Virus record (IMG/VR): IMGVR_UViG_3300043446_005051
Location: 25,427-89,426 of that record
Source: a virus
Length of the DNA stretch: 64,000 bases
Reading direction: 5' to 3' (one strand)
In this document: piece by piece, positions 1 through 64,000 of the stretch
Numbering within the stretch: the stretch's first letter is position 1
How the letters are laid out: each line of letters begins with the position of its first letter
The notes under the pieces: model-generated
Told to the model about the DNA's origin: nothing
The model's input: the letters and a program-made list of their open reading frames with translations, nothing else
Database searches by the model: none
Program-made: the position numbers and the translations under genes

Positions 1-207
1 ATCCTCTTCACCATCCAAGTGAAGATTATAAGAAACATCCACAATTCTCAAATCGGCATAATTTACATAAGAATATTGATTTGTATTAGTAGAACTTACT
101 CCAACTTTTTTAAGGGAATTTTGAACAACAGAGTTCTTATGAGTTTCAAGGATTTCGTCTGCAACTTCTTTGATTTTGGCAAGGATTTGTAATTCCATTT
201 CAGTCAT
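1..207 (-). CDS. hypothetical phage protein, runs off window start
   Basis: Open frame from ATG at 207 (MTEMELQILAKIKEVADEILE...) to position 1, read manually; same strand as neighbours. Confidence 0.55.
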   Translation of the reverse strand, partial: MTEMELQILAKIKEVADEILETHKNSVVQNSLKKVGVSSTNTNQYSYVNYADLRIVDVSYNLHLDGEED

Positions 208-632
208 TTGAATTTTCAACCATTTTCAAAAATTCAACTCCCAAATCAATAAAAATTAAAATAAAAATAAAGATTGCTGGAATAAGAACACCTAATCCCA
301 AAAAGACACAAGAAAGATAAATCAAAAAACCACATCTAATGAAAATCCAAAAAAGATACAAAAGGTCTTTTTTAGTCATTTGGTGTCCCTGTAATTGTGA
401 TAAACCTCATCTAAATCTTCATTTCATTGACTGTCATAAATCTCTTTGAGTTTATGATAAAGTGGATTTATTACAGTTCCAATTACATCTTTAGAGTCAA
501 GAATAAGATAAAGATACCTCAGTTGCTCTTCAGTGAGTGTGACCTTATAGGTCTTTTCAACTTCAATCATTTCAGTTCATTTGTGGGTATGAGAGTATTG
601 TACACCATCTGGAGAGGAATCCCCAGAGTACT

Positions 633-653
633 GTGCCAGTTGTTCAGGTGGCC
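633..653 (-). promoter_or_regulatory. palindromic early-promoter motif copy
   Basis: GTGCCAGTtgttcAGGTGGCC, about 30 bp upstream of a minus-strand TACAAT (597-602). Confidence 0.6.
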
Positions 654-872
654 TCAATAAGCATCCATATAATTTAGACATTCCTCAATTTCGGCATTAA
701 CATATTCCATATCATAAGTATACTTTTGATGAAACCGTGCCCAAATCTCCCATTGATTGCTTCCAAGATTGTTGATGGAGATGATGTCACAATCATCAAT
801 ACTTTCAATTGCATTTGCGACTCTGAAAGTTTCGTATTGACCCTGTATAACTCTACTAAAGACCTCAGCCAT
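654..872 (-). CDS. hypothetical protein
   Basis: 72-aa ORF in tightly packed minus-strand array. Confidence 0.6.
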   Translation of the reverse strand: MAEVFSRVIQGQYETFRVANAIESIDDCDIISINNLGSNQWEIWARFHQKYTYDMEYVNAEIEECLNYMDAY

Positions 873-911
873 CTTTACTCACCATCAGAGTTTGGATTTG
901 TTCTTCTTGTT

Positions 912-1130
912 TCATTTAGAATAATCCTCCCACCTCGGAATGGAACCGCAGATTTTATCGACAGAAGTTGAGAACCCTTTCTTTCCTTGTTCTGTCCTAC
1001 AATTCATCGCACTCTCATAAGCAACCTGAAAGGTGTGATGTTTTTGGTAGACTGTGTAACTGTCATTGCCCGCCACAATAATAGTTAGAAATGCAAAAAA
1101 GATAATAAGAATTAGAAAGTCATTTTTCAT
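912..1130 (-). CDS. hypothetical membrane/secreted protein
   Basis: N-terminal hydrophobic segment; C-terminal C..(K)...CG.xP pattern resembles 1753-2037. Confidence 0.6.
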   Translation of the reverse strand: MKNDFLILIIFFAFLTIIVAGNDSYTVYQKHHTFQVAYESAMNCRTEQGKKGFSTSVDKICGSIPRWEDYSK

Positions 1131-1375
1131 TTGTGGTTCTCCATCTGTTGAATAATCGCAGTCAGTCGTTCAATCTCCCTGCAAGCATCGTAAATCAAAC
1201 GATGGGGTTTGTCTTTCCACGTATACTGATAATCACCTCGCCCTGATGGAGCAAGACGCAAATGATAGGTCATCTGTGTAGGCATATCGGGAATTTCACA
1301 ATCATTCTTCAATCTCTCAAGTTCTTCTTGAGGAATATGAGTGAAGTTCCATTCAGGTGTGGGAATAATAGTCAT
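1127..1375 (-). CDS. hypothetical protein
   Basis: 82-aa ORF, ATGA overlap with neighbours. Confidence 0.65.
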   Translation of the reverse strand: MTIIPTPEWNFTHIPQEELERLKNDCEIPDMPTQMTYHLRLAPSGRGDYQYTWKDKPHRLIYDACREIERLTAIIQQMENHK

Positions 1376-1611
1376 TCCAGTTCTCCGAACGAATTAAACT
1401 CTTTTTGAAATGCAATCATATCAGGTTGCATAAATTCCCATTCACTGTTCAAAGAAAACCAGAATAGAGCAGTGAGTTCTTGTTGCCTGTATTCCTTTGG
1501 ATTATCAATGTAGGATTGATAGTAAGTATAAAAGTCCTGAGAATAAACTCCGAAGATGGCACATAACCAGACTTCAAAATTATGTTTGAATTCAAAAAAT
1601 GGATTTGACAT
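1372..1611 (-). CDS. hypothetical protein
   Basis: 79-aa ORF directly downstream of motif promoter. Confidence 0.65.
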   Translation of the reverse strand: MSNPFFEFKHNFEVWLCAIFGVYSQDFYTYYQSYIDNPKEYRQQELTALFWFSLNSEWEFMQPDMIAFQKEFNSFGELE

Positions 1612-1669
1612 CGGTATTGGGTTTACTGGAACATCATATCAGAAAAAGACACACCACTCAAGAAGCAGT

Positions 1670-1691
1670 GTGCCAGTGGTCAAAGTGTCAC
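1670..1691 (-). promoter_or_regulatory. palindromic early-promoter motif copy
   Basis: GTGCCAGTggtcaaAGTGTCAC; minus-strand TATGAT at 1633-1638. Confidence 0.65.
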
Positions 1692-1752
1692 TTTACAATA
1701 CTATCAGAGAGTGAAAGAACAGGAGCACCGTTTCCAATGCCAATAATTCGTG

Positions 1753-2037
1753 TTACCATATCAGAATAGGGGGAGTTGGAGCTTCACCACAGTATGCTCC
1801 AACCAGTGAAGCATCTTTAATTTTTTCTGCACACTTTTGGAAGGTGGCAAGATTTTCCTGGTACACTCCCATTTCGTTACTGTTGCTAATGTACCTAGTA
1901 ATCATTGATCCCGTAACAACTCCTCCTAATAGTAAAAAGAAAAAAGTAAGTACTCCAACTCCAATAGTGAATATAGAAAAAATGTCATTGGCATTTTTCT
2001 TTAGAAATTTTTTATATTCTTCAATCATATATTTCAA
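1753..2037 (-). CDS. hypothetical membrane protein
   Basis: One TM-like segment (IFTIGVGVLTFFFLLLGGVV). Confidence 0.55.
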   Translation of the reverse strand: MKYMIEEYKKFLKKNANDIFSIFTIGVGVLTFFFLLLGGVVTGSMITRYISNSNEMGVYQENLATFQKCAEKIKDASLVGAYCGEAPTPPILIW

Positions 2038-2363
2038 ACCTTAAGTTGTTCTGGACTTTGTTGTGTGCAAACCTGATATTGATGCCCTTCGGGAAGCGTA
2101 TAACGCAGGCATTCCCTCCAGCGAGGGTCTGGAGTCACCTCAGAATACTTTGTAGACCAATCATACCAGCGATTTGCGTGAGGTAGAAACACATTCACAC
2201 GCACAAGCCTTTGATTAGAAAACCAGGCTTTACATTGAACTCCTTCAAATACACGTCCACGATTGTTGTAATAAACATTACAAGTTGTGGGGCGATAGAT
2301 TGGTTGTGCAACAGCAGGAAGAGTAGAAAGAAGAATTGATGCAGAAAGAAGAATGTTTTTCAT
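2034..2363 (-). CDS. hypothetical exported protein
   Basis: Signal peptide MKNILLSASILLSTLPAVA; four Cys. Confidence 0.7.
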   Translation of the reverse strand: MKNILLSASILLSTLPAVAQPIYRPTTCNVYYNNRGRVFEGVQCKAWFSNQRLVRVNVFLPHANRWYDWSTKYSEVTPDPRWRECLRYTLPEGHQYQVCTQQSPEQLKV

Positions 2364-2528
2364 TTTAAAATTAGCGAATTCGTGTACGTTCGTTTCTTTC
2401 GTATTTTATGAGTTTGTCTCTCAGCCTCTTAATTTCATATTCTAGACATTTAATATGATTCTCTAGAACAATGAAAGTGATTATCCAAGCAATGAAACTG
2501 ATAGTGAGAAGGATTTCCATTTTACATT

Positions 2529-2765
2529 TTATTTAAATGACCAGTTTTTAGAAAGAACATCAATTTCTAAAGATAGATTATAAATCCAAGTAATGAAATA
2601 AAACAAACTTGATTCTCCAATTGAAATTTGAAGGTAAGGAATTAATTCAGGAAATTCAGTGGTTCTAACTGTGAATGTTAGTAACGTAAATTTAGAAAAG
2701 ATAAAGAAACGATATCGAATATCATATCCAAAATCATATTCTTTATCGAAAGAAAAAAGTTTCAT
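2529..2765 (-). CDS. hypothetical protein
   Basis: 78-aa ORF in array. Confidence 0.55.
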   Translation of the reverse strand: MKLFSFDKEYDFGYDIRYRFFIFSKFTLLTFTVRTTEFPELIPYLQISIGESSLFYFITWIYNLSLEIDVLSKNWSFK

Positions 2766-2776
2766 AAAAATAAAAA

Positions 2777-3181
2777 TCAGAGAGCTGCAATCTCTTCTTC
2801 AGAGAGAAAATGACCGAATGAACTTGGTACTTCCTCTAGACCATCTTTTGTTTGCTTATATTCATTTAGATCGATGACATAATTTTGATTTAGCATCTCA
2901 CGCATAATATCAAACTTATCTTCATTCATTGAAGAAGTCTTGATTTCTTTTACAGGCTTCACAGAAGCGTTGGATTGTGAGGATGTAATCAGAGTCTCAG
3001 CATCTACTTTAAGCTCCTTCAGAGTCTTCTGAACAGCAATAGGATTGCCAAGCATTGAAGGGTTACTGCACTTGTAAAGAACCCACTTTGAACTTGATTT
3101 CTTTTGAATATAACCAACCATCTTTGGTCCTTCATTGATTTGGTATTCACCAGCTTGAATACGAGAAAATTTCAGAGTCAT
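2777..3181 (-). CDS. hypothetical early protein (paralog of 6165-6683)
   Basis: N-terminus LKFSRIQAGEYQI..G.KMVGYI shared with the 6165 ORF. Confidence 0.75.
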   Translation of the reverse strand: MTLKFSRIQAGEYQINEGPKMVGYIQKKSSSKWVLYKCSNPSMLGNPIAVQKTLKELKVDAETLITSSQSNASVKPVKEIKTSSMNEDKFDIMREMLNQNYVIDLNEYKQTKDGLEEVPSSFGHFLSEEEIAAL

Positions 3182-3254
3182 AATGAAGAAGAAACGTCAG
3201 TTGTCTGTTGACTAGCATATCATAGCACACTCAAGCTCAGCTTAAAAGCTATCT

Positions 3255-3276
3255 ATGCCAGTCCACAAATTGTCAC
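3255..3276 (-). promoter_or_regulatory. palindromic early-promoter motif copy
   Basis: ATGCCAGTccacaaATTGTCAC; minus-strand TGCTATGAT extended -10 near 3219-3227. Confidence 0.65.
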
Positions 3277-3293
3277 AAGAGCTATTGATTATA

Positions 3294-3416
3294 TTGACAA
3301 ATATAAAATCACTGCTACAATCCTTCTGTTACTGAAGGATTTATTATATCTATAAGAATACTATAGAATATTTAATCGAGAGATGACCGAAGGTCATTTA
3401 CTCCGAAGGAGTAAAT
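3294..3416 (+). repeat. promoter + multi-hairpin element, copy 1 (candidate sRNA or DNA-hairpin signal)
   Basis: TTGACA(3294)-16bp-TACAAT with TG extension, then four hairpins; homologous to 25302-25423. Confidence 0.75.
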
Positions 3417-3420
3417 TCTC

Positions 3421-3915
3421 CTAAGCAAATAGATACTCTTTCCATTCGCTTACATTTGACCTATGAATCGTTAGAGAGATTTTATTGTATGGTTTGTAAG
3501 GTTGAAATAGTAATTTCATTCCAGCTTCACTAGGAGTTCTATTCCCTTTTTTGAGATTACACTTTAGACAAGCGGTTATCAAATTGGACCATTCATCTTG
3601 ACCATTACGAGATTGAGGTATAATATGGTCAACTGTTAAATTTTCTTTTGAATTGCAATAAGCACAAGTATGATTGTCTCTTGTAAAGATTGATCGACGA
3701 GTAACATTATTTGACATAATTCGATTATAAGGCAATCGAATATAATTTACCAATCGAACTACGTGTTCTGAAAGAATTTGAACTTTTTCTTTAATAATAT
3801 AAACAATCGCTTTTCTTTTTGAAACAATATTAATCGGAGCATAGTCCGCATTTAATACAAGAATTTGATTTTTGAGTTTCATTTTTCTAATGGTTGAACT
3901 TAAAGTCCTGTTCAT
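3421..3915 (-). CDS. HNH endonuclease (McrA/HNH_5-like)
   Basis: VLNADY N-terminus; RD..CAYC, TVDHIIP.S..G...W.NL..AC..CN..KG motifs. Confidence 0.9.
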   Translation of the reverse strand: MNRTLSSTIRKMKLKNQILVLNADYAPINIVSKRKAIVYIIKEKVQILSEHVVRLVNYIRLPYNRIMSNNVTRRSIFTRDNHTCAYCNSKENLTVDHIIPQSRNGQDEWSNLITACLKCNLKKGNRTPSEAGMKLLFQPYKPYNKISLTIHRSNVSEWKEYLFA

Positions 3916-4117
3916 AATAAGCAGAAATTACAATATCATCCCAGGCTGTAGGTATATAACGATGCATACGATTGACTCCTGAAAGTTTATACTCGGAGTC
4001 TTCTAATTTAAGGTCATTGAGTAAACCTTTAAGTTTTCGAATTTCTTGAGATGTTTTTGGTTTACGGAAGTAGCAATAGCAACTTTTTTTGGGAAGACTA
4101 CGATGAGTTCTAGCCAT
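3887..4117 (-). CDS. hypothetical protein
   Basis: 76-aa ORF, MARTHR...IPTAWDD phage-type small protein. Confidence 0.65.
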   Translation of the reverse strand: MARTHRSLPKKSCYCYFRKPKTSQEIRKLKGLLNDLKLEDSEYKLSGVNRMHRYIPTAWDDIVISAYYEQDFKFNH

Positions 4118-4125
4118 AAAACTTT

Positions 4126-4287
4126 TTATTCGAAATTGTTAATAAACTTATGAAGTAAGTGAACTCCTTTATCTGGAGAGAACTTTCTATCAAAGAGTAC
4201 CATTAATTTCTCAATGACATCTTTATATGCAGAAGGAACTCGGATGTGAACAGTATCTCCAGAGTTGGGAAATTTCTTAACAAACAT
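4126..4287 (-). CDS. small protein, possible ribbon-helix-helix DNA-binding fold
   Basis: Manually read 53-aa ORF MFVKKFPNSGDTVHIRVPSAYKDVIEKLM...; beta-strand TVHIRVP followed by helix. Confidence 0.5.
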   Translation of the reverse strand: MFVKKFPNSGDTVHIRVPSAYKDVIEKLMVLFDRKFSPDKGVHLLHKFINNFE

Positions 4288-4312
4288 AAGTATGATTTTA
4301 AACTGACCTTAT

Positions 4313-5506
4313 TTATGCAATAAGAGCATCTCCCTTGATAAAAAGTGTATCTACAATGTTTTGTAGCTGTTGTTCGATTTTATGACCTCTTTTGTCATTT
4401 GAAGGAAAAGCAATGATTCCAAAGGGCTTTTTATATTTTTCATATTCACCCCTTTGAATTAGACCCTTCTCAAGTCGTTCGTGGTCGTCTTTATGTAGAC
4501 GTAGAATACGTCCCATTGTTTGAACATAATCTACTACTGATAGATTTCGAAGAATCAATGCGTGAGTCATACCATTGATAGAGATGCCTTCTGAAATGAT
4601 GGAATGGTGAAACAGAATCAGTTTTACATCATCATCATTTCCCATCTGCTCAAGAGTATCAAAGAATACTTGACGTGATACTTTATTCTGATTGATTACG
4701 CAACCATATTTACTGGTAATGTGAAATACCTGAAAGCCTCGCTCATAGAGTTCATTGAGGAGTTCAGTCTCAGTAAACATATCCATCATTCTTTGAGTTG
4801 TGGGAACTGCAACAAGAATCTTTGGATTTACCTCAATATCATCAATGAAATTGAGAATGTTTTCATCTTCATTTTCTGAAGATTCATAGGAAACGACTTT
4901 AGGTGCAAGAATAAACCCTCCTTCTACAAGCTCCTTAGGTGAAAGAGAGATAATTGTTCCACCATACACATCAGAGTTTGCCATCGTCTTACGGTCACTT
5001 GTATGGCGAGGAGTCGCAGTATAGAAATAACAATTCTTCGCAATTCTAGAAGTTTCTGCTACTCCAACAAAATTAGCTTCAAATACTGAATGATGAGCTT
5101 CATCGAAGATTGCAATATCAATATTTACATTTGATTCATTAATTTTTGAAAGTGACTTGTATGTAGTAAAGATAATTTGATGATGTTGAATACGAGTTGT
5201 AATATTCGAAATAGTACGAATCATTTCAACATTTGTAGTTCCATTTTCACCCGAATGCGCGTGAAAATAAAATACTTTTGAAACATCTTTTAAATGCCTT
5301 TGAAATTCATTTGATAGCTGAGATGCAAGAAGAATCTTTGGAGCAACAACAACAATTTTCAGAGGATGAGTGGAATTTAAGATTCTTTGTTTAACATCCT
5401 CCATAAAGATTACGGTCTTTCCGCCGCCAGTTGGGATCACTAATGTACCTTTGTTATGCTTTTTAAGTGTAATCAATGCTTTTTGTTGATACTCTCGAAG
5501 TTTCAT
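4313..5506 (-). CDS. superfamily 2 (ResIII/DEAH-type) helicase
   Basis: LREYQ Q-motif, PTGGGKT Walker A, DEAH, TATP, QTMGRILR motif VI. Confidence 0.9.
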   Translation of the reverse strand: MKLREYQQKALITLKKHNKGTLVIPTGGGKTVIFMEDVKQRILNSTHPLKIVVVAPKILLASQLSNEFQRHLKDVSKVFYFHAHSGENGTTNVEMIRTISNITTRIQHHQIIFTTYKSLSKINESNVNIDIAIFDEAHHSVFEANFVGVAETSRIAKNCYFYTATPRHTSDRKTMANSDVYGGTIISLSPKELVEGGFILAPKVVSYESSENEDENILNFIDDIEVNPKILVAVPTTQRMMDMFTETELLNELYERGFQVFHITSKYGCVINQNKVSRQVFFDTLEQMGNDDDVKLILFHHSIISEGISINGMTHALILRNLSVVDYVQTMGRILRLHKDDHERLEKGLIQRGEYEKYKKPFGIIAFPSNDKRGHKIEQQLQNIVDTLFIKGDALIA

Positions 5507-5529
5507 TCTTAATTTAGAAGATGATGTAA

Positions 5530-5955
5530 TTAAATTGATTCTTTTTTAATTCTATCCAATGTTGCTGTGGCACATCGACTTACGTGTTTTGTTAAATCAT
5601 TGGAAAGTTTCTCCAGCAAATCAATTGGTACTGTTTTGTTTGAAGCCAATCCTCCTCGAACATCTTCACTTAAGTCTACAGATAGGGACTCATAAATTTT
5701 CCTATTCAAATTAGGCTTTATTGCAATTCTATATTTTATCATCATATCGTCACTTTTAATTGCTTCTTCTAATTTGGAGGAAGGAAAGTTACGGTTTGAA
5801 ATTAAATTAATGATAGTATAATATGAGTCCGTGTTTCGATGGCTTTGTTTGAAATGTTTATCAAACAGCTGTACTAATTTAATAGTGTTAGAGAGAGTCT
5901 CTGCGAGTTTGATGTCTCGATTGGCTTCATATTCAACAAAATACGACATTTTCAA
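5530..5955 (-). CDS. helical-repeat (LRV/HEAT-like) protein
   Basis: Repeats like L..D....VR..LA.N...P..LLEKLS.D. Confidence 0.6.
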   Translation of the reverse strand: MKMSYFVEYEANRDIKLAETLSNTIKLVQLFDKHFKQSHRNTDSYYTIINLISNRNFPSSKLEEAIKSDDMMIKYRIAIKPNLNRKIYESLSVDLSEDVRGGLASNKTVPIDLLEKLSNDLTKHVSRCATATLDRIKKESI

Positions 5956-6125
5956 ATAAACTCCATTAGAAAGTAGTCTTCGGTGATTCCAAGTTCATCT
6001 GACCGCTCTTTAATCCATTTTACAAAAAGAATAGCTTCTTCCTCTTCCTTTTGTAGCTCAGATTGAATTTCTTGAATTGATTTTTGATTCATTGGTAATC
6101 AGATGATAAGTTGATGCAATATATG

Positions 6126-6159
6126 AAAAAGAGAGTGACAATTAAGTCACTCTCTTTTT
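6126..6159 (-). terminator. intrinsic terminator
   Basis: AAAAAGAGAGTGAC-aattaa-GTCACTCTCTTTTT inverted repeat with T runs on both strands. Confidence 0.75.
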
Positions 6160-6164
6160 TTAAA

Positions 6165-6683
6165 TCAAACAAGAGAAAGCTCGGGTTCGTCGGAAGTTAC
6201 ATACTCAAACTCATCCTCCAGATCGAGTTCATCATTCAGGTCAAATTCATTTGAATCGTCCAGAACAAAATCAGAATCGTCTTGAAGAAGGTCGTCTTCA
6301 TCTAGTTCAGGCATCAGTACAGTTACAGGAACTTCTACTTCGGTCTCAGGTGCAGAGACTTCTTCCTCTTCTTCAGCCTCATTCCACTCCACTTCCTTCA
6401 GGGGAGAGATTGGAGAGATTGCCTGAGGTTGCTCATTCAGGAAGAACCCCTTAGCAGTTTCCTTTGCTTCTCGCAGCAGGGAATCGGGGCTGTCAATTGC
6501 ATCCGCAGTATTGACCATAAAGGGTTCCTTTTCAGGTACAGAATCATTGATGACCCACCAGTTAGTTTCCTTCGAGTCATCATTTACTTCCTTCATAATG
6601 TACCCAACGAATTCTCCATCACGAGTAATTCCATAGTACCCGGCTTGAATACGGGGAAACTTGATAACAGGTGCTTTTGCCAT
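6165..6683 (-). CDS. hypothetical early protein with very acidic C-terminus
   Basis: Start chosen after GGAGG SD (MAKAPV); shared N-domain with 2777-3181; D/E-rich tail. Confidence 0.75.
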   Translation of the reverse strand: MAKAPVIKFPRIQAGYYGITRDGEFVGYIMKEVNDDSKETNWWVINDSVPEKEPFMVNTADAIDSPDSLLREAKETAKGFFLNEQPQAISPISPLKEVEWNEAEEEEEVSAPETEVEVPVTVLMPELDEDDLLQDDSDFVLDDSNEFDLNDELDLEDEFEYVTSDEPELSLV

Positions 6684-6785
6684 AATAAAAACCTCCAAAG
6701 AAAAGAATACGACGGTTGAGTGTTGAAAGGTCTCCCTCTCACCTCAGTCATTGTAGCGCAGACTCAGAAAAGCAATCAGGATGGT

Positions 6786-6805
6786 GGACAGTTGAAAAAG
6801 CGTCC
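6786..6805 (-). promoter_or_regulatory. palindromic early-promoter motif copy
   Basis: GGACAGTtgaaaaAGCGTCC; TACAAT at 6750-6755 (minus). Confidence 0.65.
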
Positions 6806-6828
6806 TCTCTGTAATGCTATTTGCATTA

Positions 6829-6861
6829 AAAAACTCCTATTCAAATTTGAATAGGAGTTTT
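6829..6861 (-). terminator. terminator hairpin after tRNA pair
   Basis: AAAAACTCCTATTCAAATTTGAATAGGAGTTTT near-perfect palindrome. Confidence 0.7.
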
Positions 6862-6880
6862 AAGTGTTATTCAGTTTTAG

Positions 6881-6951
6881 TAGGGACACTGGGGATTGAA
6901 CCCAGACTAACCCGTTATAAGCAGGCCGCTCTACCATTAAGCTATGCCCCC
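6881..6951 (-). tRNA. tRNA-Ile(UAU)
   Basis: Cloverleaf GGGGGCATAGCTTAATGGTAGAGC...loop CTTATAA...GGTTCAATCC; no encoded CCA. Confidence 0.85.
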
Positions 6952-6975
6952 ACATAATTTGCTCTAAAAGAGCAA

Positions 6976-7047
6976 AGCGATAGACGTGATTTGAACACGC
7001 AACCGTCTGGATGGAAGCCAGAAGCTCTACCGTTGAGCTACTATCGC
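6976..7047 (-). tRNA. tRNA-Gly(UCC)
   Basis: GCGATAG acceptor, TCTGG-CTTCCAT-CCAGA anticodon arm, TTCAAAT T-loop. Confidence 0.9.
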
Positions 7048-7085
7048 ATAATTAAAGGAATACTAATGTATTCCTTTGTATATAT

Positions 7086-7244
7086 CTAAACTAGAGAAGG
7101 TATTTCATACTCCACTAGTCTAGAATCGTCCTCGTCATCAAAGTAACCAAGTTCAAGATTCACAAGGTCTTCATAATCAACACCTAGAAAGCGAGTCGCG
7201 AAATCTTCATAGTCATCGTGAAGAAGATAAGAAAATTCAGACAT
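7086..7244 (-). CDS. small acidic hypothetical protein
   Basis: Manually read 52-aa ORF MSEFSYLLHDDYEDFATRFLG... with AGGAGG SD. Confidence 0.6.
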   Translation of the reverse strand: MSEFSYLLHDDYEDFATRFLGVDYEDLVNLELGYFDDEDDSRLVEYEIPSLV

Positions 7245-7316
7245 TTGATCAAGTCCTCCTGTTGTTTCTTGAACGTATGTATGTTACCAGCTGTGAAACT
7301 TATTGTCAACTATGGA

Positions 7317-7338
7317 GTGCCAGTACAAAAAGTGACAC
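7317..7338 (-). promoter_or_regulatory. palindromic early-promoter motif copy
   Basis: GTGCCAGTacaaaaAGTGACAC. Confidence 0.6.
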
Positions 7339-7550
7339 TTGAAATAATTAAACATCAAACACTTTCTCTGAAAGAATCAAATCATCAATGAGTTGAATTT
7401 CCCAGTTTTCCATATGTTCCATTGTTTGGATGAATTGATAGGTCTGAGTCCAGGCTTGACCTGCATCGAGCAGACATTCAAGGTTTTCCATAGATGAATA
7501 ATCAAAATGAAAAGACATAATAAATTAAAACTATGTAAGTTATTTATATA

Positions 7551-7574
7551 AAAGCGGAGTAATTACTCCGCTTT
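7551..7574 (-). terminator. terminator hairpin
   Basis: AAAGCGGAGTAATTACTCCGCTTT perfect palindrome after ORF 7583-7813. Confidence 0.7.
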
Positions 7575-7582
7575 GAACTTAA

Positions 7583-7813
7583 TCAGTCTTCACACTCGTT
7601 TAGAAGTGCATCTTCTTTCTTCTTACGCCGCTTTTCTTCAATTAGAAATTTAAGCTCAAGAATATCCTCATTCAGAATCTCATACTCATCTAACATATTT
7701 TCATACTGAAATGAACTAGTACACTTCTTCATTTTCTTTTGAAGTTTATCGAGTTGCTTCTTTTTTACTTTAAGTTCAGATTCGAGTTCTTTAATGTCTT
7801 TAATAATTTCCAT
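7583..7813 (-). CDS. coiled-coil hypothetical protein
   Basis: 76-aa K/E-rich heptad pattern. Confidence 0.65.
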   Translation of the reverse strand: MEIIKDIKELESELKVKKKQLDKLQKKMKKCTSSFQYENMLDEYEILNEDILELKFLIEEKRRKKKEDALLNECED

Positions 7814-8039
7814 AATTTTGTTGAAATTTGACTTATTTATTCAATATCACCGACGAAAGGAATGAATGAAATAGGAACGGAATACCGTAAAAAGAATAAT
7901 TCCGCTACTTGCAATTCCAATCATACCCAGAAGAGTAATAAGATTGCCGTATTCAAAAGAAAGAGTTTGAACTTCCATTTAATTTGGTTGGTTGAACTTA
8001 ACTAGTTTACAGTAAGATGAGAGTAAAAGGCAAGTAACT

Positions 8040-8061
8040 GTGACAGCTTGGGAACTGTCAC
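8040..8061 (-). promoter_or_regulatory. palindromic early-promoter motif copy
   Basis: GTGACAGcttgggaaCTGTCAC. Confidence 0.65.
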
Positions 8062-8072
8062 AGTTCACATTA

Positions 8073-8420
8073 TCAGTTTGAATTCAATGTACGAGTGATT
8101 CCAAGCTCCTCTAGACGGGCATCCACTCGATTATTGATGAATGCCTCAATATCATTATCAATAGTCTCCATAATGGAAAAAGCAACATCTCGAACTAGAT
8201 TTGAGCCATATTCCTGGCGAATGAATTGAATAAATCGAGTCTTAAACGCATAATCATTATACGCTAGGTCTTTTACAATGTTGAATAATTGGTCAGAATT
8301 AATCGATTTCAGTAGCTCGTCTTTACGGGTTTCTACTTCTTCATATAGGTAATTTAGCCCTGTAATTAGATTATCAATCTGAAGTAGATTGTCGTTGATA
8401 ACGTGAGTATCTTGAGACAT
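8073..8420 (-). CDS. hypothetical helical protein adjacent to Ubl cassette
   Basis: 115-aa ORF with its own motif promoter. Confidence 0.7.
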   Translation of the reverse strand: MSQDTHVINDNLLQIDNLITGLNYLYEEVETRKDELLKSINSDQLFNIVKDLAYNDYAFKTRFIQFIRQEYGSNLVRDVAFSIMETIDNDIEAFINNRVDARLEELGITRTLNSN

Positions 8421-8481
8421 AAATGATGTTTGATTGAGACTTGTACAGTGTAGCAGAGAAGCTGGAAGGGAGAATGATTAT

Positions 8482-8505
8482 AGGGACAGTCAAAAAACTG
8501 TCCCT
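8482..8505 (-). promoter_or_regulatory. palindromic early-promoter motif copy
   Basis: AGGGACAGTcaaaaaACTGTCCCT; TGCTACACT -10 about 30 bp downstream. Confidence 0.7.
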
Positions 8506-8514
8506 GAGTCATAA

Positions 8515-9222
8515 TTAAGAGACGCTAGTCTTCATATTACGAAGGTTGAAGAACATTGAACACTGAGATGGGTCCAGTGTTCCATCGAGAAGGTTTTGAA
8601 TGACCATCAGAGTCATACTTGCTGCAAAGAAGTTTGCTGAAATAAGTTGAGGACGACTCGGTGCATTTAATGCACAACTTCCCGAATGTGGAATACTATC
8701 TTGAGGCTGGTCAATATTTGGATATGCAATAGTTGGATTCATACCAACATTCACATTATCAATTCGGCCCCACCAGAGAGTTTGACCTCGAACTTCTTCA
8801 AGGCCATCGCTATTACCTGGAGTAATATAAAAGAAGTCCTTTCCTTGACGAGTATTATTGATTGCATCAATAATCGCTTTACGTGTTGCGTCATTATCTA
8901 CCGAACAGATAATGACAGGACGCTCTGAATTACGAATCATCGGAATGAAAGTAGATGCAGTGATGAACTGGTCTTTGCATTCAACATCAGTTAGTCCCTG
9001 ATAAGAGCAGAAGTCCTTCATTGCTCGTGCTTTATTCATATTGATTTGAGATTCACCCACAATTTGTCGAGTGAGATTTGAACTCTCGAACGAATCACCA
9101 TCAATAAAAGTTACCTTTGCTCCTTGAGTGTTCGGATGATATGCAACGAGTCGAGCAAGTGGAGCAGCGAGATGCCCACCAGTTCCACCCACGCCAATCA
9201 CAAAGAAATCAGAGAAAAACAT
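8515..9222 (-). CDS. ThiF/E1-family ubiquitin-like activating enzyme
   Basis: GVGGTGG nucleotide-binding loop, DGD..E.SNLTRQ, NKA, SVDN.ATR, candidate catalytic Cys in GSCA; start after AGGAGG SD. Confidence 0.92.
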   Translation of the reverse strand: MFFSDFFVIGVGGTGGHLAAPLARLVAYHPNTQGAKVTFIDGDSFESSNLTRQIVGESQINMNKARAMKDFCSYQGLTDVECKDQFITASTFIPMIRNSERPVIICSVDNDATRKAIIDAINNTRQGKDFFYITPGNSDGLEEVRGQTLWWGRIDNVNVGMNPTIAYPNIDQPQDSIPHSGSCALNAPSRPQLISANFFAASMTLMVIQNLLDGTLDPSQCSMFFNLRNMKTSVS

Positions 9223-9277
9223 AAACCTCCTGTTGGAACGAATCAATGGTAGCAGACGAAGACCGTCAAAAACAAAA

Positions 9278-9305
9278 AGGTGGACAGCTCAAAAACCGTC
9301 CACCT
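9278..9305 (-). promoter_or_regulatory. palindromic early-promoter motif copy (E1 gene)
   Basis: AGGTGGACAGctcaaaaaCCGTCCACCT; TGCTACCAT -10 at 9246-9254. Confidence 0.7.
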
Positions 9306-9315
9306 ACATACAGAA

Positions 9316-10284
9316 TTAAATTTGACCAACTAGATAGTTCTCATCCCTAGATACAAACCATTTTCTATTTACTGCATCTGGAACTGTTTCATAGCCATAA
9401 TAAGTACTTCCATTTTTTTCAATTTGAACCTCCTTTGCAGGAATAATCATAATATGTGGAGAATCCTCAAGAGGTTTATATCCAGCTGAAAGAAGAGTAA
9501 AAAATGCTGGAACATCATATTCAGCGTGTACTATGATTATACTATCAATATCTTCTCCATCACATAGAAAATGTTCAGATTCTAGAAGAGAGAATTCATC
9601 ACTATTTTTTAGATACCTTAGAGTGTCACAATTGGTTTCAAACGTACCTAGAGGTAGAAGGTCATTATTAAATTCACTATTAAAGTAGGTTTGAACTACA
9701 CTTCTGAGATTAGTTGGAGCATTGTTGGACCCCCAGCAAATTCCACCTACTTCATATGCATCCCCAAATACATTGGAAGCCATAAGCAATCGAGTTGCAT
9801 AAATTTTATTGTCCAGAGTATATCCTGAACGAAGATATGCTTTATCTGAATCTAAAGACAGATAAGTTCTAAATCTCCCATTTCTAAATGAAAGATTAAC
9901 TTGAAATACCATATCTGCCACATTCATATGAATTGATACATCTTCGGCATTATTCCCCTCTGGGCATTCTTGACCTGTATAACCTTCTTCATACACCCAA
10001 CAATGATTGTCCTCCCCCCCACTCACATCTGTCCAATCAATATCATCATCTTCATCTTTTCGATTGGAAAGGAATGAATAACAATTTCGATAGCATCCAT
10101 CACAAAATTCATTGTAAAATCCATCTGAATCCATTTCAATATCTTGATGAATATCTTTATAGTTGTCTGGCATCCAAGCATTGATTTTTAGAGAATCTTC
10201 TACTTTATAACTAAAGAATTTTGCTCCTTTTGGTAGAAGATGAACATTTACTTTGGGGGGAACAGTTTGAAAAATTACAGACAT
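9316..10284 (-). CDS. prokaryotic E2-like (Prok-E2 family D / PRTRC protein B-like) protein with Cys-rich N-region
   Basis: SNVFG...GGICWGSN..P.....YFNSEFNNDL motif; start moved to 10284 because the -10 box overlaps ATG 10314. Confidence 0.75.
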   Translation of the reverse strand: MSVIFQTVPPKVNVHLLPKGAKFFSYKVEDSLKINAWMPDNYKDIHQDIEMDSDGFYNEFCDGCYRNCYSFLSNRKDEDDDIDWTDVSGGEDNHCWVYEEGYTGQECPEGNNAEDVSIHMNVADMVFQVNLSFRNGRFRTYLSLDSDKAYLRSGYTLDNKIYATRLLMASNVFGDAYEVGGICWGSNNAPTNLRSVVQTYFNSEFNNDLLPLGTFETNCDTLRYLKNSDEFSLLESEHFLCDGEDIDSIIIVHAEYDVPAFFTLLSAGYKPLEDSPHIMIIPAKEVQIEKNGSTYYGYETVPDAVNRKWFVSRDENYLVGQI

Positions 10285-10346
10285 TTTGGATGAATTCTGT
10301 GTAACTTCAGTCATTGTAGCAGGAAGGGGCGGTGTGGATAAAAAAA

Positions 10347-10370
10347 GGGGACACCTCAAAAAGTGTCCCC
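10347..10370 (-). promoter_or_regulatory. palindromic early-promoter motif copy (E2 gene)
   Basis: GGGGACACctcaaaaaGTGTCCCC; TGCTACAAT -10 at 10313-10321. Confidence 0.7.
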
Positions 10371-10383
10371 CGATATTACTATA

Positions 10384-11466
10384 TCAACTAGTAGCAAAAG
10401 CAGATTCATCAATCTCTTTAGCCGCACTAGTTAGTACATCATAGAGATGGAAGATTTTGTTCAGGTCTTCTGAATTCTGATTAATATAGTCATTAATCAG
10501 GTCTTCAATCTCCCATAGTTTAATAGTTTTATTCCCTTCTACATTCTCGGTATTTAGAGTGCCATTCTCGTTAAAAAAGAATGGGTCATCCATATATTGA
10601 TTGTATCCATCATAATCATTATACTTATAGGTTGCATATTTCTCTAGCCACTTATCATACGAATCTGAATCCCTATGGGATTTACCTCCCTTATACTTTA
10701 CAGGAGAATATTTAATTACAGTTGTAGGAGTACTATAATCCACATATTTTAGAACATCTGGATGAAATGTAACTTCTGAAATTGGAGTGGCATCAATAAG
10801 TTCATCATATTTCAGAAGAAAGCGACGACCATTTCCAACTACGGAAGCTGCAATTGTATATACATTTTTATTTACGTCAATACTTCCTACAACTAGATGA
10901 ATACCAGGGTCTCCTAGCTCATACTTATCGTCAATTCCTGAGAAGAAAGATGGCATAGTATTATGCGAATGACTAGACCCAACAGGAATCCACCCAGAAG
11001 GAGGATAAGATTCAACAACCTCTCCAGTTTCAATGTCAATGGATTCATCAAAGCTATCAATTCGTACAGCGGCTCCAGATACCTTTTGTTTGGGTACAAG
11101 AATCCTATATTTTGATGAATCTTCATCCGAACGAAGAATCCGAATAGAAACTTCAACTTCGTTACTTACTTTATTTACAAAGTGAAAACATAGTTTCACC
11201 CAACGAGACCAAAGTTCTGCTGGAATTTTATGAATATCAGAATTTAGTTCAAAATGTTCAAGATGCTCTTTTGTAATTTCTACATTTGCATCTGGGTCTG
11301 GACAAGAACGAATATACTTACCCCAAGGCCCTTGATACACCTCAAAACATCCATCCAAGGAAGTGCGAAGAATTGAAGGAGGAGTATTCACTAGTTCTTC
11401 TTCAATCTTGATTTCATTAATTTCAAGAGTATCTTCTTCGACCATAGTTTGAATAGTTTCTGACAT
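10384..11466 (-). CDS. JAB/MPN+ metallopeptidase (Ubl-processing/deconjugating)
   Basis: Upstream E (NEVEV), P.Q.VS, JAMM motif GSSHSHNTMPSFFSGIDD. Confidence 0.9.
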   Translation of the reverse strand: MSETIQTMVEEDTLEINEIKIEEELVNTPPSILRTSLDGCFEVYQGPWGKYIRSCPDPDANVEITKEHLEHFELNSDIHKIPAELWSRWVKLCFHFVNKVSNEVEVSIRILRSDEDSSKYRILVPKQKVSGAAVRIDSFDESIDIETGEVVESYPPSGWIPVGSSHSHNTMPSFFSGIDDKYELGDPGIHLVVGSIDVNKNVYTIAASVVGNGRRFLLKYDELIDATPISEVTFHPDVLKYVDYSTPTTVIKYSPVKYKGGKSHRDSDSYDKWLEKYATYKYNDYDGYNQYMDDPFFFNENGTLNTENVEGNKTIKLWEIEDLINDYINQNSEDLNKIFHLYDVLTSAAKEIDESAFATS

Positions 11467-11568
11467 AATAAAAAATAATAAAAGAACTTGGGTATAGAAA
11501 ATAATTTGTATGAAAAAACCCTCAAAGGTTATGTAAACCAATGAGGGATTATCTTAGTTAGTTAGGAG

Positions 11569-11829
11569 TCAGCCCTTTTGCTCGCTGTTAGTTGCAGCAC
11601 GGTAAGATTCACCTGCACGCACAACCTGAGTAGAAGGAACAGCTTCGCCGTTGAGAACGTAACGATTGATACGAGTTACATCGCCCAGTGAGCTAGCATA
11701 CTCAGCGTAAAGCTGGGAAACGGTCTTACCAGTGAATTGAGCAGAGTTTAGTGAAACACTCTCTTCGTTGAAGTAGAGAGTAACAGGGCTCTCGGTGTCA
11801 GCTTGACGGATTTGGGAGAAGAAAGACAT
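11569..11829 (-). CDS. ubiquitin-like (beta-grasp) protein with C-terminal Gly
   Basis: 86 aa; GKTVSQL helix entry, LNGE.V....VV.AGESY strand pattern, ends SEQKG; first gene of JAB-E2-E1 cluster. Confidence 0.8.
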   Translation of the reverse strand: MSFFSQIRQADTESPVTLYFNEESVSLNSAQFTGKTVSQLYAEYASSLGDVTRINRYVLNGEAVPSTQVVRAGESYRAATNSEQKG

Positions 11830-11934
11830 AGTTGGTACTCAGAATAAAGGACAAAGGGGGATGAAAGAAGTTTGTGACCTCTCTCACCGACTCACATACC
11901 GTAGCAGAGGACCGCTCGGAATGGGAGGTGAGGT

Positions 11935-11954
11935 GGACAGTTCAGAAACCGTCC
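11935..11954 (-). promoter_or_regulatory. palindromic early-promoter motif copy (proximal Ubl promoter)
   Basis: GGACAGTtcagaaACCGTCC; TGCTACGGT -10; leader GAGTCGGTGAGAGAGG. Confidence 0.65.
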
Positions 11955-12047
11955 GATTGGTGATGAAGAAAAGAGGTTTCAGCTCTCTTCCCTCTCTCAC
12001 CGACTCCATCAGATTAGCTCATCTGGCCCGTCTCTGGAGTGAACAGT

Positions 12048-12067
12048 GGACACTTCAAAAAGTGGCA
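12048..12067 (-). promoter_or_regulatory. palindromic early-promoter motif copy (distal Ubl promoter)
   Basis: GGACACTtcaaaaAGTGGCA; repeats the same leader GAGTCGGTGAGAGAGG. Confidence 0.6.
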
Positions 12068-12084
12068 TTCGGGTAATTAAAAAC

Positions 12085-12360
12085 TCACTTTTCAATTTCC
12101 CAATTTACATCCTCAGTCATTTTTACCCAAAATGACTGAGAATTCCGAATTGGTTTTAAATGATATGAACCTGATTTAGTTTCAAGAAGTTCACAAGATT
12201 GTAGCCCGAGCATTCGCCTATCGAAATAATCTTCAGCTTCTGCTGTCTTGGGTTTGATCGTAATAAACTTCTTCTTCATTTTCATAAACAAACATCCAAT
12301 CAGAGGGTTCAGTTTCAGTGAGAACTTCAAAAGAGTTCTCATATAGGTCAAAGAACTCAC
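12085..12360 (-). CDS. hypothetical cyanophage-type protein (true start probably at the MKMKKK Met)
   Basis: KFITIKPK..EA...F...M......SFWV...DVNWEI pattern. Confidence 0.6.
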   Translation of the reverse strand: MSSLTYMRTLLKFSLKLNPLIGCLFMKMKKKFITIKPKTAEAEDYFDRRMLGLQSCELLETKSGSYHLKPIRNSQSFWVKMTEDVNWEIEK

Positions 12361-12462
12361 ATTCTTCGACCTGTGAATTTATCATAAAAGAGAAGGACAT
12401 CTCTCATAATGAAAAAGACCTCTTGAGTCTACCAGCTAACTCAAGAGGTCTCGGGGTGTTGT

Positions 12463-12482
12463 GTGCCAGTTTGAAAACTGGC
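12463..12482 (-). promoter_or_regulatory. palindromic early-promoter motif copy
   Basis: GTGCCAGTttgaaaACTGGC. Confidence 0.65.
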
Positions 12483-13172
12483 TTAGAATTGATGAAGCTG
12501 TCTGGAATTTACATCGTATATGGATAATTTACCATTCGCATCCCCGCAACAACTATCTAATACAATTGATTTGTTGTTTAAATCAATTGTTAAATTTCTA
12601 TAATGCCCTGCAACTCGAATAAAAGATTGCTCTTGATTATTTTGAGTCCACCATTCTATTCTATTTCTTTTTAAGTCTTGAGTTCCATATAGAAATTGAT
12701 GCTTATGGTCTTTCTTAATTGCACGAATGAAGTGTTCTTCTTCATATTGAGGAACTTTGATTTCATCACTAAAGTAAGCGTGAGCGCATCGGAACTCTAC
12801 ATCGTAGATGTCTTTAAATACAATTCCAAACGGCTGACGAATTAACCAATCATAAAGGTCATCTAATGAAATGTGATTTGATAATTCAGAGATAGTAGTA
12901 TCCAACCCATTGTTGAGTAAAATTTGATTTCCCCTTAAGTATCGAATTAATTTATCTTGATGATTACTTTGCAGTACAATTGCATTTAAATTCAATTCGG
13001 CTTCTTTAACCAGCTCATAAACTCCAAAAGAATCTGAATAGGAATTCTTGGAATCAAACAAATCTCCGAGAAAAACTACTCTTGAGTTTTTAATTTCCTT
13101 TTGAATGAATTTAAGCGCAGCTTTAAGATTCTTTGCTTGAGAATGCACATCCCCGATGAGTACATAATTCAT
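12483..13172 (-). CDS. calcineurin-like metallophosphoesterase (Ser/Thr phosphatase-like)
   Basis: GDVH, GDLFD, SNHQ, HA, AGHY, LDS motifs. Confidence 0.9.
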   Translation of the reverse strand: MNYVLIGDVHSQAKNLKAALKFIQKEIKNSRVVFLGDLFDSKNSYSDSFGVYELVKEAELNLNAIVLQSNHQDKLIRYLRGNQILLNNGLDTTISELSNHISLDDLYDWLIRQPFGIVFKDIYDVEFRCAHAYFSDEIKVPQYEEEHFIRAIKKDHKHQFLYGTQDLKRNRIEWWTQNNQEQSFIRVAGHYRNLTIDLNNKSIVLDSCCGDANGKLSIYDVNSRQLHQF

Positions 13173-13228
13173 TTTCTTCGAACATATAATCTATCTATAC
13201 TAGCACATTCACCAAGAAAACGAAAAAA

Positions 13229-13256
13229 AAGAGGACACTTTCTGAAGTGTCCTCTT
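13229..13256 (-). promoter_or_regulatory. palindromic early-promoter motif copy
   Basis: AAGAGGACACTTtctgAAGTGTCCTCTT; TGCTAGTAT -10 near 13197-13205. Confidence 0.65.
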
Positions 13257-13404
13257 CACTATAGATTAGAGCCGTCTCTAAATCCAAAGATATATCCAAT
13301 GTAAATTCCGGCAAAAAATGCAACGAAAAGATAAAGGCTTCGAGCAAGTTGTTGAGTTACTTCTGTAAGTTCAGGATTCATTTCAATTTAATTTATAATG
13401 AAAA

Positions 13405-13476
13405 AGCCCCATGATGGAAATTGAACCATCCTTTCCGCTTTACAAGAGCGGTACATCGCCACTATGTTTATGAGGC
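13405..13476 (-). tRNA. tRNA-Thr(UGU)
   Basis: GCCTCAT acceptor, CCGCT-CTTGTAA-AGCGG arm, GGTTCAATT T-loop. Confidence 0.85.
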
Positions 13477-13485
13477 AGGGTTAAA

Positions 13486-13761
13486 TTAATCTACAGGAAG
13501 ACAATCTGGATTTATATATTCAAGCTCATACATTAAAGGATGTGCTTCTTCTACTGCTAGATAACTTGAATATAAGTATATCTCTTCATCTGTATATCTT
13601 TTATTTCGAGAAGCTTCTTCAATGACTTCTGGATTATCTTCTTCTATTTTGGGTAATTCATCAAATGTATAAGGTATTTCTTGAATAAAATACATTTTTA
13701 CAATAAAACTTTCAAGTTGAGTATCAATCCAACGATAGCCAATGCTAAGTTTGTATTTCAT
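13486..13761 (-). CDS. conserved cyanophage-type hypothetical protein
   Basis: IVKMYFI..IP.TFDEL...YL..EEAHP pattern. Confidence 0.7.
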   Translation of the reverse strand: MKYKLSIGYRWIDTQLESFIVKMYFIQEIPYTFDELPKIEEDNPEVIEEASRNKRYTDEEIYLYSSYLAVEEAHPLMYELEYINPDCLPVD

Positions 13762-13782
13762 TCGAGAAAGAACTTATACATC

Positions 13783-14307
13783 TTATCTATTTAGATAAGA
13801 GATAGGTAAATATAAAGTTCCGTACTTCTCAAATACATCTTTAAATCGTTTTAAATCTTTACCTAGATATATGAATGCCGATTGAAAAGGTGCAGCACTT
13901 TTACCATTTCCAAATTTAAGTCTTTTATTGATTGCAATCCAAGGATATTCCGAAACCGAGTTCCACCATTTTGTAGATACATCTAATTTAATTAGTAAAA
14001 TTAATTCCTTAGAATGACCTAATTCATATTGACGAACTGCATATGGAACCCATAATTTACTTTCACTATATGGATGATTCATAAATACGCTTTCTGCAGT
14101 CCATTTATGAGCTAATCCATTTGTTTCTTCAGTATAAACTCTTTTAGCTGGAATATTTGGATGAATATCTGAATCTGAACAAGGGTCTAAATCAAGTTGA
14201 TGATTGAAGAACGTAAGAACATCATTTACAATTTCTTGAGGAGTATTCCAACAATCGTGACGTGTTCCAGTGGTAGAGGTTAGAGCTTTAAGTGATAAAG
14301 ATGGCAT
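13783..14307 (-). CDS. phage DNA N6-adenine methyltransferase (Dam family)
   Basis: WNTP, DLDPC, GL..W...FMNHPYS (NPPY variant), RLKF, APF.S. Confidence 0.85.
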   Translation of the reverse strand: MPSLSLKALTSTTGTRHDCWNTPQEIVNDVLTFFNHQLDLDPCSDSDIHPNIPAKRVYTEETNGLAHKWTAESVFMNHPYSESKLWVPYAVRQYELGHSKELILLIKLDVSTKWWNSVSEYPWIAINKRLKFGNGKSAAPFQSAFIYLGKDLKRFKDVFEKYGTLYLPISYLNR

Positions 14308-14669
14308 AGAATTAATTCTTAATCATATATTCAACAGTAGTTGCAATATCATTCATTGCATCTCTTAAATCAGGTCTTTGTCCAGATTCTTGTTTAAGAA
14401 TCGGTCTATCATCTTTAACAAGAGTCCATCTCCATTGAGACATAGACTCACACCACCATAAGTTGATTTTCATTAATTTTATCGTATTCAGTTTTGATTC
14501 GGTTCAATAAATCACTCAATTCTCCTTTTAGAGGTTCAGTTAAAAATGCTTCATTTGCAAAAATATAAAAATCTATTGCATCATAAGCAATTTTACGGTC
14601 TCGTTGAGACATTAATGTCATAACTTAATTTAGATGTTGTAAATATTTAATAAGAACTCCAAACCTTAT

Positions 14670-14770
14670 TTCTCCTGTACTCAGGAGTCCACAAATGGCA
14701 GAGGAGAAAACCTCCAAAGTTTGTTCAGGGTTCTTATTTTGGAAGACCCGAACATTTCCAGTTCTTCCAA
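14670..14770 (-). ncRNA. putative structured RNA trailer of tRNA-Asn (pseudoknot + hairpins)
   Basis: TTGGAAGA/TCTTCCAA stem; TGTTCGGGT can pair with ACCCTGAACA; CTCCTG-AGTA-CAGGAG hairpin. Confidence 0.4.
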
Positions 14771-14843
14771 CTCCCCCAGTCCGCCTCGAACGAACAACCC
14801 CAGTGTTAACAGCACCGTGCTCTACCAATTGAGCTATAGGGGA
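14771..14843 (-). tRNA. tRNA-Asn(GUU)
   Basis: TCCCCTATAGCTCAATTGGTAGAGC, loop CTGTTAA, TTCGAGG T-loop. Confidence 0.9.
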
Positions 14844-14925
14844 ATGATGGAGTAAGTGTATATAAGTCTCATAAGGACTTATCAGGGACTTACCCTCTAT
14901 CATAGTATATATATTACATCAGTTT

Positions 14926-15351
14926 TTAGATTGTGTCAAGAGGGATTTCCAAATAATTTTCTGCTAAATGTATTTTATTCTTTTGATTATTTTTTGGAGC
15001 AGATAATCTTAAATTGAATGTTTTATTGCATTCTTGTGGATTTACATAATAACATTTATCAGTATCGGGGCAATATACGCACATTATATCAATTTCATTT
15101 TTATCATAATCTTGTGTATGAGTTCCGTTCTTATCCGCCCAACAAGTTCTAAAAGAAACTTCTATTTTATCATTTTTTGCTGTTCTATATTTAACCTGTA
15201 TTCTTAAAAACTTTCCATCTTTATATACAACAAGGTCAAATGGAGAATGTTCTGTATGAGGAGTAAGTATTAAATATCCCTTTTCATACAGGTCAAGTTG
15301 TGCCTTTAATACCCCCAAATCTCCTTTATTTTTAGTATGATGTTCTCTCAT
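14926..15351 (-). CDS. free-standing PD-(D/E)XK homing endonuclease, I-Ssp6803I-like
   Basis: TKNKGDLG...L..KGY....P......FDLVV......RIQVK motif; TATAAATA late promoter at 15373-15380. Confidence 0.85.
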   Translation of the reverse strand: MREHHTKNKGDLGVLKAQLDLYEKGYLILTPHTEHSPFDLVVYKDGKFLRIQVKYRTAKNDKIEVSFRTCWADKNGTHTQDYDKNEIDIMCVYCPDTDKCYYVNPQECNKTFNLRLSAPKNNQKNKIHLAENYLEIPLDTI

Positions 15352-15412
15352 AAAATTTAAATGTCTTATAAGTATTTATAAGACTAACAACTTACACATA
15401 TGTTAGTTAAAA

Positions 15413-15485
15413 CAGGCGTATCAGGATTCGAACCTGAGATGAGGAGGTAGAAGCTCCTAGTGATAATCCACTTCACCATACGCCC
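15413..15485 (-). tRNA. tRNA-Arg(UCU)
   Basis: GGGCGTA acceptor, AGGAG-CTTCTAC-CTCCT arm, GGTTCGAATCC. Confidence 0.9.
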
Positions 15486-15489
15486 ATAA

Positions 15490-15568
15490 TAGACCTCCAG
15501 GTTTGTGCATCGTTGAGAGGCATAGGAGGGGTGGGACTTAAACGACGTTTGGACCGCCGTTGCCCATA
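15490..15568 (-). ncRNA. putative structured leader RNA upstream of tRNA-Arg
   Basis: TGGG-AACGGCG/CGTCGTT-CCCA hairpin and CCTCC/GGAGG-closed hairpin; GC-rich for this genome. Confidence 0.4.
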
Positions 15569-15609
15569 AAAGTAATTTATCAGATGACCCCAACTTTGTC
15601 AACTGTATT

Positions 15610-15629
15610 GTGCCAGTTGCAAAAGTGGC
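15610..15629 (-). promoter_or_regulatory. palindromic early-promoter motif copy
   Basis: GTGCCAGTtgcaaaAGTGGC with TTGACA (minus) just downstream at 15597-15602. Confidence 0.65.
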
Positions 15630-15640
15630 TTTTTGATATT

Positions 15641-16030
15641 TTATTTAGGATATCGAATATATGCATTACTTATTTCAAAATTACGAGTTTTACCTTTATT
15701 TGGTACAAATCCGTGTCCTGAATAAAACTTTTTAAGTTTCTCTTTATAATTCTTTTCTGGAGCTTGGTCTAATGACATAGAAGCTCCAATTTTATCTGCG
15801 TGTTTTGTAAGCCCTTTCATAATTCGTCCTCCTACACCTTTACCTCTAAGATGCTTGGGTACCCATATATCGTGAACTTGAATGTTTGGTTTTCCTTTAA
15901 ATTCTTTTTTTGAAAGATACAAATTTAAACCTTGATAACCAGGTCGTTTTTCCCATTTTCTTGAAATAGTTTTATGTGCGTCAGGCTTCGCAGATTTAGC
16001 TTCTTTTATGAATTGCTTAAAAGTTTTCAT
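15641..16030 (-). CDS. GNAT-family acetyltransferase with capsid-targeting-like N-terminus
   Basis: V...LRGKGVG acetyl-CoA motif, L.KFY..HGF; starts MKTFKQFIKEA. Confidence 0.85.
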   Translation of the reverse strand: MKTFKQFIKEAKSAKPDAHKTISRKWEKRPGYQGLNLYLSKKEFKGKPNIQVHDIWVPKHLRGKGVGGRIMKGLTKHADKIGASMSLDQAPEKNYKEKLKKFYSGHGFVPNKGKTRNFEISNAYIRYPK

Positions 16031-16037
16031 AGTCGGT

Positions 16038-16481
16038 TCAGGTTAAATAAGACCTTAACTTATAAACAAAGACACCGTGAGCTTCCATTAAATCTTGAAC
16101 AAGATTTGCAGTGGCGTAACTTCTTTGATTTTCAGCTTCTTCAGAAATATCTTTTAACAATTCAACAATCTTTTGATTATCACTCAACAATTGTTGAACC
16201 ATTCCTTTTGCATCAATAACTTGATTACCATTCGCTGGGCCATCAATAGATGAGACTTCAACCATTCGAGTCATTGTTGACACAGGTCGAATATTTAAAT
16301 ATCGCATATGTTCTGAAATTCTATCAACCTCCTCAAACATTGCTTCATATTGAGCACCAAATAATTCATGAAGTTGTGGAAAATCAGTTCCAGTTACATT
16401 CCAATGATAGTTCCAAGTTTTTTGAAATAAAACAAATAAAGATGCTTGAGTATCAGAAAGTAATTTGTATAGTTTTTCCAT
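16038..16481 (-). CDS. dps: Dps / ferritin-like DNA-protection protein
   Basis: YHWNVTG.DF.QLH.LF..QY...DRISE ferroxidase signature; TATAAATA at 16496-16503. Confidence 0.92.
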   Translation of the reverse strand: MEKLYKLLSDTQASLFVLFQKTWNYHWNVTGTDFPQLHELFGAQYEAMFEEVDRISEHMRYLNIRPVSTMTRMVEVSSIDGPANGNQVIDAKGMVQQLLSDNQKIVELLKDISEEAENQRSYATANLVQDLMEAHGVFVYKLRSYLT

Positions 16482-16498
16482 TATACTTTTTTTATTAT

Positions 16499-16903
16499 TT
16501 ATAAAGATTGCTCTCTGGTAACACGTTTAAAGTCTTTAAGAACTCCATCAACGAAATGAAGTCTACATCTAGGCCAATCATGCCAATCTCCATCCCACGT
16601 TGCAGGATATACTTCTATATATTTGGTGATTTTATGAGGAACATATCTTCCATTTTTTCCAGTAGGGATCCATTCAAAATTTAAAAATTTTGATTTTTCA
16701 TTATATCGTTCATCATTTTTTGAAATCTCTTCAAATGTATGAGTACCAATATAATCAGGTCTCCATAGCTGACCTGCAGGGTCCAACCAATAGAGAGTCA
16801 TTGTGCCGCCAATTCCATATTCAATGTCTTTTGTCTGGCAATATACGTTTGTAAACTCTTCTCCTAGATTATAGGAAGAGCGAAAATCATCGAACATACC
16901 CAA
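16499..16903 (-). CDS. conserved phage hypothetical protein
   Basis: MGMFD...QTKD...Y.LDP.G.L...F.DG.L pattern. Confidence 0.75.
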   Translation of the reverse strand: MGMFDDFRSSYNLGEEFTNVYCQTKDIEYGIGGTMTLYWLDPAGQLWRPDYIGTHTFEEISKNDERYNEKSKFLNFEWIPTGKNGRYVPHKITKYIEVYPATWDGDWHDWPRCRLHFVDGVLKDFKRVTREQSL

Positions 16904-17089
16904 TTACGAATCCTCCTGTTTTGAACTAAAATAAATTTTATAGTAGCGTTTTTTCATACCTTCTATTAAATTCATATCATCTTCAAATCCCATATATTTA
17001 AGTAATTGATAAGACCCTTCTAATTCACTAATAAGTCTTAATACATTAGTGGGGGACCTTTCGAGTCCCCCAAAAGAGTAAATATTCAT
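16904..17089 (-). CDS. cyanophage-type hypothetical protein
   Basis: FGGLER.P.NVLRLISELEGSYQL.KYMGF pattern. Confidence 0.7.
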   Translation of the reverse strand: MNIYSFGGLERSPTNVLRLISELEGSYQLLKYMGFEDDMNLIEGMKKRYYKIYFSSKQEDS

Positions 17090-17322
17090 ACTAAATCATT
17101 TTCAATATCCAATTCATTAATATGAACTTTTTCTCTTTTTGAATAGAGTTTTGAATAACTACAAATTTTACACTTGGGATTTCCACAATCTAAAGGGTCT
17201 TGTTTAAAGATTCGTCCAAAAGAAAGAGAATTGTCTGGAATAAATTCAAAATGTTTGTGTAACTTTTTCCACTTATTTTGAAGTCGTTTTGCTTGATGAC
17301 GTTGATAAGCAGTTTTAGCCAT
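17086..17322 (-). CDS. hypothetical protein with CGNPKC..C motif
   Basis: 78-aa ORF. Confidence 0.65.
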   Translation of the reverse strand: MAKTAYQRHQAKRLQNKWKKLHKHFEFIPDNSLSFGRIFKQDPLDCGNPKCKICSYSKLYSKREKVHINELDIENDLV

Positions 17323-17339
17323 TCATTGAAGGTTTAGCT

Positions 17340-17543
17340 TTATTTAGAACTCACAAAAGTATTAATTTTATTTGCTAGTACTTCAATCTTTTCATAAGAA
17401 GGAAATTCTGGATATGCCATTTTCACTGTATTATGTGGATTCTCATTCCACAAAGAAACAATAGAATACTCTGCTTGATATTCAGACTCCGCAAGAGCCT
17501 GAGCTTGCTCAAAAATTTTAAATCGAAGTTCGTAAGGTGTCAT
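17340..17543 (-). CDS. conserved phage hypothetical protein
   Basis: MTPYELRF.IF.QA...FP....I..LA.KIN.FVS; start after AGGA SD. Confidence 0.75.
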   Translation of the reverse strand: MTPYELRFKIFEQAQALAESEYQAEYSIVSLWNENPHNTVKMAYPEFPSYEKIEVLANKINTFVSSK

Positions 17544-17594
17544 AATTTTATTCCTGTGTGTATGATGTGTGAAATTTGCTAATACGATTAGCAA

Positions 17595-17668
17595 TACCCG
17601 AGGTCGGATTCGAACCGACGACTGCTCGATTTTAAGTCGAGAACCTCATTCCGCTGGGTCACTCGGGC
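17595..17668 (-). tRNA. tRNA-Leu(UAA), short variable arm
   Basis: GCCCGAG acceptor, CTCGA-CTTAAAA-TCGAG, GTCGG-TTCGAAT-CCGAC; 74 nt. Confidence 0.85.
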
Positions 17669-17669
17669 A

Positions 17670-18296
17670 AAAAGGGCTTTAGTGCGTCTATTCCCTGGTG
17701 CATCTGTGTTATTCCAAGCTGGAACATAATCGCACATCTCGTCGTATCCGAGTTCAGATGCTTCCCCACTCATTTAATCTAATGAGCAAATCAAATAATT
17801 GAATTCACCTTCTATGCTTGCGACCCTGATTTGATCAGAATCTAGCCTCGTACATCTTCTAACTTTCTATACCGTGAATATAGTCTGTCAGAGGTCTTAC
17901 GACACAATCACCCATTTTCACAGATGACGTTAGGGGCTTCGGCTTCATCAATTGCAGTTTGCCTAATGTACCACCCGAAGGAACGATACACGGTGCTTTC
18001 ACGGCGATTCCTTAACCGAAGAATCGTTTACCGTCCTATTTCTGGGATAACTACTGTAATTCACCAGTCATATAAGAAGCATTCACTATTGGCGTTGTGC
18101 TCACTCTCATATGCTACTTACGGTATCTGCTTCCGCCAAGAAGAATTAACCGATAGAAGATTGGTGGAGTTGGCCGAGGCAATCACCTCTAGTCTCCATC
18201 TTCCTTTCCCTTATACATCTTACGATGCCTGACCCTCATAGATTAGAAGTCAGTTTTCTAAGACCTTTTCAATCTTAGGGGAGGGACAATCCCGAT
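17670..18296 (-). ncRNA. large structured ncRNA candidate (GOLLD/ROOL-like context)
   Basis: ~630 nt without credible ORF, GC-enriched, many hairpins with GNRA/UUCG loops, own sigma70-type promoter, between tRNAs. Confidence 0.65.
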
Positions 18297-18331
18297 AAGA
18301 CAACCATAGAGTAAAACTCTTGAGTTGTCAA
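18296..18331 (-). promoter_or_regulatory. sigma70-type promoter within inverted repeat
   Basis: TTGACA-17bp-TATGGT; GACAAC...GTTGTC arms. Confidence 0.65.
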
Positions 18332-18403
18332 TGGTTCTGGAAAGACTTGAACTTTCTTCAGCCCCTTATAAGGAGGCGGCCTTAACCCATAGGCGACAGA
18401 ACC
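18332..18403 (-). tRNA. tRNA-Ile(UAU), second distinct gene
   Basis: GGTTCTG/CAGAACC acceptor, GCCTC-CTTATAA-GGGGC arm, TTCAAGT T-loop. Confidence 0.8.
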
Positions 18404-18405
18404 AA

Positions 18406-18441
18406 TAAGACAATCATAAGACCTAAATCTCAGATTGTCAA
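18406..18441 (-). promoter_or_regulatory. sigma70-type promoter within inverted repeat
   Basis: TTGACA-17bp-TATGAT; GACAATC...GATTGTC arms; homologous to 18296-18331. Confidence 0.7.
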
Positions 18442-18442
18442 G

Positions 18443-18524
18443 TCCTCGTTTTCAGACTCGAACTGAAACTCCTTTCGGAAGTGGTTTTTGAGACCACTGC
18501 GGCTACCGATTACGCCAAACGAGG
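18443..18524 (-). tRNA. tRNA-Leu(CAA)
   Basis: CCTCGTT acceptor, GTGGT-CTCAAAA-ACCAC, long variable arm TCCGAAAGGA. Confidence 0.9.
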
Positions 18525-18592
18525 TATTAAGTGAACGTGGCCTCAACCACCTTCATAGATTACCACTCACTCAGATGGAAGTCAAGAGATGT

Positions 18593-18614
18593 GTGCCAGT
18601 TGAAAAACTGGAAC
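18593..18614 (-). promoter_or_regulatory. palindromic early-promoter motif copy
   Basis: GTGCCAGTtgaaaaACTGGAAC. Confidence 0.65.
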
Positions 18615-18621
18615 CTTAATA

Positions 18622-18939
18622 TCAGTCTCTTCTCCTCCAACCATCATCGTTATCCCGATGAAAGAAATCAGCAATGTCATCAGGTGAATCAAAATGAGTT
18701 CGGTGATTAGATGGGTCGGGGTCTCCTAAATCCAAAGCATTTAAAAACCCATCTAAACTATCTTCTGCCATACTTGGATTATCAGATAATCTTCTTGCTT
18801 GTCGCAACATTGTAGCAGCAGAGGGATTCGCCTTTGAGAGTTTTTCGGCCCATATCATATCTTCTAATGAGACTTCGTTGTGTGATGATATATTTTGGCA
18901 GATTTTTTCCAAACGAAGTCTATATGCAGTTGATAACAT
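18622..18939 (-). CDS. conserved cyanophage-type hypothetical protein
   Basis: MLSTAYRLRLE.IC..I.....V.LEDMIWA.KL...LGDPDPSNH...W..RD pattern. Confidence 0.8.
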   Translation of the reverse strand: MLSTAYRLRLEKICQNISSHNEVSLEDMIWAEKLSKANPSAATMLRQARRLSDNPSMAEDSLDGFLNALDLGDPDPSNHRTHFDSPDDIADFFHRDNDDGWRRRD

Positions 18940-18967
18940 TTAAAATCTCCATATTAAACTTATTTAG

Positions 18968-19621
18968 TTATCTCATATTAAGAGGAGTTAATCTAGATGA
19001 TCTTCTTTTCTTCTTTTGCCTTGGAGAAAGAGGGCGACCTACACTTGCATATTGCCTATTGGAGTCATCAGTATCTCCAAATCTATGATATTTATAAATG
19101 TCTTTATGAGTGTCTGATGCTGGAGTATTTGATACTATACTATGAGATGGGAACCGGTCTTCAACATTTTTTTTATAGATATTTTTAGCCTTATTTGCAA
19201 GTCTTATTCTTTCTTTTTGAGACAATCCACTAACACTATGAGACACATTCCAATCTACCTCGTGATGGGGCTTCCCTTCAATATCTTTAAGCCGAGTGAT
19301 TGTATAATATATTCCACTTCCTGGATGTTCTATTTGTGTTACTTTTTTATCTTTGGATTGATGTACCATTACACCAGAATCAGAATGTGGGTTCACTGAG
19401 GGATTATCAGAACCGTGTTTTACTTTTTTTTCTAAAGTCCTAGATAATCGAAGTCTTCTTGACTTTACACTTTCTGGAGTTCTCGGTTCGTTTGGAGTTC
19501 TTTCAAGCTTCTCTTTTGATTTTTGCACTGGAGATTTACCTGAAGGTAAAGGTTCATCTGGTGGATAATATTTTTCAAGTATAATATTTGTTTTATCTAT
19601 AAATTCTTGAAAAGTAATCAT
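18968..19621 (-). CDS. basic hypothetical protein, possible internal head protein
   Basis: Starts MITFQEFID...LE; K/R-rich. Confidence 0.7.
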   Translation of the reverse strand: MITFQEFIDKTNIILEKYYPPDEPLPSGKSPVQKSKEKLERTPNEPRTPESVKSRRLRLSRTLEKKVKHGSDNPSVNPHSDSGVMVHQSKDKKVTQIEHPGSGIYYTITRLKDIEGKPHHEVDWNVSHSVSGLSQKERIRLANKAKNIYKKNVEDRFPSHSIVSNTPASDTHKDIYKYHRFGDTDDSNRQYASVGRPLSPRQKKKRRSSRLTPLNMR

Positions 19622-19818
19622 TTTTGTTCGTTCCCTAAAGCATTAATCCAGACTTTTTTATAATCATAATCTCCAAATAAAAACTCATCTGCATTTGCAG
19701 CTTCACGATATGCATTTAGAATATCCTCTTCACACCATTCATCATAATTTGGATCTTGTGAGATTAGTTTTGAGTCCATTTTTTTATTTATGATTTTTTG
19801 ATATTTATTTTTTAATTA

Positions 19819-20514
19819 TTAGTCATTTTCAATTCCATGTCTTTTTGCAGCTGCTGCCATTCTTGCTTGTAGTTTTGGTAAGGTCCGGCCTCTTCTTTCC
19901 TTATCTAATTTATCTCTTCTTGATTGCCTTCTTTCTAAATTTACTAAAGTAGTAAATGCTCTCATTGGAGTGATTGCATTTTCTACATCTTTTAATTTCC
20001 CTCTATGCCTTCTTTCAAAAGCATGATAAGCTCCATGATGGAATCCCGGTTTTTCTGGTTTAAATTCACTTACAGGGCCTCTATTTGCAAGAACTAAATT
20101 TCTCGGGTCATCTCCATGAAATTTATTCTCCTTTCTTTGAGCAGTTTTATATCTTAGTCTCTCTCCAGGACTCATATTTCTCATTATTTCACCAGAATGC
20201 TCTACTCCAGTTGCATGATGTAGGTCCATGCCTCTTTGTGTTCTAATTTTTCTTTTTCTATCTACTTTTAGAGATTCCCTTGGAGTTAACTTACCTGTAG
20301 CTATTTTAATATTCTCTTCTCTTTTTTTAGATGCTTTGTCTTGAGTTCTTACATAACTAAGACCCCATTTTGGGTTTTCACTAGTTCCTCTTTGTTTTGG
20401 AACAAATCCATGTGGAATTCCTTTATAATGACTAATTAATTCATCTTTAGATGAAAAGTGAGGATATTTTTCATATTTAGTAGCTTCCTCTAAAAACTTT
20501 TGATATGTCTTCAT
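19819..20514 (-). CDS. basic protein with capsid-targeting-like N-terminus, possible HNH-like His cluster
   Basis: MKTYQKFLEEA; DLHH...GDDPRNL...H..YH; TAAATA late-type element upstream. Confidence 0.7.
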   Translation of the reverse strand: MKTYQKFLEEATKYEKYPHFSSKDELISHYKGIPHGFVPKQRGTSENPKWGLSYVRTQDKASKKREENIKIATGKLTPRESLKVDRKRKIRTQRGMDLHHATGVEHSGEIMRNMSPGERLRYKTAQRKENKFHGDDPRNLVLANRGPVSEFKPEKPGFHHGAYHAFERRHRGKLKDVENAITPMRAFTTLVNLERRQSRRDKLDKERRGRTLPKLQARMAAAAKRHGIEND

Positions 20515-20553
20515 TTCTACTGAACTATTTTAAGTATTTATCAGTTTTATGAA

Positions 20554-20629
20554 TCCGAATAACAGGATTTGAACCTGTATTTTTCCTGCTCCCAAAGCAG
20601 GTGCCATAACCAAGTTAGGCGATATTCGG
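20554..20629 (-). tRNA. tRNA-Pro(UGG)
   Basis: CCGAATA acceptor, CCTGC-TTTGGGA-GCAGG, GGTTCAAATCC. Confidence 0.9.
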
Positions 20630-20656
20630 GTAGACAACACTATATATGTTGTCAAA

Positions 20657-20730
20657 TGAGGCTGGAGAGAATCGAACTCTCATAGACTGGTTAAAAGCCA
20701 GCTGCAGTTGAACCACATTGCTACAGCCTC
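20657..20730 (-). tRNA. tRNA-Lys(UUU)
   Basis: GAGGCTG acceptor, GCTGG-CTTTTAA-CCAGT, GTTCGATTC. Confidence 0.85.
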
Positions 20731-20806
20731 AAGTAAACGTGATAATGAAGTTTCCCTCAACCACTCAATCAACTTACCACCGATTCAGAAAGAACGCAAG
20801 TGGATT

Positions 20807-20828
20807 GTGCCAGTTCAAAACGTGGTAC
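20807..20828 (-). promoter_or_regulatory. palindromic early-promoter motif copy
   Basis: GTGCCAGTtcaaaaCGTGGTAC. Confidence 0.55.
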
Positions 20829-21229
20829 ATTAACATACAAAAAGAGAGAGAAAAAGTTTAAAGGCTTCTTCTCTCTCTTTTGATTTTAAATTTTAAAAAA
20901 TGAATTACATTTTTCTTAAATTCTCAATCAAAAGGAAGCCATCAATGTGCTTGAGTTGGTACACTTCTGGTTTATTCTTTTGATTAGAGTAAGAGTAAGT
21001 CATTTTAGTAATTTCAATTAAAGATATTTATACAGTTTTTTGAAGATTTTCAATAAATTCTCGAATTTTAACAATTCTTTCAGGAGTATGCTCAGATGAA
21101 TATCCAACCTGATGTTCCAGTAGAACATCTAAAACGTATTTTGCAGTTTCGGGCGTGGTTTCAATTCGAACTTGATTTTTCATTTTCATATTAAAGTCTT
21201 TTATAATTATATAAAATTAAGTGTAATTG

Positions 21230-21472
21230 TCAAGTTTTAGAATCAATTGATTCAATCTCTCCATTTTTACGAAGAGAATGAATCAGTTTACCAATACTTT
21301 CATCTTTTTGTAAAGCATCTTGAATTTTAGTTTTTACACATTCAAAATCATCACAATAAAATTCATAGATTTTTTCATTATTTGAAGTGTATGCAATTCC
21401 TATGATGTTTTCATCTTCAATTAGATTGATTTTAGAAATTGCAGAAGAATTTGAAATGTCAAGAGTAATCAT
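21230..21472 (-). CDS. KTSC-like small protein
   Basis: SSAISKI...I.Y.SN...Y.F.......SIGK pattern. Confidence 0.55.
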   Translation of the reverse strand: MITLDISNSSAISKINLIEDENIIGIAYTSNNEKIYEFYCDDFECVKTKIQDALQKDESIGKLIHSLRKNGEIESIDSKT

Positions 21473-21493
21473 AATAAATTAAATTAGTTTAAA

Positions 21494-22249
21494 TCAACCT
21501 TTACTTTGTCTTCTCTGCTCAGCTCTTCTCCTTGCAACGTTCAATGGATTTGTACTTCTTGCCACCCTCAAGGAACTTTCAATATCCTCTCTAGAGTATC
21601 TATTAGTTGCATTTTGCCATTGCTTTTTAAGTCCTTCTTCATATTTCTTATGAGCACGTAATCGACTTACAGGAGTTGAACTCCTACCTTTAGCTCCTTT
21701 TTGCTTTCTTACTCCTCTACTTGAACCAATTTCACCTTCACCTTCACTTCTACCACCGTGAGGATGCCTTCCATATAATCTAGAACGTGACTTACTTAGT
21801 TCACCAGTATTTGGACCGTGATCAACTCTCTTTTCAGGAGGGGTGGTTGACATTCCTTGTTTAATTCTACCCGCAATTGCTCTAGGGTTTATAATTCTAT
21901 CTGATTTGCGGTAGTCGGGATTATCTTCATAAGGATTAAACTTTACCCACTTACCCTCTTTTGTTTTCTTTAAAGTGGATTTTCCTGTTACATCAGGACC
22001 CAATCTAGAATGGAGATTAGATTTAATCCACAATGGAACTTTCTCTTGCTTAACTTTACTTAATTTTCCTGTAGCTTCATCTCTAACTGCTTTAAATCTA
22101 CGCCTTTCTGTAATATAAGAGAGTTCTTCATTCAAAATAGAGTCAATCCAATTCTCGCTCATAACAGAAATAAAGCCATCAGCGTATTCTTCGGATTCAA
22201 TAAGATTATTTTGAAGAAGATAGTCTAATACAATTTGATATTCGGACAT
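21494..22249 (-). CDS. basic hypothetical protein (acidic N-terminus, R/K/G-rich body), possible virion protein
   Basis: VLDYL......E.A......MSE.W..SI..E N-domain; TAAATA upstream. Confidence 0.7.
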   Translation of the reverse strand: MSEYQIVLDYLLQNNLIESEEYADGFISVMSENWIDSILNEELSYITERRRFKAVRDEATGKLSKVKQEKVPLWIKSNLHSRLGPDVTGKSTLKKTKEGKWVKFNPYEDNPDYRKSDRIINPRAIAGRIKQGMSTTPPEKRVDHGPNTGELSKSRSRLYGRHPHGGRSEGEGEIGSSRGVRKQKGAKGRSSTPVSRLRAHKKYEEGLKKQWQNATNRYSREDIESSLRVARSTNPLNVARRRAEQRRQSKG

Positions 22250-22482
22250 AAAAATAAAATAGATAAACCTTATCTATTTAGATAAAACAGGTTCTTCAAC
22301 ATCAATAAAAGCTTCACCTCTATATTCAAATGAACGAATTAATAATTGGGTAAAAAGTTCTTGTTTCTCTGGAATCACTGCAGCAGGGTTATAAGAAATC
22401 TCATTCTTTAACGCAAACAACTCAGACCATTCTTCGGAACTTAGCATAAGTCTCCTCTGTAAGGTTAGTAAATTATTTAGAC

Positions 22483-22677
22483 TCAGAACCGTTGAATACG
22501 AACTCCAGATGCTTGAGAAAAGGTTAAGATTTGATTGACTCCATATAGAAGTTGAGAAATTGCGAGACTAATTTGAGGGTCTTCTGCTTTCGATGCAAAA
22601 GAAAGAGCCTCTCGAAGAGAGGCTTCTGAATCCTTTAGAGAAATCTCAACAGGCTCAGTAAGTGAGGTTTGGGGCAT
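22483..22677 (-). CDS. hypothetical protein
   Basis: 64-aa ORF after motif promoter. Confidence 0.65.
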   Translation of the reverse strand: MPQTSLTEPVEISLKDSEASLREALSFASKAEDPQISLAISQLLYGVNQILTFSQASGVRIQRF

Positions 22678-22735
22678 AATGAGTTGGAAGAGTACTTAAA
22701 TATCATAGCACACTTTCGAGTTGTGAGGGAACTAT

Positions 22736-22759
22736 ATGGACAGTGTAAAAACCGTCCAT
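22736..22759 (-). promoter_or_regulatory. palindromic early-promoter motif copy
   Basis: ATGGACAGTgtaaaaACCGTCCAT; TGCTATGAT -10 near 22702-22710. Confidence 0.7.
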
Positions 22760-22769
22760 CTCTCACATC

Positions 22770-23102
22770 TCACATTCGATAGAAGCAAACCCTAGCAAGT
22801 CCCCGATGAGTTGATTCAATCTGTTGAAATAGTCCGAGTGAAAGGTCAATACTCCTATCTCCTACAAATGGGCCTCGGTCTCGTACTACACCATATGCAA
22901 CGAGTCCATTCCTTCGGTTTACAATTTTAAGTCGGGTTCCAAATGGTAGATAAGGATGAGCTACAGTATTACCATAAGGGTTAAAGGGTGCTCCAGATGC
23001 AGTGATTGAACCAGTTGAATAATAAGATGCAACTCCACAAGATGCTTGAGCGGGTGAAATGAAACCAAGTGCTAGAAGAGCAGAAATCATAATTTTTTTC
23101 AT
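22770..23102 (-). CDS. RlpA-like double-psi beta-barrel lytic transglycosylase
   Basis: Signal peptide; G.ASYY...TASG..F.P...T.AH..LPFGT...N..NG.....V.DRGPF...R.IDLS. Confidence 0.9.
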   Translation of the reverse strand: MKKIMISALLALGFISPAQASCGVASYYSTGSITASGAPFNPYGNTVAHPYLPFGTRLKIVNRRNGLVAYGVVRDRGPFVGDRSIDLSLGLFQQIESTHRGLARVCFYRM

Positions 23103-23121
23103 TTAGTTATTCTCCAATAAA

Positions 23122-23349
23122 TTAATAATAATGAACTTTATCTTTAGGTTTTTGAACCTGACGATTTAAAAATTTAATTGCACTCTCAATTGTCTCAAAT
23201 TCAATTCTTTTAGGAAACATAGTCATTTCCATAAATGGAACCCAAAAGAAAAGAAATTTACGTTCTTCTGGAACAAAAACAATGTTTCCATTTATATTTT
23301 GTTTTTCAACAATTCGAAAGTTGTTAAAAACTTTAAAAAAATTATTCAT
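23122..23349 (-). CDS. hypothetical protein
   Basis: 75-aa ORF in packed array. Confidence 0.6.
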   Translation of the reverse strand: MNNFFKVFNNFRIVEKQNINGNIVFVPEERKFLFFWVPFMEMTMFPKRIEFETIESAIKFLNRQVQKPKDKVHYY

Positions 23350-23581
23350 CTGTTTTTTTAGGTTTTGTTTTTGTTACCTTATAATCATCTGGTTTCAGTT
23401 TACATCTTTCTATGTATTTTTTCATATGAAATTCATCTGAAAAATAACAGAGCTTATTTTCAGTTTTATGATGTAAGGTAAATGGAAACCCTATATGTAG
23501 AGGAGGTACATTAATATCTATAGGAGTAGGTGAAGAGGTTGGAGATTGTATTCTCTTTCTAGGTTTCCGTTTTCCCTTCAT
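23342..23581 (-). CDS. hypothetical protein
   Basis: FPF.L.H..E.K.C.F....H..KYI.R cyanophage-type pattern. Confidence 0.65.
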   Translation of the reverse strand: MKGKRKPRKRIQSPTSSPTPIDINVPPLHIGFPFTLHHKTENKLCYFSDEFHMKKYIERCKLKPDDYKVTKTKPKKTDE

Positions 23582-23822
23582 TATTCTTAAATTCTTTTTC
23601 TAACTCTTTTGCTATAGCATAATATTTTCTATACATTAACATCTTAGTTAATGGATTTAACTGTACAATTGGGTGATTCCAGGTATACCAAATAAACCGA
23701 TGAAATGTAATTTTTATATATCTAAAGTAAGTAAAAATATAGTCAACTACGTTTTGGTCTAAAACCATTAAAAAAGCTAAGACACAAAATGATAAGAAGA
23801 GAGTATTATAATAGATATTCAT
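23559..23822 (-). CDS. hypothetical membrane protein
   Basis: N-terminal TM segment, D.NV..Y, NP motifs. Confidence 0.65.
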   Translation of the reverse strand: MNIYYNTLFLSFCVLAFLMVLDQNVVDYIFTYFRYIKITFHRFIWYTWNHPIVQLNPLTKMLMYRKYYAIAKELEKEFKNNEGKTET

Positions 23823-24004
23823 TTTTCAATTAAGATATTTTCTCTTTTTTTCATCAAATAATCTATTAAATTTAATTTCCATTCATTTAATTCATTCTCG
23901 CAATTGGTCTCTTTAGCTTCCGTTCGAATGTCTGAATGAATGGTTTGCAAATCTAATATCATAAGGTCCAGAGCTTTTATTTGATTTTTAGTTTTTTGAA
24001 TCAT
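23819..24004 (-). CDS. hypothetical protein
   Basis: 61-aa ORF with ATGA overlap. Confidence 0.55.
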   Translation of the reverse strand: MIQKTKNQIKALDLMILDLQTIHSDIRTEAKETNCENELNEWKLNLIDYLMKKRENILIEK

Positions 24005-24360
24005 TTCTTTTAAATGTGTAATTGCACAAATTGTTTACTTTTTTAAGTTCAATAATGAGGTCTTTCTTTTGAGTTTCGGTTAAATTTAGCACCACATTTA
24101 ATCGATTTATAATCAAATTGATTTGATTACACGATAACAAAAAAACTAAAAAGAAATTAAATGTCATCTTATTGACTCAAGTCCAATTTTCTTTTTCTTT
24201 TTTTCTCAAATCTTTAAGTTCCTTATAAAGCTCTTTAATTCTTTGATGAGCTTCCTCTGGTGTTATTTTATTTGAAATTTCAAGAGATGCTATAATAGAA
24301 GCAGAATCTCCAAAATTTGCTAGAGCCTTTTCATAAGGTGAAAGATTTTCATACATTTTA

Positions 24361-24591
24361 CTACCTACTAGTCTCCTCTACTTCATCGTATGGAATATAT
24401 AGGTCCCAAATCAACTCCAGATCTTCAAGAAAATAACATAGCTCATCTTCATCATCGGGTAGACTATCATTGCTTTTTAAGAAGAAATCACTAATTCCTA
24501 GGAAAGTTGATCCATCTTCTTTTTCTACAGTTGCAATCACCTCTACCTGGTTTTTAACTTGACGTACACTTTCAATGAGATTCACATACAT
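24361..24591 (-). CDS. acidic hypothetical protein
   Basis: 76-aa ORF with AGGAG SD. Confidence 0.65.
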   Translation of the reverse strand: MYVNLIESVRQVKNQVEVIATVEKEDGSTFLGISDFFLKSNDSLPDDEDELCYFLEDLELIWDLYIPYDEVEETSR

Positions 24592-25301
24592 TGTTTAGAT
24601 TTCTCCTGAATGAAATTATAAGCCGTTCTTAATGAACGGCATACACGAACTTGACCTCCCTGATGTAAAATCACATATTGAGAGTCCCTATATGGAATCG
24701 CACACCAAGAATCATCTTTTGTACAAAATCCATTTACCAAATCAGAAAGGTCTTTCATTTTTATTTTGAATAATCATCGAAGTCAATAGACTCATTTAAT
24801 ACCTTTGTTTCTTCATACTCTTCATCTAGATACCGAAGAAATTCATAATAAGTTTTTTGATTCGATGAAGTACTATTTTCAGTTTTAATTTCTTCAATCA
24901 TAAATCAATAATTACCATATTTAGAAATCATATCAGCCATTCGGTCTGATTGTCGTTCATCTTCATCTTGATAGCCGTCATCTTCTTGTAGAAATTCTTC
25001 ATAAATGTCTTCGGAGCTTTTTTCCAAGTAAAAAGGATGAGTCATAGTAATTAAAGAAACTACAAAGTTATATAGATGAAACTCACGTCTAAGTGTGAAT
25101 TTCGAAACAAATCTACCAGTTAGCTGATGCAGTGTCAAGGTAAGAAAAAAGGAGCAGGTCACCACTCCTACTCCTTCGTCTTCTTAACTCTCTTAGTCCA
25201 CCATCTAAGAGATGTCTCTTGTCCTCAAAGCTACAAAGGTTTTTTCAAAAGACCTATACAGATTAGTGCATAATATTCTTTCTGTCAAGTCTCATAATTA
25301 A

Positions 25302-25423
25302 TTGACAAACCTAGAATCATTGCTATAATCCTTCTGTTCCTTGAAGGATCTATTATATCTATAGAACTCTATAGTATATTAAATCCGGGAATGTCCGAAG
25401 GACTTTACTCCGAAGGAGTAAAG
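25302..25423 (+). repeat. promoter + multi-hairpin element, copy 2
   Basis: TTGACA(25302)-16bp-TATAAT with TG extension; hairpins GTCC-GAA-GGAC and CTTTACTCC-GAA-GGAGTAAAG; homologous to 3294-3416. Confidence 0.75.
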
Positions 25424-25424
25424 A

Positions 25425-25574
25425 TTATTCCAACTCTTGGAGTGCTTCAAGAGCTCCTTGTATTTTTAGAAACTCTTCTTTTTTCAAATTGAATTCACTT
25501 TCAATTTCTCTTAAAGTTTTAGCTAGGTCTACTGCTTTTTCAGAAAGCATATCAAACATTTCTTTTTTTTCCAT
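25425..25574 (-). CDS. small coiled-coil protein
   Basis: Manually read 49-aa ORF MEKKEMFDML...KKEEFLKIQGALEALQELE. Confidence 0.6.
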   Translation of the reverse strand: MEKKEMFDMLSEKAVDLAKTLREIESEFNLKKEEFLKIQGALEALQELE

Positions 25575-25612
25575 AAATTGATATAAAATTATTTAAGTTT
25601 ACAAATTATATA

Positions 25613-28600
25613 TCAATTATATAATTGAGCATCAAAACGTTTATCAGCATCACTATCTGCTAAACCAATTATATTTACATCAAAGGAGTCTTTACCTCTT
25701 AAATAAGTGTATAAATTAAATGGACCAGAATTATAATCTTTTGCCCATATTTTTGCTCCATATTTTAATTTAACTTGATTGTTCTCGTTATTAATACTAC
25801 TCTTTGTTGAATTACTAATATTATAAAATTGACTAGCAGTAGTACCAGTAGGTGGTTCAAGAATTGAGAATGCCTCCGCACATACATTGGGCCTTTCGTG
25901 GAATCCATTATAGAATGCACTCATATCCCAATTATTGTTATTAAAGTTCCATTTAACTTTTGGTCCAATACGAGATGCTATTGTACAATTACCTCTTCCA
26001 CCGATTCCAACCATTGTTAATTTAACAGCAGATGAGAAACTATGAATAAAGCTAAATCGTAATGTATTATTATCTTCAATAGGGTCACCATACCCAGCTT
26101 GTTTGAAATCAAAAATTAAATCTACGCCTTGACCTGCTAGTCCACCTACTTGGTCTACCATTGACATATGAGTCGATGTATTACCCACACCACTTGAAGT
26201 TGGTGCAGGATAACATGCAGTTCTAATATCATAGTTTTTACCGGGACCATCTTTAAGTGGAATAGAAACTCTAAATTGTATTTTCTCACCATAAGATGCA
26301 GTTGCATTGATTAATTTATTATTGTTTCTGCAATTATACCAATTAATATTCATATCTCGACCAGCCACTCCAAATCCACCATTAAAAGTTAAAATAACAT
26401 CAGATACAGATGTAGCTCCTATGCCTACATTAACATTTATATCTTGGAATATTATTCCAGAAGAAATAATTGGGAAATCAAACTGAGTAAATCTTGTATC
26501 TGCAGTTATCATAGAATTTGTTCCACCAACTGTCATCGTAATTCCAATACCAGAGGAAGCCCCTCTAGCTGCTGCTACAACCACAGGAGTCCAGCTATTT
26601 GAAATCATTAGAGGACCTTCTTCTTGAGCTGTAATGTTATTATGAACACTTACGATAATTTCTGAACCAAGTGGAACATACCTATTAGATGCTTCTCTTA
26701 ATGCCTCAGTTACAGATGTGAAAATTGTATTTCTCAAATTTTCAGAGCCTGGGATGTAGCTTGTAAAGCTTACTCCTTCTGGAGAATAACCATCAGGGAC
26801 TGAATTATCCCCGGTCAATGCCGAACCAGGAGATGATGCTACGTGTAATATAATAAATGAACCAGTTTTAGGCGCTTTAGCGTAATTAGTATTCAGATAT
26901 TCTACTACTGCTTTTTCTGTTGGTATTTTTGTATCCAAAGCTGATTCTTGAATTTTATTCACAGAATTTCGAATAGCACTTCCAGTTATAATTCCACTGA
27001 TTCTAACATCTCCATTTACATCAAGTTTGAAAGAAGGATTATTTACACCAAGTCCAAGATTACCTTCTATCGTTACTGGATAATTATAAGAAGATGTACC
27101 TATTCTAAAGAATTCTATTCTTCTAGTTGTAGTATTTCTAATTAACTTCATTACTTCTGATGTAGATGAAGTCAAAGAGGTTGTGATGCCAAGAGTTAGG
27201 TCACCTGAATTATTCGTTAATGAATATGTATTATCATTACTACTATCTCTCATTAAAAATGTAGGAGAATTGTTAACAATAGATACATTTTCTCTGATGG
27301 TAACACTCGTTAGTCCGACTTCAACATCTCCATTTCTAATGGAAATAACTCTATCAGTTGATATTGCAACAACTGTATTATTTGAATCGAAAGAAGCTGG
27401 ACTAAAACTTGGAAGAGTTGCAGTTCCACTTGTGATTGCGAGTTTCCATGTGTTTTTATCTAAACTAGTACTATTTTCAGTATCCACTCCAGCCATCCAA
27501 TATGGTTTAGAACCACATCTCCAAGATAGGACAGCATCTCCTTGATTATTTCCATTTAAAATTGATAAATGAGCACCATCACTTCCATTACCTGAAGTTG
27601 TCTTCCCAATTTGAACTATTCCATTATTTAAAGTAGTTGGAAGAATAGAGAGAGTAGAAACTGAGGAGCCACTTCCTACGAAATTCCTTAATTCAACTGA
27701 ACCTCCTAAATCGTCTGCTTGAATTATGAGTTTACCAGTTCCATAGTGGTCTATTATAGAATTTCCATTTAGTAATGTACCACTAGTGTCTTCACGTCTA
27801 AAACTTAAAGATGGCACATCTCCATTAGTGTTTATTCCAACATCTATGCGTCGCCCAGTACCCTGTAAGTAGATGGCATTACCACTAGTAATGGCATTAT
27901 CATTTTGTATTATAACTCTTTGTCTTAAGTTTATACCAGTTAGAAGGCCATCTCCGTTATTATCTCTGCCATATACTGGACCTAAAAATGTTGAAACTCC
28001 AGTTACTCTTAATGACTTTAAATTTAATGAATCTATTTTGTTTATAGTGTCAGTAAATTTTACTCCATTAATAGTTAACGATTCAGTGGCTGTTATTTCT
28101 CTAGCTTTAATCTCATCTACCTCAATATTCCATCTGTCTGAACTTTTGCTTATTAATCCCCAATATCTCCAAGGCGTATTAGTGTTATTCACTTTTATCC
28201 GGCCAATATATGAATCCCCGGATGGAGCATACGCAATTGTCCCTATTTTTTCATTAGAAGGAAGTTCTACATTTGGAGTACTAACAAAAAACTTTTTATT
28301 ATTTAATGTTAATGTATTTAATTCAAACTCTTTTGCAAAAGTTACATTACCTTGGAAACGTACAGGTCCATAGAAGATAGAACTTTCTGTTCCATTTTCA
28401 CCGCCTTCTACTGTTAATTTTTGACGAATTAACATATTATCAAAGATGCCTGACATTCTGCTTGGGTCATCTGACCCATCAGCATCATCTCCAGTGAAGG
28501 TAATTATAGGAGCTTTTATAGTAGTTTGTTGACCAGTAATTGCACTAACTTTAGTAGCTCCATTATAAAATTCTCCAATGTCATTCATTCCACTGTAAAC

Positions 28601-31600
28601 TACAGTTCCTCCAGACAGTTCACGGGATTGAGATACTATAATCTCATCATCTGAGAGCTTTCTAGACTGCTTCTGAGGAATAGATGTTGAGTAGTTACCT
28701 GGGCCATACCCTAAGTACTCAAAGGTATGCCCAGAGGCTCTCATAAAGGATGGTCTACGTAACTCAACTGGCAATAATTTTATTTTATAGACTCTAGAAT
28801 TTGCTGGAATATCTATTTTGGTAGTTCCAAACATTCCACGTTGAACTGTAAACTGGTTCTGGTCAACTCCTGAAGCTGGTGAAATTATTCTCATAATTTC
28901 ACCATTTATTTGAATATAGTCACCTCGATTAAATCCACGAGTATCATTAAATTGAATTAAGGTATTATTCTTACTAATTTGATTAATTGAAGAAGTTGTT
29001 ATTCCATCATATATGAAATTTAATCTACTTTCTAAATTTTCTCCGGTTCTACCGGTGGACTTTGCATTTGGTTGGAATATTTTTTTATAAATAAATCCTT
29101 GTGTGGGTTCAATAATTGAATTTAATTGACCAATATTAAATGTAAATGTAGTTAGTCCAATAACAGAATTAACTATAAAATCAGAATCATATGATGTTTG
29201 CCCACTTCCTATTATCTTAAAGTTATTACCTTCACTCAATCCGTGTTCAGATGATGTTGTTACTGTAACTATTCCGGTTGTAATATCATTAAAATCAAAA
29301 TTTGATACTTGTATTCCACTGGAAGATAAGACTCCAAAAGGAACTCTATTGTTTCTATTTGGAACATATGTTGGTAGATTTGTAGTTGTATATACAACTA
29401 CTGTATTTGAATTTGGAATTTCTTTTATTCTAAAGATATCATTAAATTCATTCTGTATAAATCCACCTAGTTCTAATCCACTATTTACGTTATCTACTAT
29501 TGCACTTACAGTTGCCGTTGAATTCGAACCTATTCCAATCGTATTATTTACTGAGAAATTAGACCCCCCATCAATGATTTCAAAATATGCAATATCATTT
29601 GATGTAATTGTATAATTACATTTAGCATCAGTTTCATTTCCTCCCTTGGTGATAGGTACTCCATAGTAAGTTCCATCTGGGTGGCTTCCAGAAATATTGA
29701 AATTATTAACTTCAGAAATTGAATTTAATTTATGTTCAACTGTAGTTGTAATTGTAAGAGTTGTATTTCCAAGTCCACTTTGAACTAAATTTGAAATTCC
29801 AAATCCAATATTATTTTGAATTAGATATCCAATAGACTCTCTGGTAATTGAGAACCTCTTATCGTTTGTGATAACTTTTCCTGGTATCAAATGGTCAGCA
29901 TAACTTACTGCTTCCTTTGGATTAGGTACAAAGTTATCTCTATCTACTTGTGGATATAAATTTCTTACATCTTGATTATAATTTTTCAAAGAAAGCCCGT
30001 ACCCAATATTTTCACTTGTTTTTACATTAGATGTAATAAGAGTTAAATGATAAATTCCATCTTGTCCATTATTTCCTGGAATATGAGGTTTTATAGTATC
30101 AACTTTATAAACAGTAAGAGTATTTTTATACTTTTCTCTTGATACTACTGGTAGTGACGAAATGGTTGACTCATTTCTAATTTGAGTATTATTTGTGAAT
30201 GCTCCTGGATTTGTTGATACTCCTGAAATTCTGTAAGTAAATGTTCTAGAATCAATAATACTTAATACTTCATAAGAACCATTAAATGTTGATGTTATTC
30301 CAGTTGCAGCTGGATTAAATGTACTCTTTACGTTATTAATGAATACAGTGTCCCCTTGTAAAAACTTATGAGGAAGCTCGGTTTTTACTGTTACTACTTG
30401 TGAATTATTTGAAATACTTCCAGCAGATATTGAAGAGATTACCTTTTCATTTCTTTTATCAAAAATTGATAAATTATTTTCTAATGAAATACTTCCAACT
30501 GTAACTCCAACTGATTTAGATTCTTGAAGGACAAACCCAACAGAAGGTTCTCTAATATTTTTATAATCTTTAGGTATCACATAACGAACTTTATATAATC
30601 TATCTTCTAAAGTTCTGGTCTCAGCAATTCTACTAAAATAAGTTTCTTGAGTAGAATCTCCAAGTTTAGAATTTACAGAAGAAAGTTGATCTCTTATTTC
30701 ATTGCCTGCAATTATATACCAGTTATTGACAGAAGGATCCCATTGAATTGGATGACCTGGTTCTCCTGGTAGTTTATCTGAAACGTAACTTACTATGGTT
30801 AATCCTTGTATATTATTTGTTCCAAACCCAGTTATTTCATTTCCATCTAAAGCATCATTATAATTATAAGCTAATTTTATTGTATTACTACCCGTATTAA
30901 TTGCATAATATATTGAATTGGAAACCAATCCGTCTGGCATCCTTCCAATCTCACTGAAAATTCTTACTTTTTCTCCAGTTATAAACTGATGATTAGATAC
31001 TGTTATATTACCATTAGATGGATTTACCCCTCCAATTGAATATTTCTTCAATGATGAAATATTTGGGTTTGCCGATTTTGGCTGCATATAAATTGGAGAG
31101 CTATATACATCCGTATTACTATTTTCTTCTGAACTACTTGTTGGTAAAATTAAATTTAAAGTGTCTCCAATTTTAGAACCAATTCTATATCCATCAATTT
31201 TAGATGGAGGTAGAACATTTATATCATTATATTGATATAGGTAAATTTTATTTGACCCATCTATAGTTAGATTTACATCTATTGGAAGCCAAGTAACTTC
31301 CAATTCATTTTGAGGCACCTCTCTTGGAGGTATAATATGAGTTATGTAACCGACATCATCCCTATCAAATGATTTGTTTCTAAAATCATAACTTTCTAGA
31401 GCAAGAGCTCCAAAGTTTGAGTTGGAGTTGGTGATGCTCATATCACCACCGGTTTCAGTTACGAAGTGCTTTGCGAAACCAATGGCAAAAATTGAAACAC
31501 ATTGAATAAATGAATTATTAGACGCTCTTATATGGAAGTTTTCAAATTTTGGATCGTAAATTGCAGAAGAATTTGTATGAAGAGGTCTTTCTGGGTCAGA

Positions 31601-32962
31601 TGCTGTAAGTTGATTTTGTTTTACGTAATTATTAGATGCTTTTGAATAAAGTAAGAATGCATTATCATCTTTCTGTAGAGAAATTCCAGTGAATTGAGCA
31701 ACTACTATAGATTTAAATCCGTCCGCCTTATCTCCATCTGCCCACAAGCCACACATTCCATAGGAGGAACGAAGAGAACAGTTGAAAATATATGGAGAAG
31801 AAGATGATGTTGAATCACTTTCAACTTTTATAATAGCATTTGAAATTGAATTCTGTGATGGTAATTTATTTGAAGGTATTGAAGGTGTAATATAAGTAAA
31901 TGTATTTGGTCCTACAACACTTCTAACTATAAATGAACCATTATATGATGTTGGGTCTACAGTAATTCCTGAAATTAATATCGGAGTATTTTCAGCTAGA
32001 TTATGAGGTGCATCTAGATTTGAAATTAAATCTTTTGTAGTTACAGTAATTTCATTTAGAACACCACCACCAGCTCCATTTCCAGAACGAATTGATGAAA
32101 TTCCAATCAGATTTTCTTCTAGAACTCCAACTATTCTATATTCATCTATAATTGGCTCAATTTCTAGATTCGTTGGGTAATTAGGAATATCTCTACCGCT
32201 TTGAATACCATATGCATTTGCAATTTTGTAATAATACATTTGGAGGTCAGTTAAATCAGTCTGCTCAAGACCTAATTTAACTTTGTTTACACCATCCGCA
32301 TATGTAAATGCTGTTAATTTATGATGAGAAAACTTGCCAATTACTAGGCTATCTGTATAATCCTTATATACGCCAGTGGCAACATCAGCATCAAAAAAAG
32401 TAAATGAAGTAAAGTAACAATTTCCGGTAACTTTAAATATGCTAGATCTATCTACGGTATCTTCTAGAGGATCTGGTACATAAAGAGGTCTAATTTTTGT
32501 TTTACGTAAATCTAAACCAACAATAGAAGTACCTCTAGGTAAAATTACTCCACCTTCTACTGAGTTAAATTTATACAGGTCGTTTGTAGAATCAAATATA
32601 TCGAAATTGGAATTTTCCGTAAATTCATTTAAATTTTCAACTTGCCAATTATCTGCCCCTCTTCTTTTTTTATATACTGCATTATTACCAGATTTGGTAA
32701 TTGACAAACCAGGTCTATTATCAATATAATGAGTACCTGAAGACACTAAAATAGTAGTTCTATCATTTAAATCATTATCAAATCCAAGTTGATATGAAAA
32801 TCTTGAAGCTTCAATTAAAGCTCTTTGAATTGTTTTAAAAGGTCTTGTTGCACTATCTCCACGATTCTCGAAGCTATCCGTAGCATCAAAACTATTTGGG
32901 TCTACGTATATAACTGTACCTTTAGGTGAACGTAGAAAATTTTCTAATCTTGAAATTGGCAT
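25613..32962 (-). CDS. very large tail fibre/baseplate-associated structural protein (2449 aa)
   Basis: MPISRLENFL..YVDP..DATD.....G.....PFKTIQRALIE cyanophage structural N-terminus; T.TxxxHxL repeats; G.G...P..KLDVNG fibre motif. Confidence 0.85.
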   Translation of the reverse strand: MPISRLENFLRSPKGTVIYVDPNSFDATDSFENRGDSATRPFKTIQRALIEASRFSYQLGFDNDLNDRTTILVSSGTHYIDNRPGLSITKSGNNAVYKKRRGADNWQVENLNEFTENSNFDIFDSTNDLYKFNSVEGGVILPRGTSIVGLDLRKTKIRPLYVPDPLEDTVDRSSIFKVTGNCYFTSFTFFDADVATGVYKDYTDSLVIGKFSHHKLTAFTYADGVNKVKLGLEQTDLTDLQMYYYKIANAYGIQSGRDIPNYPTNLEIEPIIDEYRIVGVLEENLIGISSIRSGNGAGGGVLNEITVTTKDLISNLDAPHNLAENTPILISGITVDPTSYNGSFIVRSVVGPNTFTYITPSIPSNKLPSQNSISNAIIKVESDSTSSSSPYIFNCSLRSSYGMCGLWADGDKADGFKSIVVAQFTGISLQKDDNAFLLYSKASNNYVKQNQLTASDPERPLHTNSSAIYDPKFENFHIRASNNSFIQCVSIFAIGFAKHFVTETGGDMSITNSNSNFGALALESYDFRNKSFDRDDVGYITHIIPPREVPQNELEVTWLPIDVNLTIDGSNKIYLYQYNDINVLPPSKIDGYRIGSKIGDTLNLILPTSSSEENSNTDVYSSPIYMQPKSANPNISSLKKYSIGGVNPSNGNITVSNHQFITGEKVRIFSEIGRMPDGLVSNSIYYAINTGSNTIKLAYNYNDALDGNEITGFGTNNIQGLTIVSYVSDKLPGEPGHPIQWDPSVNNWYIIAGNEIRDQLSSVNSKLGDSTQETYFSRIAETRTLEDRLYKVRYVIPKDYKNIREPSVGFVLQESKSVGVTVGSISLENNLSIFDKRNEKVISSISAGSISNNSQVVTVKTELPHKFLQGDTVFINNVKSTFNPAATGITSTFNGSYEVLSIIDSRTFTYRISGVSTNPGAFTNNTQIRNESTISSLPVVSREKYKNTLTVYKVDTIKPHIPGNNGQDGIYHLTLITSNVKTSENIGYGLSLKNYNQDVRNLYPQVDRDNFVPNPKEAVSYADHLIPGKVITNDKRFSITRESIGYLIQNNIGFGISNLVQSGLGNTTLTITTTVEHKLNSISEVNNFNISGSHPDGTYYGVPITKGGNETDAKCNYTITSNDIAYFEIIDGGSNFSVNNTIGIGSNSTATVSAIVDNVNSGLELGGFIQNEFNDIFRIKEIPNSNTVVVYTTTNLPTYVPNRNNRVPFGVLSSSGIQVSNFDFNDITTGIVTVTTSSEHGLSEGNNFKIIGSGQTSYDSDFIVNSVIGLTTFTFNIGQLNSIIEPTQGFIYKKIFQPNAKSTGRTGENLESRLNFIYDGITTSSINQISKNNTLIQFNDTRGFNRGDYIQINGEIMRIISPASGVDQNQFTVQRGMFGTTKIDIPANSRVYKIKLLPVELRRPSFMRASGHTFEYLGYGPGNYSTSIPQKQSRKLSDDEIIVSQSRELSGGTVVYSGMNDIGEFYNGATKVSAITGQQTTIKAPIITFTGDDADGSDDPSRMSGIFDNMLIRQKLTVEGGENGTESSIFYGPVRFQGNVTFAKEFELNTLTLNNKKFFVSTPNVELPSNEKIGTIAYAPSGDSYIGRIKVNNTNTPWRYWGLISKSSDRWNIEVDEIKAREITATESLTINGVKFTDTINKIDSLNLKSLRVTGVSTFLGPVYGRDNNGDGLLTGINLRQRVIIQNDNAITSGNAIYLQGTGRRIDVGINTNGDVPSLSFRREDTSGTLLNGNSIIDHYGTGKLIIQADDLGGSVELRNFVGSGSSVSTLSILPTTLNNGIVQIGKTTSGNGSDGAHLSILNGNNQGDAVLSWRCGSKPYWMAGVDTENSTSLDKNTWKLAITSGTATLPSFSPASFDSNNTVVAISTDRVISIRNGDVEVGLTSVTIRENVSIVNNSPTFLMRDSSNDNTYSLTNNSGDLTLGITTSLTSSTSEVMKLIRNTTTRRIEFFRIGTSSYNYPVTIEGNLGLGVNNPSFKLDVNGDVRISGIITGSAIRNSVNKIQESALDTKIPTEKAVVEYLNTNYAKAPKTGSFIILHVASSPGSALTGDNSVPDGYSPEGVSFTSYIPGSENLRNTIFTSVTEALREASNRYVPLGSEIIVSVHNNITAQEEGPLMISNSWTPVVVAAARGASSGIGITMTVGGTNSMITADTRFTQFDFPIISSGIIFQDINVNVGIGATSVSDVILTFNGGFGVAGRDMNINWYNCRNNNKLINATASYGEKIQFRVSIPLKDGPGKNYDIRTACYPAPTSSGVGNTSTHMSMVDQVGGLAGQGVDLIFDFKQAGYGDPIEDNNTLRFSFIHSFSSAVKLTMVGIGGRGNCTIASRIGPKVKWNFNNNNWDMSAFYNGFHERPNVCAEAFSILEPPTGTTASQFYNISNSTKSSINNENNQVKLKYGAKIWAKDYNSGPFNLYTYLRGKDSFDVNIIGLADSDADKRFDAQLYN

Positions 32963-33022
32963 TTGAATGAGATCTACTATTCTTATAATTTATTTAGTAG
33001 ATCTCAACAAAATAAATTATAT

Positions 33023-33202
33023 TTATACTTCAACATCTGACAGGAGTTCTCCTCGGAGTTCTGCTAGTTTCGCCTCAGCTAGGCATTGCACACAAGTCCA
33101 ATAAGTCTCTCCACTAATTGGAAAAAATTCATCAGTAAAATATGAAGCCATATCTTCTTGAAGTTTGATTAGTTCTAGATTCGTCTCTTTAGAAATGAAC
33201 AT
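33023..33202 (-). CDS. small cyanophage-type hypothetical protein with own sigma70 promoter
   Basis: Manually read 59-aa ORF MFISKETNLELIKLQED...SGETYWTCVQCLAEAKLAEL.G; TTGACA-17-TACAGT upstream. Confidence 0.65.
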   Translation of the reverse strand: MFISKETNLELIKLQEDMASYFTDEFFPISGETYWTCVQCLAEAKLAELRGELLSDVEV

Positions 33203-33269
33203 AAGTTCTCCATCGTGGCTTCACCACTGTACCAGATTTCGAGCTGGCTGTCAAGCAACTCTAGTCGAG

Positions 33270-34061
33270 TCAGTTCACCTCTAGATTAAATTCAGAATAT
33301 AATTTTACATTATCGTGTCCAATAACATTTATAGGATTTTCTGATTCTTTTGATAATATTTTACGAGTGTTATGTAACCCCTTTAGCCCCCATTCGTCAT
33401 CCTTTTCTTGCCCACAAGTATTTTCAATACTATTGAAATTATGTTCATATGAATTAATATTTAAAAATAGATATAAATTTTTTAATTCTTCTTCTGGATT
33501 ATTTACAAGGGCATCATAATTGACTAAGTGAACAAATTCAGGATATTTTGTAATTCCAATTACTAAACTTTCATAAGAAGGTGATACACATTGCTTCCAT
33601 ATAAATTCAACCCTATTATCTACATTCAATTCTAAATTATTATTTCTTAAATAATTATCAATAAAATTCAATGTATGTTCTGATTTATTGATTAAAGTAA
33701 TGTAGGATGATATGATATCTGGAATAGGACGATATACTGCTATTATTTTAGGGGCATTGTCTATAAACTTTCTAATCGCATCTATATTTTGAGGCCAAGT
33801 TCGGTTTTTATCGAAAATATAAGTTTCATTTCTATGATTATAAAAATTAGATGATATGGACTTATAGATGTTATAGGATACTTTCTCAAAGTCAAAGCTG
33901 TATTGAATATTAAAATGGTTTAATTTAGCGTCAATATCAAAAAGTAAATCTCCTAATGGTGAAGTTGGAGTTACATATAATAATGGATTTTGATTTAGAA
34001 TACTTCCCAGTATAGTTGAACCACTTCTTGGTAATCCAGATAAAAAAAATAATTTCTTCAT
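33270..34061 (-). CDS. sulfotransferase-family protein
   Basis: SGLPRSGST 5'-PSB loop, DK.R.W, R....I.SS 3'-PB motif, Y..LV.NP. Confidence 0.88.
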   Translation of the reverse strand: MKKLFFLSGLPRSGSTILGSILNQNPLLYVTPTSPLGDLLFDIDAKLNHFNIQYSFDFEKVSYNIYKSISSNFYNHRNETYIFDKNRTWPQNIDAIRKFIDNAPKIIAVYRPIPDIISSYITLINKSEHTLNFIDNYLRNNNLELNVDNRVEFIWKQCVSPSYESLVIGITKYPEFVHLVNYDALVNNPEEELKNLYLFLNINSYEHNFNSIENTCGQEKDDEWGLKGLHNTRKILSKESENPINVIGHDNVKLYSEFNLEVN

Positions 34062-34081
34062 AATGTTATAAAAAATAATAA

Positions 34082-35254
34082 TTAATTTTCGTATGTAATC
34101 GCTAAATTATGAGCTCCGCCGCAAGAAATATCTTTCCAATTAGTTTTTGTACTTATTTGAGTAAATATAGTCGTACCTCCAGTTCCCACTAATGATGTCA
34201 ATTGACGACTTCCATTGGAACCAGTTCCCCATAAAGTTCCATCTGTTTTAATTGCTAATGTATAGTTGCTTGAATTGCTGGAGTTTACCCTTACTCTTTT
34301 CCAATTATTAGATGACCCTACTTGAATAAATTCAGTAGTTACCCCCACTGATGGTCCTAAGCCTAGTTGACCATCAGTGTTTGACCCTCTTGCCCACAAG
34401 GTTCCGTCTGTCTTAACTGCCATCGTATAGTCTATACAACTTATTTGTTTCCAATTTGTTTCATTCCCAATTTGTACTGGACTTGTGGAAATTGAATTTG
34501 CAAAAATGTCACCTTCCCTAGCCAGATTACCCCATCTATATAAACTTCCATCCGTTTTAATAGCATATGCATAACTAATACCAGGCTCTACCGTTTTCCA
34601 ATCATTAGATACTCCAATCTGTGTAAATATAGATGTTGTGTCACTACCTGGTATATTACGCGAGCCTGTTATCCACAATGTCCCGTCCTTTTTAATTGCT
34701 ATTGTCGTTCTGAAACCAGTTTTAGCTTCTCTCCACTCACTACTTAACCCAACTTGAGTTGGTTTATTTGTAGAAGCTATGCCCACCAATCCTAATTGTG
34801 AGAAACTATTATTTCCCCACACCCAAAGAGTTCCATCATATTTAATTGCTGCTGCATGGTCTGGAGTATCATTTGTAAAATCTGATGAATAATAACTTAT
34901 TGTTTTCCAATTTATATTATTATCAATTTTAGTTGGAGTTGATATTGCTGAGCCAGCATAACCTAATCCCAATTGTCCTAAGCTGTTAGCTCCCCACACC
35001 CATAAAGTGCCATCTGACTTTATGGTCATTGAACCTCTGGCTGAAGTTTCAACTGCTTTCCAATTAATTCCAATTCCAACATTAGTGTTTATAATATTAA
35101 AATTAGTATTGGAATTTATACCATTTCCAAGAACTCCATTGGATGCATTTCCCCATACATATAATCCACCTTCTTGAAAATATTCAGATGGTACGAAAAC
35201 ATCATCAAAGTTATATACTACTCCATTTTCGGTGAAGTTATAAAATGTTGGCAT
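34082..35254 (-). CDS. RCC1-repeat beta-propeller protein
   Basis: Seven AIK.DG.LW.WG.N..GQLG repeats. Confidence 0.9.
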   Translation of the reverse strand: MPTFYNFTENGVVYNFDDVFVPSEYFQEGGLYVWGNASNGVLGNGINSNTNFNIINTNVGIGINWKAVETSARGSMTIKSDGTLWVWGANSLGQLGLGYAGSAISTPTKIDNNINWKTISYYSSDFTNDTPDHAAAIKYDGTLWVWGNNSFSQLGLVGIASTNKPTQVGLSSEWREAKTGFRTTIAIKKDGTLWITGSRNIPGSDTTSIFTQIGVSNDWKTVEPGISYAYAIKTDGSLYRWGNLAREGDIFANSISTSPVQIGNETNWKQISCIDYTMAVKTDGTLWARGSNTDGQLGLGPSVGVTTEFIQVGSSNNWKRVRVNSSNSSNYTLAIKTDGTLWGTGSNGSRQLTSLVGTGGTTIFTQISTKTNWKDISCGGAHNLAITYEN

Positions 35255-35259
35255 TTCTC

Positions 35260-35622
35260 TTAAGGTTCAATATAAACTACAGGTGCATTCATCTCTTTAC
35301 TCCAATTCTCCAACCAACTTTTAACAGATGAATTCATCTTTGAATTATTTATTGAAATTGCTTTAAGAAATTGTACATCATTATTTCTTTCAACCGATAC
35401 TAGAACATTACATTTGTCTGGTCTCATTTCTTCAGGTAATAGCTTTTGACTCCAAGCACATTGATAATTTACACATACATTAGGACGAACCTTGTGTATT
35501 TTACATCCATTACACCCTTTAAATTTACAAGATTGTCCATTTCCAAATTCCCATCCGTAAGAACTTCCAATTAGCCAAGTACAACATGCTGTACAGTCGC
35601 CACAAGACCTAAAATAATTCAT
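35260..35622 (-). CDS. YkgJ-like CxxCxxCC cysteine-cluster protein
   Basis: CGDCTACC...C.F...GC.IH..RP.VC..Y.C.W. Confidence 0.8.
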   Translation of the reverse strand: MNYFRSCGDCTACCTWLIGSSYGWEFGNGQSCKFKGCNGCKIHKVRPNVCVNYQCAWSQKLLPEEMRPDKCNVLVSVERNNDVQFLKAISINNSKMNSSVKSWLENWSKEMNAPVVYIEP

Positions 35623-35628
35623 AATATA

Positions 35629-36828
35629 TTAAATAAAATCTAAAGAAAGAATTCCTACACTATGTCCCTCTCCCGGACTTATTTGCTTCCAATTTTTATT
35701 TGCTCCTATCTGAACTGGAGACGGTTGACTAGTGTTATTTCCTATACCAAGTTGTCCGTTAATATTGTAACCCCACCCCCATATAGTGCCATCAGTTTTA
35801 ATTGCCATAGTATAATAGTTTCCACATTCTATATTTTTCCAATTTGATGAAATTCCAACTTTAGTTGGAGTAGTTTTAGTTGAATTATCACCAACTCCAA
35901 GCTGACCAAAATTATTTCTACCCCAAGCCCATAATGAACCATCTGTTTTGATAGCAATTGTGTGTTCTTTTCCTGTACTTATTTTATACCAATCGCTAGT
36001 TAAATTTCCAATTTGAGTTGGGGTACCTACAGTGGCTGTGTTACCCCTTCCTAGTTGATAAAAATTATTAAGACCCCATCCCCATAAAGTTCCATCCGCT
36101 TTTATTGCAATGGAATATAAGTCCCCACAAGAAATTGATTTCCAATCAAAGTTTATTAAATCTATTTGCCTAGGGCTATTGGTACTTGCGTAACCAGTTA
36201 TACCTAGGGCACTAGATTGATTATTTCCCCACCCCCATAAAGACCCATCAGTTTTAATTGCTAAGGTATGACTATTTCCAGCTCCAACTAACCTCCAATT
36301 TGAAGAAATTCCAACCTGAGTTGGAGAAATTTTATCAGTATTATTAGATATTCCGAGTTGGCCATTAGTATTCCTACCCCAAGACCATAATGTACCATCA
36401 GTTTTTATGGCAAATGATGAGTCTGAATATGTTGAAATCTGTAACCAATTTGAAGCGATACCCACTTGTATTGGAGTTGATTGAATTAAACTAGTATTAG
36501 TAGTGTTTATGCCTAGCTTTCCATATGAGTTTATACCCCAAGTCCATAAAGTTCCATCTTTTTTAATCGCCAAATTATGGCTGTTTGAAGAGCCAACTAT
36601 TTTCCAAGTATACCCACTATTAACTTGAGTTGGAGTATTTGTAGCTGCTAATCCTACAACTCCTAACTGCCCTTGTGTATTACTACCCCAAGACCATAAT
36701 TGAGGAGTCACTCCTAATTGAGGTAATAAATCTGGATAAACGGAAATTAGATAATCTTTAGTTATTAATTTAGTACCTAAATCAATTCCACCACTATCTA
36801 TAAAATTTGTTTTTGGATTGTATACCAT
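35629..36828 (-). CDS. RCC1-repeat beta-propeller protein
   Basis: Seven AIKTDG.LW.WG.N..GQLG repeats. Confidence 0.9.
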   Translation of the reverse strand: MVYNPKTNFIDSGGIDLGTKLITKDYLISVYPDLLPQLGVTPQLWSWGSNTQGQLGVVGLAATNTPTQVNSGYTWKIVGSSNSHNLAIKKDGTLWTWGINSYGKLGINTTNTSLIQSTPIQVGIASNWLQISTYSDSSFAIKTDGTLWSWGRNTNGQLGISNNTDKISPTQVGISSNWRLVGAGNSHTLAIKTDGSLWGWGNNQSSALGITGYASTNSPRQIDLINFDWKSISCGDLYSIAIKADGTLWGWGLNNFYQLGRGNTATVGTPTQIGNLTSDWYKISTGKEHTIAIKTDGSLWAWGRNNFGQLGVGDNSTKTTPTKVGISSNWKNIECGNYYTMAIKTDGTIWGWGYNINGQLGIGNNTSQPSPVQIGANKNWKQISPGEGHSVGILSLDFI

Positions 36829-36834
36829 TTATCT

Positions 36835-37488
36835 TCAAACTATTTCTTCTTGAGGTTTAAGATTTATATTATATACTTCATCTATAGTTAAACATGAATC
36901 AATTTCTTGATGTTTTGAGTGTTCCCAATCAAAAACGCTTTGAACATAATTATCAACTTCTGATATTACATATTGTAACTCTTGACTTGTGATTTCCAAC
37001 CAGGTATTTCTAAACTTGAAATTATGAAGACCAGGTGAAGCTGATAACTTAGATGCTAGTAATTGTCGCTCATCTCGATTTGTAGATATTTCTACTTGGG
37101 AACCGTTAATAGTTACCTCAATAATTGTACTCTCTTTCTGTTTTCTTATTAAAGTAGCATCTTTCTTTTTTTCTAATTTTACTTCCTCTAGTGTTTTTGC
37201 AATTAAAGGATATGTAAATAAAACTTTAATTGGAATACCATTTTGTCGTTCTATAGCCCAAGTAAAATCACCAATATTATAATACCTAGAATCAAATGGC
37301 TCTGTAATTTTTTCTATTGGTAATAAATGGGTTAATCCATCTGAAAAATGGATAGGCATATCATTATAACTCTGAGGTTCAACCACATCTGAAAGTTCTA
37401 AATCTTCTAATTCTGAATTTATCATTCTCATATTATAAGAGAATGGACCGAGAATAAGTTGATTATTATGTATTAATGCTATTTCCAT
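36835..37488 (-). CDS. tail-fibre assembly-like protein (DUF4376-like)
   Basis: LEE.K..K......R...E...I......Y VQ..F.WE......I C-terminal pattern; TATAAATA at 37500-37507. Confidence 0.7.
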   Translation of the reverse strand: MEIALIHNNQLILGPFSYNMRMINSELEDLELSDVVEPQSYNDMPIHFSDGLTHLLPIEKITEPFDSRYYNIGDFTWAIERQNGIPIKVLFTYPLIAKTLEEVKLEKKKDATLIRKQKESTIIEVTINGSQVEISTNRDERQLLASKLSASPGLHNFKFRNTWLEITSQELQYVISEVDNYVQSVFDWEHSKHQEIDSCLTIDEVYNINLKPQEEIV

Positions 37489-37507
37489 ATTTTTTTAAGT
37501 ATTTATA

Positions 37508-38764
37508 TTAAATATTTGGTGAAACGCCTAATGTGAGCCCAGCTGTAATAGAAACTCGGTTCTCTACATATTTCCAATTAGATGAACCTTTTGTTATGTT
37601 GGTAAACTCTTGAAATTCTTCATTGGTATCTGTTGAAGTTAATTGAAAATCTTCATTATTTCCACTTGCCCATAAAGACCCATCAGTTTTTATGGCAAAT
37701 GTATTACTATGAGAACAATCAACGAATTTCCAATCTACCCCAGAACCAACCCTCGTTGGAACCACAGCAGAAGATATTCCTACAATTCCAAGTTGAGATC
37801 TTGAATTATCTCCCCAAGTCCATAAACTTCCATCTTTTTTAATTGCAGCACTATGAGTCCTTCCACTTGAACACAGTTTCCATTGGTCGGAGGTACCTAT
37901 TTGAGTTGGAATATATCTATCAGTGTATGGGTCTTCTACTCCCAGTCCAAGTTGTCCTATTCCAATAGGGTCACCAAGAACTTGGCCCTGATCAGTAACT
38001 GTAATTCCGGTATTATTTCCCCATGTCCATAGAGTTCCATCTTCTTTAATTGCAGTTACAACATGAACTCCAGTACTTACAGTCTTCCATCCTCTATTCG
38101 TCTGGCCGACTGCCACATAAACTTCAGTAGGAGATGTGACAATTCTATTCACATTTGTGTCATTTATACCTAACCTTCCATATGAATTTCTTCCCCAAGT
38201 CCATAAACTTCCATCTATTTTAATAGCGGCATTAAATGCACCGGAGGGACTATTAATTTTCCAATCTGAACCAACTCCTACTTTAGTGAGAGTTGTAATG
38301 CCAGATGTTGATGTATACCCCAGCCCCAATTGAGCAGAGTCATTTCTTCCACAAGTCCACAAAGTACCATCATCTCTAATTACAGTGGTATGATATCCTC
38401 CAGATGATAACTTAACCCAATAAGAACCAATTCCCACTTGAGTTGGTGTATTTCTATTTGAATAATCCTTCGTTCCGAGTTGACCATGTGAGTTATCCCC
38501 CCAGGTCCACAAACTTCCATCTGTTTTAATAGCGGTAACAAAATCATTTGAAACTGAAATTTTCTTCCATTGATTGGAATCAACTGATACTAAAGTTGGA
38601 GTATTTAATGTTAAATTGGAGTCGGCGTTTCCAATGCCCAGTTGACCATCTGTATTCCTACCCCAAGTCAACACTTGACTTCCAACATAATCATCGACCA
38701 ATTGATACTCAGTTACATAATATTTTTCCAGATCTCCTTCTGGAGAAAAAAATTGATTAGACAT
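37508..38764 (-). CDS. RCC1-repeat beta-propeller protein
   Basis: Seven AIK.DGSLWTWG.N..GQLG repeats. Confidence 0.9.
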   Translation of the reverse strand: MSNQFFSPEGDLEKYYVTEYQLVDDYVGSQVLTWGRNTDGQLGIGNADSNLTLNTPTLVSVDSNQWKKISVSNDFVTAIKTDGSLWTWGDNSHGQLGTKDYSNRNTPTQVGIGSYWVKLSSGGYHTTVIRDDGTLWTCGRNDSAQLGLGYTSTSGITTLTKVGVGSDWKINSPSGAFNAAIKIDGSLWTWGRNSYGRLGINDTNVNRIVTSPTEVYVAVGQTNRGWKTVSTGVHVVTAIKEDGTLWTWGNNTGITVTDQGQVLGDPIGIGQLGLGVEDPYTDRYIPTQIGTSDQWKLCSSGRTHSAAIKKDGSLWTWGDNSRSQLGIVGISSAVVPTRVGSGVDWKFVDCSHSNTFAIKTDGSLWASGNNEDFQLTSTDTNEEFQEFTNITKGSSNWKYVENRVSITAGLTLGVSPNI

Positions 38765-41273
38765 TGTATCTACTTTCTAATTCTTGAATACGTAATTCTT
38801 GAACTTTAATTGCTTCTATGAGTAATGCAATCATATTTGAATAATTTACACTCTTCATTCCATTTGATTGAGTTTCCACTAGCTCTGGTATTACTTTTTC
38901 AACCGCCTGAGCAATTAAACCGTATGATGGCTTATTGTTTTCTTTCCAGTTAAATTTAACTCCATTTAACTGAGTTATGATGTCTATTGAATTTTGAATG
39001 GGTTCAATATTTATTTTCTGACTCTCATCTGACAATGAAGTAAATTGAGTCGCTGAGAAATTACCAGTAGATGGATTAAATTGTAACTTAGATGAAGATA
39101 CTCCTACCGAAGTTGCTGTTCCAGTAATTGAACTTGAAAATATTGGATAATATGTAGAGTTTACTGTAGTATTATTTCCTATAGAAACTCCACCTCCAGT
39201 GGAACCAGTTGGAGCAGTTATCCAAGAAATACCTATTCCAGTAGAACTTAGAATATTGCCAGAAGCTCCAGCACTATTATTCGAATCATAAAGTTTTCCT
39301 GTAACTCTCGCATCTCCATTTACAAAAAGTGCAGTACTTCCTATGCCAGATACGTGAAGTTTATACAATGGGTTTGTAGTACCTATACCAACATTTACAC
39401 TGGTATAGATTCCAATATTAGAAGGGGTAGTCTTAACCCAAAGTGAATCTGAAGTAACAGTACCACCTGATACTGATGCAATTGTAATTGTAGCTATACC
39501 AGAGTTGCCATCTGCAGATACACTTGAAACACCAGCCCCAGTAAAGTTAATTAAAGTGATGCCAGTTCCAACTAAATTTCCACTACTACTAATTCCTATT
39601 TTTCCAGTAATTCCAGATAATTTAGAACCATCTCCATAATATGTGATGGTAGTTATTCCAGGACTTGATGAAGTAATAATACCTGTAGGTGTGATATTAA
39701 CTAGACCTATAGTTGTGATTCCAGTTATTAATGCAGTTCCTTCAACGTGCAAATCACTTCTAGGAGTTGTTGTTCCAATACCTACCTTTGTATTAGTTGT
39801 ATGTATTCCAGATGAATTTGCTACCCAAAGTACATTGCAATCAATTGCAAAGGTGCCACCGATTGAAACTACAGAAATATTATTTCTGAAATTTAAAGCA
39901 GATGTAAATCCTATGTTGGTATTATCATCATATACATTTACTCCACTTGTACCTCCAGAACCTCCGCTTATTCCAGTTTGAGTTATGTTTGTGATTCTAC
40001 CATTCTCATCTACAGTGATTTGAGCTGTATTATTTGAATCTCCATACGTCCCTGAACTAGCTCCGGTTAAGTTAAGTAACTTAGAACCATCTCCATAATA
40101 TGTCACAATTCCAGAAGTTGCAGTAACAATACCAGAAGATATTTGAACAGTTCCTATAGTTGTGATTCCAGTTATTAATGAAGTTCCTTCAACGTGTAAG
40201 TTCGTTTTGGGAACAGTAGTTCCAATTCCAATCCTTGATGTATTTGGGTTAAAGACTAATTTATTACTATTTACCTTGAGCTCACTTGTAACTCCAACTG
40301 AAGGTACAAATAATAGATACTGGTTTGCATCAACAGAATTATCTTTAATATCTACACTTGTTATTTGACCTGATAAATCTACCCATACTGGCTTATTTGT
40401 ATCACCGTCGTATTTAAGGAATTTATTACTAGCTCCACTTGCTGATATAAAGGATGTAATTCCAGAATTCACTTGATATGGAATTTCACCTAAACTACCT
40501 GAACCTAAATTAGTAGCAGTTGTCGCCGTTCCAGTAAGATTTCCTACAAATGTAGTAGCTGTTACAATTCCAGTTGAATTTATATTTCCGCTCGAAACTG
40601 TTCCTAATGTTGTAATCCCACTGACATACAATGAGGTAACAGATGCAAAACCGCCATTTACATTTATCGCAGTGGAAGCAATTCCAACTAGCCTCCCTAT
40701 AAAGTTTTCTGCAGTTACGTCCCCTATTACATGAAGTTTAGTAACTGGAGAAGTTGTACCTAACCCGACGTAATTATTTACTTCATTATAAACAAATTCA
40801 TCGGCTCCATTGACTACCCCCGATGGAGTATTATATAAAATTTGACCAACATCTCCTTGATTTACTATCTCACTAATTGCAATTCTTATCGTTGCAATTC
40901 CAACTCCTTCAAATGGTCCATCTACTGGTGGAGTTTCAATAGTTACTCCAGCCCCAACAAAGTTAAGTCCATGAATTTTTTGAAATCTATTGTCACCGTT
41001 GGGAAGTGCCCCATTTTCATATATACTAATAACTCCAACTGTAGTTCCAAATCCAACTAAAGGAGTCCAGTACCTTTTACCTTCACTATTAGAAACAGAC
41101 ACTACCTGATATACTTGACCAATTGGTATTGGATTCAACCCAATTGAAGATGGGCCGACCAAAGGGTCACCAAATGTTGGTTCAGCCTGTTCTAATCCTA
41201 AGAACTGATACCTATCTGAAGTTACTCCAGTTAAAGGAGTTCTTCTTACTCTACCTGAACGTAATCTTCCCAT
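38757..41273 (-). CDS. tail fibre protein with C-terminal intramolecular chaperone (peptidase S74)
   Basis: GIGTT.P...LHV.G repeats; SDE..K.NI..I....L.GV.F.W...GLIAQ.VE..IPELV...V.Y..LLIEAIK + coiled coil. Confidence 0.88.
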   Translation of the reverse strand: MGRLRSGRVRRTPLTGVTSDRYQFLGLEQAEPTFGDPLVGPSSIGLNPIPIGQVYQVVSVSNSEGKRYWTPLVGFGTTVGVISIYENGALPNGDNRFQKIHGLNFVGAGVTIETPPVDGPFEGVGIATIRIAISEIVNQGDVGQILYNTPSGVVNGADEFVYNEVNNYVGLGTTSPVTKLHVIGDVTAENFIGRLVGIASTAINVNGGFASVTSLYVSGITTLGTVSSGNINSTGIVTATTFVGNLTGTATTATNLGSGSLGEIPYQVNSGITSFISASGASNKFLKYDGDTNKPVWVDLSGQITSVDIKDNSVDANQYLLFVPSVGVTSELKVNSNKLVFNPNTSRIGIGTTVPKTNLHVEGTSLITGITTIGTVQISSGIVTATSGIVTYYGDGSKLLNLTGASSGTYGDSNNTAQITVDENGRITNITQTGISGGSGGTSGVNVYDDNTNIGFTSALNFRNNISVVSIGGTFAIDCNVLWVANSSGIHTTNTKVGIGTTTPRSDLHVEGTALITGITTIGLVNITPTGIITSSSPGITTITYYGDGSKLSGITGKIGISSSGNLVGTGITLINFTGAGVSSVSADGNSGIATITIASVSGGTVTSDSLWVKTTPSNIGIYTSVNVGIGTTNPLYKLHVSGIGSTALFVNGDARVTGKLYDSNNSAGASGNILSSTGIGISWITAPTGSTGGGVSIGNNTTVNSTYYPIFSSSITGTATSVGVSSSKLQFNPSTGNFSATQFTSLSDESQKINIEPIQNSIDIITQLNGVKFNWKENNKPSYGLIAQAVEKVIPELVETQSNGMKSVNYSNMIALLIEAIKVQELRIQELESRYNV

Positions 41274-41276
41274 TTT

Positions 41277-41630
41277 TTATTGTTTTGAGGTTTCTAATAC
41301 ACTTAGTATAATATTTAATTTATTATTTTGAGATGCACTAACTTTAATTGAATCGTTAGTTTCCAGAGAAAGTCTTCCATCTGGAATCAAATTAATGCTA
41401 TCATTTCCTGGAACATATGTCTCATTTGCAAATTTATAGTCAGATGGAGATTCACTTGGTCTAGAATGAATAGCTGTAACTTGATAAGGAGTGATATCTG
41501 AAGTTAAATTTGTAACTTGGGCTAAAATTATAATTCCTGAAACTCCTGCTGGACAAGTATATATTGCAGTTGTACCTACTCCAATATTTTTTCGAATTGT
41601 TCTAAATCTATTAAGGGGGACTGCTGCCAT
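41277..41630 (-). CDS. small virion structural protein
   Basis: LN.FRT....IYTCP.G...IIL..QV.N...L.LE cyanophage tail-region pattern. Confidence 0.7.
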   Translation of the reverse strand: MAAVPLNRFRTIRKNIGVGTTAIYTCPAGVSGIIILAQVTNLTSDITPYQVTAIHSRPSESPSDYKFANETYVPGNDSINLIPDGRLSLETNDSIKVSASQNNKLNIILSVLETSKQ

Positions 41631-41632
41631 TT

Positions 41633-44600
41633 TTAATTACCTAATGCAATGATAAGAGGTGTTACTGTATTTAGGATGCTTTGATTAAATGATCTTCCGG
41701 TAACAGTTCCGGTTACTTGATTAATAACAATTCCATCTCCAATTTGGAAGTTACCTGCTTGATTTGTACTTGTATATACAACTTGACCTCCATCTTCTTT
41801 AACAACCTCATTATCTTGAATAGTAACTCCACCTAGAGCTGGCTTTGCTTTATTAATATCAGTTCCTGAACCTACCCATTCTAGAGAAATTGAAGTTGCA
41901 ATTTGAAGACTTAAACGAGTGAAGTATACGACAGTTCCAGCTTCAACTGTATTATTTAAATTTGTATTCAATACAATTGTAGATATTCCAGCACTTGGTA
42001 GAGTTGCAGATTCAATTGTGTAATAAATTGGATAAAAGTTAAGCTCAGCCGTAGCTATAGTTCCTGGATTAGTCGGAGATTCAATAGTAATTTTAGGTTT
42101 ATCTAATAATCTATATTGACTTCCACTACTGATAATATCAATCGATGTAACTCTACCTGAATCATCTATATTAGCAGAAGCTTCTGCTTTAATACCATTT
42201 GGTCCAGTTGGAGAATCAATGGTTACAATAGGAGCCTGAGTATATCCCGACCCCCCATTCAAAATCTTAATACTTCTAACCTCGTAAAATAGTTCTCCAA
42301 AGTAAATAGCTTGTCCATCATAAGGTCTTAGATTACCAATTCCAGATACTTCAATTATAGCTTGGTCAGCTTCAGCTTCTTCTTTTACAATTCCAGTATA
42401 GCGATATATCGATTTCGTTGTGCTATCTCCAACTCCTTTTGAATATAACCCATAATTACCAAAGGAACAGTTCGAGTTTGTAATATCACATTGTCCACCA
42501 GAATTTGTGAATACTCCAATATCGTCACAAATTGTAAAAATTGAAACCAACTGAGCATATGCTCCGTTAGTAATTGAAACTCCAATTCCACCTTGATTAT
42601 ATTGAGTGTAACTATCAACACTCATTGTACCGGTTACCCCAATATCATCTTTGTCTCCAGGCTCGGCTTCAAATCCATCAACTTTCATTCCAATTGATTT
42701 TGAAATAAAGTTAGTGCAATTTCGAACATATGGACCTTGTGTAATTGGACCTACACCTCTTGAGAATGGTGGAATTACTATGCCACCATCTACATAAGTA
42801 TGGGGTAATGTCGATACTCCAACATTTATAGTGAAAGTATCATTTGCAGTTTGAGTTCTTTTAACAATATATCCACCAGATACATAAGTATGAGGTAATG
42901 TGGATACTCCAACATTGACAGTAAAAGTAGAATTATTTGAATTTAAAACTCTAAACCTATAGCCATTATTTCCAGTGGGGTACTTGAGATTTGGAGGGCT
43001 ATCTGGGCAACTAAAAATTAAGTCTTTAATTTCTACAATGTCATTATATTGAACTGAAATTCCAGGAGCAGTAATAGTTGCAATTCCAGTTACGTTATTA
43101 TAAGTTGCTGTAGATACTGCGACTGGTTTATCTACAACAATATCTAAAACTCTAAATTCATATCCATTATTTCCAGTAGGATATGTTAAAATTGCAGGAC
43201 CAGATGGGCAGCTAAATTCAAGATCTCTAATTTTTACTAAATCTCCAGTTTCAATAGATAGACCTTCAGCTCGAATTGTTGCAATTCCAGTAGTGTGGTT
43301 ATAAGTCGCAGTTGTTACACCGACAGTTCGATCTACAATTACTCCGCCTCCAATATAGGTATGAGGTAGACTTGAAGGTCCAACATAAACATCAAATGTA
43401 CCATCATTGTTAACTTTATCAATAAAGAAATCATATCCATATGCTCCAGATGGAAATCTTTGAGTTGAGATACCACCATTAGAACCACATTCGTATTCAA
43501 AGTTTCTAAGTTCGATTAATTCACCTTCTATATTTTTAAGCCCAGGTGCATATATTCTAGTTCTTCCACTTTCATTATCATATTCTGCAGTTTCTACTTC
43601 TATCAAACTATCAAATCCAATTCCAGAATTTCCTGGATATGTAGTTTTAAACCCAACTATATTAAACGCATCTGAACCATATTCGATAATATTAGTTACA
43701 ATCCCTACACAAGTTTTCATCGCAGATATTACATTCGCACATCCTGATATAGCATTATTGAACCCAACTAAAGGGTCTTTTTGTATTCCAAGATCTTTTA
43801 CTTGAGTATATTCCGTTTGATAATTTACATACTTTTGAATTTTACCACCAGATTGATAAGTATGAGGCAATGTAGATTGACCAACAATTACTTCAAAATT
43901 ATCATTACCATTTACCGAATGAACATTAAAAATATAACCAAAAGCTCCAGATGGATATGTTACAATTCCAGGTCCAGAAGGACAAGTGAATCCTAATCCT
44001 ACAATTTTTACTGAATCATCTTTAGATAAACCGTGTGGATTTTGAGTCGTAATTGAGGTAATTCCAGTAATATGGTCATAAGAGGCATTTGAAACATTTA
44101 TTTCACTTCCTTCAGGCTTCCCTCCCCAAGTAGAGTTATTAACTATAGCTCTAGCAATATTAAAAGAATATTCAATAGCATCAATTGTAGCCTGTTTAAT
44201 AGAATTACCATATCCAATATGAATTAATTCCCCATTTTCATTATAATATGAATTTCCAGCATCTACGCACCTTGAATTACCTCCTCGTGTAATGTCGTGA
44301 ATAATGCACTTCCATACATCTTTAATATCATCACTACAATTAACAACATCAGTTGAAATTCCAGAAGAATTTACAACTGTGAATGGAGGGTCTTGATAAC
44401 TAGTACTCGTTAAATACCCTACAGTTTCCTTTGCAATATAATCTAAATTGAGACGAATCATTCTTGCGGCATCAAAATATCTATCTACTGCAACTCCTTG
44501 TAATTTTTGAAGAGCAACTACTGCGGCACCATCTGTCATTTCTGGGCCAATAAAACTTACGTCTGTGATGTGACAACCATTATTTACGTGAAATAAATCC

Positions 44601-45520
44601 AAATATGGATATCTGGGAGTTATAACACAATTTCTAAGTTCTGTGCCTTCAATTGAAACTGTCTTCTTTAGTATAATAGGATTATCTTCTACATATACTC
44701 CTGGAAATACTTTTATAGTATCTCCAGAAACCGCTATGCTTGCAGCAGCCTTAATTGTTTTTTTAGAGTCATTTTCAGTAAGGCCACTATTGTTATCATT
44801 ACCATTTTGAGTTACGAAAATGGTTTTACCTATTGGATAATAAGAATCAATATTAACTACACCTTTACCTGGTTCTTGTGTTGAAGTTATTCTTACTCCA
44901 ATACCAGAAGTAATTTGAGTTACAATGCCCGTTAAATTTACACCATTACCAAAATATGATAATGCATCTACTGTACTTGTAAATTCAGCATCTCCATCTA
45001 CATATAACTTTTTAGATAAATCTGGAGAATTACTATTGATTGCTAATGTCTTTGTAGATGGATTATACGATAAAGAGCGGTTTAAAGCTAGATCAACTCT
45101 ATCTCCAGAATCACTTACGAATGTTGGGTAATATGATAAATTAGTATCGACCTCTACGACTTTATTCTTTTGAGCTGCACCTTCTATATCAATATCATAA
45201 GTGCCCTGTAAACGGGCTACATCTAAAATACCTCCTTCAATATTAGCTGCATTTTCTAAAGTTCTTGCTTTTCCTGTAATATCAATATCATAAGTGCCAT
45301 CTAAACGAGCGGGGTCTACAATACCAGCTAATATATTTCCAGCGTTTGTGAGAGCTTTTGATACGTCTGCAGTTCCAACTAAATCTCCATAGAATAAGTT
45401 AGCTTCAATTGAAGATGCGTTGACTATTCCACTTTGAGTGAGATCTAAATTATCACCAGCTGGTAATTCTTCAATTCTCTTGAGTTCTTTATTTGCTGTT
45501 AATGGTAAACGATTAGCCAT
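41633..45520 (-). CDS. large tail fibre/structural protein with internal repeats
   Basis: FV..NG.D.N.G...KTI..A..PG.Y.E beta-helix entry; several TATY...TG..CPSGP..YP.G..GY.F..VG.STLPHTY..GG repeats. Confidence 0.85.
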   Translation of the reverse strand: MANRLPLTANKELKRIEELPAGDNLDLTQSGIVNASSIEANLFYGDLVGTADVSKALTNAGNILAGIVDPARLDGTYDIDITGKARTLENAANIEGGILDVARLQGTYDIDIEGAAQKNKVVEVDTNLSYYPTFVSDSGDRVDLALNRSLSYNPSTKTLAINSNSPDLSKKLYVDGDAEFTSTVDALSYFGNGVNLTGIVTQITSGIGVRITSTQEPGKGVVNIDSYYPIGKTIFVTQNGNDNNSGLTENDSKKTIKAAASIAVSGDTIKVFPGVYVEDNPIILKKTVSIEGTELRNCVITPRYPYLDLFHVNNGCHITDVSFIGPEMTDGAAVVALQKLQGVAVDRYFDAARMIRLNLDYIAKETVGYLTSTSYQDPPFTVVNSSGISTDVVNCSDDIKDVWKCIIHDITRGGNSRCVDAGNSYYNENGELIHIGYGNSIKQATIDAIEYSFNIARAIVNNSTWGGKPEGSEINVSNASYDHITGITSITTQNPHGLSKDDSVKIVGLGFTCPSGPGIVTYPSGAFGYIFNVHSVNGNDNFEVIVGQSTLPHTYQSGGKIQKYVNYQTEYTQVKDLGIQKDPLVGFNNAISGCANVISAMKTCVGIVTNIIEYGSDAFNIVGFKTTYPGNSGIGFDSLIEVETAEYDNESGRTRIYAPGLKNIEGELIELRNFEYECGSNGGISTQRFPSGAYGYDFFIDKVNNDGTFDVYVGPSSLPHTYIGGGVIVDRTVGVTTATYNHTTGIATIRAEGLSIETGDLVKIRDLEFSCPSGPAILTYPTGNNGYEFRVLDIVVDKPVAVSTATYNNVTGIATITAPGISVQYNDIVEIKDLIFSCPDSPPNLKYPTGNNGYRFRVLNSNNSTFTVNVGVSTLPHTYVSGGYIVKRTQTANDTFTINVGVSTLPHTYVDGGIVIPPFSRGVGPITQGPYVRNCTNFISKSIGMKVDGFEAEPGDKDDIGVTGTMSVDSYTQYNQGGIGVSITNGAYAQLVSIFTICDDIGVFTNSGGQCDITNSNCSFGNYGLYSKGVGDSTTKSIYRYTGIVKEEAEADQAIIEVSGIGNLRPYDGQAIYFGELFYEVRSIKILNGGSGYTQAPIVTIDSPTGPNGIKAEASANIDDSGRVTSIDIISSGSQYRLLDKPKITIESPTNPGTIATAELNFYPIYYTIESATLPSAGISTIVLNTNLNNTVEAGTVVYFTRLSLQIATSISLEWVGSGTDINKAKPALGGVTIQDNEVVKEDGGQVVYTSTNQAGNFQIGDGIVINQVTGTVTGRSFNQSILNTVTPLIIALGN

Positions 45521-45561
45521 TATTTATTTTAAACTTTTTATTTATAGTATTATTTATGTAC

Positions 45562-47424
45562 TTATAAATTTTCTACATCTGGACAAGACAGTTCTTGATT
45601 CTGGTCATTTGTTGTAGGTACTTCGCCACCATCTTCACCTTCCTCATTCGGATCTTTTTTAGGCTTAGGCGAAAATGCATCTACTATATCCTTTCTATCT
45701 TTTAATGTTTCAACATAATCTTTCAGAGTTTTAATTTCAGATTGTAGATATGCAATAGATTGTAAAAATCCCCAGGCTCTAAGTTCTTGACTATCCCTAT
45801 TAGTCCTTAATACAGAGGCTGCTGATACTAATTTTTGTATTCTTTTTAAATTATTATCTTTAATAGCTTCTAATTTAGGAACTTCCACTAAAATATCCGC
45901 ATTACATTTTTGGCAAACTTGACGGTCGTCTGGGTTTGGTGGGCCATTCCCAGGTGGATTTGTAGTATACCCTGGTCCCGATCCAGCGGAACTAGAAAAG
46001 TAGAAGTATGATCTTCCATATAAGTATGCATAATCTATTTCTCCTCCATACTTTGGCCAGAGTTTGTTACCTTCATAATAAACTGCTGGTTCATTACCAA
46101 CTTTAGGTTCATCTTCATTCATAAAAATATTCCATTCTCTTGGCTTAGATGGATGACCATTATTAATCAATTTCACGGTATGACCATATCCAAATTGATT
46201 TTTATTTTTTATAATTCCAATAGTAACTGGACTAAAAGGGCTCTTTGTAGGATCAAATTCTAAAGATAAGTCTTCAGTTTGTCTCACCACATCAAAAATA
46301 TCCCTATCCACAGTAGCAGTAGCGGTATCATTCAAAATTAAGGACGGATATGTTGAATAAGTTCCAAATTGAATTATCTCATTATCGACAGCTTCAAATG
46401 CTTGCTTGTCTAATATAACAGATGGAAATATTGCATCTACATTTATTAAATTTCCAGACTCATTTATGTAACTGACTGATATTGAAGTTGTACCAATTCC
46501 AATAACTTTTGAATCAGTTGCAATTCCTGTTGAATTTACTACATAATCATTTAATTTAATATCATAGTCATCTAAATCTGGATTTTCTTCAGTTCCAATA
46601 CCAGTAACAGCTAAAATAGTAGAGCCAAGGGATATAATTCCACTAATTGATGTATGAATACCAATTACACTGGTTGTACCAAAACCAATAACACTAGGAG
46701 ATACATTTGTAGTAAAAGTTGAAGTATCATTTCCATCTAAATCATTTGTAATTTTATCTCCTATTTGTATTTTAGAAGTTCCACCTGAACCTATTATTGC
46801 TAACTCATTGCTTTGTTTTTTAATATAACCAGTAAAATCTTTAATTGCTGTAAATCCATAATCATTATTTAATGGTTTTCTATAATATTTGAGTCCATAA
46901 TAGTGATTTTCTATTTTTCCTACATCTTCAACTAATTCGTATACAACTACATTATTTGGGGAATCATTTGCACCAAATCTAAGTACAGCATCTCTTACAT
47001 ATTCCCATCTTAAACTATTTCTACATCCTTCAGATATTCTTTTATCATAAATTGATTTTATAACTGTAATTTGCTCATTTATCTCATCAATTAATACATT
47101 AGCACACTTATCTATATTTTGTATAACTTCATCGGTCTCATCTATTGATACATCTAATTTTAAAAGAAGATCCTTTATAGTTGCTAATTCATTTTCCTTT
47201 AATTTAAGCTGATATTTAGCATCATTAATTAAATTTTGAGTAAATGAATCTGTTTTTTCTGGTTCTTTTATTTCTTCTGGAGCTTCGTTTAAAATAGTTT
47301 GAGCTTCTTTTTCTTTTTCTTTAAATTTTCGAACTCTTGAATCATTTTCTTTAAAGATTGAAGTAGGAGATGCATATAGTCGATCTATAGTGCATTCATT
47401 TCTTTTATCTAGTTTAATTGTCAT
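45562..47424 (-). CDS. baseplate/tail-region structural protein
   Basis: 620-aa ORF in late operon, GIGTT motifs and coiled coils. Confidence 0.7.
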   Translation of the reverse strand: MTIKLDKRNECTIDRLYASPTSIFKENDSRVRKFKEKEKEAQTILNEAPEEIKEPEKTDSFTQNLINDAKYQLKLKENELATIKDLLLKLDVSIDETDEVIQNIDKCANVLIDEINEQITVIKSIYDKRISEGCRNSLRWEYVRDAVLRFGANDSPNNVVVYELVEDVGKIENHYYGLKYYRKPLNNDYGFTAIKDFTGYIKKQSNELAIIGSGGTSKIQIGDKITNDLDGNDTSTFTTNVSPSVIGFGTTSVIGIHTSISGIISLGSTILAVTGIGTEENPDLDDYDIKLNDYVVNSTGIATDSKVIGIGTTSISVSYINESGNLINVDAIFPSVILDKQAFEAVDNEIIQFGTYSTYPSLILNDTATATVDRDIFDVVRQTEDLSLEFDPTKSPFSPVTIGIIKNKNQFGYGHTVKLINNGHPSKPREWNIFMNEDEPKVGNEPAVYYEGNKLWPKYGGEIDYAYLYGRSYFYFSSSAGSGPGYTTNPPGNGPPNPDDRQVCQKCNADILVEVPKLEAIKDNNLKRIQKLVSAASVLRTNRDSQELRAWGFLQSIAYLQSEIKTLKDYVETLKDRKDIVDAFSPKPKKDPNEEGEDGGEVPTTNDQNQELSCPDVENL

Positions 47425-48226
47425 TTTCTTTACGCTCCACTACTAGTTTTTTCACATCTACTCTTTCTGCACATATGATATAATCACAATCTATAGTAGA
47501 CTCAATATTGTTTTCAATTCTTATGAATTTATTATCCACAGTTTCTTTTACATAAAGTTCTTGATGATGTCTTCGAGGAGTCAAGTGAACTGTAATTGTT
47601 CTAAAATCAACTAGATTCTCCCAATAATCTGGAAGCCATATTTCATTGCTTCTTCTTAATCGACCTCTATAGTAAACTCCACTTTCTGGACCCTCTATAC
47701 AAGCGTGTACTAATTTATATCCAGGTTTTGATGGATGTGATATTTCAAATTTTTTTATTCCAGCTACAGTTAAATCAGTAAATAATCCATTTCCTGCTGA
47801 AATAAAAGGAGTAAAATCTGCAGCTGTGCAATAGTTTATTCCATTTGCGACTGTAATTGCATTTGTAAGGTCAAGAGCATTCTTTAAACTAATTCCTTGC
47901 TTTAAACTAAGCCCAAATGAATTTTTAAGCCCAAAGAAATTAGACAGACCAAAAATATTACGTAATGAAAATTTGTTTTCAAGGCCAAAATAATTAGCAG
48001 CTCCAATAACTTCTAATGTAATTGGAGCCACAATGCCTGGACCCATCATTATATTAGCTCTGGGAACTAAAACGCTAGGGTTTGCACCTAGCGTCACAGG
48101 ACCATTTATATAAGCACTTCCAGGTAGCATTAACCTAGAAACATCAAAAAAATTATAAGGAATTGGTCCAATTTCTAGAGAATCCCCTGAAATTATAGGC
48201 GAGCTACTCATGATGATGGAGTGCAA
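47414..48226 (-). CDS. gp5-associated tail protein
   Basis: beta-helix-like FGL.N repeats; C-terminal K.F.I.HP.K....L.HACIEGPE.GVYYRG module. Confidence 0.7.
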   Translation of the reverse strand: MHSIIMSSSPIISGDSLEIGPIPYNFFDVSRLMLPGSAYINGPVTLGANPSVLVPRANIMMGPGIVAPITLEVIGAANYFGLENKFSLRNIFGLSNFFGLKNSFGLSLKQGISLKNALDLTNAITVANGINYCTAADFTPFISAGNGLFTDLTVAGIKKFEISHPSKPGYKLVHACIEGPESGVYYRGRLRRSNEIWLPDYWENLVDFRTITVHLTPRRHHQELYVKETVDNKFIRIENNIESTIDCDYIICAERVDVKKLVVERKENDN

Positions 48227-48789
48227 TTTGATTTAAAGAATTCATTAAACTTTTCTATAGCAGTCAATATTTGACCCAAGAACCCAGACTTTAGAGCATC
48301 TGTAGCTGTAGTAGATTCATTTGATATTTGAGCGTGAACTTCAGTGGAACCTCCTACAACTGAAGCTGAATTTGCCCCTGCAATTGTAATTTTATCTCCC
48401 TGTGCATTTATAAGAGAAGCTGATACACTTACTGCTCTGCTGCTATCTAAAGTAATTTGGCCACCAAGAGCATCTTTTGCATCTATCTTAATATTTTTCC
48501 CTTTAAGTACAATATTCCCATTTATAGCATCTAGAACTATATCGCCATTTTCGGCTCTTATTATCTTACTAGGAACATTGTCTGCATACCCGCCTACGCA
48601 TCCAACTACTTCTTTCGAAGTTCCTGGAGTTGTAAATTCGGCATCTCCATTTTTCTTAAATTTTATTCCCTGAATTTTATCTGTAAGTAGGCTGAAAGTA
48701 ACTTCATAATTTGAATCAATTCGAAATTGATGTTTTTGTAATATGAAACAAACATCAGCTATTTCATTTGGTAATTCTTTCATATGCAA
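48208..48789 (-). CDS. gp5 C-terminal-like beta-helix spike protein
   Basis: I.AENGDIVLDA.NGNI.LKG.NI.I.A repeats directly after gp5. Confidence 0.65.
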   Translation of the reverse strand: MHMKELPNEIADVCFILQKHQFRIDSNYEVTFSLLTDKIQGIKFKKNGDAEFTTPGTSKEVVGCVGGYADNVPSKIIRAENGDIVLDAINGNIVLKGKNIKIDAKDALGGQITLDSSRAVSVSASLINAQGDKITIAGANSASVVGGSTEVHAQISNESTTATDALKSGFLGQILTAIEKFNEFFKSNCTPSS

Positions 48790-51700
48790 TCTACGATTTT
48801 AAGAGTTCCTTCATTGGTTTCTGTTACGTCTACACCTTGTCCAGGAGTTGTAGTAGATGTACTGCTAGATGGATTTGTATCAGTTATTGTAATTGGCAAT
48901 ATTTCAGCCCCAATTCCAGTATTTGTATTTATAGTGATTATTGGAATATCAGTAAACCCACAATTTGCTTGAGCTAGTGCTTTCACTCCAAAAATTGCAC
49001 CATTATCTGGAGATATAATAAGGTCATAAGTATTTATTCCATCTGTAGCCGTATCTGTAATGTTATAACCAATTCCAGGTCGAATAACTACCAACTCGCT
49101 TACGCAAATTGTAGTTTGTGTATTAGGTTCAGGTGCTGCAGTTCTATTAATTAAAACGGAAACTCTAGCTTCATCATTATCTAATATTAACTCAAAAAGT
49201 TCATTATCTTGAATTATTCCTTTGTTTGTATCAAATTTCAGCATTGATATGTTGTTATTTACAACAAAATTTACATAAGATGATTTATTTTTAATTAATC
49301 CTTCGCTTACACCATAAATTTTAAAAGGAATTACAGTACCGTCTGGTACATTTTTTGTTTTTAGTGTAATTCTAAATGGAGCTCCTTCATTAATACTTAA
49401 AATATTTGATACTAATTTATATTTTTTATTTGGTAAAGACTCACTAATATCATCAATAATTACATCTACAAATTTGTTATAGTTGCTCAAATTAAATCTT
49501 AATTTTTTAGTATCCTTTATTTCATTTGGTATTGTTTCTATTGTAATTTCTGCTAATTTATCATTAAATTTTAAATATCCTTCCATATTTTGATTAATAT
49601 CACTGGAAGTCACTCCTTCTATTTTATATTTAACTCTTTTTGGTTTATATTCATTGTTAGTTTTGATTTGAATTTTAAAAGACTCCCCTTCATAAATTCT
49701 ATTTTTATTGGATTTCACTGATAATCTAAATCTATCATTTTTAGGTACTTCATCTTCTTCATTGGGGCATCTATCGTTAATATCATCATCCTCTTCCTCT
49801 TCCCCTAGAGTATCTAATGTGCCAAGAGGTGTGGCTTTACAGTAACCAGAACCCTGCTCTATAATTAATACTCTTTTAATAGAACCATTTTTATCAATTC
49901 TAGCTTGAAGTATAGCTCCACTTCCATATCCACTGTTATCTATAACAGTTAAGGTGGGTGGTTTAGTATACCCTAATCCGCCCTTGATTATATCAACTGA
50001 TAAGAATTTACCATCCTCTGAAATTTGAGGGAATAATTCTGCTTTTGCCAATGGTGGTTCATTTCCACTATAAACTGAAATTATGGGAGGAATACAATTG
50101 AATAATATATTTCCTGGTAGATTTATGGCTAAATCTTCTTGTCTAGTTGGATTATTTACATCTTCATTACATCTTGAATAATCAAATGGGAAATTTGTTT
50201 GATTATAGAATGATGAACCAGCTATAGCCTGCTCAACAGATTGGAGATCATTTGAAACTCCACTAAACACATTAACATTATCTACCATTTTCTGCCAGTT
50301 ATCCGCTTCCATTTCACTTGGTCCCATATTAGAAACCCATTTACTTGGAGTAGTACACTTCAAAGAATCACAACCAATAAAACTATAAATTTGAGATGCT
50401 AAAGATGACGCTTGATTCATTGCGTCAAATACTTTACCTAATCCTCCAGTTATTGCATTAATCCCAGAAAGTAGAGGTTCTATTGCTTCTTCTATTGCTT
50501 TCATCACTTCGGTTAAAATTCCAGCTACAAATTGTTCTATAGCACAAATTGGAGCACTGAATACAGAATCCACCAGATCAGTTATAAACTTTTCAATAAG
50601 TTGAAGAATGATTGGCATCAATTTTTCAAAGATACAAAATAAAATATCAATTATTTTTTTAATTGCTTTACCTACAACTGTCTGCATGAATCCAGACATT
50701 GATATAGTCTCTTTAAAAATAGAAAAAAGTTTTAAAATACATTTGATGAGTCCACTTCGAATAGAATTAACAACCATTCGAATTATACTACCTATACTAT
50801 TAGCTATAGATTTAATTGAATTTGTAATATCTACAACTTCATTTAAAACTGGATTTATATAAGTATTTGCAAATTTTTGAAGGCCATTTGTAAATCCTAT
50901 AAAGTCTTGAAGTATTTGAGTAATCTGTCCAATAAAATTATTATGACATTCACTTGGAGGGGTGTAAGTAAATGTCATTCTTTGATCAAATGCAAGACTT
51001 GCTGCATTTGAGTCGAAAAGACTAAATCCATCCGCAAATGTAAGGGGAGTTTTGGGTGTATATGGAATAAAATTATTATTATTATTAAATAAATCAGTTA
51101 ATCCAATTCCAAGATTTCCTCCAACTAGATTTTGTTCAACAAAAAGTTCTCCACTTTCGGCATTAAACCCCCAACTACCATTCTTATAGCTATAAGTGGG
51201 TGCAGGAGCTGGAGACGGAGATGGACTAGGTGCAGGAGATGGAGATGGACTAGGTGCAGGAGCTGGAGACGGAGATGGACTAGGTGCAGGAGCTGGAGAT
51301 GGAGATTGACTAGGTGCTGGAGATGGAGAGGGTGGAGCATTTGTGGGAGGTGTAGGTTTGTGGGGACCTTTAGGTTCACTTGGGCGTGGAGCATTTCTCT
51401 TCGTAGGTGGAACCTTATCCATACCCCCTGGATGCCCAGTAAATGGCTGAAATGCAAACTCATTATCTTCTGGTAAATTTTCAATCATTTTATGGCGATG
51501 TAATAGTCCAACAACTACTGGCTGTTGAGCATCATCCCCATCTAAAAAGAAGCCAAAGCAAGTTTCTCCTCCAGTTAAATTACTGGTGCCTCCCTCTCCA
51601 CCTTGAGCACTTCCAACAAATGGGTCCATTAAAATATGCGCCCAAGGTAAATCTTCATCACTCAAATCGCCCTTTCTAAATGAGTGATAACCTATAATTC

Positions 51701-51866
51701 TTACTTTACATCTCTCTGGCCAAGTTTTTGCCTCTTTATCCTTTGACTTATAGTTATTTAATGATACTTTTGATTTCCAAGCCTTAGCTGGAGCAACTTG
51801 ACCTAACCACCAAACAAAACCATCTTTTCCGATTTGATTTACTTTAAATAAAGATTCTTCAATCAT
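48780..51866 (-). CDS. gp5: baseplate hub / spike protein gp5-like
   Basis: G.DGF.WWLGQV, R.KVRIIGYH, LPWA, G...FGFFLDG.DAQQPV OB-fold motifs; Pro-rich linker; C-terminal Ig-like repeats. Confidence 0.85.
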   Translation of the reverse strand: MIEESLFKVNQIGKDGFVWWLGQVAPAKAWKSKVSLNNYKSKDKEAKTWPERCKVRIIGYHSFRKGDLSDEDLPWAHILMDPFVGSAQGGEGGTSNLTGGETCFGFFLDGDDAQQPVVVGLLHRHKMIENLPEDNEFAFQPFTGHPGGMDKVPPTKRNAPRPSEPKGPHKPTPPTNAPPSPSPAPSQSPSPAPAPSPSPSPAPAPSPSPSPAPSPSPSPAPAPTYSYKNGSWGFNAESGELFVEQNLVGGNLGIGLTDLFNNNNNFIPYTPKTPLTFADGFSLFDSNAASLAFDQRMTFTYTPPSECHNNFIGQITQILQDFIGFTNGLQKFANTYINPVLNEVVDITNSIKSIANSIGSIIRMVVNSIRSGLIKCILKLFSIFKETISMSGFMQTVVGKAIKKIIDILFCIFEKLMPIILQLIEKFITDLVDSVFSAPICAIEQFVAGILTEVMKAIEEAIEPLLSGINAITGGLGKVFDAMNQASSLASQIYSFIGCDSLKCTTPSKWVSNMGPSEMEADNWQKMVDNVNVFSGVSNDLQSVEQAIAGSSFYNQTNFPFDYSRCNEDVNNPTRQEDLAINLPGNILFNCIPPIISVYSGNEPPLAKAELFPQISEDGKFLSVDIIKGGLGYTKPPTLTVIDNSGYGSGAILQARIDKNGSIKRVLIIEQGSGYCKATPLGTLDTLGEEEEDDDINDRCPNEEDEVPKNDRFRLSVKSNKNRIYEGESFKIQIKTNNEYKPKRVKYKIEGVTSSDINQNMEGYLKFNDKLAEITIETIPNEIKDTKKLRFNLSNYNKFVDVIIDDISESLPNKKYKLVSNILSINEGAPFRITLKTKNVPDGTVIPFKIYGVSEGLIKNKSSYVNFVVNNNISMLKFDTNKGIIQDNELFELILDNDEARVSVLINRTAAPEPNTQTTICVSELVVIRPGIGYNITDTATDGINTYDLIISPDNGAIFGVKALAQANCGFTDIPIITINTNTGIGAEILPITITDTNPSSSTSTTTPGQGVDVTETNEGTLKIVDCI
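51198..51332. repeat. imperfect tandem repeat encoding (PAPAPSPSPS)n linker
   Basis: 24-30-bp units GGTGCAGGAG(CTGGAG)A(C/T)GGAGATGGACTA within gp5. Confidence 0.85.
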
Positions 51867-51878
51867 TTCTCTTTAAAA

Positions 51879-53210
51879 TTAAACAACATTTTCTGAGCCA
51901 TAAACTCCATAACTATCTCGAATTAATTTTAAACTTGTAACCATATTTCCTGGGCTAATATGATGACGAAGTTCTGCAATTAAATACAATCCACTTTGTT
52001 CTTCATCAATCTCCTTAACATTTTTTTGTTCTAGTTTTGGAAATTCAACATAGATAACATCACCAACTTTTAACTTTACATTACAAGGTACCATCATATT
52101 TAGCGATTGCATAAACAAAATATTATATCTAGATGTTGATTTTGCTATATCTGCAATATCCCTTTGTTGACCTTCATCAAAAGTACTACCTGTGAAGTTA
52201 TTATCCATAACTCCAACATCTGAAGTTCGAACAAATATTCTAGATATTGAATTCCCCAATTCTTCCGAAACTGCTATGGATGAATTTGTACCTAATTTAC
52301 TTGCTTTTTGTATTTCATCTTTTAATTTATATTGATAAATTGAGAGTTTATTTGTATAAATGTTATAGAAATAAGTTATATTTGAATATACTCCAGTTCT
52401 TAATGCTTTAATTAAATCAGAATTCTTGTCAATACTATAATTTATAATTTTAAATTCATTTTCAGTTACATTTGATTCTATAGCTTGAGTATAAACATAT
52501 TTTGGAATATTCTTTAAGTCTGAAGTTCCAGCATTGGTTCTACTTACTAATGACTCTACACTTTTAAAATTAAATCCTTCAATATTCTCATAAAATAAAT
52601 ATCCAGAAACTCCTCTCGTCATTCCAGCTTTATTTACTTCTTTAGTTTTTACTGAATTTTGAGTTGGAAGAGCTTTGTTACATAACCAATATATAACACT
52701 AAAAGCATTTTTCATATTCCCAATGAATGAATATGTATTCGCAGTTGAAAGTATATTTTCCGGTTTAAATTTTTCAGTTTTTAATACTTCTTTAAGAATT
52801 CTTTTTACTGAGTCATCAATTTTTCCATTATATCTTGACATACATCTGCTTGTTTCATTTGTAATCATCTCTCTGGATACTAAATTTAATCCAAAACTTT
52901 CACCAGTACTATCAGTATTAATTCCAAATACGTTATAAACATATAAAGCTCTTTCATCTTCAAATGAAAGATCACCAAATGCAGTTGAAATGTTTATGAG
53001 TACTTTCTCACCTCCTCTTATGGGTAATGTATTTGTCAGTGAAGTACTATGAGCTATGATTGCTTTTAATGTAATGCAAGGTGATAATATACTTTCAAAG
53101 TAATCTACAATTCCAATAGATGAAGACCCAGCTAAATCAATAGATGTACTTCCATCTAATGTTTGAATTGTAAATAGATTAATTTTTAAAGATCTTGCGG
53201 CTAAAGACAT
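51879..53210 (-). CDS. baseplate hub protein (gp27-like position)
   Basis: YFESILSP.I...LPIRGGE, GYLFYEN..GFNFKS.E.L, SGLYLI..LRH motifs. Confidence 0.75.
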   Translation of the reverse strand: MSLAARSLKINLFTIQTLDGSTSIDLAGSSSIGIVDYFESILSPCITLKAIIAHSTSLTNTLPIRGGEKVLINISTAFGDLSFEDERALYVYNVFGINTDSTGESFGLNLVSREMITNETSRCMSRYNGKIDDSVKRILKEVLKTEKFKPENILSTANTYSFIGNMKNAFSVIYWLCNKALPTQNSVKTKEVNKAGMTRGVSGYLFYENIEGFNFKSVESLVSRTNAGTSDLKNIPKYVYTQAIESNVTENEFKIINYSIDKNSDLIKALRTGVYSNITYFYNIYTNKLSIYQYKLKDEIQKASKLGTNSSIAVSEELGNSISRIFVRTSDVGVMDNNFTGSTFDEGQQRDIADIAKSTSRYNILFMQSLNMMVPCNVKLKVGDVIYVEFPKLEQKNVKEIDEEQSGLYLIAELRHHISPGNMVTSLKLIRDSYGVYGSENVV

Positions 53211-55472
53211 TTACCCTACAGCTATACGAGCTTCATTAAGATTATATAGAACCTTTCTTACATCAAATGGATTATCTGCTAATACAGTATTACCTCCACC
53301 TCCAGAAGAAGGTTGAATGGGTTGTTGCATTCCAACACCTCCTCCTCCTCCACTAGTCTGTTGTGGAGTATTCATAGCAATAATCGTTGTTCCTCCTGAT
53401 TGGGGAGTTGTTCTATTGTAAGGAAGATTGTAGCTAATATTCGTTGGATCTTGAGCAGTAGGTCGAGCGGATACTCTTGAAGGTGGTCTATATCCTGGTA
53501 TTTCTCCAGACATCACAGATTCCTTTACTGAATTGTAAAAATCCAATGTTGCATAATCTAAAGCTCTTTGGTCACCACTTTCAATTGCTCTTCTTAATTC
53601 TGGAGTTAATCTCATCATTTCAAATAATGTTAAATTTCTACTAGGTCCTGCATAAGTTCTATATTTTGGATCCGTAAATTCTCCCAATTTTTGAAGACGC
53701 ACGTCTAGAGGATTTAATTCAGAATTTGGTAGAATAACACCTCGACCAACACCTTGCGGTTGGTCAAAGTGTAATTCTATAATTTGCCAGCCTTCTTTTT
53801 CTTTTTTCTTTAAATCATCCTGTTGTCTTGAGTATTCTTGTTTATTTTGACCATAATTACGGTCATTCCATAATTCAACCGGAACTCCTGGAAATTCTGC
53901 TTTTATTTTTCTTACAACATACATTGCAGCTTTTTCAACTGCGGCTTGTTCTCCCTCTGTACCATCTCCCGTAATATGACCTGGAACAATTAAATATCCT
54001 TTAAAGTTACGAACAGTTGCAGTTTTTGAGCTTTGAGATAAAGGAGCTGAAGATTGTTGACCATAAGGAGATTGAGTAGTTTGTCCTGGTTTTATACCAG
54101 ATGGCATTTCTCCCATTAAGGTCCCAGGTGTTGCTACTCTAGGTCTACGTTGTACCTTTACATTACCTCCAAATCTGAAATACTCATTCCCAGCGTCAGA
54201 ATCTATTTTTTGTGGCCTACCCCCTCTTAATAATTCAAAATGAACGTGAGGTCCTGTACTTCTTCCAGTTGAACCATTTAAACCTATTACAGTTCCTGGT
54301 TCTATTTGCTGATTTACTTTAACATTTACTTTATTTAAATGTGCATACCGACTGGTCAGTCCGTTTGAATGTTCAATTTCTACTACATTACCATATCCAC
54401 CTTCCTGCCAACCTGCGTAAATAACCTTACCACTTTTTATAACACTTACTGGAGTGTTTATAGCTATAGCATAATCGACTCCGGTATGTATTCTACCCCA
54501 TCTCCAACCATGAGGACTGGTCATTACTGCAGGAGGTCCCGTAGGCAATGTTCCCCCCTCTACTGTCATCAACTCATCTTCCCCTTCAGGTTGTTGCTGA
54601 GTTTGAGCCCCAGATGAACTAGCATCATCCATAGGAGGAGACTCAAATAAAGTAATTTTACCATCAAAAATATCATCTACAAAATTACTAAACTTACTTA
54701 CGGAATCATCAAAGTTATTAATTAATCTATTTTGTTTTTCTACTGATTCTGGTTTTACTACTGTCTTCCCTTCTTTTTTACCACCATCTCTTAATTTTTC
54801 TTGTTGAAAACTTTGAGCTTTTGATAACATCGATGATCCGGTATCATATGCTCTATCTGCACTCCAACCTCCTAAAAATCCACCAACAGCACTTCCAATT
54901 ACAAATCCAAGTCCAGGAACTGGAATCAAAGTTTGGCCAATTACTCCACCTAACATTGAACCTGCCAGAGAACCTGCAGTTCCAGCTGCAGATTTACCTA
55001 TAGATTCCCCTTCAGCTAAACCAGTTGCAAAATCTAATCCAGCAAATATAGTTCCAACAATGGGAGCTGCTCTCATTCCTGGTATTTTTAATTTTGAGCC
55101 CTTTATTGTTGGTTTTGCTTTAGCTGATGCTGTTTTACCTCCTCCACTTCTACCTTTACCAAGTTTATTATTTCGACCAGAGAAGAAATCTGTTATAAAT
55201 CCTCCGAGGTCTAATGCTCCACTTGCTAAGCTACTTAAGAGTCCTCCAGCTGAACCAAAAGTATTTAAAACATTTATATTAGATAATTTTTTAATTTGAT
55301 TCGCACTTGGTAACTCAGTTCTTTCTAGTTCTAGAGTTTTTATATCTAAAAATCTACCAAAACTATCAAATTCTCGTCTTAATGGTGCAATTGTACCATC
55401 CGACCTACTATTCAATCTAACTATATTATTTGCAATTGAACCTAGAGATGAAGTAGCTGCGGTTATAGCCAT
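53211..55472 (-). CDS. tail-associated protein with M23 peptidase and probable Amidase_3 domain
   Basis: H.GVD, Y.HL, GSTGRSTGPHVHFE (M23); IVPGH...E...IIELHFD...LFE (amidase-like); Gly-rich TM-like repeats. Confidence 0.85.
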   Translation of the reverse strand: MAITAATSSLGSIANNIVRLNSRSDGTIAPLRREFDSFGRFLDIKTLELERTELPSANQIKKLSNINVLNTFGSAGGLLSSLASGALDLGGFITDFFSGRNNKLGKGRSGGGKTASAKAKPTIKGSKLKIPGMRAAPIVGTIFAGLDFATGLAEGESIGKSAAGTAGSLAGSMLGGVIGQTLIPVPGLGFVIGSAVGGFLGGWSADRAYDTGSSMLSKAQSFQQEKLRDGGKKEGKTVVKPESVEKQNRLINNFDDSVSKFSNFVDDIFDGKITLFESPPMDDASSSGAQTQQQPEGEDELMTVEGGTLPTGPPAVMTSPHGWRWGRIHTGVDYAIAINTPVSVIKSGKVIYAGWQEGGYGNVVEIEHSNGLTSRYAHLNKVNVKVNQQIEPGTVIGLNGSTGRSTGPHVHFELLRGGRPQKIDSDAGNEYFRFGGNVKVQRRPRVATPGTLMGEMPSGIKPGQTTQSPYGQQSSAPLSQSSKTATVRNFKGYLIVPGHITGDGTEGEQAAVEKAAMYVVRKIKAEFPGVPVELWNDRNYGQNKQEYSRQQDDLKKKEKEGWQIIELHFDQPQGVGRGVILPNSELNPLDVRLQKLGEFTDPKYRTYAGPSRNLTLFEMMRLTPELRRAIESGDQRALDYATLDFYNSVKESVMSGEIPGYRPPSRVSARPTAQDPTNISYNLPYNRTTPQSGGTTIIAMNTPQQTSGGGGGVGMQQPIQPSSGGGGNTVLADNPFDVRKVLYNLNEARIAVG

Positions 55473-55496
55473 TTTACTTTAATGTGAATTGATACA

Positions 55497-57485
55497 TTAC
55501 GTTATGCCCAGATGTGCTGAAGCGTAAGGCCAACCTGGATTCGATGAGTCAGAAGGAGGTAAATATGCTATGGCATTTGATGATTCTGCTCCGATAGATT
55601 GAGAACCTTGACTACTAGCTTGATCATAAGACGGTGGAGTGCCTATAGATAGTGGAACAATAACTGCTGGAGGGGCGGCAGCTACCTGAAGATTTCCAGG
55701 TTGTGAAGACGCTGCAGCTGCAGCTGCAGTAGATGTACCTGGAGATACTACAGACGCCCGACTTTGAGGTCCTTGAGATCTTACTTGAGATGGTGGCTGT
55801 CCTGATTGAGATTGTACCTGTGGGCCTGTTTGTATTCCAACAGGTCTAGTTGAACTATATGAAGATATATTTTGTCTTGTTCTTGCTTCCCGTAAATTTT
55901 CATTATATCTATTAAGAGCTTCCGACTCACTCCCACCTTGCCCAGCATAAAATCTACCCATTCCTGCCCACTCTTGTCTTAATGTCATAATTTCTCTCAT
56001 TGTTAATGGTTTTGTTGGGTCTACTCCCCTTCTTCTTGCTAGTGCAAGCATCATTTGATTTTGAGTTTCTGGGGAGAAAGTTTGGTCCCAATTAAAAAGT
56101 CCTGAGTCAACTAAACTTTTGAGAGTTTGTGGCATTATCTGGACCGCTCCAGACGCAGTTGAATTATGTCTGTCTTTTGCATATGGTATAATTCCCCCAC
56201 CAAGTCTTTGGGGTAATCTATCTGTCCCTCCAGGTTTTGCAGCATCGTATAACTCTTTTAAAGTCATTTGGGTGAGTTCTGGAACTACCGCTCCTCCATA
56301 TACAGTGTTATAACCAGTATCTTTGGCAGTTCCTTCGGATTCACGAATAGTCGCAATAAGAGCTTGTTCCTCTGGAGTATCTGCAGCAATATCACTAGCA
56401 TTTAGATTTCCACCGGGCGAAGACCCAGAATCTGGAGGAGGTGGAGCACCAGCTGAACCTGGACTTGGAGATGCTGAAGGTTGCTGTTTAGATCTTTCCG
56501 TTACAAATTTAATTAAATCATTAACTGCATTTGAAAATGTATCTATAATTCTTTCCATTCCACTTAAGAATCCTTCTGATACGGATGACTGAGATTCAGC
56601 CCCAGTTACAGTAGATGACCGAAGCTTTTCTTCTTGAAATTGTTCGGCTTTGCTCATTCCACTTAGAGCTTCTGCTCCTACTCCAGCAGCTCCAATACCT
56701 AATCCAGCTGCTGCTCCAAATCCAACAGCTTTACCTAATCCACTTCTTGCAAATTTTCCAATAGAACTTCCACCTTGTTGCTTTAATGCACCTCCAGGTA
56801 CTTTTAAATCCAAACTTAAATCGGGAGCATTACCAGAAGCTGTTGGTAAATTAGATAATTGGCGAACTATCTTTACTATAACTTGACGTACTAATGTTGC
56901 AATATTAAAGGATTCATCAAAAATTCGACGAAGAGTTTTTAATGCAACTCTTATTCGTTTAAAATTCTTTTCATCTCCAAAATAAGTGATGAAATTTACT
57001 GCATTTTTATATAAATCTAAAAATTTCTTTAAAACTGAAAATGGACGAGTATTCTCAATTGACTGTACTTTTTGTTGATAATCTCTTTTGATGTTATCAG
57101 TTAAAGCATCTACACTATTTTTAAATTGAGTCTGAACGGTTCTAATTATATTTTGAGTCTGATTCTTTGTATTATTAATAAATGTAGATAATGTCGTATT
57201 TACATTTTGTGATAGTCTTTGAGCTAAGGTTGAAAAATTATTCGCATTACTTACATTTGTAGTAGAGTTATTAGTTACATTTGTGGAAATTGAACTAATA
57301 ACTCCTGGTGCATTCGAAGAAATTGGTTTTACTGCAGCCCTATCAAAATTTACAATCTTATTCTTTGCGGAATTTAAAACAGAAGAACCTATTGTGCCTT
57401 TTCTACCTAACATAAATGTAGAAAAAGCCTCAGGAGATGCTCCTTTGTTTTTATTAATAACTTCTGGATTAATAAAACTCCGCAT
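55497..57485 (-). CDS. tail-associated protein with lambda-R-like (GH24/104) lysozyme domain
   Basis: ALIATIR.SEGT....YN.VYGG, STASGAVQIM..T, FSPETQ, L..EWA. Confidence 0.85.
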   Translation of the reverse strand: MRSFINPEVINKNKGASPEAFSTFMLGRKGTIGSSVLNSAKNKIVNFDRAAVKPISSNAPGVISSISTNVTNNSTTNVSNANNFSTLAQRLSQNVNTTLSTFINNTKNQTQNIIRTVQTQFKNSVDALTDNIKRDYQQKVQSIENTRPFSVLKKFLDLYKNAVNFITYFGDEKNFKRIRVALKTLRRIFDESFNIATLVRQVIVKIVRQLSNLPTASGNAPDLSLDLKVPGGALKQQGGSSIGKFARSGLGKAVGFGAAAGLGIGAAGVGAEALSGMSKAEQFQEEKLRSSTVTGAESQSSVSEGFLSGMERIIDTFSNAVNDLIKFVTERSKQQPSASPSPGSAGAPPPPDSGSSPGGNLNASDIAADTPEEQALIATIRESEGTAKDTGYNTVYGGAVVPELTQMTLKELYDAAKPGGTDRLPQRLGGGIIPYAKDRHNSTASGAVQIMPQTLKSLVDSGLFNWDQTFSPETQNQMMLALARRRGVDPTKPLTMREIMTLRQEWAGMGRFYAGQGGSESEALNRYNENLREARTRQNISSYSSTRPVGIQTGPQVQSQSGQPPSQVRSQGPQSRASVVSPGTSTAAAAAASSQPGNLQVAAAPPAVIVPLSIGTPPSYDQASSQGSQSIGAESSNAIAYLPPSDSSNPGWPYASAHLGIT

Positions 57486-57516
57486 TATCTCCCTTATACT
57501 TTATATCTTATTTATG

Positions 57517-57684
57517 TTAATTTTGTTGTTTTGATTTTTCTTCTTCAATGTGCTCTGATAGCATAAAGACATATATTTCTCTATCAAAAGGAGTCATATT
57601 TTCGACCATTGGTATTGGCCATTTATGATATTGTTGAAGTGAAAAATTCATTTTATAATAACTCTCAAGAGTCATATATGCCAT
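57517..57684 (-). CDS. gp51: baseplate hub assembly catalyst gp51-like
   Basis: Manually read 55-aa ORF MAYMTLESYYKMNFSLQQYHKW....ENMTPFDREIYV.ML..HIEEE, directly after gp26. Confidence 0.8.
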   Translation of the reverse strand: MAYMTLESYYKMNFSLQQYHKWPIPMVENMTPFDREIYVFMLSEHIEEEKSKQQN

Positions 57685-57686
57685 TG

Positions 57687-58427
57687 CTAGATAAAAAAAC
57701 TAGTTAGCCCTTTTAAGATTACCACATTTTCTTTTCCTGTGTTTGGATTGGTAACGGTTAAAGAATGACTCAAGACTGGCATTGTATCAAAGAACTGTTC
57801 AATTTTTTTAAATTGTTGAGTTGTCAATGAATCTAAAAACTCAAAGAGTTCTTTTTGAGTACAATCACTTGCAGCATAGCTTTCTTCTTCGTTGAAGATT
57901 ACATCCATACACGATGCAATAATTTCAAAGGACTTCTTAATATTTTCAATTGTTTGATTCTCATTATCAATAGAGTCAAAATTGAAAGTAGACTCTACAA
58001 ATTGCTTCAGAGCTGGGTACTTCATTCGAAGTACTAAATTATCACTTAGTTTAATGTCTCTGGAATGTTCTGGATTTTTCTCTACTTTTATTTCATCAAT
58101 AAAAACAGTTACTGGAACTTGAGTTGTTCCATCATCTCCACAAGTTATAATTAAGTCTAAATTTTCACCAGCAGATTTTGCTCGAATATTAAGAAAAATA
58201 TATTCAATATCAAACGATGGTAGTTCATCTACTTTGATTCCTCTTGTTAAAATACAATTTTTTAGAATTTGACGAATTGCATTTATAATTTGAGATTCTT
58301 TTTTAGATTCAACTGCTTCTAATAATACTTTTTCTTCCTTTACTAAAAAAGGTCGAAACTTAATTGGTTTTTCTGTGGAAGGTAAAATCAAATCATATTG
58401 ACTTGTAACAATTTTCGGTAAAGGCAT
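57687..58427 (-). CDS. gp26: baseplate hub subunit gp26
   Basis: MPLPKI...Y.L.LPS....KFRPFLVKEEK.LL, FDIEYIFLNIRAKS.GE, FF.TMP.L. Confidence 0.92.
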   Translation of the reverse strand: MPLPKIVTSQYDLILPSTEKPIKFRPFLVKEEKVLLEAVESKKESQIINAIRQILKNCILTRGIKVDELPSFDIEYIFLNIRAKSAGENLDLIITCGDDGTTQVPVTVFIDEIKVEKNPEHSRDIKLSDNLVLRMKYPALKQFVESTFNFDSIDNENQTIENIKKSFEIIASCMDVIFNEEESYAASDCTQKELFEFLDSLTTQQFKKIEQFFDTMPVLSHSLTVTNPNTGKENVVILKGLTSFFI

Positions 58428-58460
58428 CTTCTATAGATAATTACAAATTTGTATTTTTAT

Positions 58461-59225
58461 TTATAATGATAATATATCGTTGTTATTTCCTACACCACTA
58501 TAACCCATTACATATCTACTATATAAAAATCTTACTGTAGTTTTTGTAATAGTACTTCCTTCATAAGTAACTGGAATCGAATTCACATTTTCTGGATATG
58601 CATCTATAAGTCGATATGATACTGTGGGAGTAGCTCCTGCTTGATTTGTACCCGCCTTAATAAAATTTCTTTCGAATTTTGAGATTGTAATGATTCTTTT
58701 ATATTCTTCTGGGTAACGAAGTCTATAAAAACTTGGACTTTCTAATTGAGTTCCATTTCCACTTGAAGATGCTCTAACTAATCCAGTTCTGAAGTTATAA
58801 AGTGGATTTATAAAATTCATCCATTCTTCAAAGAGCCGAATCACTCTAAACTCGTTATCGACATAAAAAGTAACCTCAAGTGGTGGAAATACTCTATATT
58901 GAGGAAAACTTTCAATTATGCCTTGTCGAGAACCTTGTTCTTGAGTTGAATTAAAGGATAGTCCAGGAATAGAAGCATCAGAGCATAAAAAATCAAAATT
59001 TGATGCGGGATATTCATTATCCGTTAAAATTCCAGTTTGACTTAGATGGTTTAATAATTTATCTGCAGAATTAGTACTTCTAGAAAGATGTAGAGATAAT
59101 TTAAATTGAGAAGTGACTGAGAGTTTTCCCAGTATCTCCATTGCGACAGGCGACGTAGTGTTATCACTGCGGCCATCTCTTGTCATTTTGGCATATAGAT
59201 TGCCTATACCTGGAGCTCCTGCCAT
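58461..59225 (-). CDS. tail-tube-fold baseplate protein (gp54/gp19-like)
   Basis: LC..ASIPG, TFYVD......FEEWM.FI, Y.L..AYP..V.S.P..Y....K.TV.F.Y; start after TATAAATA at 59255-59262. Confidence 0.75.
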   Translation of the reverse strand: MAGAPGIGNLYAKMTRDGRSDNTTSPVAMEILGKLSVTSQFKLSLHLSRSTNSADKLLNHLSQTGILTDNEYPASNFDFLCSDASIPGLSFNSTQEQGSRQGIIESFPQYRVFPPLEVTFYVDNEFRVIRLFEEWMNFINPLYNFRTGLVRASSSGNGTQLESPSFYRLRYPEEYKRIITISKFERNFIKAGTNQAGATPTVSYRLIDAYPENVNSIPVTYEGSTITKTTVRFLYSRYVMGYSGVGNNNDILSL

Positions 59226-59266
59226 TACTTCTAAATAAGATAAATCCTCTTTTATATTTATAACTA

Positions 59267-59725
59267 ATGACAAAAGGTTCTAATTATAATCAAGGAAAGT
59301 TCCGGCCTAAAAATCCAAGTAAATATAAAGGAAATCCTTGTGAAATATATTATCGCTCTTCATATGAACTTAAGTTTATGCAATACTGTGATCTCTCAGA
59401 AAGTGTAATGAGTTATCAGTCTGAAGAATTTTGTATTCCATATATATCTCCTATAGATGGTAAATATCACCGATACTTTCCTGACTTTTTTATTCAATAT
59501 AAAGATAAATTTGGAAATATAAGAAAAGCTGTAATTGAAATTAAACCCGAAAAAGATCTTAAAGAGCCAGACAAGAATCCAAAAAGAAAAACTAAAAGCT
59601 GGGCATATCAAGTTAAAACTTGGGCAGTAAATCAACAAAAATGGAGTGCAGCTCGTAAGTTCTGTGAAGATAAAGGATGGGAATTTAGAATATTTACAGA
59701 AAAAGAATTGTTTGGAACTAAATAA
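59267..59725 (+). CDS. gp4: head completion protein gp4 (TnsA-like nuclease fold)
   Basis: G.F.P.NP.KY.G....I.YRSS.E..FM..CD, IPY.SP.D...HRYFPDF, EIKP, N..KW.AA. Confidence 0.92.
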   Translation: MTKGSNYNQGKFRPKNPSKYKGNPCEIYYRSSYELKFMQYCDLSESVMSYQSEEFCIPYISPIDGKYHRYFPDFFIQYKDKFGNIRKAVIEIKPEKDLKEPDKNPKRKTKSWAYQVKTWAVNQQKWSAARKFCEDKGWEFRIFTEKELFGTK

Positions 59726-59757
59726 TTTAAATCCGCCTTTAACTTATTAGCATCACT

Positions 59758-60276
59758 ATGATATCAGATGATATAAGAAAAAGAGCAGGTAGAGCTGGTT
59801 ATAAAAGTGGAAATTGGTACACTAATTCACTGATGAATGAATTAGAACAATATCAAAAAAGAAATATAAATCAAGCAGATACTTATTTTATTACTCCCGG
59901 TGATTTAATCTTTTTTATGTATTCTGCCAAATATCCTCAGAAGTATAAATTTTGGGACCAACATCCACTGGTTTATGTAATGGAAGTTCATCCATCTAAA
60001 GGTCTTTTTTTCGGTTCTAATTTACATTACTTGAATCCATCGTATAGAGGCATCTATGCAAAGTCGTACCTAAATAAAAAAGGAATGGCAAATGCTCCTC
60101 GTAAAACTTTAAAGAATTACTTATTTGCTAATGTATCAACTAATTTATATAAAATTCCAGAAGATGATTGGGTTGGAGTATCTCTTCTTCCTACTGAAAG
60201 TTTTGTAAATAAAAGAGGAGCTAAAGTACCTAAACACCAAGTATGGGATTATCCAGATACTCTATCATCCCCCTAA
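59758..60276 (+). CDS. gp2: DNA end protector gp2-like
   Basis: PG...F.Y.AK.......D.HPL, G.NLHYL....R, LP.E.F. Confidence 0.75.
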   Translation: MISDDIRKRAGRAGYKSGNWYTNSLMNELEQYQKRNINQADTYFITPGDLIFFMYSAKYPQKYKFWDQHPLVYVMEVHPSKGLFFGSNLHYLNPSYRGIYAKSYLNKKGMANAPRKTLKNYLFANVSTNLYKIPEDDWVGVSLLPTESFVNKRGAKVPKHQVWDYPDTLSSP

Positions 60277-60287
60277 AGTAATCTAAA

Positions 60288-61847
60288 ATGGCAGCACCAA
60301 ATACACCGAGTACTCCAACAGTTCAGGTAGTTAATTCAAAATTCTACGAATCAACTAAAGATGGAGTAAAGACTACATATCAATTATTTTATGATCCTAA
60401 ATCGGGGGATTATTGGGCATCTTCAACTCCTCTAACTGACCCAAAATCAAGAGAAAATGCTATTTTAGTGAATGGGGAATTTACTAAAAAAGCAGTTGAA
60501 GATAGTTTGTTTTTTAAAGATAAAAACCCAAATACACCAGAAGATGTATCGATTTCATTGTCAAGGCAAGCTAGAGACCAAGTTAAAGGGGCTTTTGCTG
60601 CAGTAGGTGGAACTGCTGGAGGAAATCAAGTAAATCCTTCGGTTAATTCTAACCAATTTAAAGCTCAAGGTGCTAACGGTCCAGATATCTTTCAACCTAT
60701 TAGAGATTTTGCTTCTAATCTACCTGGAATAGATGACGTAGCAAATCTGATAAAAAATTTTGGCACCCCAAATATAGCAGATTTTGACAGTGCTAATATG
60801 AGGGATTTATTTAAAGAACCATTATATTACCCACTAGACCTTAAATCTACAAGACAAGATATTCTGGTTATAACTCAATATATGTATAAATCTCCATATA
60901 ATGAATTATTTAAAGGTGAATTAAATAATTCATCTCCTGGGACTATTGTAAATGGAGCTCCAAGACTAAGTGCATTAAGAGACCCAATTCAATCTGTAAC
61001 TCTTCCTATTCCAAATAATGTATCAGATAGTAATGCTACAGGATGGGGAGATGATAAAATGGGAACTACTGCAATGGCGGCAGCTGGAAATATGCCAAAA
61101 GCACTTACGGCGGCAGCTATTAGTCAATTAGCTAAGGCTGGTGGTCAATTTATTCCAGGTCTTAATCTACAAGGAGCTGCACTTAAATACTTAACAGACC
61201 TTATCGGCAAAAATCCAGGCGCTATTTATAATTTGTTAGAACCTAGTTCACTCGTAAATCCTAGTTTAGGTGCTGCGATTCAATCGCTAGTCCTTCAAAA
61301 CATTGGGTTTACGGATGTTACCCCAGAAACAATTTTATCTAGAGGGTATGGAGTAATTACTAACTCTAATGTTGAACTTCTATTTACTGGACCTACTTTA
61401 AGAGGTTTTCAATTTGGATATATAATGTCTCCTAGAAGTCAAGGAGAAGCTACAATGTGTAGAAAAATTCTTCGATTTTTTAAGCAAGGAATGGCACCCA
61501 AAAAAAATAAGGCATCTAGTACTGGATACGGGGGACCTTCTTTTTTCCTTGCAACTCCAAATGTATTTAAATTAGAATATAAATCATATGATTCTAGTGG
61601 AAAGCCTATTAAAATAAAAGGTCTAAACAGATTTAAAATATGTGCATTGACTAATTTACAGACAAGCTATTCTGATGGTCAGTGGGCGGCATATGATGAA
61701 GGTCAACCTGCTCGTATGCAAATGAACTTAGCATTTAAAGAACTTGAGCCAGTTTATGAAAGTGACTATCAAGAGACTAAATCAAGTACTCTACCTGCAA
61801 GATATGATGATTTAGGCCCAGTTTTACCCGACGAAATAGGTTATTAA
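60288..61847 (+). CDS. gp48: baseplate tail-tube cap gp48
   Basis: LPIP..VSD.N..W, N.N.ELLF.GP.LR.F.F...PRS..EA, F.ELEP. Confidence 0.88.
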   Translation: MAAPNTPSTPTVQVVNSKFYESTKDGVKTTYQLFYDPKSGDYWASSTPLTDPKSRENAILVNGEFTKKAVEDSLFFKDKNPNTPEDVSISLSRQARDQVKGAFAAVGGTAGGNQVNPSVNSNQFKAQGANGPDIFQPIRDFASNLPGIDDVANLIKNFGTPNIADFDSANMRDLFKEPLYYPLDLKSTRQDILVITQYMYKSPYNELFKGELNNSSPGTIVNGAPRLSALRDPIQSVTLPIPNNVSDSNATGWGDDKMGTTAMAAAGNMPKALTAAAISQLAKAGGQFIPGLNLQGAALKYLTDLIGKNPGAIYNLLEPSSLVNPSLGAAIQSLVLQNIGFTDVTPETILSRGYGVITNSNVELLFTGPTLRGFQFGYIMSPRSQGEATMCRKILRFFKQGMAPKKNKASSTGYGGPSFFLATPNVFKLEYKSYDSSGKPIKIKGLNRFKICALTNLQTSYSDGQWAAYDEGQPARMQMNLAFKELEPVYESDYQETKSSTLPARYDDLGPVLPDEIGY

Positions 61848-61848
61848 T

Positions 61849-63327
61849 ATGGCATACTTCAACGAACTTCCATTTATTAGATATCAATCTAGATTCGATG
61901 ACGAATCTTCAAATCAAGATTATACTTTAATTCGAAACATCTTTCGAAGAGCTATACTAAGAAGTGAATTATCAGGTGAGGCTTCAGTATTTAATTTTTA
62001 TCAATTAAGGGAAAATGATAGACCCGATAAAATTGCAGATAGAATATATGATGACCCAGAATTAGATTGGGCAATTTTAGTTGCAAATAATATTGTTGAT
62101 TACCATTCAGAGTGGCCTCTATATGGAGATGCATTCTATTCATATTTAATGGATAAATATGGGTCTGAAGAGAAATTAAAAGAGACTCGTTATGTTGAAT
62201 CAAATGAAGTTCGAGACGACTATAATCGATTAGTCTTTCCAAAAGAACTACAAATTCAAACCGATTTATATCAAGAATTTACAACAAGAAGTGGAAAGGA
62301 AAACCCTCTTTATTATGATTTGGATTTTTATCCAGTTCCAAATAAATATTATCCATTAAAAGTTCAAACAAATCTATGGCAATATACTGAAATATGGGAA
62401 AGAGATAACTTAAATGAAAATGATACTTATAGAGGTGAAAAATATGAAGTTTCTCAAATACAGATAAAAAAACCATTAAATCAATCTATAGATGGGTATA
62501 GTCCAAATACAAGACTTGATTATTCCTTCCTTTCAGTATATTCAAGAGATGATACAACAATTGATATATTCTCTCCAAATAGTTTAAATGGTTGGCCTAA
62601 TACCTGGGGAGGTTCTACTCCAGTTTATTATAGAGATGGAAATTCAGATAAAGTAACTTTATACTCCACTGTAGGAAATTCTGTAGATATAACAAATGAC
62701 TTTAGACTCTTTTATATCATCACAAGTTTTGATGAAATTGATAAAGTAACTTTCACTGAAGGTACTGTTCTTTTAGATGAAGCGAGTGAAACATATACCA
62801 TTACTAATCCAACTTCAAATTTAAATGGAATTCAATCTATATTAGAGATTAAGAGAAATCGTAAAGGTGAGGTTATAAAAATAAATGTAGTGAATGGAGG
62901 TAGATACTACACTGAAGGTGAATTATTAACTATTAGTGGTTCACTAATTGGTGGTAGGGATATAATCGATGATATTGTGGTGACTGTTCGTTCTATTCGT
63001 AAAAAGCCTCAGTTTAGATTCTTTACACTTGGCGATACAAATAATGAACCCTTTCCAAATGTTAAAGTATCAACGTTTAATGAAACTGGATTTAGCTATC
63101 TTGATACTTCTTATAATAGAGTTGATGTTTATGATGACCAAAATGAAGTCAATAATTATGATTATGAAGTGAAGATCAATGATGATAATAGTAGAATTGC
63201 AATTATAAAACCTGAATATATTGGTGCGTTTGTTGGGGACTTTAGAAATATTATGAGTTACGGAAACTCTAGTGAAACTGTAAATAAAAAAGTCAAGGTA
63301 GTAAAAGAAATTGATTTAAACAATTAA
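61849..63327 (+). CDS. gp53: baseplate wedge subunit gp53 (extended)
   Basis: MAYF.ELP, NIFRR, RPD.IA..Y.D.ELDW.IL..N.I......WPL, KYG, N.Y.YE...N. Confidence 0.88.
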   Translation: MAYFNELPFIRYQSRFDDESSNQDYTLIRNIFRRAILRSELSGEASVFNFYQLRENDRPDKIADRIYDDPELDWAILVANNIVDYHSEWPLYGDAFYSYLMDKYGSEEKLKETRYVESNEVRDDYNRLVFPKELQIQTDLYQEFTTRSGKENPLYYDLDFYPVPNKYYPLKVQTNLWQYTEIWERDNLNENDTYRGEKYEVSQIQIKKPLNQSIDGYSPNTRLDYSFLSVYSRDDTTIDIFSPNSLNGWPNTWGGSTPVYYRDGNSDKVTLYSTVGNSVDITNDFRLFYIITSFDEIDKVTFTEGTVLLDEASETYTITNPTSNLNGIQSILEIKRNRKGEVIKINVVNGGRYYTEGELLTISGSLIGGRDIIDDIVVTVRSIRKKPQFRFFTLGDTNNEPFPNVKVSTFNETGFSYLDTSYNRVDVYDDQNEVNNYDYEVKINDDNSRIAIIKPEYIGAFVGDFRNIMSYGNSSETVNKKVKVVKEIDLNN

Positions 63328-63361
63328 GGCAGGTTCTTTAGGATTTTTAAAGAACCTGCCT
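63327..63361. terminator. bidirectional terminator between convergent gp53 and gp32
   Basis: AGGCAGGTTCTTTA-ggatttt-TAAAGAACCTGCCT 14-bp stem. Confidence 0.8.
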
Positions 63362-63370
63362 CTAATTTAA

Positions 63371-64000
63371 TTACATTTCTGCAAGTTTAGCAAATCGAGC
63401 GAGATAATCTTCTGTATCATCGTCATCATCATCATTTGAAATGATAGATGATGATACTGTTTTTACATTTGAATACTCGTCTTCGATTTCTTCTTCAAGC
63501 TCTGGATTTACTCGTCGAGCTGAAGACTCATAGACTGAACCATTTACAATATCAAGCCTCTTTTGAAGATCTTCTGCTGATTTGAAAGTGGATGGATTGG
63601 TAAACTCAGTTAAGTCATAAAGTGAATTATAAATTTCTTCGAGTTTACTATCATCTCCATCGAGAAGAGGTTCAGAGTCTAGGAATTCAGAGTCATCATA
63701 ATTCCAGTACTTACCTTTTTTGTTTACGATGATATTAAAATCAGCGCCGTCATAAAGGTCAAATACTTCAACACGCTTCTTCCGCTTTGAAGTAGGCTTC
63801 ATTGCCTGTTTAATCTTATCTAGAATTTTAACCCCATACTTATAGATTTTTACCTTTCCATTGTTTTCTGGATTTACAGGGTCATCAATAATATAGATGT
63901 TTGAATAATAATTTAGTTTTCTCTTACGACCTGGGCTATCATCGTCACCTCGAACGATAGATTCCTTTCCTTCCGCCCAAAGTCTCCTGTTTTCATCACA
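63371..64000 (-). CDS. gp32: single-stranded DNA-binding protein gp32 (5' part outside window)
   Basis: Frame open to 64000: RKRKLNYYSNIYIIDDP.NPEN.GKV..YKYG.KI.DKI...M, GA.F, NYD.SEF, acidic tail ending F.KLAE. Confidence 0.92.
   Translation of the reverse strand, partial: CDENRRLWAEGKESIVRGDDDSPGRKRKLNYYSNIYIIDDPVNPENNGKVKIYKYGVKILDKIKQAMKPTSKRKKRVEVFDLYDGADFNIIVNKKGKYWNYDDSEFLDSEPLLDGDDSKLEEIYNSLYDLTEFTNPSTFKSAEDLQKRLDIVNGSVYESSARRVNPELEEEIEDEYSNVKTVSSSIISNDDDDDDTEDYLARFAKLAEM

What the first reader, a model, noticed from the sequence alone, without database searches (positions are those of the whole stretch)
8515..11829. Complete ubiquitin-like conjugation cassette (Ubl-JAB-E2-E1) encoded by a lytic T4-like phage
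Seen: four adjacent co-oriented genes encoding a beta-grasp protein ending in Gly (SEQKG), a JAMM peptidase (HSH-x7-S-x2-D), an E2-like protein with a GGICWG Cys, and a ThiF/E1 enzyme (GxGGxG, NLxRQ, VDN, SC). No ThiS/MoaD sulfur-cofactor partners (ThiG, MoaE, cysteine synthase) are nearby. Established: this gene set matches prokaryotic Ubl systems such as the PRTRC cassette (Prok-E2 family D) and the Bil/Bub anti-phage operons, normally described in bacterial chromosomes and mobile elements. Inference: the phage carries its own protein-conjugation pathway. Ubl, E2 and E1 each sit behind the phage's early-type promoter motif, so the cassette looks domesticated. It may tag host proteins for takeover or degradation, counter host Ubl/CBASS-type defences, or exclude competing phages.
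Basis: partly seen in the sequence, partly recalled or inferred. Interest (0 to 1): 0.93.

Follow-up and report, generated by a model that had tools for sequence, protein, structure and literature searches.

The report
Cyanophage ubiquitin-like protein-tagging gene cassette
An uncultured freshwater T4-like cyanophage carries a conserved five-gene set that looks like a complete kit for activating, carrying, attaching and trimming a small ubiquitin-like protein, a distant relative of the plasmid "PRTRC" cassette for which I know of no experimental study; what it tags is unknown.

Summary
A fifth small gene after E1 belongs to the set: it follows E1 in 14 of 14 related viral loci.

E1 is a ThiF-family enzyme whose best NCBIfam match is PRTRC_ThiF. 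JAB has an intact, invariant JAMM site. The 86-aa protein ends in an invariant Lys-Gly, followed in relatives by 0-2 variable residues.

The "E2" gives no direct hit to any family. Its profile matches the active-site segment of genuine Prok-E2_D/PRTRC_B proteins (hhalign 87-95%). Asn171, Cys183, Asn206 and Asp208 are invariant in 104 sequences.

Order and strand are kept in 14 IMG/VR loci and in a 63% G+C phage contig. Two complete carrier genomes encode psbA.

No sulfur-relay partner and no ParB was found.

Verdict: a diverged, phage-borne PRTRC/"operon type 6d" Ubl system. It is not Bil, Bub or CBASS. Conjugation is inferred, not shown.

This scan has already reported PRTRC-type cassettes in other phages. 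This is a distinct cyanophage variant.

The parts
11569..11829 (-). Ubl: 86-aa small protein ending in invariant Lys85-Gly86 (Gly codon 11572-11574)
   Evidence: ORF. Homologues: 35 at 62-100% identity. K85 and G86 are invariant and 0-2 variable residues follow in relatives. ESM Atlas nearest clusters are ThiS-bearing, score 0.91 (a lead only). The Pfam ThiS model hits 1 of 24 members at E 3.4e-3. In complete genome G002 the only ThiS hit lies inside its cassette Ubl gene, E 2.4e-3. Codon bias ranks 1 of 73 ORFs.
11513..11547 (-). Terminator-like hairpin (stem 11547-11519) plus U6 directly after the Ubl stop codon
   Evidence: Sequence. RNA fold -16.1 kcal/mol, z -3.9, and 0 of 200 shuffles fold as well. 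The pattern scan did not list it.
10384..11466 (-). JAMM/MPN+ peptidase, 360 aa from the ATG at 11466 (the ORF is open from TTG 11541). A conserved N-terminal domain precedes the JAB core and a variable C-terminal region follows it.
   Evidence: Pfam Prok-JAB E 3e-4, 21.1 bits, below the 25-bit cut-off. NCBIfam PRTRC_A E 1.5e-3. Invariant in 8 of 8 aligned orthologues: E105, H166, H168, S176, D179, and R34, W48, R53 in the N-terminal domain. Coordinates.
9316..10284 (-). E2-like protein, 322 aa from MSVIFQ (alternative ATG at 10314; ORF open from TTG 10359). N-terminal Cys4 module (C61, C64, C95, C107), then a core with N171, C183-W184, N206 and D208, then a C-terminal extension.
   Evidence: No direct family hit. 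hhalign against genuine Prok-E2_D/PRTRC_B proteins gives 87.5% (A2) and 94.9% (A3) over about 40 active-site columns. Of 104 family members, 5 hit Pfam Prok-E2_D, best E 2.2e-6. Invariant residues. Cys183 codon is 9736-9738.
8515..9222 (-). E1-like ThiF-family adenylating enzyme, 235 aa from the ATG at 9222 (behind AGGAGG)
   Evidence: Pfam ThiF E 3.2e-11, above its cut-off. Best NCBIfam match is PRTRC_ThiF, 5.3e-14, aligned end to end but at 52 bits against a 144.75 cut-off. Invariant in 7 of 7 orthologues: the G-x-G-G-x-G-G loop, R52, Q53, K64, D109-N110-D111, C72, C183.
8073..8420 (-). Fifth cassette gene: 115-aa fast-diverging protein of unknown family
   Evidence: Present after E1 in 14 of 14 related loci. 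No credible Pfam or NCBIfam match. The alignment shows one conserved N-terminal motif and little else. Its own palindrome lies at 8484-8503.
11935..12067 (-). Two copies of the palindromic motif (12048-12067 and 11935-11954), each followed by the same leader, upstream of Ubl
   Evidence: One RNA-library contig spans 11552-12026, which is only a weak hint.
10349..10368 (-). Palindromic motif between JAB and E2, followed by a T-run and then CTGCTACAAT
9282..9301 (-). Palindromic motif between E2 and E1, followed by a T-run and then CTGCTACCAT

Best explanation
This is a phage-encoded ubiquitin-like protein conjugation module, a diverged relative of the PRTRC / 'operon type 6d' cassettes of plasmids.

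Proposed working; all biochemical steps are inferred:
1. The phage makes the 86-aa Ubl in large amounts. The gene has its own two upstream motif copies, strongly optimised codons and its own terminator-like hairpin.
2. The ThiF-type E1 adenylates the C-terminal Gly86, possibly forming a thioester on its invariant Cys183.
3. The Ubl passes to Cys183 of the E2-like protein, with invariant Asn171 and Asp208 completing the active site.
4. The E2 then attaches the Ubl to lysines of target proteins. Its fused Cys4 module, its C-terminal extension and perhaps the fifth small protein would choose the target.
5. The JAMM peptidase trims the 1-2 residue tails that follow the Gly in many relatives, and removes the Ubl from conjugates.

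The targets are unknown: they could be host proteins, phage proteins, or both.
For: - Gene content and order: Ubl-JAB-E2-E1 in the same order and strand in 14 of 14 IMG/VR loci, about 10 distinct sequences. Ubl was seen in 12 of 14; the other two loci start at a contig end. The same holds in a 243-kb contig and a 4-kb MAG contig and in a 63% G+C contig.
- Ubl: invariant K85-G86, then 0-2 variable residues.
- JAB: JAMM residues invariant.
- E1: adenylation motifs and Cys183 invariant; best family is PRTRC_ThiF.
- E2: the active-site segment aligns to genuine Prok-E2_D/PRTRC_B. Five of 104 members hit Pfam Prok-E2_D. N171, C183, N206 and D208 are invariant in 104 sequences.
- No PP-loop thiolase, rhodanese or MoaE in this record or in two complete carrier genomes.
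- Ubl codon bias ranks 1 of 73 ORFs, and a hairpin follows its stop codon.
- Parallel in another phage: Bacillus phage vB_BceM_WH1 has a five-repeat poly-Ubl with each repeat ending ...TKG, close to E2-like, JAB and E1 genes.
- The five-part make-up matches the description of operon type 6d in Iyer et al. 2006 (PMC1779556, section 14 read).
Against: - No fold was obtained.
- The window's E2 and Ubl give no direct hit to Prok-E2_D, PRTRC_B, PRTRC_C or ThiS.
- The E2 link rests on about 40 aligned columns.
- PDB sequence and profile searches for E2, Ubl and JAB found nothing relevant.
- The ESM Atlas's own E2 model is poor (pLDDT 0.44) and has no structural neighbour above TM 0.29.
- hhalign finds no likeness between this Ubl family and the Bacillus phage poly-Ubl.
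- The histidine downstream of the Cys that marks type-6d E2s is an Asp here.
- I know of no experiment showing conjugation by any PRTRC-type system (recalled). My literature searches did not ask that question; none of the 20 PRTRC titles and abstract openings listed concerns its biochemistry.
- Expression evidence is limited to contigs from two RNA libraries, which may contain DNA.
Confidence: 0.7

Rival explanations
1. Sulfur-carrier system. E1 adenylates the Ubl, which is turned into a thiocarboxylate that donates sulfur, for example to a tRNA, DNA or cofactor modification, as ThiS/ThiF, MoaD/MoeB or TtuB/TtuC do. The JAB would only mature the carrier.
For: E1's next-best family matches are ThiF and MoeB models. 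The weak ThiS signals for the Ubl fit a carrier as well as a modifier. Ten tRNA genes lie around the cassette.
Against: An invariant-Cys E2-like protein is always present between JAB and E1. No PP-loop ATPase, rhodanese or MoaE was found in this record or in two complete carrier genomes. ThiG and cysteine synthase were not searched for genome-wide. The flanking genes with a family hit are not sulfur enzymes. The host could still supply the partners.
Confidence: 0.1
2. Counter-defence device rather than a tagging system in its own right. The JAB strips host Bil-type or CBASS-type Ubl conjugates from phage proteins, and the phage Ubl/E1/E2 pre-empt or jam the host machinery, for example by capping the lysines that the host would tag.
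For: Bacterial Ubl systems act in anti-phage immunity (abstracts of PMC10557695 and PMC11601596). The cassette lies in a region of small genes and tRNA genes with its own regulatory motifs. The Ubl looks very highly expressed.
Against: A deconjugating JAB alone would suffice for stripping, yet all five genes are kept together. No likeness to Bil components beyond the ThiF domain was found. The distribution of Bil or CBASS type II in the hosts was not examined.
Confidence: 0.15
3. Not a transfer cascade. The E1 modifies the C-terminus of the small protein in an MccB-like way, giving a peptide-nucleotide or amide product. The 'E2' would be an unrelated Zn-binding Cys protein.
For: MccB is among the closest solved E1 relatives by sequence, E 0.03. 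The window's E2 has no direct E2-family hit.
Against: The best solved match is a plain ThiF-type protein, E 0.002. The E2 profile aligns to Prok-E2_D exactly at the Asn...Cys-Trp-Gly segment. The Gly terminus with trimmed tails and a JAMM partner is the Ubl signature.
Confidence: 0.03

Closest known systems
PRTRC cassette (NCBIfam TIGR03735 PRTRC_A, TIGR03736 PRTRC_ThiF, TIGR03737 PRTRC_B, TIGR03738 PRTRC_C), which appears by gene content to be 'operon type 6d' of Iyer, Burroughs & Aravind 2006 (PMC1779556)
   Same: Same five parts as the paper describes (section 14):
- a small Ubl with a C-terminal Gly;
- a JAB with an extra N-terminal domain that carries conserved Arg and Trp;
- an E2-like protein with a conserved Cys and no classical His;
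- a short E1 without a rhodanese domain;
- a fast-diverging small protein. That this fifth phage protein is helical or homologous to the paper's was not tested.

E1's best family is PRTRC_ThiF, aligned end to end. The E2 active-site segment aligns to PRTRC_B/Prok-E2_D.
   Different: - All scores are far below the curated cut-offs, or absent.
- Gene order is Ubl-JAB-E2-E1-X, against E2-JAB-E1 in the Leptolyngbya plasmid.
- The E2 has an added invariant Cys4 module and a C-terminal extension.
- Asp208 stands where the plasmid E2s have an invariant His.
- No ParB was found.
- It is carried by T4-like cyanophages, not plasmids or ICEs.
PRTRC-like cassettes of other large phages: Bacillus phage vB_BceM_WH1 (LC597490), and more distantly Salmonella phage Arash and Vibrio phages D69, D181, D148
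   Same: They are phage-borne. In vB_BceM_WH1, gp214 hits the E2 profiles (5.5e-7 for A3, 3e-4 for A4), gp215 hits the JAB profile including its N-terminal domain, and gp216 is the E1 at 29% identity. Its Ubl units also end in Lys-Gly.
   Different: - The order there is E2-JAB-E1.
- The Ubl is a five-repeat polyprotein about 4 kb upstream.
- No detectable sequence likeness exists between the two Ubl families.
- The window's E2 finds no match in 50,697 phage records.
- JAB finds only 4 records, none covering 80% of the query.
Bil (BilABCD) anti-phage ubiquitination system
   Same: The logic is the same: Ubl + E1 + E2 + JAB-type DUB, with the DUB pre-processing the Ubl to expose its Gly (abstract of PMC10557695).
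   Different: - The Bil E1 has an inactive plus an active adenylation domain and a mobile Cys domain. Here there is one 235-aa domain.
- The PADLOC BilD model matches only residues 12-126, and no BilA, BilB or BilC model matches.
- Bil is bacterial defence; this cassette is phage-encoded.
CBASS type II Cap2/Cap3
   Same: The E1 ThiF domain is related to Cap2 E1-E2 models, PADLOC E down to 1.5e-11. A JAB partner is present.
   Different: Cap2 is an E2-E1 fusion that conjugates the CD-NTase itself and has no free Ubl (abstract of PMC10097602, seen in the listing). Here E1 and E2 are separate, a free Ubl exists, and no CD-NTase lies in the cassette.
Bub pathways
   Same: They are Ubl + E1 + E2 operons of bacteria.
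   Different: Bub works through oxyester intermediates and a Ser-His protease (abstract of PMC11601596). Here Cys183 of E2 and the JAMM residues are invariant. No Bub model was available to test.
ThiS/ThiF and MoaD/MoeB sulfur-carrier pairs; lambda-type tail-assembly Ubl (TAPI) with JAB (TAPK)
   Same: The ThiF-family E1 is shared. A small protein with a C-terminal Gly is shared. TAPI/TAPK shows that phages pair a Ubl with a JAB (PMC1779556, passages).
   Different: An E2-like protein is present here. No sulfur acceptor enzymes were found. The cassette is about 13 kb or more from the nearest tail or baseplate genes identified (35.6-63.3 kb); the large ORFs in between were not annotated.

Membership tests
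PRTRC cassette / operon type 6d | ThiF-family E1 of the PRTRC_ThiF type (TIGR03736) | tested here: inconclusive
   It is the best NCBIfam hit and aligns end to end (residues 15-239 against model positions 15-237 of 245), E 5.3e-14. The score is 52.1 bits against a cut-off of 144.75.
PRTRC cassette / operon type 6d | E2-like protein of Pfam Prok-E2_D / NCBIfam PRTRC_B | tested here: inconclusive
   Direct models give no hit on the protein or on the record. Profile-profile comparison gives 87.5% and 94.9% over about 40 active-site columns. Five of 104 family members hit Prok-E2_D, best E 2.2e-6.
PRTRC cassette / operon type 6d | Absolutely conserved His downstream of the E2 Cys (Iyer et al. 2006) | tested here: not met
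   In the hhalign alignment the plasmid family's invariant His200 pairs with the phage family's invariant Asp208 (invariance).
PRTRC cassette / operon type 6d | JAB peptidase with an N-terminal domain carrying conserved Arg and Trp (PRTRC_A) | tested here: inconclusive
   The JAMM site is intact, and R34, W48 and R53 are invariant in the N-terminal domain. PRTRC_A scores only E 1.5e-3, 18 bits, against a cut-off of 101.8.
PRTRC cassette / operon type 6d | Small Ubl with a C-terminal Gly (PRTRC_C) | tested here: inconclusive
   The C-terminal Gly is invariant. The PRTRC_C model gives no hit on the record.
PRTRC cassette / operon type 6d | Linked ParB-related gene (the 'PR' of the name, recalled) | tested here: not met
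   No ParB_N (PF02195) was found in this record or in two complete carrier genomes.
Ubiquitin-like beta-grasp (ThiS/MoaD/Ub) superfamily | Beta-grasp fold | not testable with these tools
Indirect evidence only: ESM Atlas neighbours carry ThiS at score 0.91; ThiS hits at E 3.4e-3 in 1 of 24 members and at E 2.4e-3 on G002's orthologue. PDB profile searches found nothing.
UBC/E2 superfamily | UBC fold with the catalytic Cys after a four-strand meander | not testable with these tools
The Atlas's own model has pLDDT 0.44 and no neighbour above TM 0.29. PDB profile searches found nothing.
Bil (BilABCD) | Two-domain E1 (BilD) plus BilA Ubl, BilB E2 and BilC DUB | tested here: not met
   The PADLOC BilD model matches E1 residues 12-126 only, E 1.2e-5. 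No PADLOC model matches the Ubl, the JAB or the E2. The E1 is 235 aa.
CBASS type II (Cap2/Cap3) | E2-E1 fusion protein next to a CD-NTase | tested here: not met
   E1 and E2 are separate genes. Cap2-type PADLOC models match only the ThiF part. None of the five cassette genes or of the flanking genes scanned gave a nucleotidyltransferase hit in Pfam.
ThiS/ThiF or MoaD/MoeB sulfur transfer | Equivalog-level E1 and a sulfur acceptor or donor partner | tested here: not met
   ThiF and MoeB models score 16-40 bits against cut-offs of 152-647. No PP-loop ATPase, rhodanese or MoaE in three records. ThiG and CysM were not searched.

The most novel reading that the evidence does not exclude
A virus-side ubiquitin system in bacteria. 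Soon after infection the cyanophage floods the cell with its own Ubl. An E2 that carries its own zinc-type targeting module, acting as an E2/E3 hybrid, covalently tags host proteins to take the cell over. Alternatively it tags the phage's own virion proteins, shielding them from host Ubl-based immunity. This would be the bacterial counterpart of what eukaryotic viruses do with ubiquitin, and the mirror image of the Bil defence.
Probability: 0.3. Interest if true: 0.9.

Novelty: new variant of a known kind. Interest (0 to 1): 0.72.

Why it matters
The bacterial ubiquitin-like conjugation systems whose abstracts I read (Bil, Bub; the CBASS Cap2 abstract opening) are presented as host defences against phages. 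A complete, conserved, apparently highly expressed Ubl/E1/E2/JAB set carried by phages themselves would put the same chemistry on the attacking side.

It would also give a handle on the PRTRC-type family. That family is widespread on plasmids and, according to this scan's earlier reports, in many large phages. I know of no biochemical study of it (recalled).

This cyanophage version has useful distinguishing marks:
- a free single-unit Ubl ending in Lys-Gly;
- an E2 with a fused Cys4 module;
- an Asp in place of the family's His;
- a fifth linked gene.

Five small genes could be expressed together in E. coli to ask whether conjugates form and on what. The carriers are freshwater cyanophages with psbA, so the targets may bear on how phages reprogramme photosynthetic hosts.

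Tried and rejected
I therefore could not confirm that metagenomic Ubls at 85-91% identity sit on the same contigs as E2s at 38-49% identity. Equal contig lengths suggest it. I do not claim that the Ubl is unusually conserved: in the 14 loci it is 49-69% identical, against 64-71% for E1.
- PDB searches with profiles of E2 (A2, A3), Ubl (A1, A7), JAB (A5) and E1 (A6) gave nothing useful.
- Direct models PF14460, TIGR03737 and TIGR03738 on the record gave no hit.
- PHROGs gave one weak hit of unknown function to E1 and nothing for the other three proteins.
- DNA search of the cassette against phage records found no match.
- The genome-contig scan with E1 gave 5 loci, of which only one 4-kb MAG contig carries the cassette. 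I read that contig as binned phage DNA.
- hhalign of the Ubl family against the Bacillus phage poly-Ubl found no likeness.
- The exact palindrome is not kept in relatives: only 3 of 46 loci match, and one of these is the window's own locus.
- RNA evidence: contigs of two metatranscriptome libraries cover the Ubl gene and, in one library, parts of JAB, E2 and the fifth gene. Positions 8534-9628, which include nearly all of E1, are uncovered. Contig depth cannot rank genes and DNA may be present in such libraries, so I use this only as a weak hint.
- Habitat labels (freshwater, aquaculture, estuary, reservoir) come from 20 holder runs in 12 studies. Two of those runs may be the source sample.
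- The 'structural protein' labels on the Arash E1 relative rest on mass spectrometry of a particle preparation in which 116 proteins were called (PMC10585845, passages only). I take them as evidence of expression at most.
- Literature: searches found no paper on a cyanophage Ubl cassette. Searches found nothing on PDB entry 9EGC or on phage vB_BceM_WH1.
- Rows dropped: alignment A3 holds the window protein plus 103 of the 132 hits. I left out the 21 best hits (close family) and 8 fragments of 72-186 aa. A2 holds the window protein plus 43 of the 83 hits. A1 holds 24 of the 35 hits.

Full report
**What is in the sequence**

Four ORFs lie head to tail on the minus strand:
- 11829..11569, 86 aa;
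- 11541..10384, 385 aa from a TTG;
- 10359..9316, 347 aa from a TTG;
- 9246..8515, 243 aa from a TTG.

Orthologue alignments place the likely starts as follows:
- JAB at the ATG at 11466, giving 360 aa;
- E2 at 10284 (MSVIFQ, 322 aa) or possibly 10314;
- E1 at 9222, giving 235 aa, four bases after an AGGAGG.

- the Ubl ends SEQKG;
- JAB has H166-S-H168-x7-S176-x2-D179, with E105 upstream;
- E2 has GGICWG with Cys183;
- E1 has GVGGTGG, NLTRQ, VDND and GSCA (Cys183).

**The carrier**

- The window is part of an 89,426-bp IMG/VR viral record that CheckV rates 42% complete.
- Its large genes match T4-type baseplate and tail PHROGs.
- One tail protein finds 438 phage records, nearly all Synechococcus or Prochlorococcus myoviruses, with a best identity of only 42%.
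- Two complete viral genomes with the same cassette, of 284 kb and 224 kb, encode Photo_RC (psbA-type) genes.
- Runs holding near-identical DNA are labelled freshwater, aquaculture, estuary or reservoir. There are 20 holders in 12 studies, and two of the runs may be the source sample.

So this is an uncultured, mostly freshwater lineage of T4-like cyanophages. 'Lytic' is an inference from that kinship.

**A fifth gene**

The 115-aa ORF at 8420..8073, directly after E1, has a homologue after E1 in 14 of 14 related loci. It has no credible family match. It diverges fast apart from one N-terminal motif. Operon type 6d of Iyer et al. 2006 also contains a fast-diverging small helical protein (PMC1779556, section 14). 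Whether the two are homologous was not tested.

**Conservation**

- A pattern scan of IMG/VR with the E2 alignment gave 14 confirmed loci out of 144 pattern matches.
- JAB-E2-E1 are in the same order and strand in all 14 loci. The Ubl precedes them in 12; the other two loci begin at a contig end.
- Several loci are near-identical to each other (L010-L013; L007 and L015), so about ten distinct versions were seen.
- Identity to the window's proteins is 49-69% for Ubl, 52-58% for JAB, 40-49% for E2 and 64-71% for E1.
- A scan with E1 added a 243-kb contig that carries the whole set.
- A scan with a distant E2 subfamily found a 90-kb viral contig of 63% G+C with Ubl (ending SESKG), JAB, E2 and E1 in the same order. 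The module therefore crosses very different phage and host backgrounds.
- Among one genome per prokaryote species, only a single 4-kb MAG contig carries it.
- Among 50,697 phage records, E2 has no match. E1 matches five records at under 30% identity. JAB matches four records partially.

**E1**

- Pfam ThiF matches at 3.2e-11, above its cut-off.
- The best NCBIfam model is PRTRC_ThiF, aligned end to end at 5.3e-14 but only 52 bits against a cut-off of 144.75. ThiF and MoeB models follow.
- PADLOC models of Cap2 and BilD match only the nucleotide-binding part.
- Invariant in seven orthologues: the glycine loop, R52-Q53, K64, D109-N110-D111, and two cysteines, C72 and C183.
- There is no CxxC pair.
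- The nearest solved relatives by sequence are weak: a ThiF-type protein (9egc) at E 0.002 and MccB at 0.03.

**JAB**

- Pfam Prok-JAB scores 3e-4, just under its cut-off. PRTRC_A scores 1.5e-3.
- E105, H166, H168, S176 and D179 are invariant in eight orthologues. So are R34, W48 and R53 in a conserved N-terminal domain. This recalls the 'JAB-N' domain with conserved Arg and Trp described for type 6d.

**Ubl**

- No direct family hit.
- Across 24 and 20 aligned homologues, K85 and G86 are invariant. The protein then either ends or continues for one or two variable residues: A, V, S, F, HL, VN, AF, SV, LG or VY. That is the signature of a modifier whose Gly must be exposed.
- Weak independent signals point to the ThiS family:
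  - the ESM Atlas neighbours carry ThiS at score 0.91 with 179 shared features, a lead only;
  - one of 24 members hits Pfam ThiS at 3.4e-3;
  - in complete genome G002 the sole ThiS hit, at 2.4e-3, falls inside the cassette's Ubl gene (coordinates).
- The fold itself could not be tested.

**E2**

This is the weakest link, so I tested it most.

- The window's protein has no direct match. PDB profile searches are empty. The Atlas's own model is poor.
- An exhaustive profile search found 132 representatives at E <= 1e-3.
- In an alignment of the window's protein with 103 of them, N171, C183, N206 and D208 are invariant and W184 and G185 nearly so.
- Five of these 104 sequences hit Pfam Prok-E2_D, best E 2.2e-6.
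- I then took a genuine member as reference. On a Leptolyngbya plasmid the gene directly upstream of an MPN gene and a ThiF gene scores 94 bits on Prok-E2_D and has PRTRC_B as its best NCBIfam model. Its 11 homologues all carry PF14460, and one is named PRTRC protein B.
- hhalign of the phage profiles against that family gives 87.5% (E 3.6e-6) and 94.9% (E 4.7e-8). The alignment pairs (S/P)NV(F/Y)G...ICWG...P...(S)xF. It spans only about 40 columns.
- In it, the plasmid family's invariant His200 faces the phage family's invariant Asp208.
- The phage E2s also carry four invariant cysteines (C61, C64, C95, C107) ahead of the core, kept even in the distant subfamily.

**Expression design**

- The palindrome GGACNNTTTYTGANNTGTCC occurs 8 times against 0.13 expected.
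- Five copies lie before Ubl (two copies), before E2, before E1 and before the fifth gene. At four of these sites CTGCTACNNT follows within about 20-35 nt; the distal Ubl copy has a different -10-like sequence.
- JAB has no copy. It sits behind a hairpin plus U6 that follows the Ubl stop codon (-16.1 kcal/mol, z -3.9).
- The copies after JAB and after E2 also satisfy a terminator pattern, so promoter, operator and terminator roles are all open.
- The Ubl gene has the most biased codons of 73 ORFs: C-ending two-fold pyrimidine codons 0.81 against a median of 0.20, five of five Arg codons CGY, and G+C 0.48 against 0.35. This fits very high expression, or a foreign origin.
- Contigs from two RNA libraries cover the Ubl gene. 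In one library they also cover parts of JAB, E2 and the fifth gene. The tool warns that this does not prove transcription.

**Against a sulfur-carrier reading**

No PP-loop ATPase, rhodanese or MoaE is found in this record or in the two complete carrier genomes. The flanking genes with a family hit are a metallophosphoesterase and a Dam methylase. The E2-like gene is never missing from the loci examined.

**Comparison with known systems**

- The make-up fits operon type 6d / PRTRC, but no curated PRTRC model is met. The marker His is replaced, the gene order differs, and ParB is absent.
- Bil, CBASS-Cap2 and Bub differ in architecture or chemistry.
- Other phages carry cousins. In Bacillus phage vB_BceM_WH1, gp214, gp215 and gp216 match my E2, JAB and E1 profiles. 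About 4 kb upstream, gp211 is five tandem PRTRC_C-like units, each ending QAGTKG. Its Ubl units nevertheless show no sequence likeness to this family.
- This scan's earlier reports describe PRTRC-type cassettes in many other large phages. By sequence look-up, none of them shares this E2.

**Verdict**

The best reading is a phage-encoded Ubl conjugation module of a diverged PRTRC type. The adenylation, thioester and trimming residues are all conserved, but no fold and no biochemistry were checked.

I found no paper on such a cassette in cyanophages.

Noticed in passing
L008:6152-6392 (also L009 and L043, same position in the gene): The JAB gene of some related phages is interrupted by a group I intron directly after the His-Ser-His codons of the JAMM site. 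Rfam RF00028 scores 63.3 bits, E 1.3e-15, with the whole model matched. The ORF is split at the same place in L009 and in L043.
   Followed up: partly
L026:1327-2226 (Bacillus phage vB_BceM_WH1 gp211, LC597490 178788-179687): A 'virion structural protein' is in fact five tandem PRTRC_C-like Ubl units, each ending QAGTKG, with a short tail after the last. It resembles polyubiquitin and lies about 4 kb upstream of E2-like, JAB and E1 genes.
   Followed up: partly
window 6786-6805, 13233-13252 (+), 22738-22757: Further copies of the palindromic motif lie outside the cassette. Seven of the 8 copies cluster between 6.7 and 13.3 kb. The exact motif is not kept in related phages.
   Followed up: partly
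L047 (IMGVR_UViG_3300035670_000105, 90 kb): A viral contig whose fetched 13.2-kb locus has 63% G+C carries the same Ubl-JAB-E2-E1 order, and its Ubl also ends SESKG. Its host and phage type were not examined.
   Followed up: no
window 6880-20731: Ten tRNA genes lie on the minus strand around the cassette, including two tRNA-Ile(UAU) genes.
   Followed up: no
window 35629-36828 and 37508-38764: Two proteins with strong RCC1-like repeat matches (PHROG 'regulator of chromosome condensation', E 2e-68 and 2e-44) sit among the tail-fibre genes.
   Followed up: no
window 25613-32962: A single 2449-aa ORF on the minus strand. It was not examined.
   Followed up: no
window 12483-13172 and 13783-14307: A calcineurin-like metallophosphoesterase (E 1.2e-6) and a Dam-type N6-adenine methyltransferase (E 5e-21) flank the cassette upstream.
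   Followed up: no
L048 (Salmonella phage Arash, OQ632216): A distant E1 relative (gp246c, 27% identity) and the neighbouring gp248c are annotated as 'structural'. The paper based this label on mass spectrometry of particle preparations in which 116 proteins were called. At most this suggests that the proteins are made.
   Followed up: partly

What the first reader, a model, noticed from the sequence alone, without database searches (positions are those of the whole stretch)
17670..18296. ~630-nt ornate non-coding RNA candidate embedded in the tRNA array
Seen: a long, relatively GC-rich gap in an otherwise tightly coding genome, between tRNA-Ile(UAU) and tRNA-Leu(UAA), preceded by TTGACA-17-TATGGT. 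Minus-strand helices include CATC-GTAA-GATG (18216-18227), GTC-GTAA-GAC (17894-17903), a C-TTCG-G loop (~17975-17981), CGATTCTT/GGAATCG (18005-18026), GAAGAT-GGAG/CTCC-ATCTTC (18156-18203), CTAAGA/TCTTAG (18258-18278), CTCATT/AATGAG (17769-17786), and a multibranch closed by GCATCTG/CAGATGC (17700-17761). Established: GOLLD and ROOL are large structured RNAs of phages often found beside tRNA genes. Inference: this is a member of such a class or a new one; I cannot assign the family by eye.
Basis: partly seen in the sequence, partly recalled or inferred. Interest (0 to 1): 0.8.

Follow-up and report, generated by a model that had tools for sequence, protein, structure and literature searches.

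The report
New large folded RNA in cyanophages
A freshwater T4-like cyanophage carries, among its tRNA genes, a gene for a 620-base intricately folded RNA that makes no protein, matches no catalogued RNA family and is abundant in lake RNA samples, adding a new family to the few large phage RNAs whose job is still unknown.

Summary
Window 17674-18293 (minus strand) is a 620-nt non-coding RNA gene lying between tRNA-Ile(UAU) and tRNA-Leu(UAA).

- **Homologs:** I found ten distinct copies, 68-99% identical. They are in Synechococcus phage S-CRM01 (unannotated there), uncultured freshwater viral and metagenome contigs, and one short contig binned in a MAG.
- **Structure:** On nine of them, a model of 174 pairs in 33 helices is 98.1% paired. 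75 pairs changed on both sides, against 24.3±3.6 in shuffles and 4-11 in slid controls. Two pseudoknots covary.
- **Not coding:** No reading frame is conserved.
- **No known family:** Rfam 15, including ROOL, GOLLD, introns, RNase P and tmRNA, matches none of the nine copies scanned (the tenth, L225, was not scanned).
- **Expression:** In four metatranscriptome runs from three studies, contigs cover just this RNA. In one run the depth is 329-535, against 2-9 for flanking genes.
- **Flanks:** Six of ten copies have a sigma-70-like promoter. Nine of ten are followed within about 11 nt by a tRNA or a cloverleaf-like fold, so RNase P probably makes the 3' end (inferred).

I read it as a new family of stable, trans-acting "ornate" phage RNA. 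It shares the niche of ROOL and GOLLD without being a member of either. Its function is unknown.

The parts
18303..18331 (-). Sigma-70-like promoter: TTGACA (18331-18326), 17-nt spacer, TATGGT (18308-18303). The predicted start is near 18296.
   Evidence: Consensus scan, 10 of 12 positions. Like sites lie within 45 nt upstream of the core in 6 of 10 homologs. RNA-library contigs reach 18303-18308, so the true 5' end is not settled.
17674..18293 (-). Conserved core of the non-coding RNA, 620 nt, from GGGAUUG to AAAGCCC.
   Evidence: Ten homologs at 68-99% identity. 174 pairs, 98.1% paired, 75 pairs covarying. No conserved frame.
18207..18286 (-). Domain 1: closing helix P-alpha (18282-18286 with 18207-18211) around hairpins P2 (18258-18278), P3 (18229-18253) and P4 (18215-18228).
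   Evidence: Pairs changed on both sides: P-alpha 2 of 5, P2 6 of 8, P3 6 of 8, P4 4 of 5. Alternatives to P-alpha fit worse.
18155..18204 (-). Domain 2: three-tier hairpin P5, with pseudoknot PK1 between its end loop (18181-18184) and its own 3' internal loop (18159-18162).
   Evidence: PK1 has 3 of 4 pairs changed on both sides and is 100% paired.
18042..18152 (-). Domain 3: hairpins P6, P7 and P8. The invariant loops UUGGCG (18134-18139) and CGCCAA (18089-18094) are complementary and are a candidate kissing pair.
   Evidence: The stems covary. The two loops are invariant in all 9 sequences, so covariation cannot test them. Complementary unpaired 6-mers are no more frequent than in shuffles.
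18008..18029 (-). Variable linker.
   Evidence: Length and sequence differ among homologs (alignment columns 276-303).
17961..18004 (-). Invariant CCGUGAA (17998-18004) followed by hairpin P10 with a UUCG tip.
   Evidence: P10 has 5 of 12 pairs changed on both sides. CCGUGAA is complementary to the invariant P14 loop UUCACGG (17872-17878). This is a candidate contact only.
17764..17953 (-). 3' domain. Long-range helix P11 (17941-17953 with 17797-17809) crosses helix P1' (17933-17936 with 17764-17767). The domain encloses P12, P13, P14 and the near-invariant P15 (17813-17854), and P16 follows.
   Evidence: Pairs changed on both sides: P11 3 of 6, P1' 1 of 4, P12 8 of 11, P14 8 of 11, P16 2 of 7.
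17700..17761 (-). P17 branched domain, closed by GCAUCU/AGAUGC, with the invariant hairpin CUCG-GAUACGA-CGAG and a variable arm.
   Evidence: The closing helix has 2 of 6 pairs changed on both sides.
17672..17698 (-). 3' end hairpin with a conserved 17-nt loop that ends in ACUAAAGCCC.
   Evidence: 3 of 5 pairs changed on both sides, 84% paired. RNA-library contigs stop at 17683/17684 in two studies.
17594..17669 (-). tRNA-Leu(UAA), 5 nt after the conserved AAAGCCC end of the core (17674). Its 5' end is the inferred RNase P site that would release the RNA.
   Evidence: ARAGORN and Rfam tRNA. No minus-strand terminator-like site lies between the RNA and the tRNA. A tRNA or cloverleaf-like fold follows in 9 of 10 homologs.
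18331..18404 (-). tRNA-Ile(UAU) just upstream, with its own promoter-like site at 18441-18413.

Best explanation
The interval is the gene for a stable, trans-acting, highly structured non-coding RNA of about 620 nt. It belongs to a family not in Rfam and has been found so far only in freshwater S-CRM01-like T4-type cyanophages.

Shown here:
- It is conserved as RNA structure and not as protein, in at least 33 helices in several domains with two covarying pseudoknots.
- It is present once per genome.
- It is the only element shared by all the loci that hold it.
- In environmental RNA libraries its contigs lie far above those of its neighbours in depth.

Inferred, about 0.6:
- It is transcribed by host sigma-70 RNA polymerase from its own promoter, or by read-through from upstream tRNA genes.
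- It has no terminator of its own.
- It gets its 3' end when RNase P cuts at the 5' end of the tRNA, or tRNA look-alike, that follows it directly.

Inferred, about 0.3:
- Like ROOL and GOLLD, the other large phage RNAs beside tRNA genes, it acts as an RNA scaffold.
- It might self-assemble through its invariant complementary loops, or bind parts of the translation apparatus.
- The role would fall during infection, alongside the phage's own tRNA set.
For: - **Structure:** 174 pairs in 33 helices are 98.1% paired. 75 pairs changed on both sides, against 24.3±3.6 in 500 shuffles (0 of 500 reach the observed value) and 4-11 in slid controls, which are 38-43% paired. The unrefined RNAalifold model gives the same picture.
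- **Strand:** Only the minus strand folds better than its shuffles.
- **Not coding:** Every one of the six frames has 5 or more stops in each of 9 homologs. Variable columns fall 107/113/102 over the three codon positions. Antisense open stretches change frame between homologs.
- **Conservation:** Ten distinct homologs. There is one copy in each of S-CRM01, G000, G001 and G002. No flanking ORF is shared by all loci.
- **Expression:** 6 RNA runs hold part of it. In 4 runs from 3 studies that I laid on the window, contigs cover about 17683-18308 only. In X13 the depths are 329 and 535, against 2-9 for contigs on flanking genes, and the adjacent tRNAs are not joined on. An adapter-like loose end sits at 17683 in X13, and a contig starts at 17684 in X17.
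- **Promoter:**; like sites in 6 of 10 homologs.
- **3' neighbour within about 11 nt:** A called tRNA in 4 homologs, a cloverleaf-like fold followed by a terminator-like hairpin in 3, and a branched fold closed by a 7-bp stem in 2.
- **Shared niche:** ROOL and GOLLD are described as phage RNAs 'often near tRNA islands' of unknown function that form RNA-only cages (passages of 10.1101/2024.12.08.627333).
Against: - **No function was tested.** Nothing here shows assembly, a partner or a phenotype.
- **The two invariant complementary loop pairs have no covariation.** Complementary unpaired 6-mers and 7-mers are no more frequent than in shuffles: 3 against 1.4±1.5, and 1 against 0.27±0.60, with about 20% of shuffles as high.
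- **Logan contigs cannot show strand, true ends or level.** Contig ends may reflect strain branching, and the runs were found with this very stretch (tool caveats).
- **The 5' end is uncertain.** RNA contigs reach 18303-18308, which is 7-12 nt upstream of the start predicted from the promoter. The promoter may therefore not define the 5' end.
- **The tRNA neighbour is not universal.** One homolog (L068) has no tRNA-like fold directly 3'. The folds in L036 and L065 are minimum-free-energy predictions only.
- **Promoters are not universal.** Four of ten homologs show no clear promoter.
- **Sampling is narrow.** There are only ten sequences, two of them 99% identical, all gathered through exact conserved words.
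Confidence: 0.6

Rival explanations
1. It is a very divergent true homolog of ROOL or GOLLD, too far from the Rfam models to score.
For: The niche is the same: a phage, beside tRNA genes. The size is like ROOL's (620 nt against a 574-position model). It has pseudoknots and a variable linker, features the cryo-EM paper describes for ROOL.
Against: The ROOL model found nothing at E<=10 in G000. The GOLLD model found only an 11-nt, 4-bit hit elsewhere in G000 and nothing in S-CRM01, G001 or G002. Scans of all families with permissive filters found nothing in this copy (E<=10) or in 8 homologs (E<=5). The control genomes for ROOL did not ring either, so the search alone is weak.
Confidence: 0.08
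2. It is a catalytic RNA, for example one that cuts itself out of the tRNA transcript or acts on tRNA precursors in place of, or with, host RNase P.
For: It is large, pseudoknotted and has stretches of invariant unpaired bases. It is embedded in tRNA arrays. Discrete contig ends appear in RNA libraries.
Against: There is no match to group I or II introns, RNase P RNA, or the small self-cleaving ribozymes in Rfam 15. The flanking tRNAs are complete, so it is not an intron in a gene. The tRNA-like fold kept at the 3' side in 9 of 10 copies suggests that host RNase P does the cutting.
Confidence: 0.1
3. It is a cis-acting part of the transcript and not a free RNA: a long leader or spacer that helps expression, folding or processing of the neighbouring tRNAs, or that carries RNA polymerase through terminators.
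For: It is transcribed in the same direction as the tRNAs and is not separated from them by a terminator in the window. Earlier notes of this scan record other phage RNAs at the heads of operons (unchecked leads).
Against: In L066, L070 and L225 the unit is promoter, RNA, cloverleaf-like fold, then a terminator-like hairpin, with nothing downstream to serve. The neighbouring tRNA differs from locus to locus. The RNA contigs do not run into the tRNAs, although their depth is in the hundreds in X13.
Confidence: 0.08
4. It is the RNA of a mobile element, such as an ORF-less intron or a guide RNA of a transposon nuclease, which would explain its varied neighbours.
For: The flanks are not conserved among loci. 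An HNH endonuclease gene lies elsewhere in the window, at 3421-3915.
Against: There is one copy per genome. No nuclease, reverse transcriptase or transposase ORF is shared beside it. It matches no intron family and no other Rfam 15 family. It interrupts no gene.
Confidence: 0.04
5. It is a protein-coding gene, or a run of decayed tRNA genes, and not a dedicated RNA.
For: A 102-aa ORF lies on the plus strand at 17924-18232. The interval sits in a tRNA array.
Against: All frames are broken in all 9 homologs and there is no codon periodicity. The antisense open stretch shifts frame among homologs. ARAGORN and the Rfam tRNA model find nothing inside the interval. Helices covary in a non-cloverleaf architecture.
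Confidence: 0.01

Closest known systems
ROOL RNA (Rfam RF03087)
   Same: It is a large (about 600 nt), multi-helix, pseudoknotted non-coding RNA of phages, often beside tRNA genes. It has a poorly conserved linker and is abundant in cells, and its function is unknown (passages of 10.1101/2024.12.08.627333).
   Different: There is no covariance-model match. The hosts are freshwater cyanophages, whereas the ROOL examples named in the passages I read are a cow-rumen sequence and a Ligilactobacillus strain. Cage formation is unknown here.
GOLLD RNA (Rfam RF02032)
   Same: It is a large ornate phage or prophage RNA near tRNA genes, partly from lake metagenomes. Its expression rises during phage lysis. 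tRNAs are sometimes embedded in it.
   Different: There is no model match. This RNA is shorter (620 nt, against many GOLLD members over 800). I saw no sign of GOLLD's division into a conserved 3' region and a variable 5' region. Here both halves are conserved.
Stable RNAs of the phage T4 tRNA cluster (species 1 and 2, rnaC/rnaD). Recalled from memory, not checked in any call.
   Same: They are non-tRNA stable RNAs encoded inside the tRNA gene cluster of a T4-type phage, made from the same transcripts, with unknown function.
   Different: The T4 RNAs are, as I recall, only about 120-140 nt. No model of them was available to test likeness.
3' end formation of MALAT1/MEN-beta by RNase P at a tRNA-like element. 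Recalled from memory, not checked in any call.
   Same: A long non-coding RNA is followed directly by a tRNA look-alike whose recognition by RNase P makes the mature 3' end. This is the arrangement seen in L066, L070 and L225.
   Different: That case is a eukaryotic nuclear RNA. Here processing is only inferred from gene layout.

Membership tests
ROOL (RF03087) | Match to the family covariance model at or above its gathering score (99.1 bits) | tested here: not met
   No match at E<=10 in G000. No ROOL row in the all-family scans of the window at gathering score, of 17500-18600 at E<=10, or of 8 homolog loci at E<=5.
ROOL (RF03087) | Phage or prophage location, often near tRNA genes; length about 580-660 nt | tested here: met
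   T4-like phage contig. tRNAs abut the RNA in the window, S-CRM01, L078 and L067. The core is 601-634 nt.
ROOL (RF03087) | RNA-only homo-oligomeric cage | not testable with these tools
   Needs native gels, mass photometry or cryo-EM.
GOLLD (RF02032) | Match to the family covariance model (gathering score 150 bits), which models the conserved 3' region | tested here: not met
   Only an 11-nt, 4-bit match (E 8) elsewhere in G000, and none in S-CRM01, G001 or G002. No GOLLD row.
Group I and group II introns | Match to the Rfam intron models, and interruption of a host gene with exon flanks | tested here: not met
   No intron-family rows. The flanking tRNAs are complete and uninterrupted.
RNase P RNA / tmRNA | Match to the Rfam models; tmRNA call by ARAGORN | tested here: not met
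   None.
tRNA or decayed tRNA array | Cloverleaf called by ARAGORN or by Rfam RF00005 inside the interval | tested here: not met
   No call between 17670 and 18330, or inside the RNA in 8 homolog loci.
Protein-coding gene | An open frame kept among homologs, with codon-position bias of substitutions | tested here: not met
   5 or more stops in each frame in each of 9 homologs. Variable columns fall 107/113/102. Frame shifts occur among homologs.
Large 'ornate' phage non-coding RNAs as a functional kind (not a homology family) | More than 400 nt, many covarying helices with tertiary pairings, non-coding, phage-borne, expressed as a stable RNA | tested here: met

The most novel reading that the evidence does not exclude
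This is a third, independently evolved family of phage RNAs that build RNA-only assemblies. On this reading, the invariant loop pairs UUGGCG/CGCCAA and CCGUGAA/UUCACGG would act between copies, as the quaternary kissing loops of ROOL and GOLLD do. The UGGC loop, which resembles the T-box UGGN bulge that pairs with tRNA NCCA ends (recalled, untested), might engage the 3' ends of the phage's own tRNAs. That would make large self-assembling RNAs beside tRNA arrays a general phage strategy reaching cyanophages, with a cultured phage-host pair (S-CRM01 and Synechococcus LC16) in which to find their function.
Probability: 0.2. Interest if true: 0.85.

Novelty: new variant of a known kind. Interest (0 to 1): 0.72.

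Why it matters
Large structured RNAs without a known function are rare. The two known phage examples, ROOL and GOLLD, were recently shown to form RNA-only cages, yet their role is still open.

A further family occupies the same genomic niche but has unrelated sequence. It lives in a different phage group and habitat. That suggests the niche itself, beside phage tRNA genes, selects for such RNAs.

This family occurs in an isolated, sequenced phage with a culturable host (S-CRM01). It is abundant in environmental RNA. Its well-determined secondary structure makes it a practical subject for cryo-EM, deletion and pull-down experiments.

It also fills an unannotated 660-nt gap in the S-CRM01 reference genome.

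Tried and rejected
- **Chance word matches.** The exact words used to collect homologs mostly returned chance matches. L003-L006, 31 of the 33 loci and 22 of the 23 loci show no likeness beyond the word. Three of the 4 genome-contig hits are chance matches.
- **Scans that found nothing.** The first genome-contig scan found nothing. BLAST of the most divergent copy (L068) against 50,697 phage records again found only S-CRM01.
- **Helices dropped from the RNAalifold (ribosum) model.** I rejected columns 152-157/386-391, 182-185/271-274 and 94-97/395-398, the 5' hairpin 12-15/19-22, and 23-27/564-568. Alternatives explain the S-CRM01 and L068 changes without any mismatch.
- **Kissing loops not shown.** I could not show that the two invariant complementary loop pairs are more than chance.
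- **A partner protein.** The 84-aa ORF next to the tRNA (17340-17594) has a homolog beside the RNA in L225 (53% identity). It is absent from S-CRM01, G001 and G002, so it is not a constant partner.
- **Skips in RNA contigs.** The low-depth 'skips' in RNA contigs (17855 to 17931, 17984 or 18028; 18014 to 18115) come from contigs laid at 88% likeness, with the sequence between unknown. I do not read them as splicing.
- **Uncovered stretches.** Parts of the 4.5-kb stretch without contig cover in X16-X18 say nothing (tool caveat).
- **Host homologs not tested.** The genome search cannot draw relatives of a virus record. I found no way to a cyanobacterial handle, so cyanobacterial genomes were not searched with a profile.
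- **Literature gaps.** The S-CRM01 genome paper is not held. The supplements of PMC10690425 were searched for three contig numbers without result, but 3 of 9 files were not searched.

Full report
**What is there**

All ten tRNA genes that ARAGORN finds in the window are on the minus strand. tRNA-Ile(UAU) lies at 18331-18404 and tRNA-Leu(UAA) at 17594-17669, which leaves 661 nt between them.
- GC is 0.43-0.44 across the gap, against 0.28-0.32 just before it and 0.32-0.36 after it.
- A sigma-70-like site, TTGACA-17-TATGGT, lies at 18331-18303 on the minus strand.
- No terminator-like site lies on that strand between the gap and tRNA-Leu.
- The minus strand folds to -185.1 kcal/mol (z -3.1, 0 of 20 shuffles as good). 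The plus strand reaches only z -1.2.
- The longest ORF in the gap is 102 aa on the plus strand.

The window is part of an 89-kb IMG/VR virus record, estimated 42% complete. The gp53-like N-terminal part (up to residues 1-175) of one of its baseplate proteins matches T4-like cyanophages best, at 33-43% identity among the 12 records listed. Of 560 matching records, 460 are named Synechococcus, Cyanophage or Prochlorococcus.

**No known family**

At Rfam's gathering scores the window gives nine tRNA matches and one abiF match, with nothing in the gap. A permissive scan of 17500-18600 at E<=10 gives seven rows. All of them lie on or beside the tRNAs and none lies within 17670-18330. The same scan of eight homolog loci at E<=5 gives 28 rows, none inside the RNA. 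The tenth homolog, L225, was found later and was not scanned. The ROOL model (RF03087) finds nothing in the whole virus record at E<=10, though its control genomes did not ring either. The GOLLD model (RF02032) finds only an 11-nt, 4-bit match elsewhere in the record and nothing in S-CRM01 or two related contigs.

**Homologs**

BLAST against 50,697 phage records finds one phage, Synechococcus phage S-CRM01 (two records), at 75.7% identity over 570 nt. The match falls in a stretch with no annotated feature, between tRNA-Trp and tRNA-Asn. Word scans built on conserved blocks added the following:
- two more IMG/VR contigs (L036, L078);
- five distinct metagenome contigs (L065, L066, L067 = L064, L068, L070; L069 is the L036 contig);
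- one 2.6-kb contig binned in an Alphaproteobacteria MAG (L225).

I take L225 to be a phage fragment, because it carries a homolog of a small ORF of this window.

That makes ten distinct sequences, 68-99% identical. A profile search over all 224 loci fetched up to then found no others. Each of S-CRM01 (a complete genome), G000, G001 and G002 has one copy. All were collected through exact conserved words, so more distant members would have been missed.

**It is an RNA structure, not a protein**
- Three sequences already gave 40 of 171 predicted pairs with compensating changes. Eight sequences gave 70 of 171.
- On nine sequences the plain RNAalifold model has 180 pairs, 96.7% paired, with 67 pairs changed on both sides, against 23.2±3.3 in shuffles.
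- I then replaced helices that the S-CRM01 and L068 changes contradict with alternatives that they support, and added crossing helices.
- The refined model has 174 pairs in 33 helices and is 98.1% paired. 75 pairs changed on both sides, against 24.3±3.6 in shuffles, and 0 of 500 shuffles reach any of the five measures.
- Sliding the 3' partners by 1-3 columns gives 38-43% paired and 4-11 such pairs.
- Two crossing pairings covary. One joins the end loop of P5 to its own 3' internal loop (3 of 4 pairs). The other is helix 394-397/564-567 crossing helix 377-382/529-534 (1 of 4 and 3 of 6 pairs).
- Every one of the six frames has at least five stops in each of the nine sequences, and variable columns fall 107/113/102 over the three codon positions.
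- The longer antisense open stretches shift frame from one homolog to the next.

**Candidate tertiary contacts**

Two pairs of invariant, complementary unpaired segments stand out. UUGGCG in the P6 loop matches CGCCAA in the P7 loop. CCGUGAA matches the P14 loop UUCACGG. They never vary, so covariation says nothing about them. Complementary unpaired 6-mers and 7-mers are no more common than in shuffles, with about 20% of shuffles as high. They are leads only.

**Expression**

Twenty of 24 listed public runs, from 11 studies, hold part of the stretch, and six of them are RNA libraries. I laid four metatranscriptome runs from three studies on window 16000-20500.
- Their contigs cover about 17683-18308 and little else.
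- In X13, near-identical contigs have depths of 329 and 535. Contigs on the flanking genes have depths of 2-9.
- The adjacent tRNAs are not joined to the RNA contigs.
- An adapter-like loose end sits at 17683 in X13. That it is an Illumina adapter is my recollection. A contig of X17 from another study starts at 17684.

The tool's caveats apply. Contigs show neither strand nor true ends, and the runs were chosen with this stretch. Even so, a depth 40 to 260 times that of the neighbours is not what contaminating DNA would give. The contigs reach 18303-18308, which is 7-12 nt upstream of the start predicted from the promoter. The 5' end is therefore open.

**Context and how the RNA is probably made**
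- Promoter-like sites lie within 45 nt upstream of the core in six of ten copies: the window, L078, L066, L070, L225 and L067.
- In S-CRM01 a tRNA ends 30 nt upstream of the core.
- The remaining three copies (L036, L065, L068) show no clear promoter.
- Within about 11 nt after the conserved AAAGCCC end, four copies have a called tRNA (Leu here, Asn in S-CRM01, Thr in L067, one in L078).
- Three copies (L066, L070, L225) have a cloverleaf-like fold that neither ARAGORN nor Rfam calls, followed by a terminator-like hairpin.
- Two copies (L036, L065) have a branched fold closed by a 7-bp stem.
- L068 has none of these.

A tRNA look-alike kept between the RNA and a terminator suggests that RNase P cutting at that element makes the 3' end. 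This is inference from layout. Apart from such elements, no ORF is shared by all loci. The small ORF shared with L225 is absent from S-CRM01, G001 and G002.

**What it most likely does**

The RNA is conserved as a self-contained unit, is abundant, and sits where ROOL and GOLLD sit in other phages. The passages of Kretsch et al. that I read (10.1101/2024.12.08.627333) describe both as phage RNAs often near tRNA islands, of unknown function, that form RNA-only cages. They note possible links to tRNAs and ribosomes.

I therefore rank a stable trans-acting scaffold RNA first, with its own assembly or translation components as likely partners. I put that specific reading at about 0.3. Homology to ROOL or GOLLD, catalysis, a cis-acting role, a mobile element and coding are the rivals. 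Each has some evidence against it.

**Novelty**
- I found no description of this RNA. The searches were (listing of 25 of the 26 papers that hold 'S-CRM01').
- I read passages of PMC9964418, PMC10690425 and the cryo-EM preprint.
- The GenBank record of S-CRM01 has no feature at the site. The S-CRM01 genome paper is not held, so I could not check its text.
- The 2023 catalogue of viral structured RNA candidates (PMC10690425) might include it. Three contig numbers were not found in six supplementary files, but three files were not searched.
- Earlier notes of this scan describe other unassigned large RNAs beside phage tRNA genes. A look-up by sequence found no likeness to this one.

**Verdict**

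This is a real and well-supported new family of large structured phage RNA. It is of a known general kind and its function is unknown.

Noticed in passing
window 15493-15529 (-): An abiF RNA motif (RF03085) scores 50.2 bits against a gathering score of 37. It lies directly upstream of tRNA-Arg(UCU) at 15412-15486. A paper on cyanophage S-CREM1 reports the same motif in that phage (passages of PMC9964418).
   Followed up: no
window 17594-17669 (-): The tRNA with anticodon UAA is only 76 nt, with a 5-nt variable region and no long extra arm. The window's other tRNA-Leu (CAA, 18442-18524, 83 nt) does have a long arm. Its amino-acid identity may not be ordinary leucine.
   Followed up: no
window 18413-18441 (-), and about 18540-18570 by eye: Individual tRNA genes seem to have their own sigma-70-like promoters. 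TTGACA-17-TATGAT lies before tRNA-Ile. By eye, TTGACT-17-TAATCT lies before tRNA-Leu(CAA).
   Followed up: partly
L066 (minus strand, about 7-80 nt after the RNA), L070 and L225 likewise: A cloverleaf-like fold with anticodon-loop CUGUUAA (GUU) and an odd T-loop (AGCGUUA) is called by neither ARAGORN nor Rfam. A hairpin and a terminator-like stem with a U run follow it. S-CRM01 has a true tRNA-Asn(GUU) at the same place.
   Followed up: partly
L007 2098-2212 (+), about S-CRM01 record 132222-132336: A weak match to the Y RNA-like family YrlA (RF02553) scores 35.9 bits, below its gathering score of 69, with E 1.3e-4. It lies just after the tRNA-Glu genes.
   Followed up: no
L066 1-487 (-): A bacterial LSU rRNA match (91.5 bits, cut off at the contig end) lies about 680 nt downstream of the RNA on a 3.2-kb metagenome contig. 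The contig may be a chimera of abundant RNAs, or the match may be local. It is not resolved.
   Followed up: no
window 17340-17594 (-) and L225 587-922 (+): An 84-aa ORF abutting tRNA-Leu(UAA) has a 53% identical homolog just upstream of the RNA's promoter in L225. It is absent from S-CRM01, G001 and G002, and it has no Pfam match.
   Followed up: yes
window 8515-11541 (-), 25613-32962 (-), 34082-38764 (-): A ThiF-family ORF lies near an ORF with a weak JAB-domain match, which could be a ubiquitin-like pair. There is also a 2449-aa ORF and three ORFs with RCC1 repeats.
   Followed up: no
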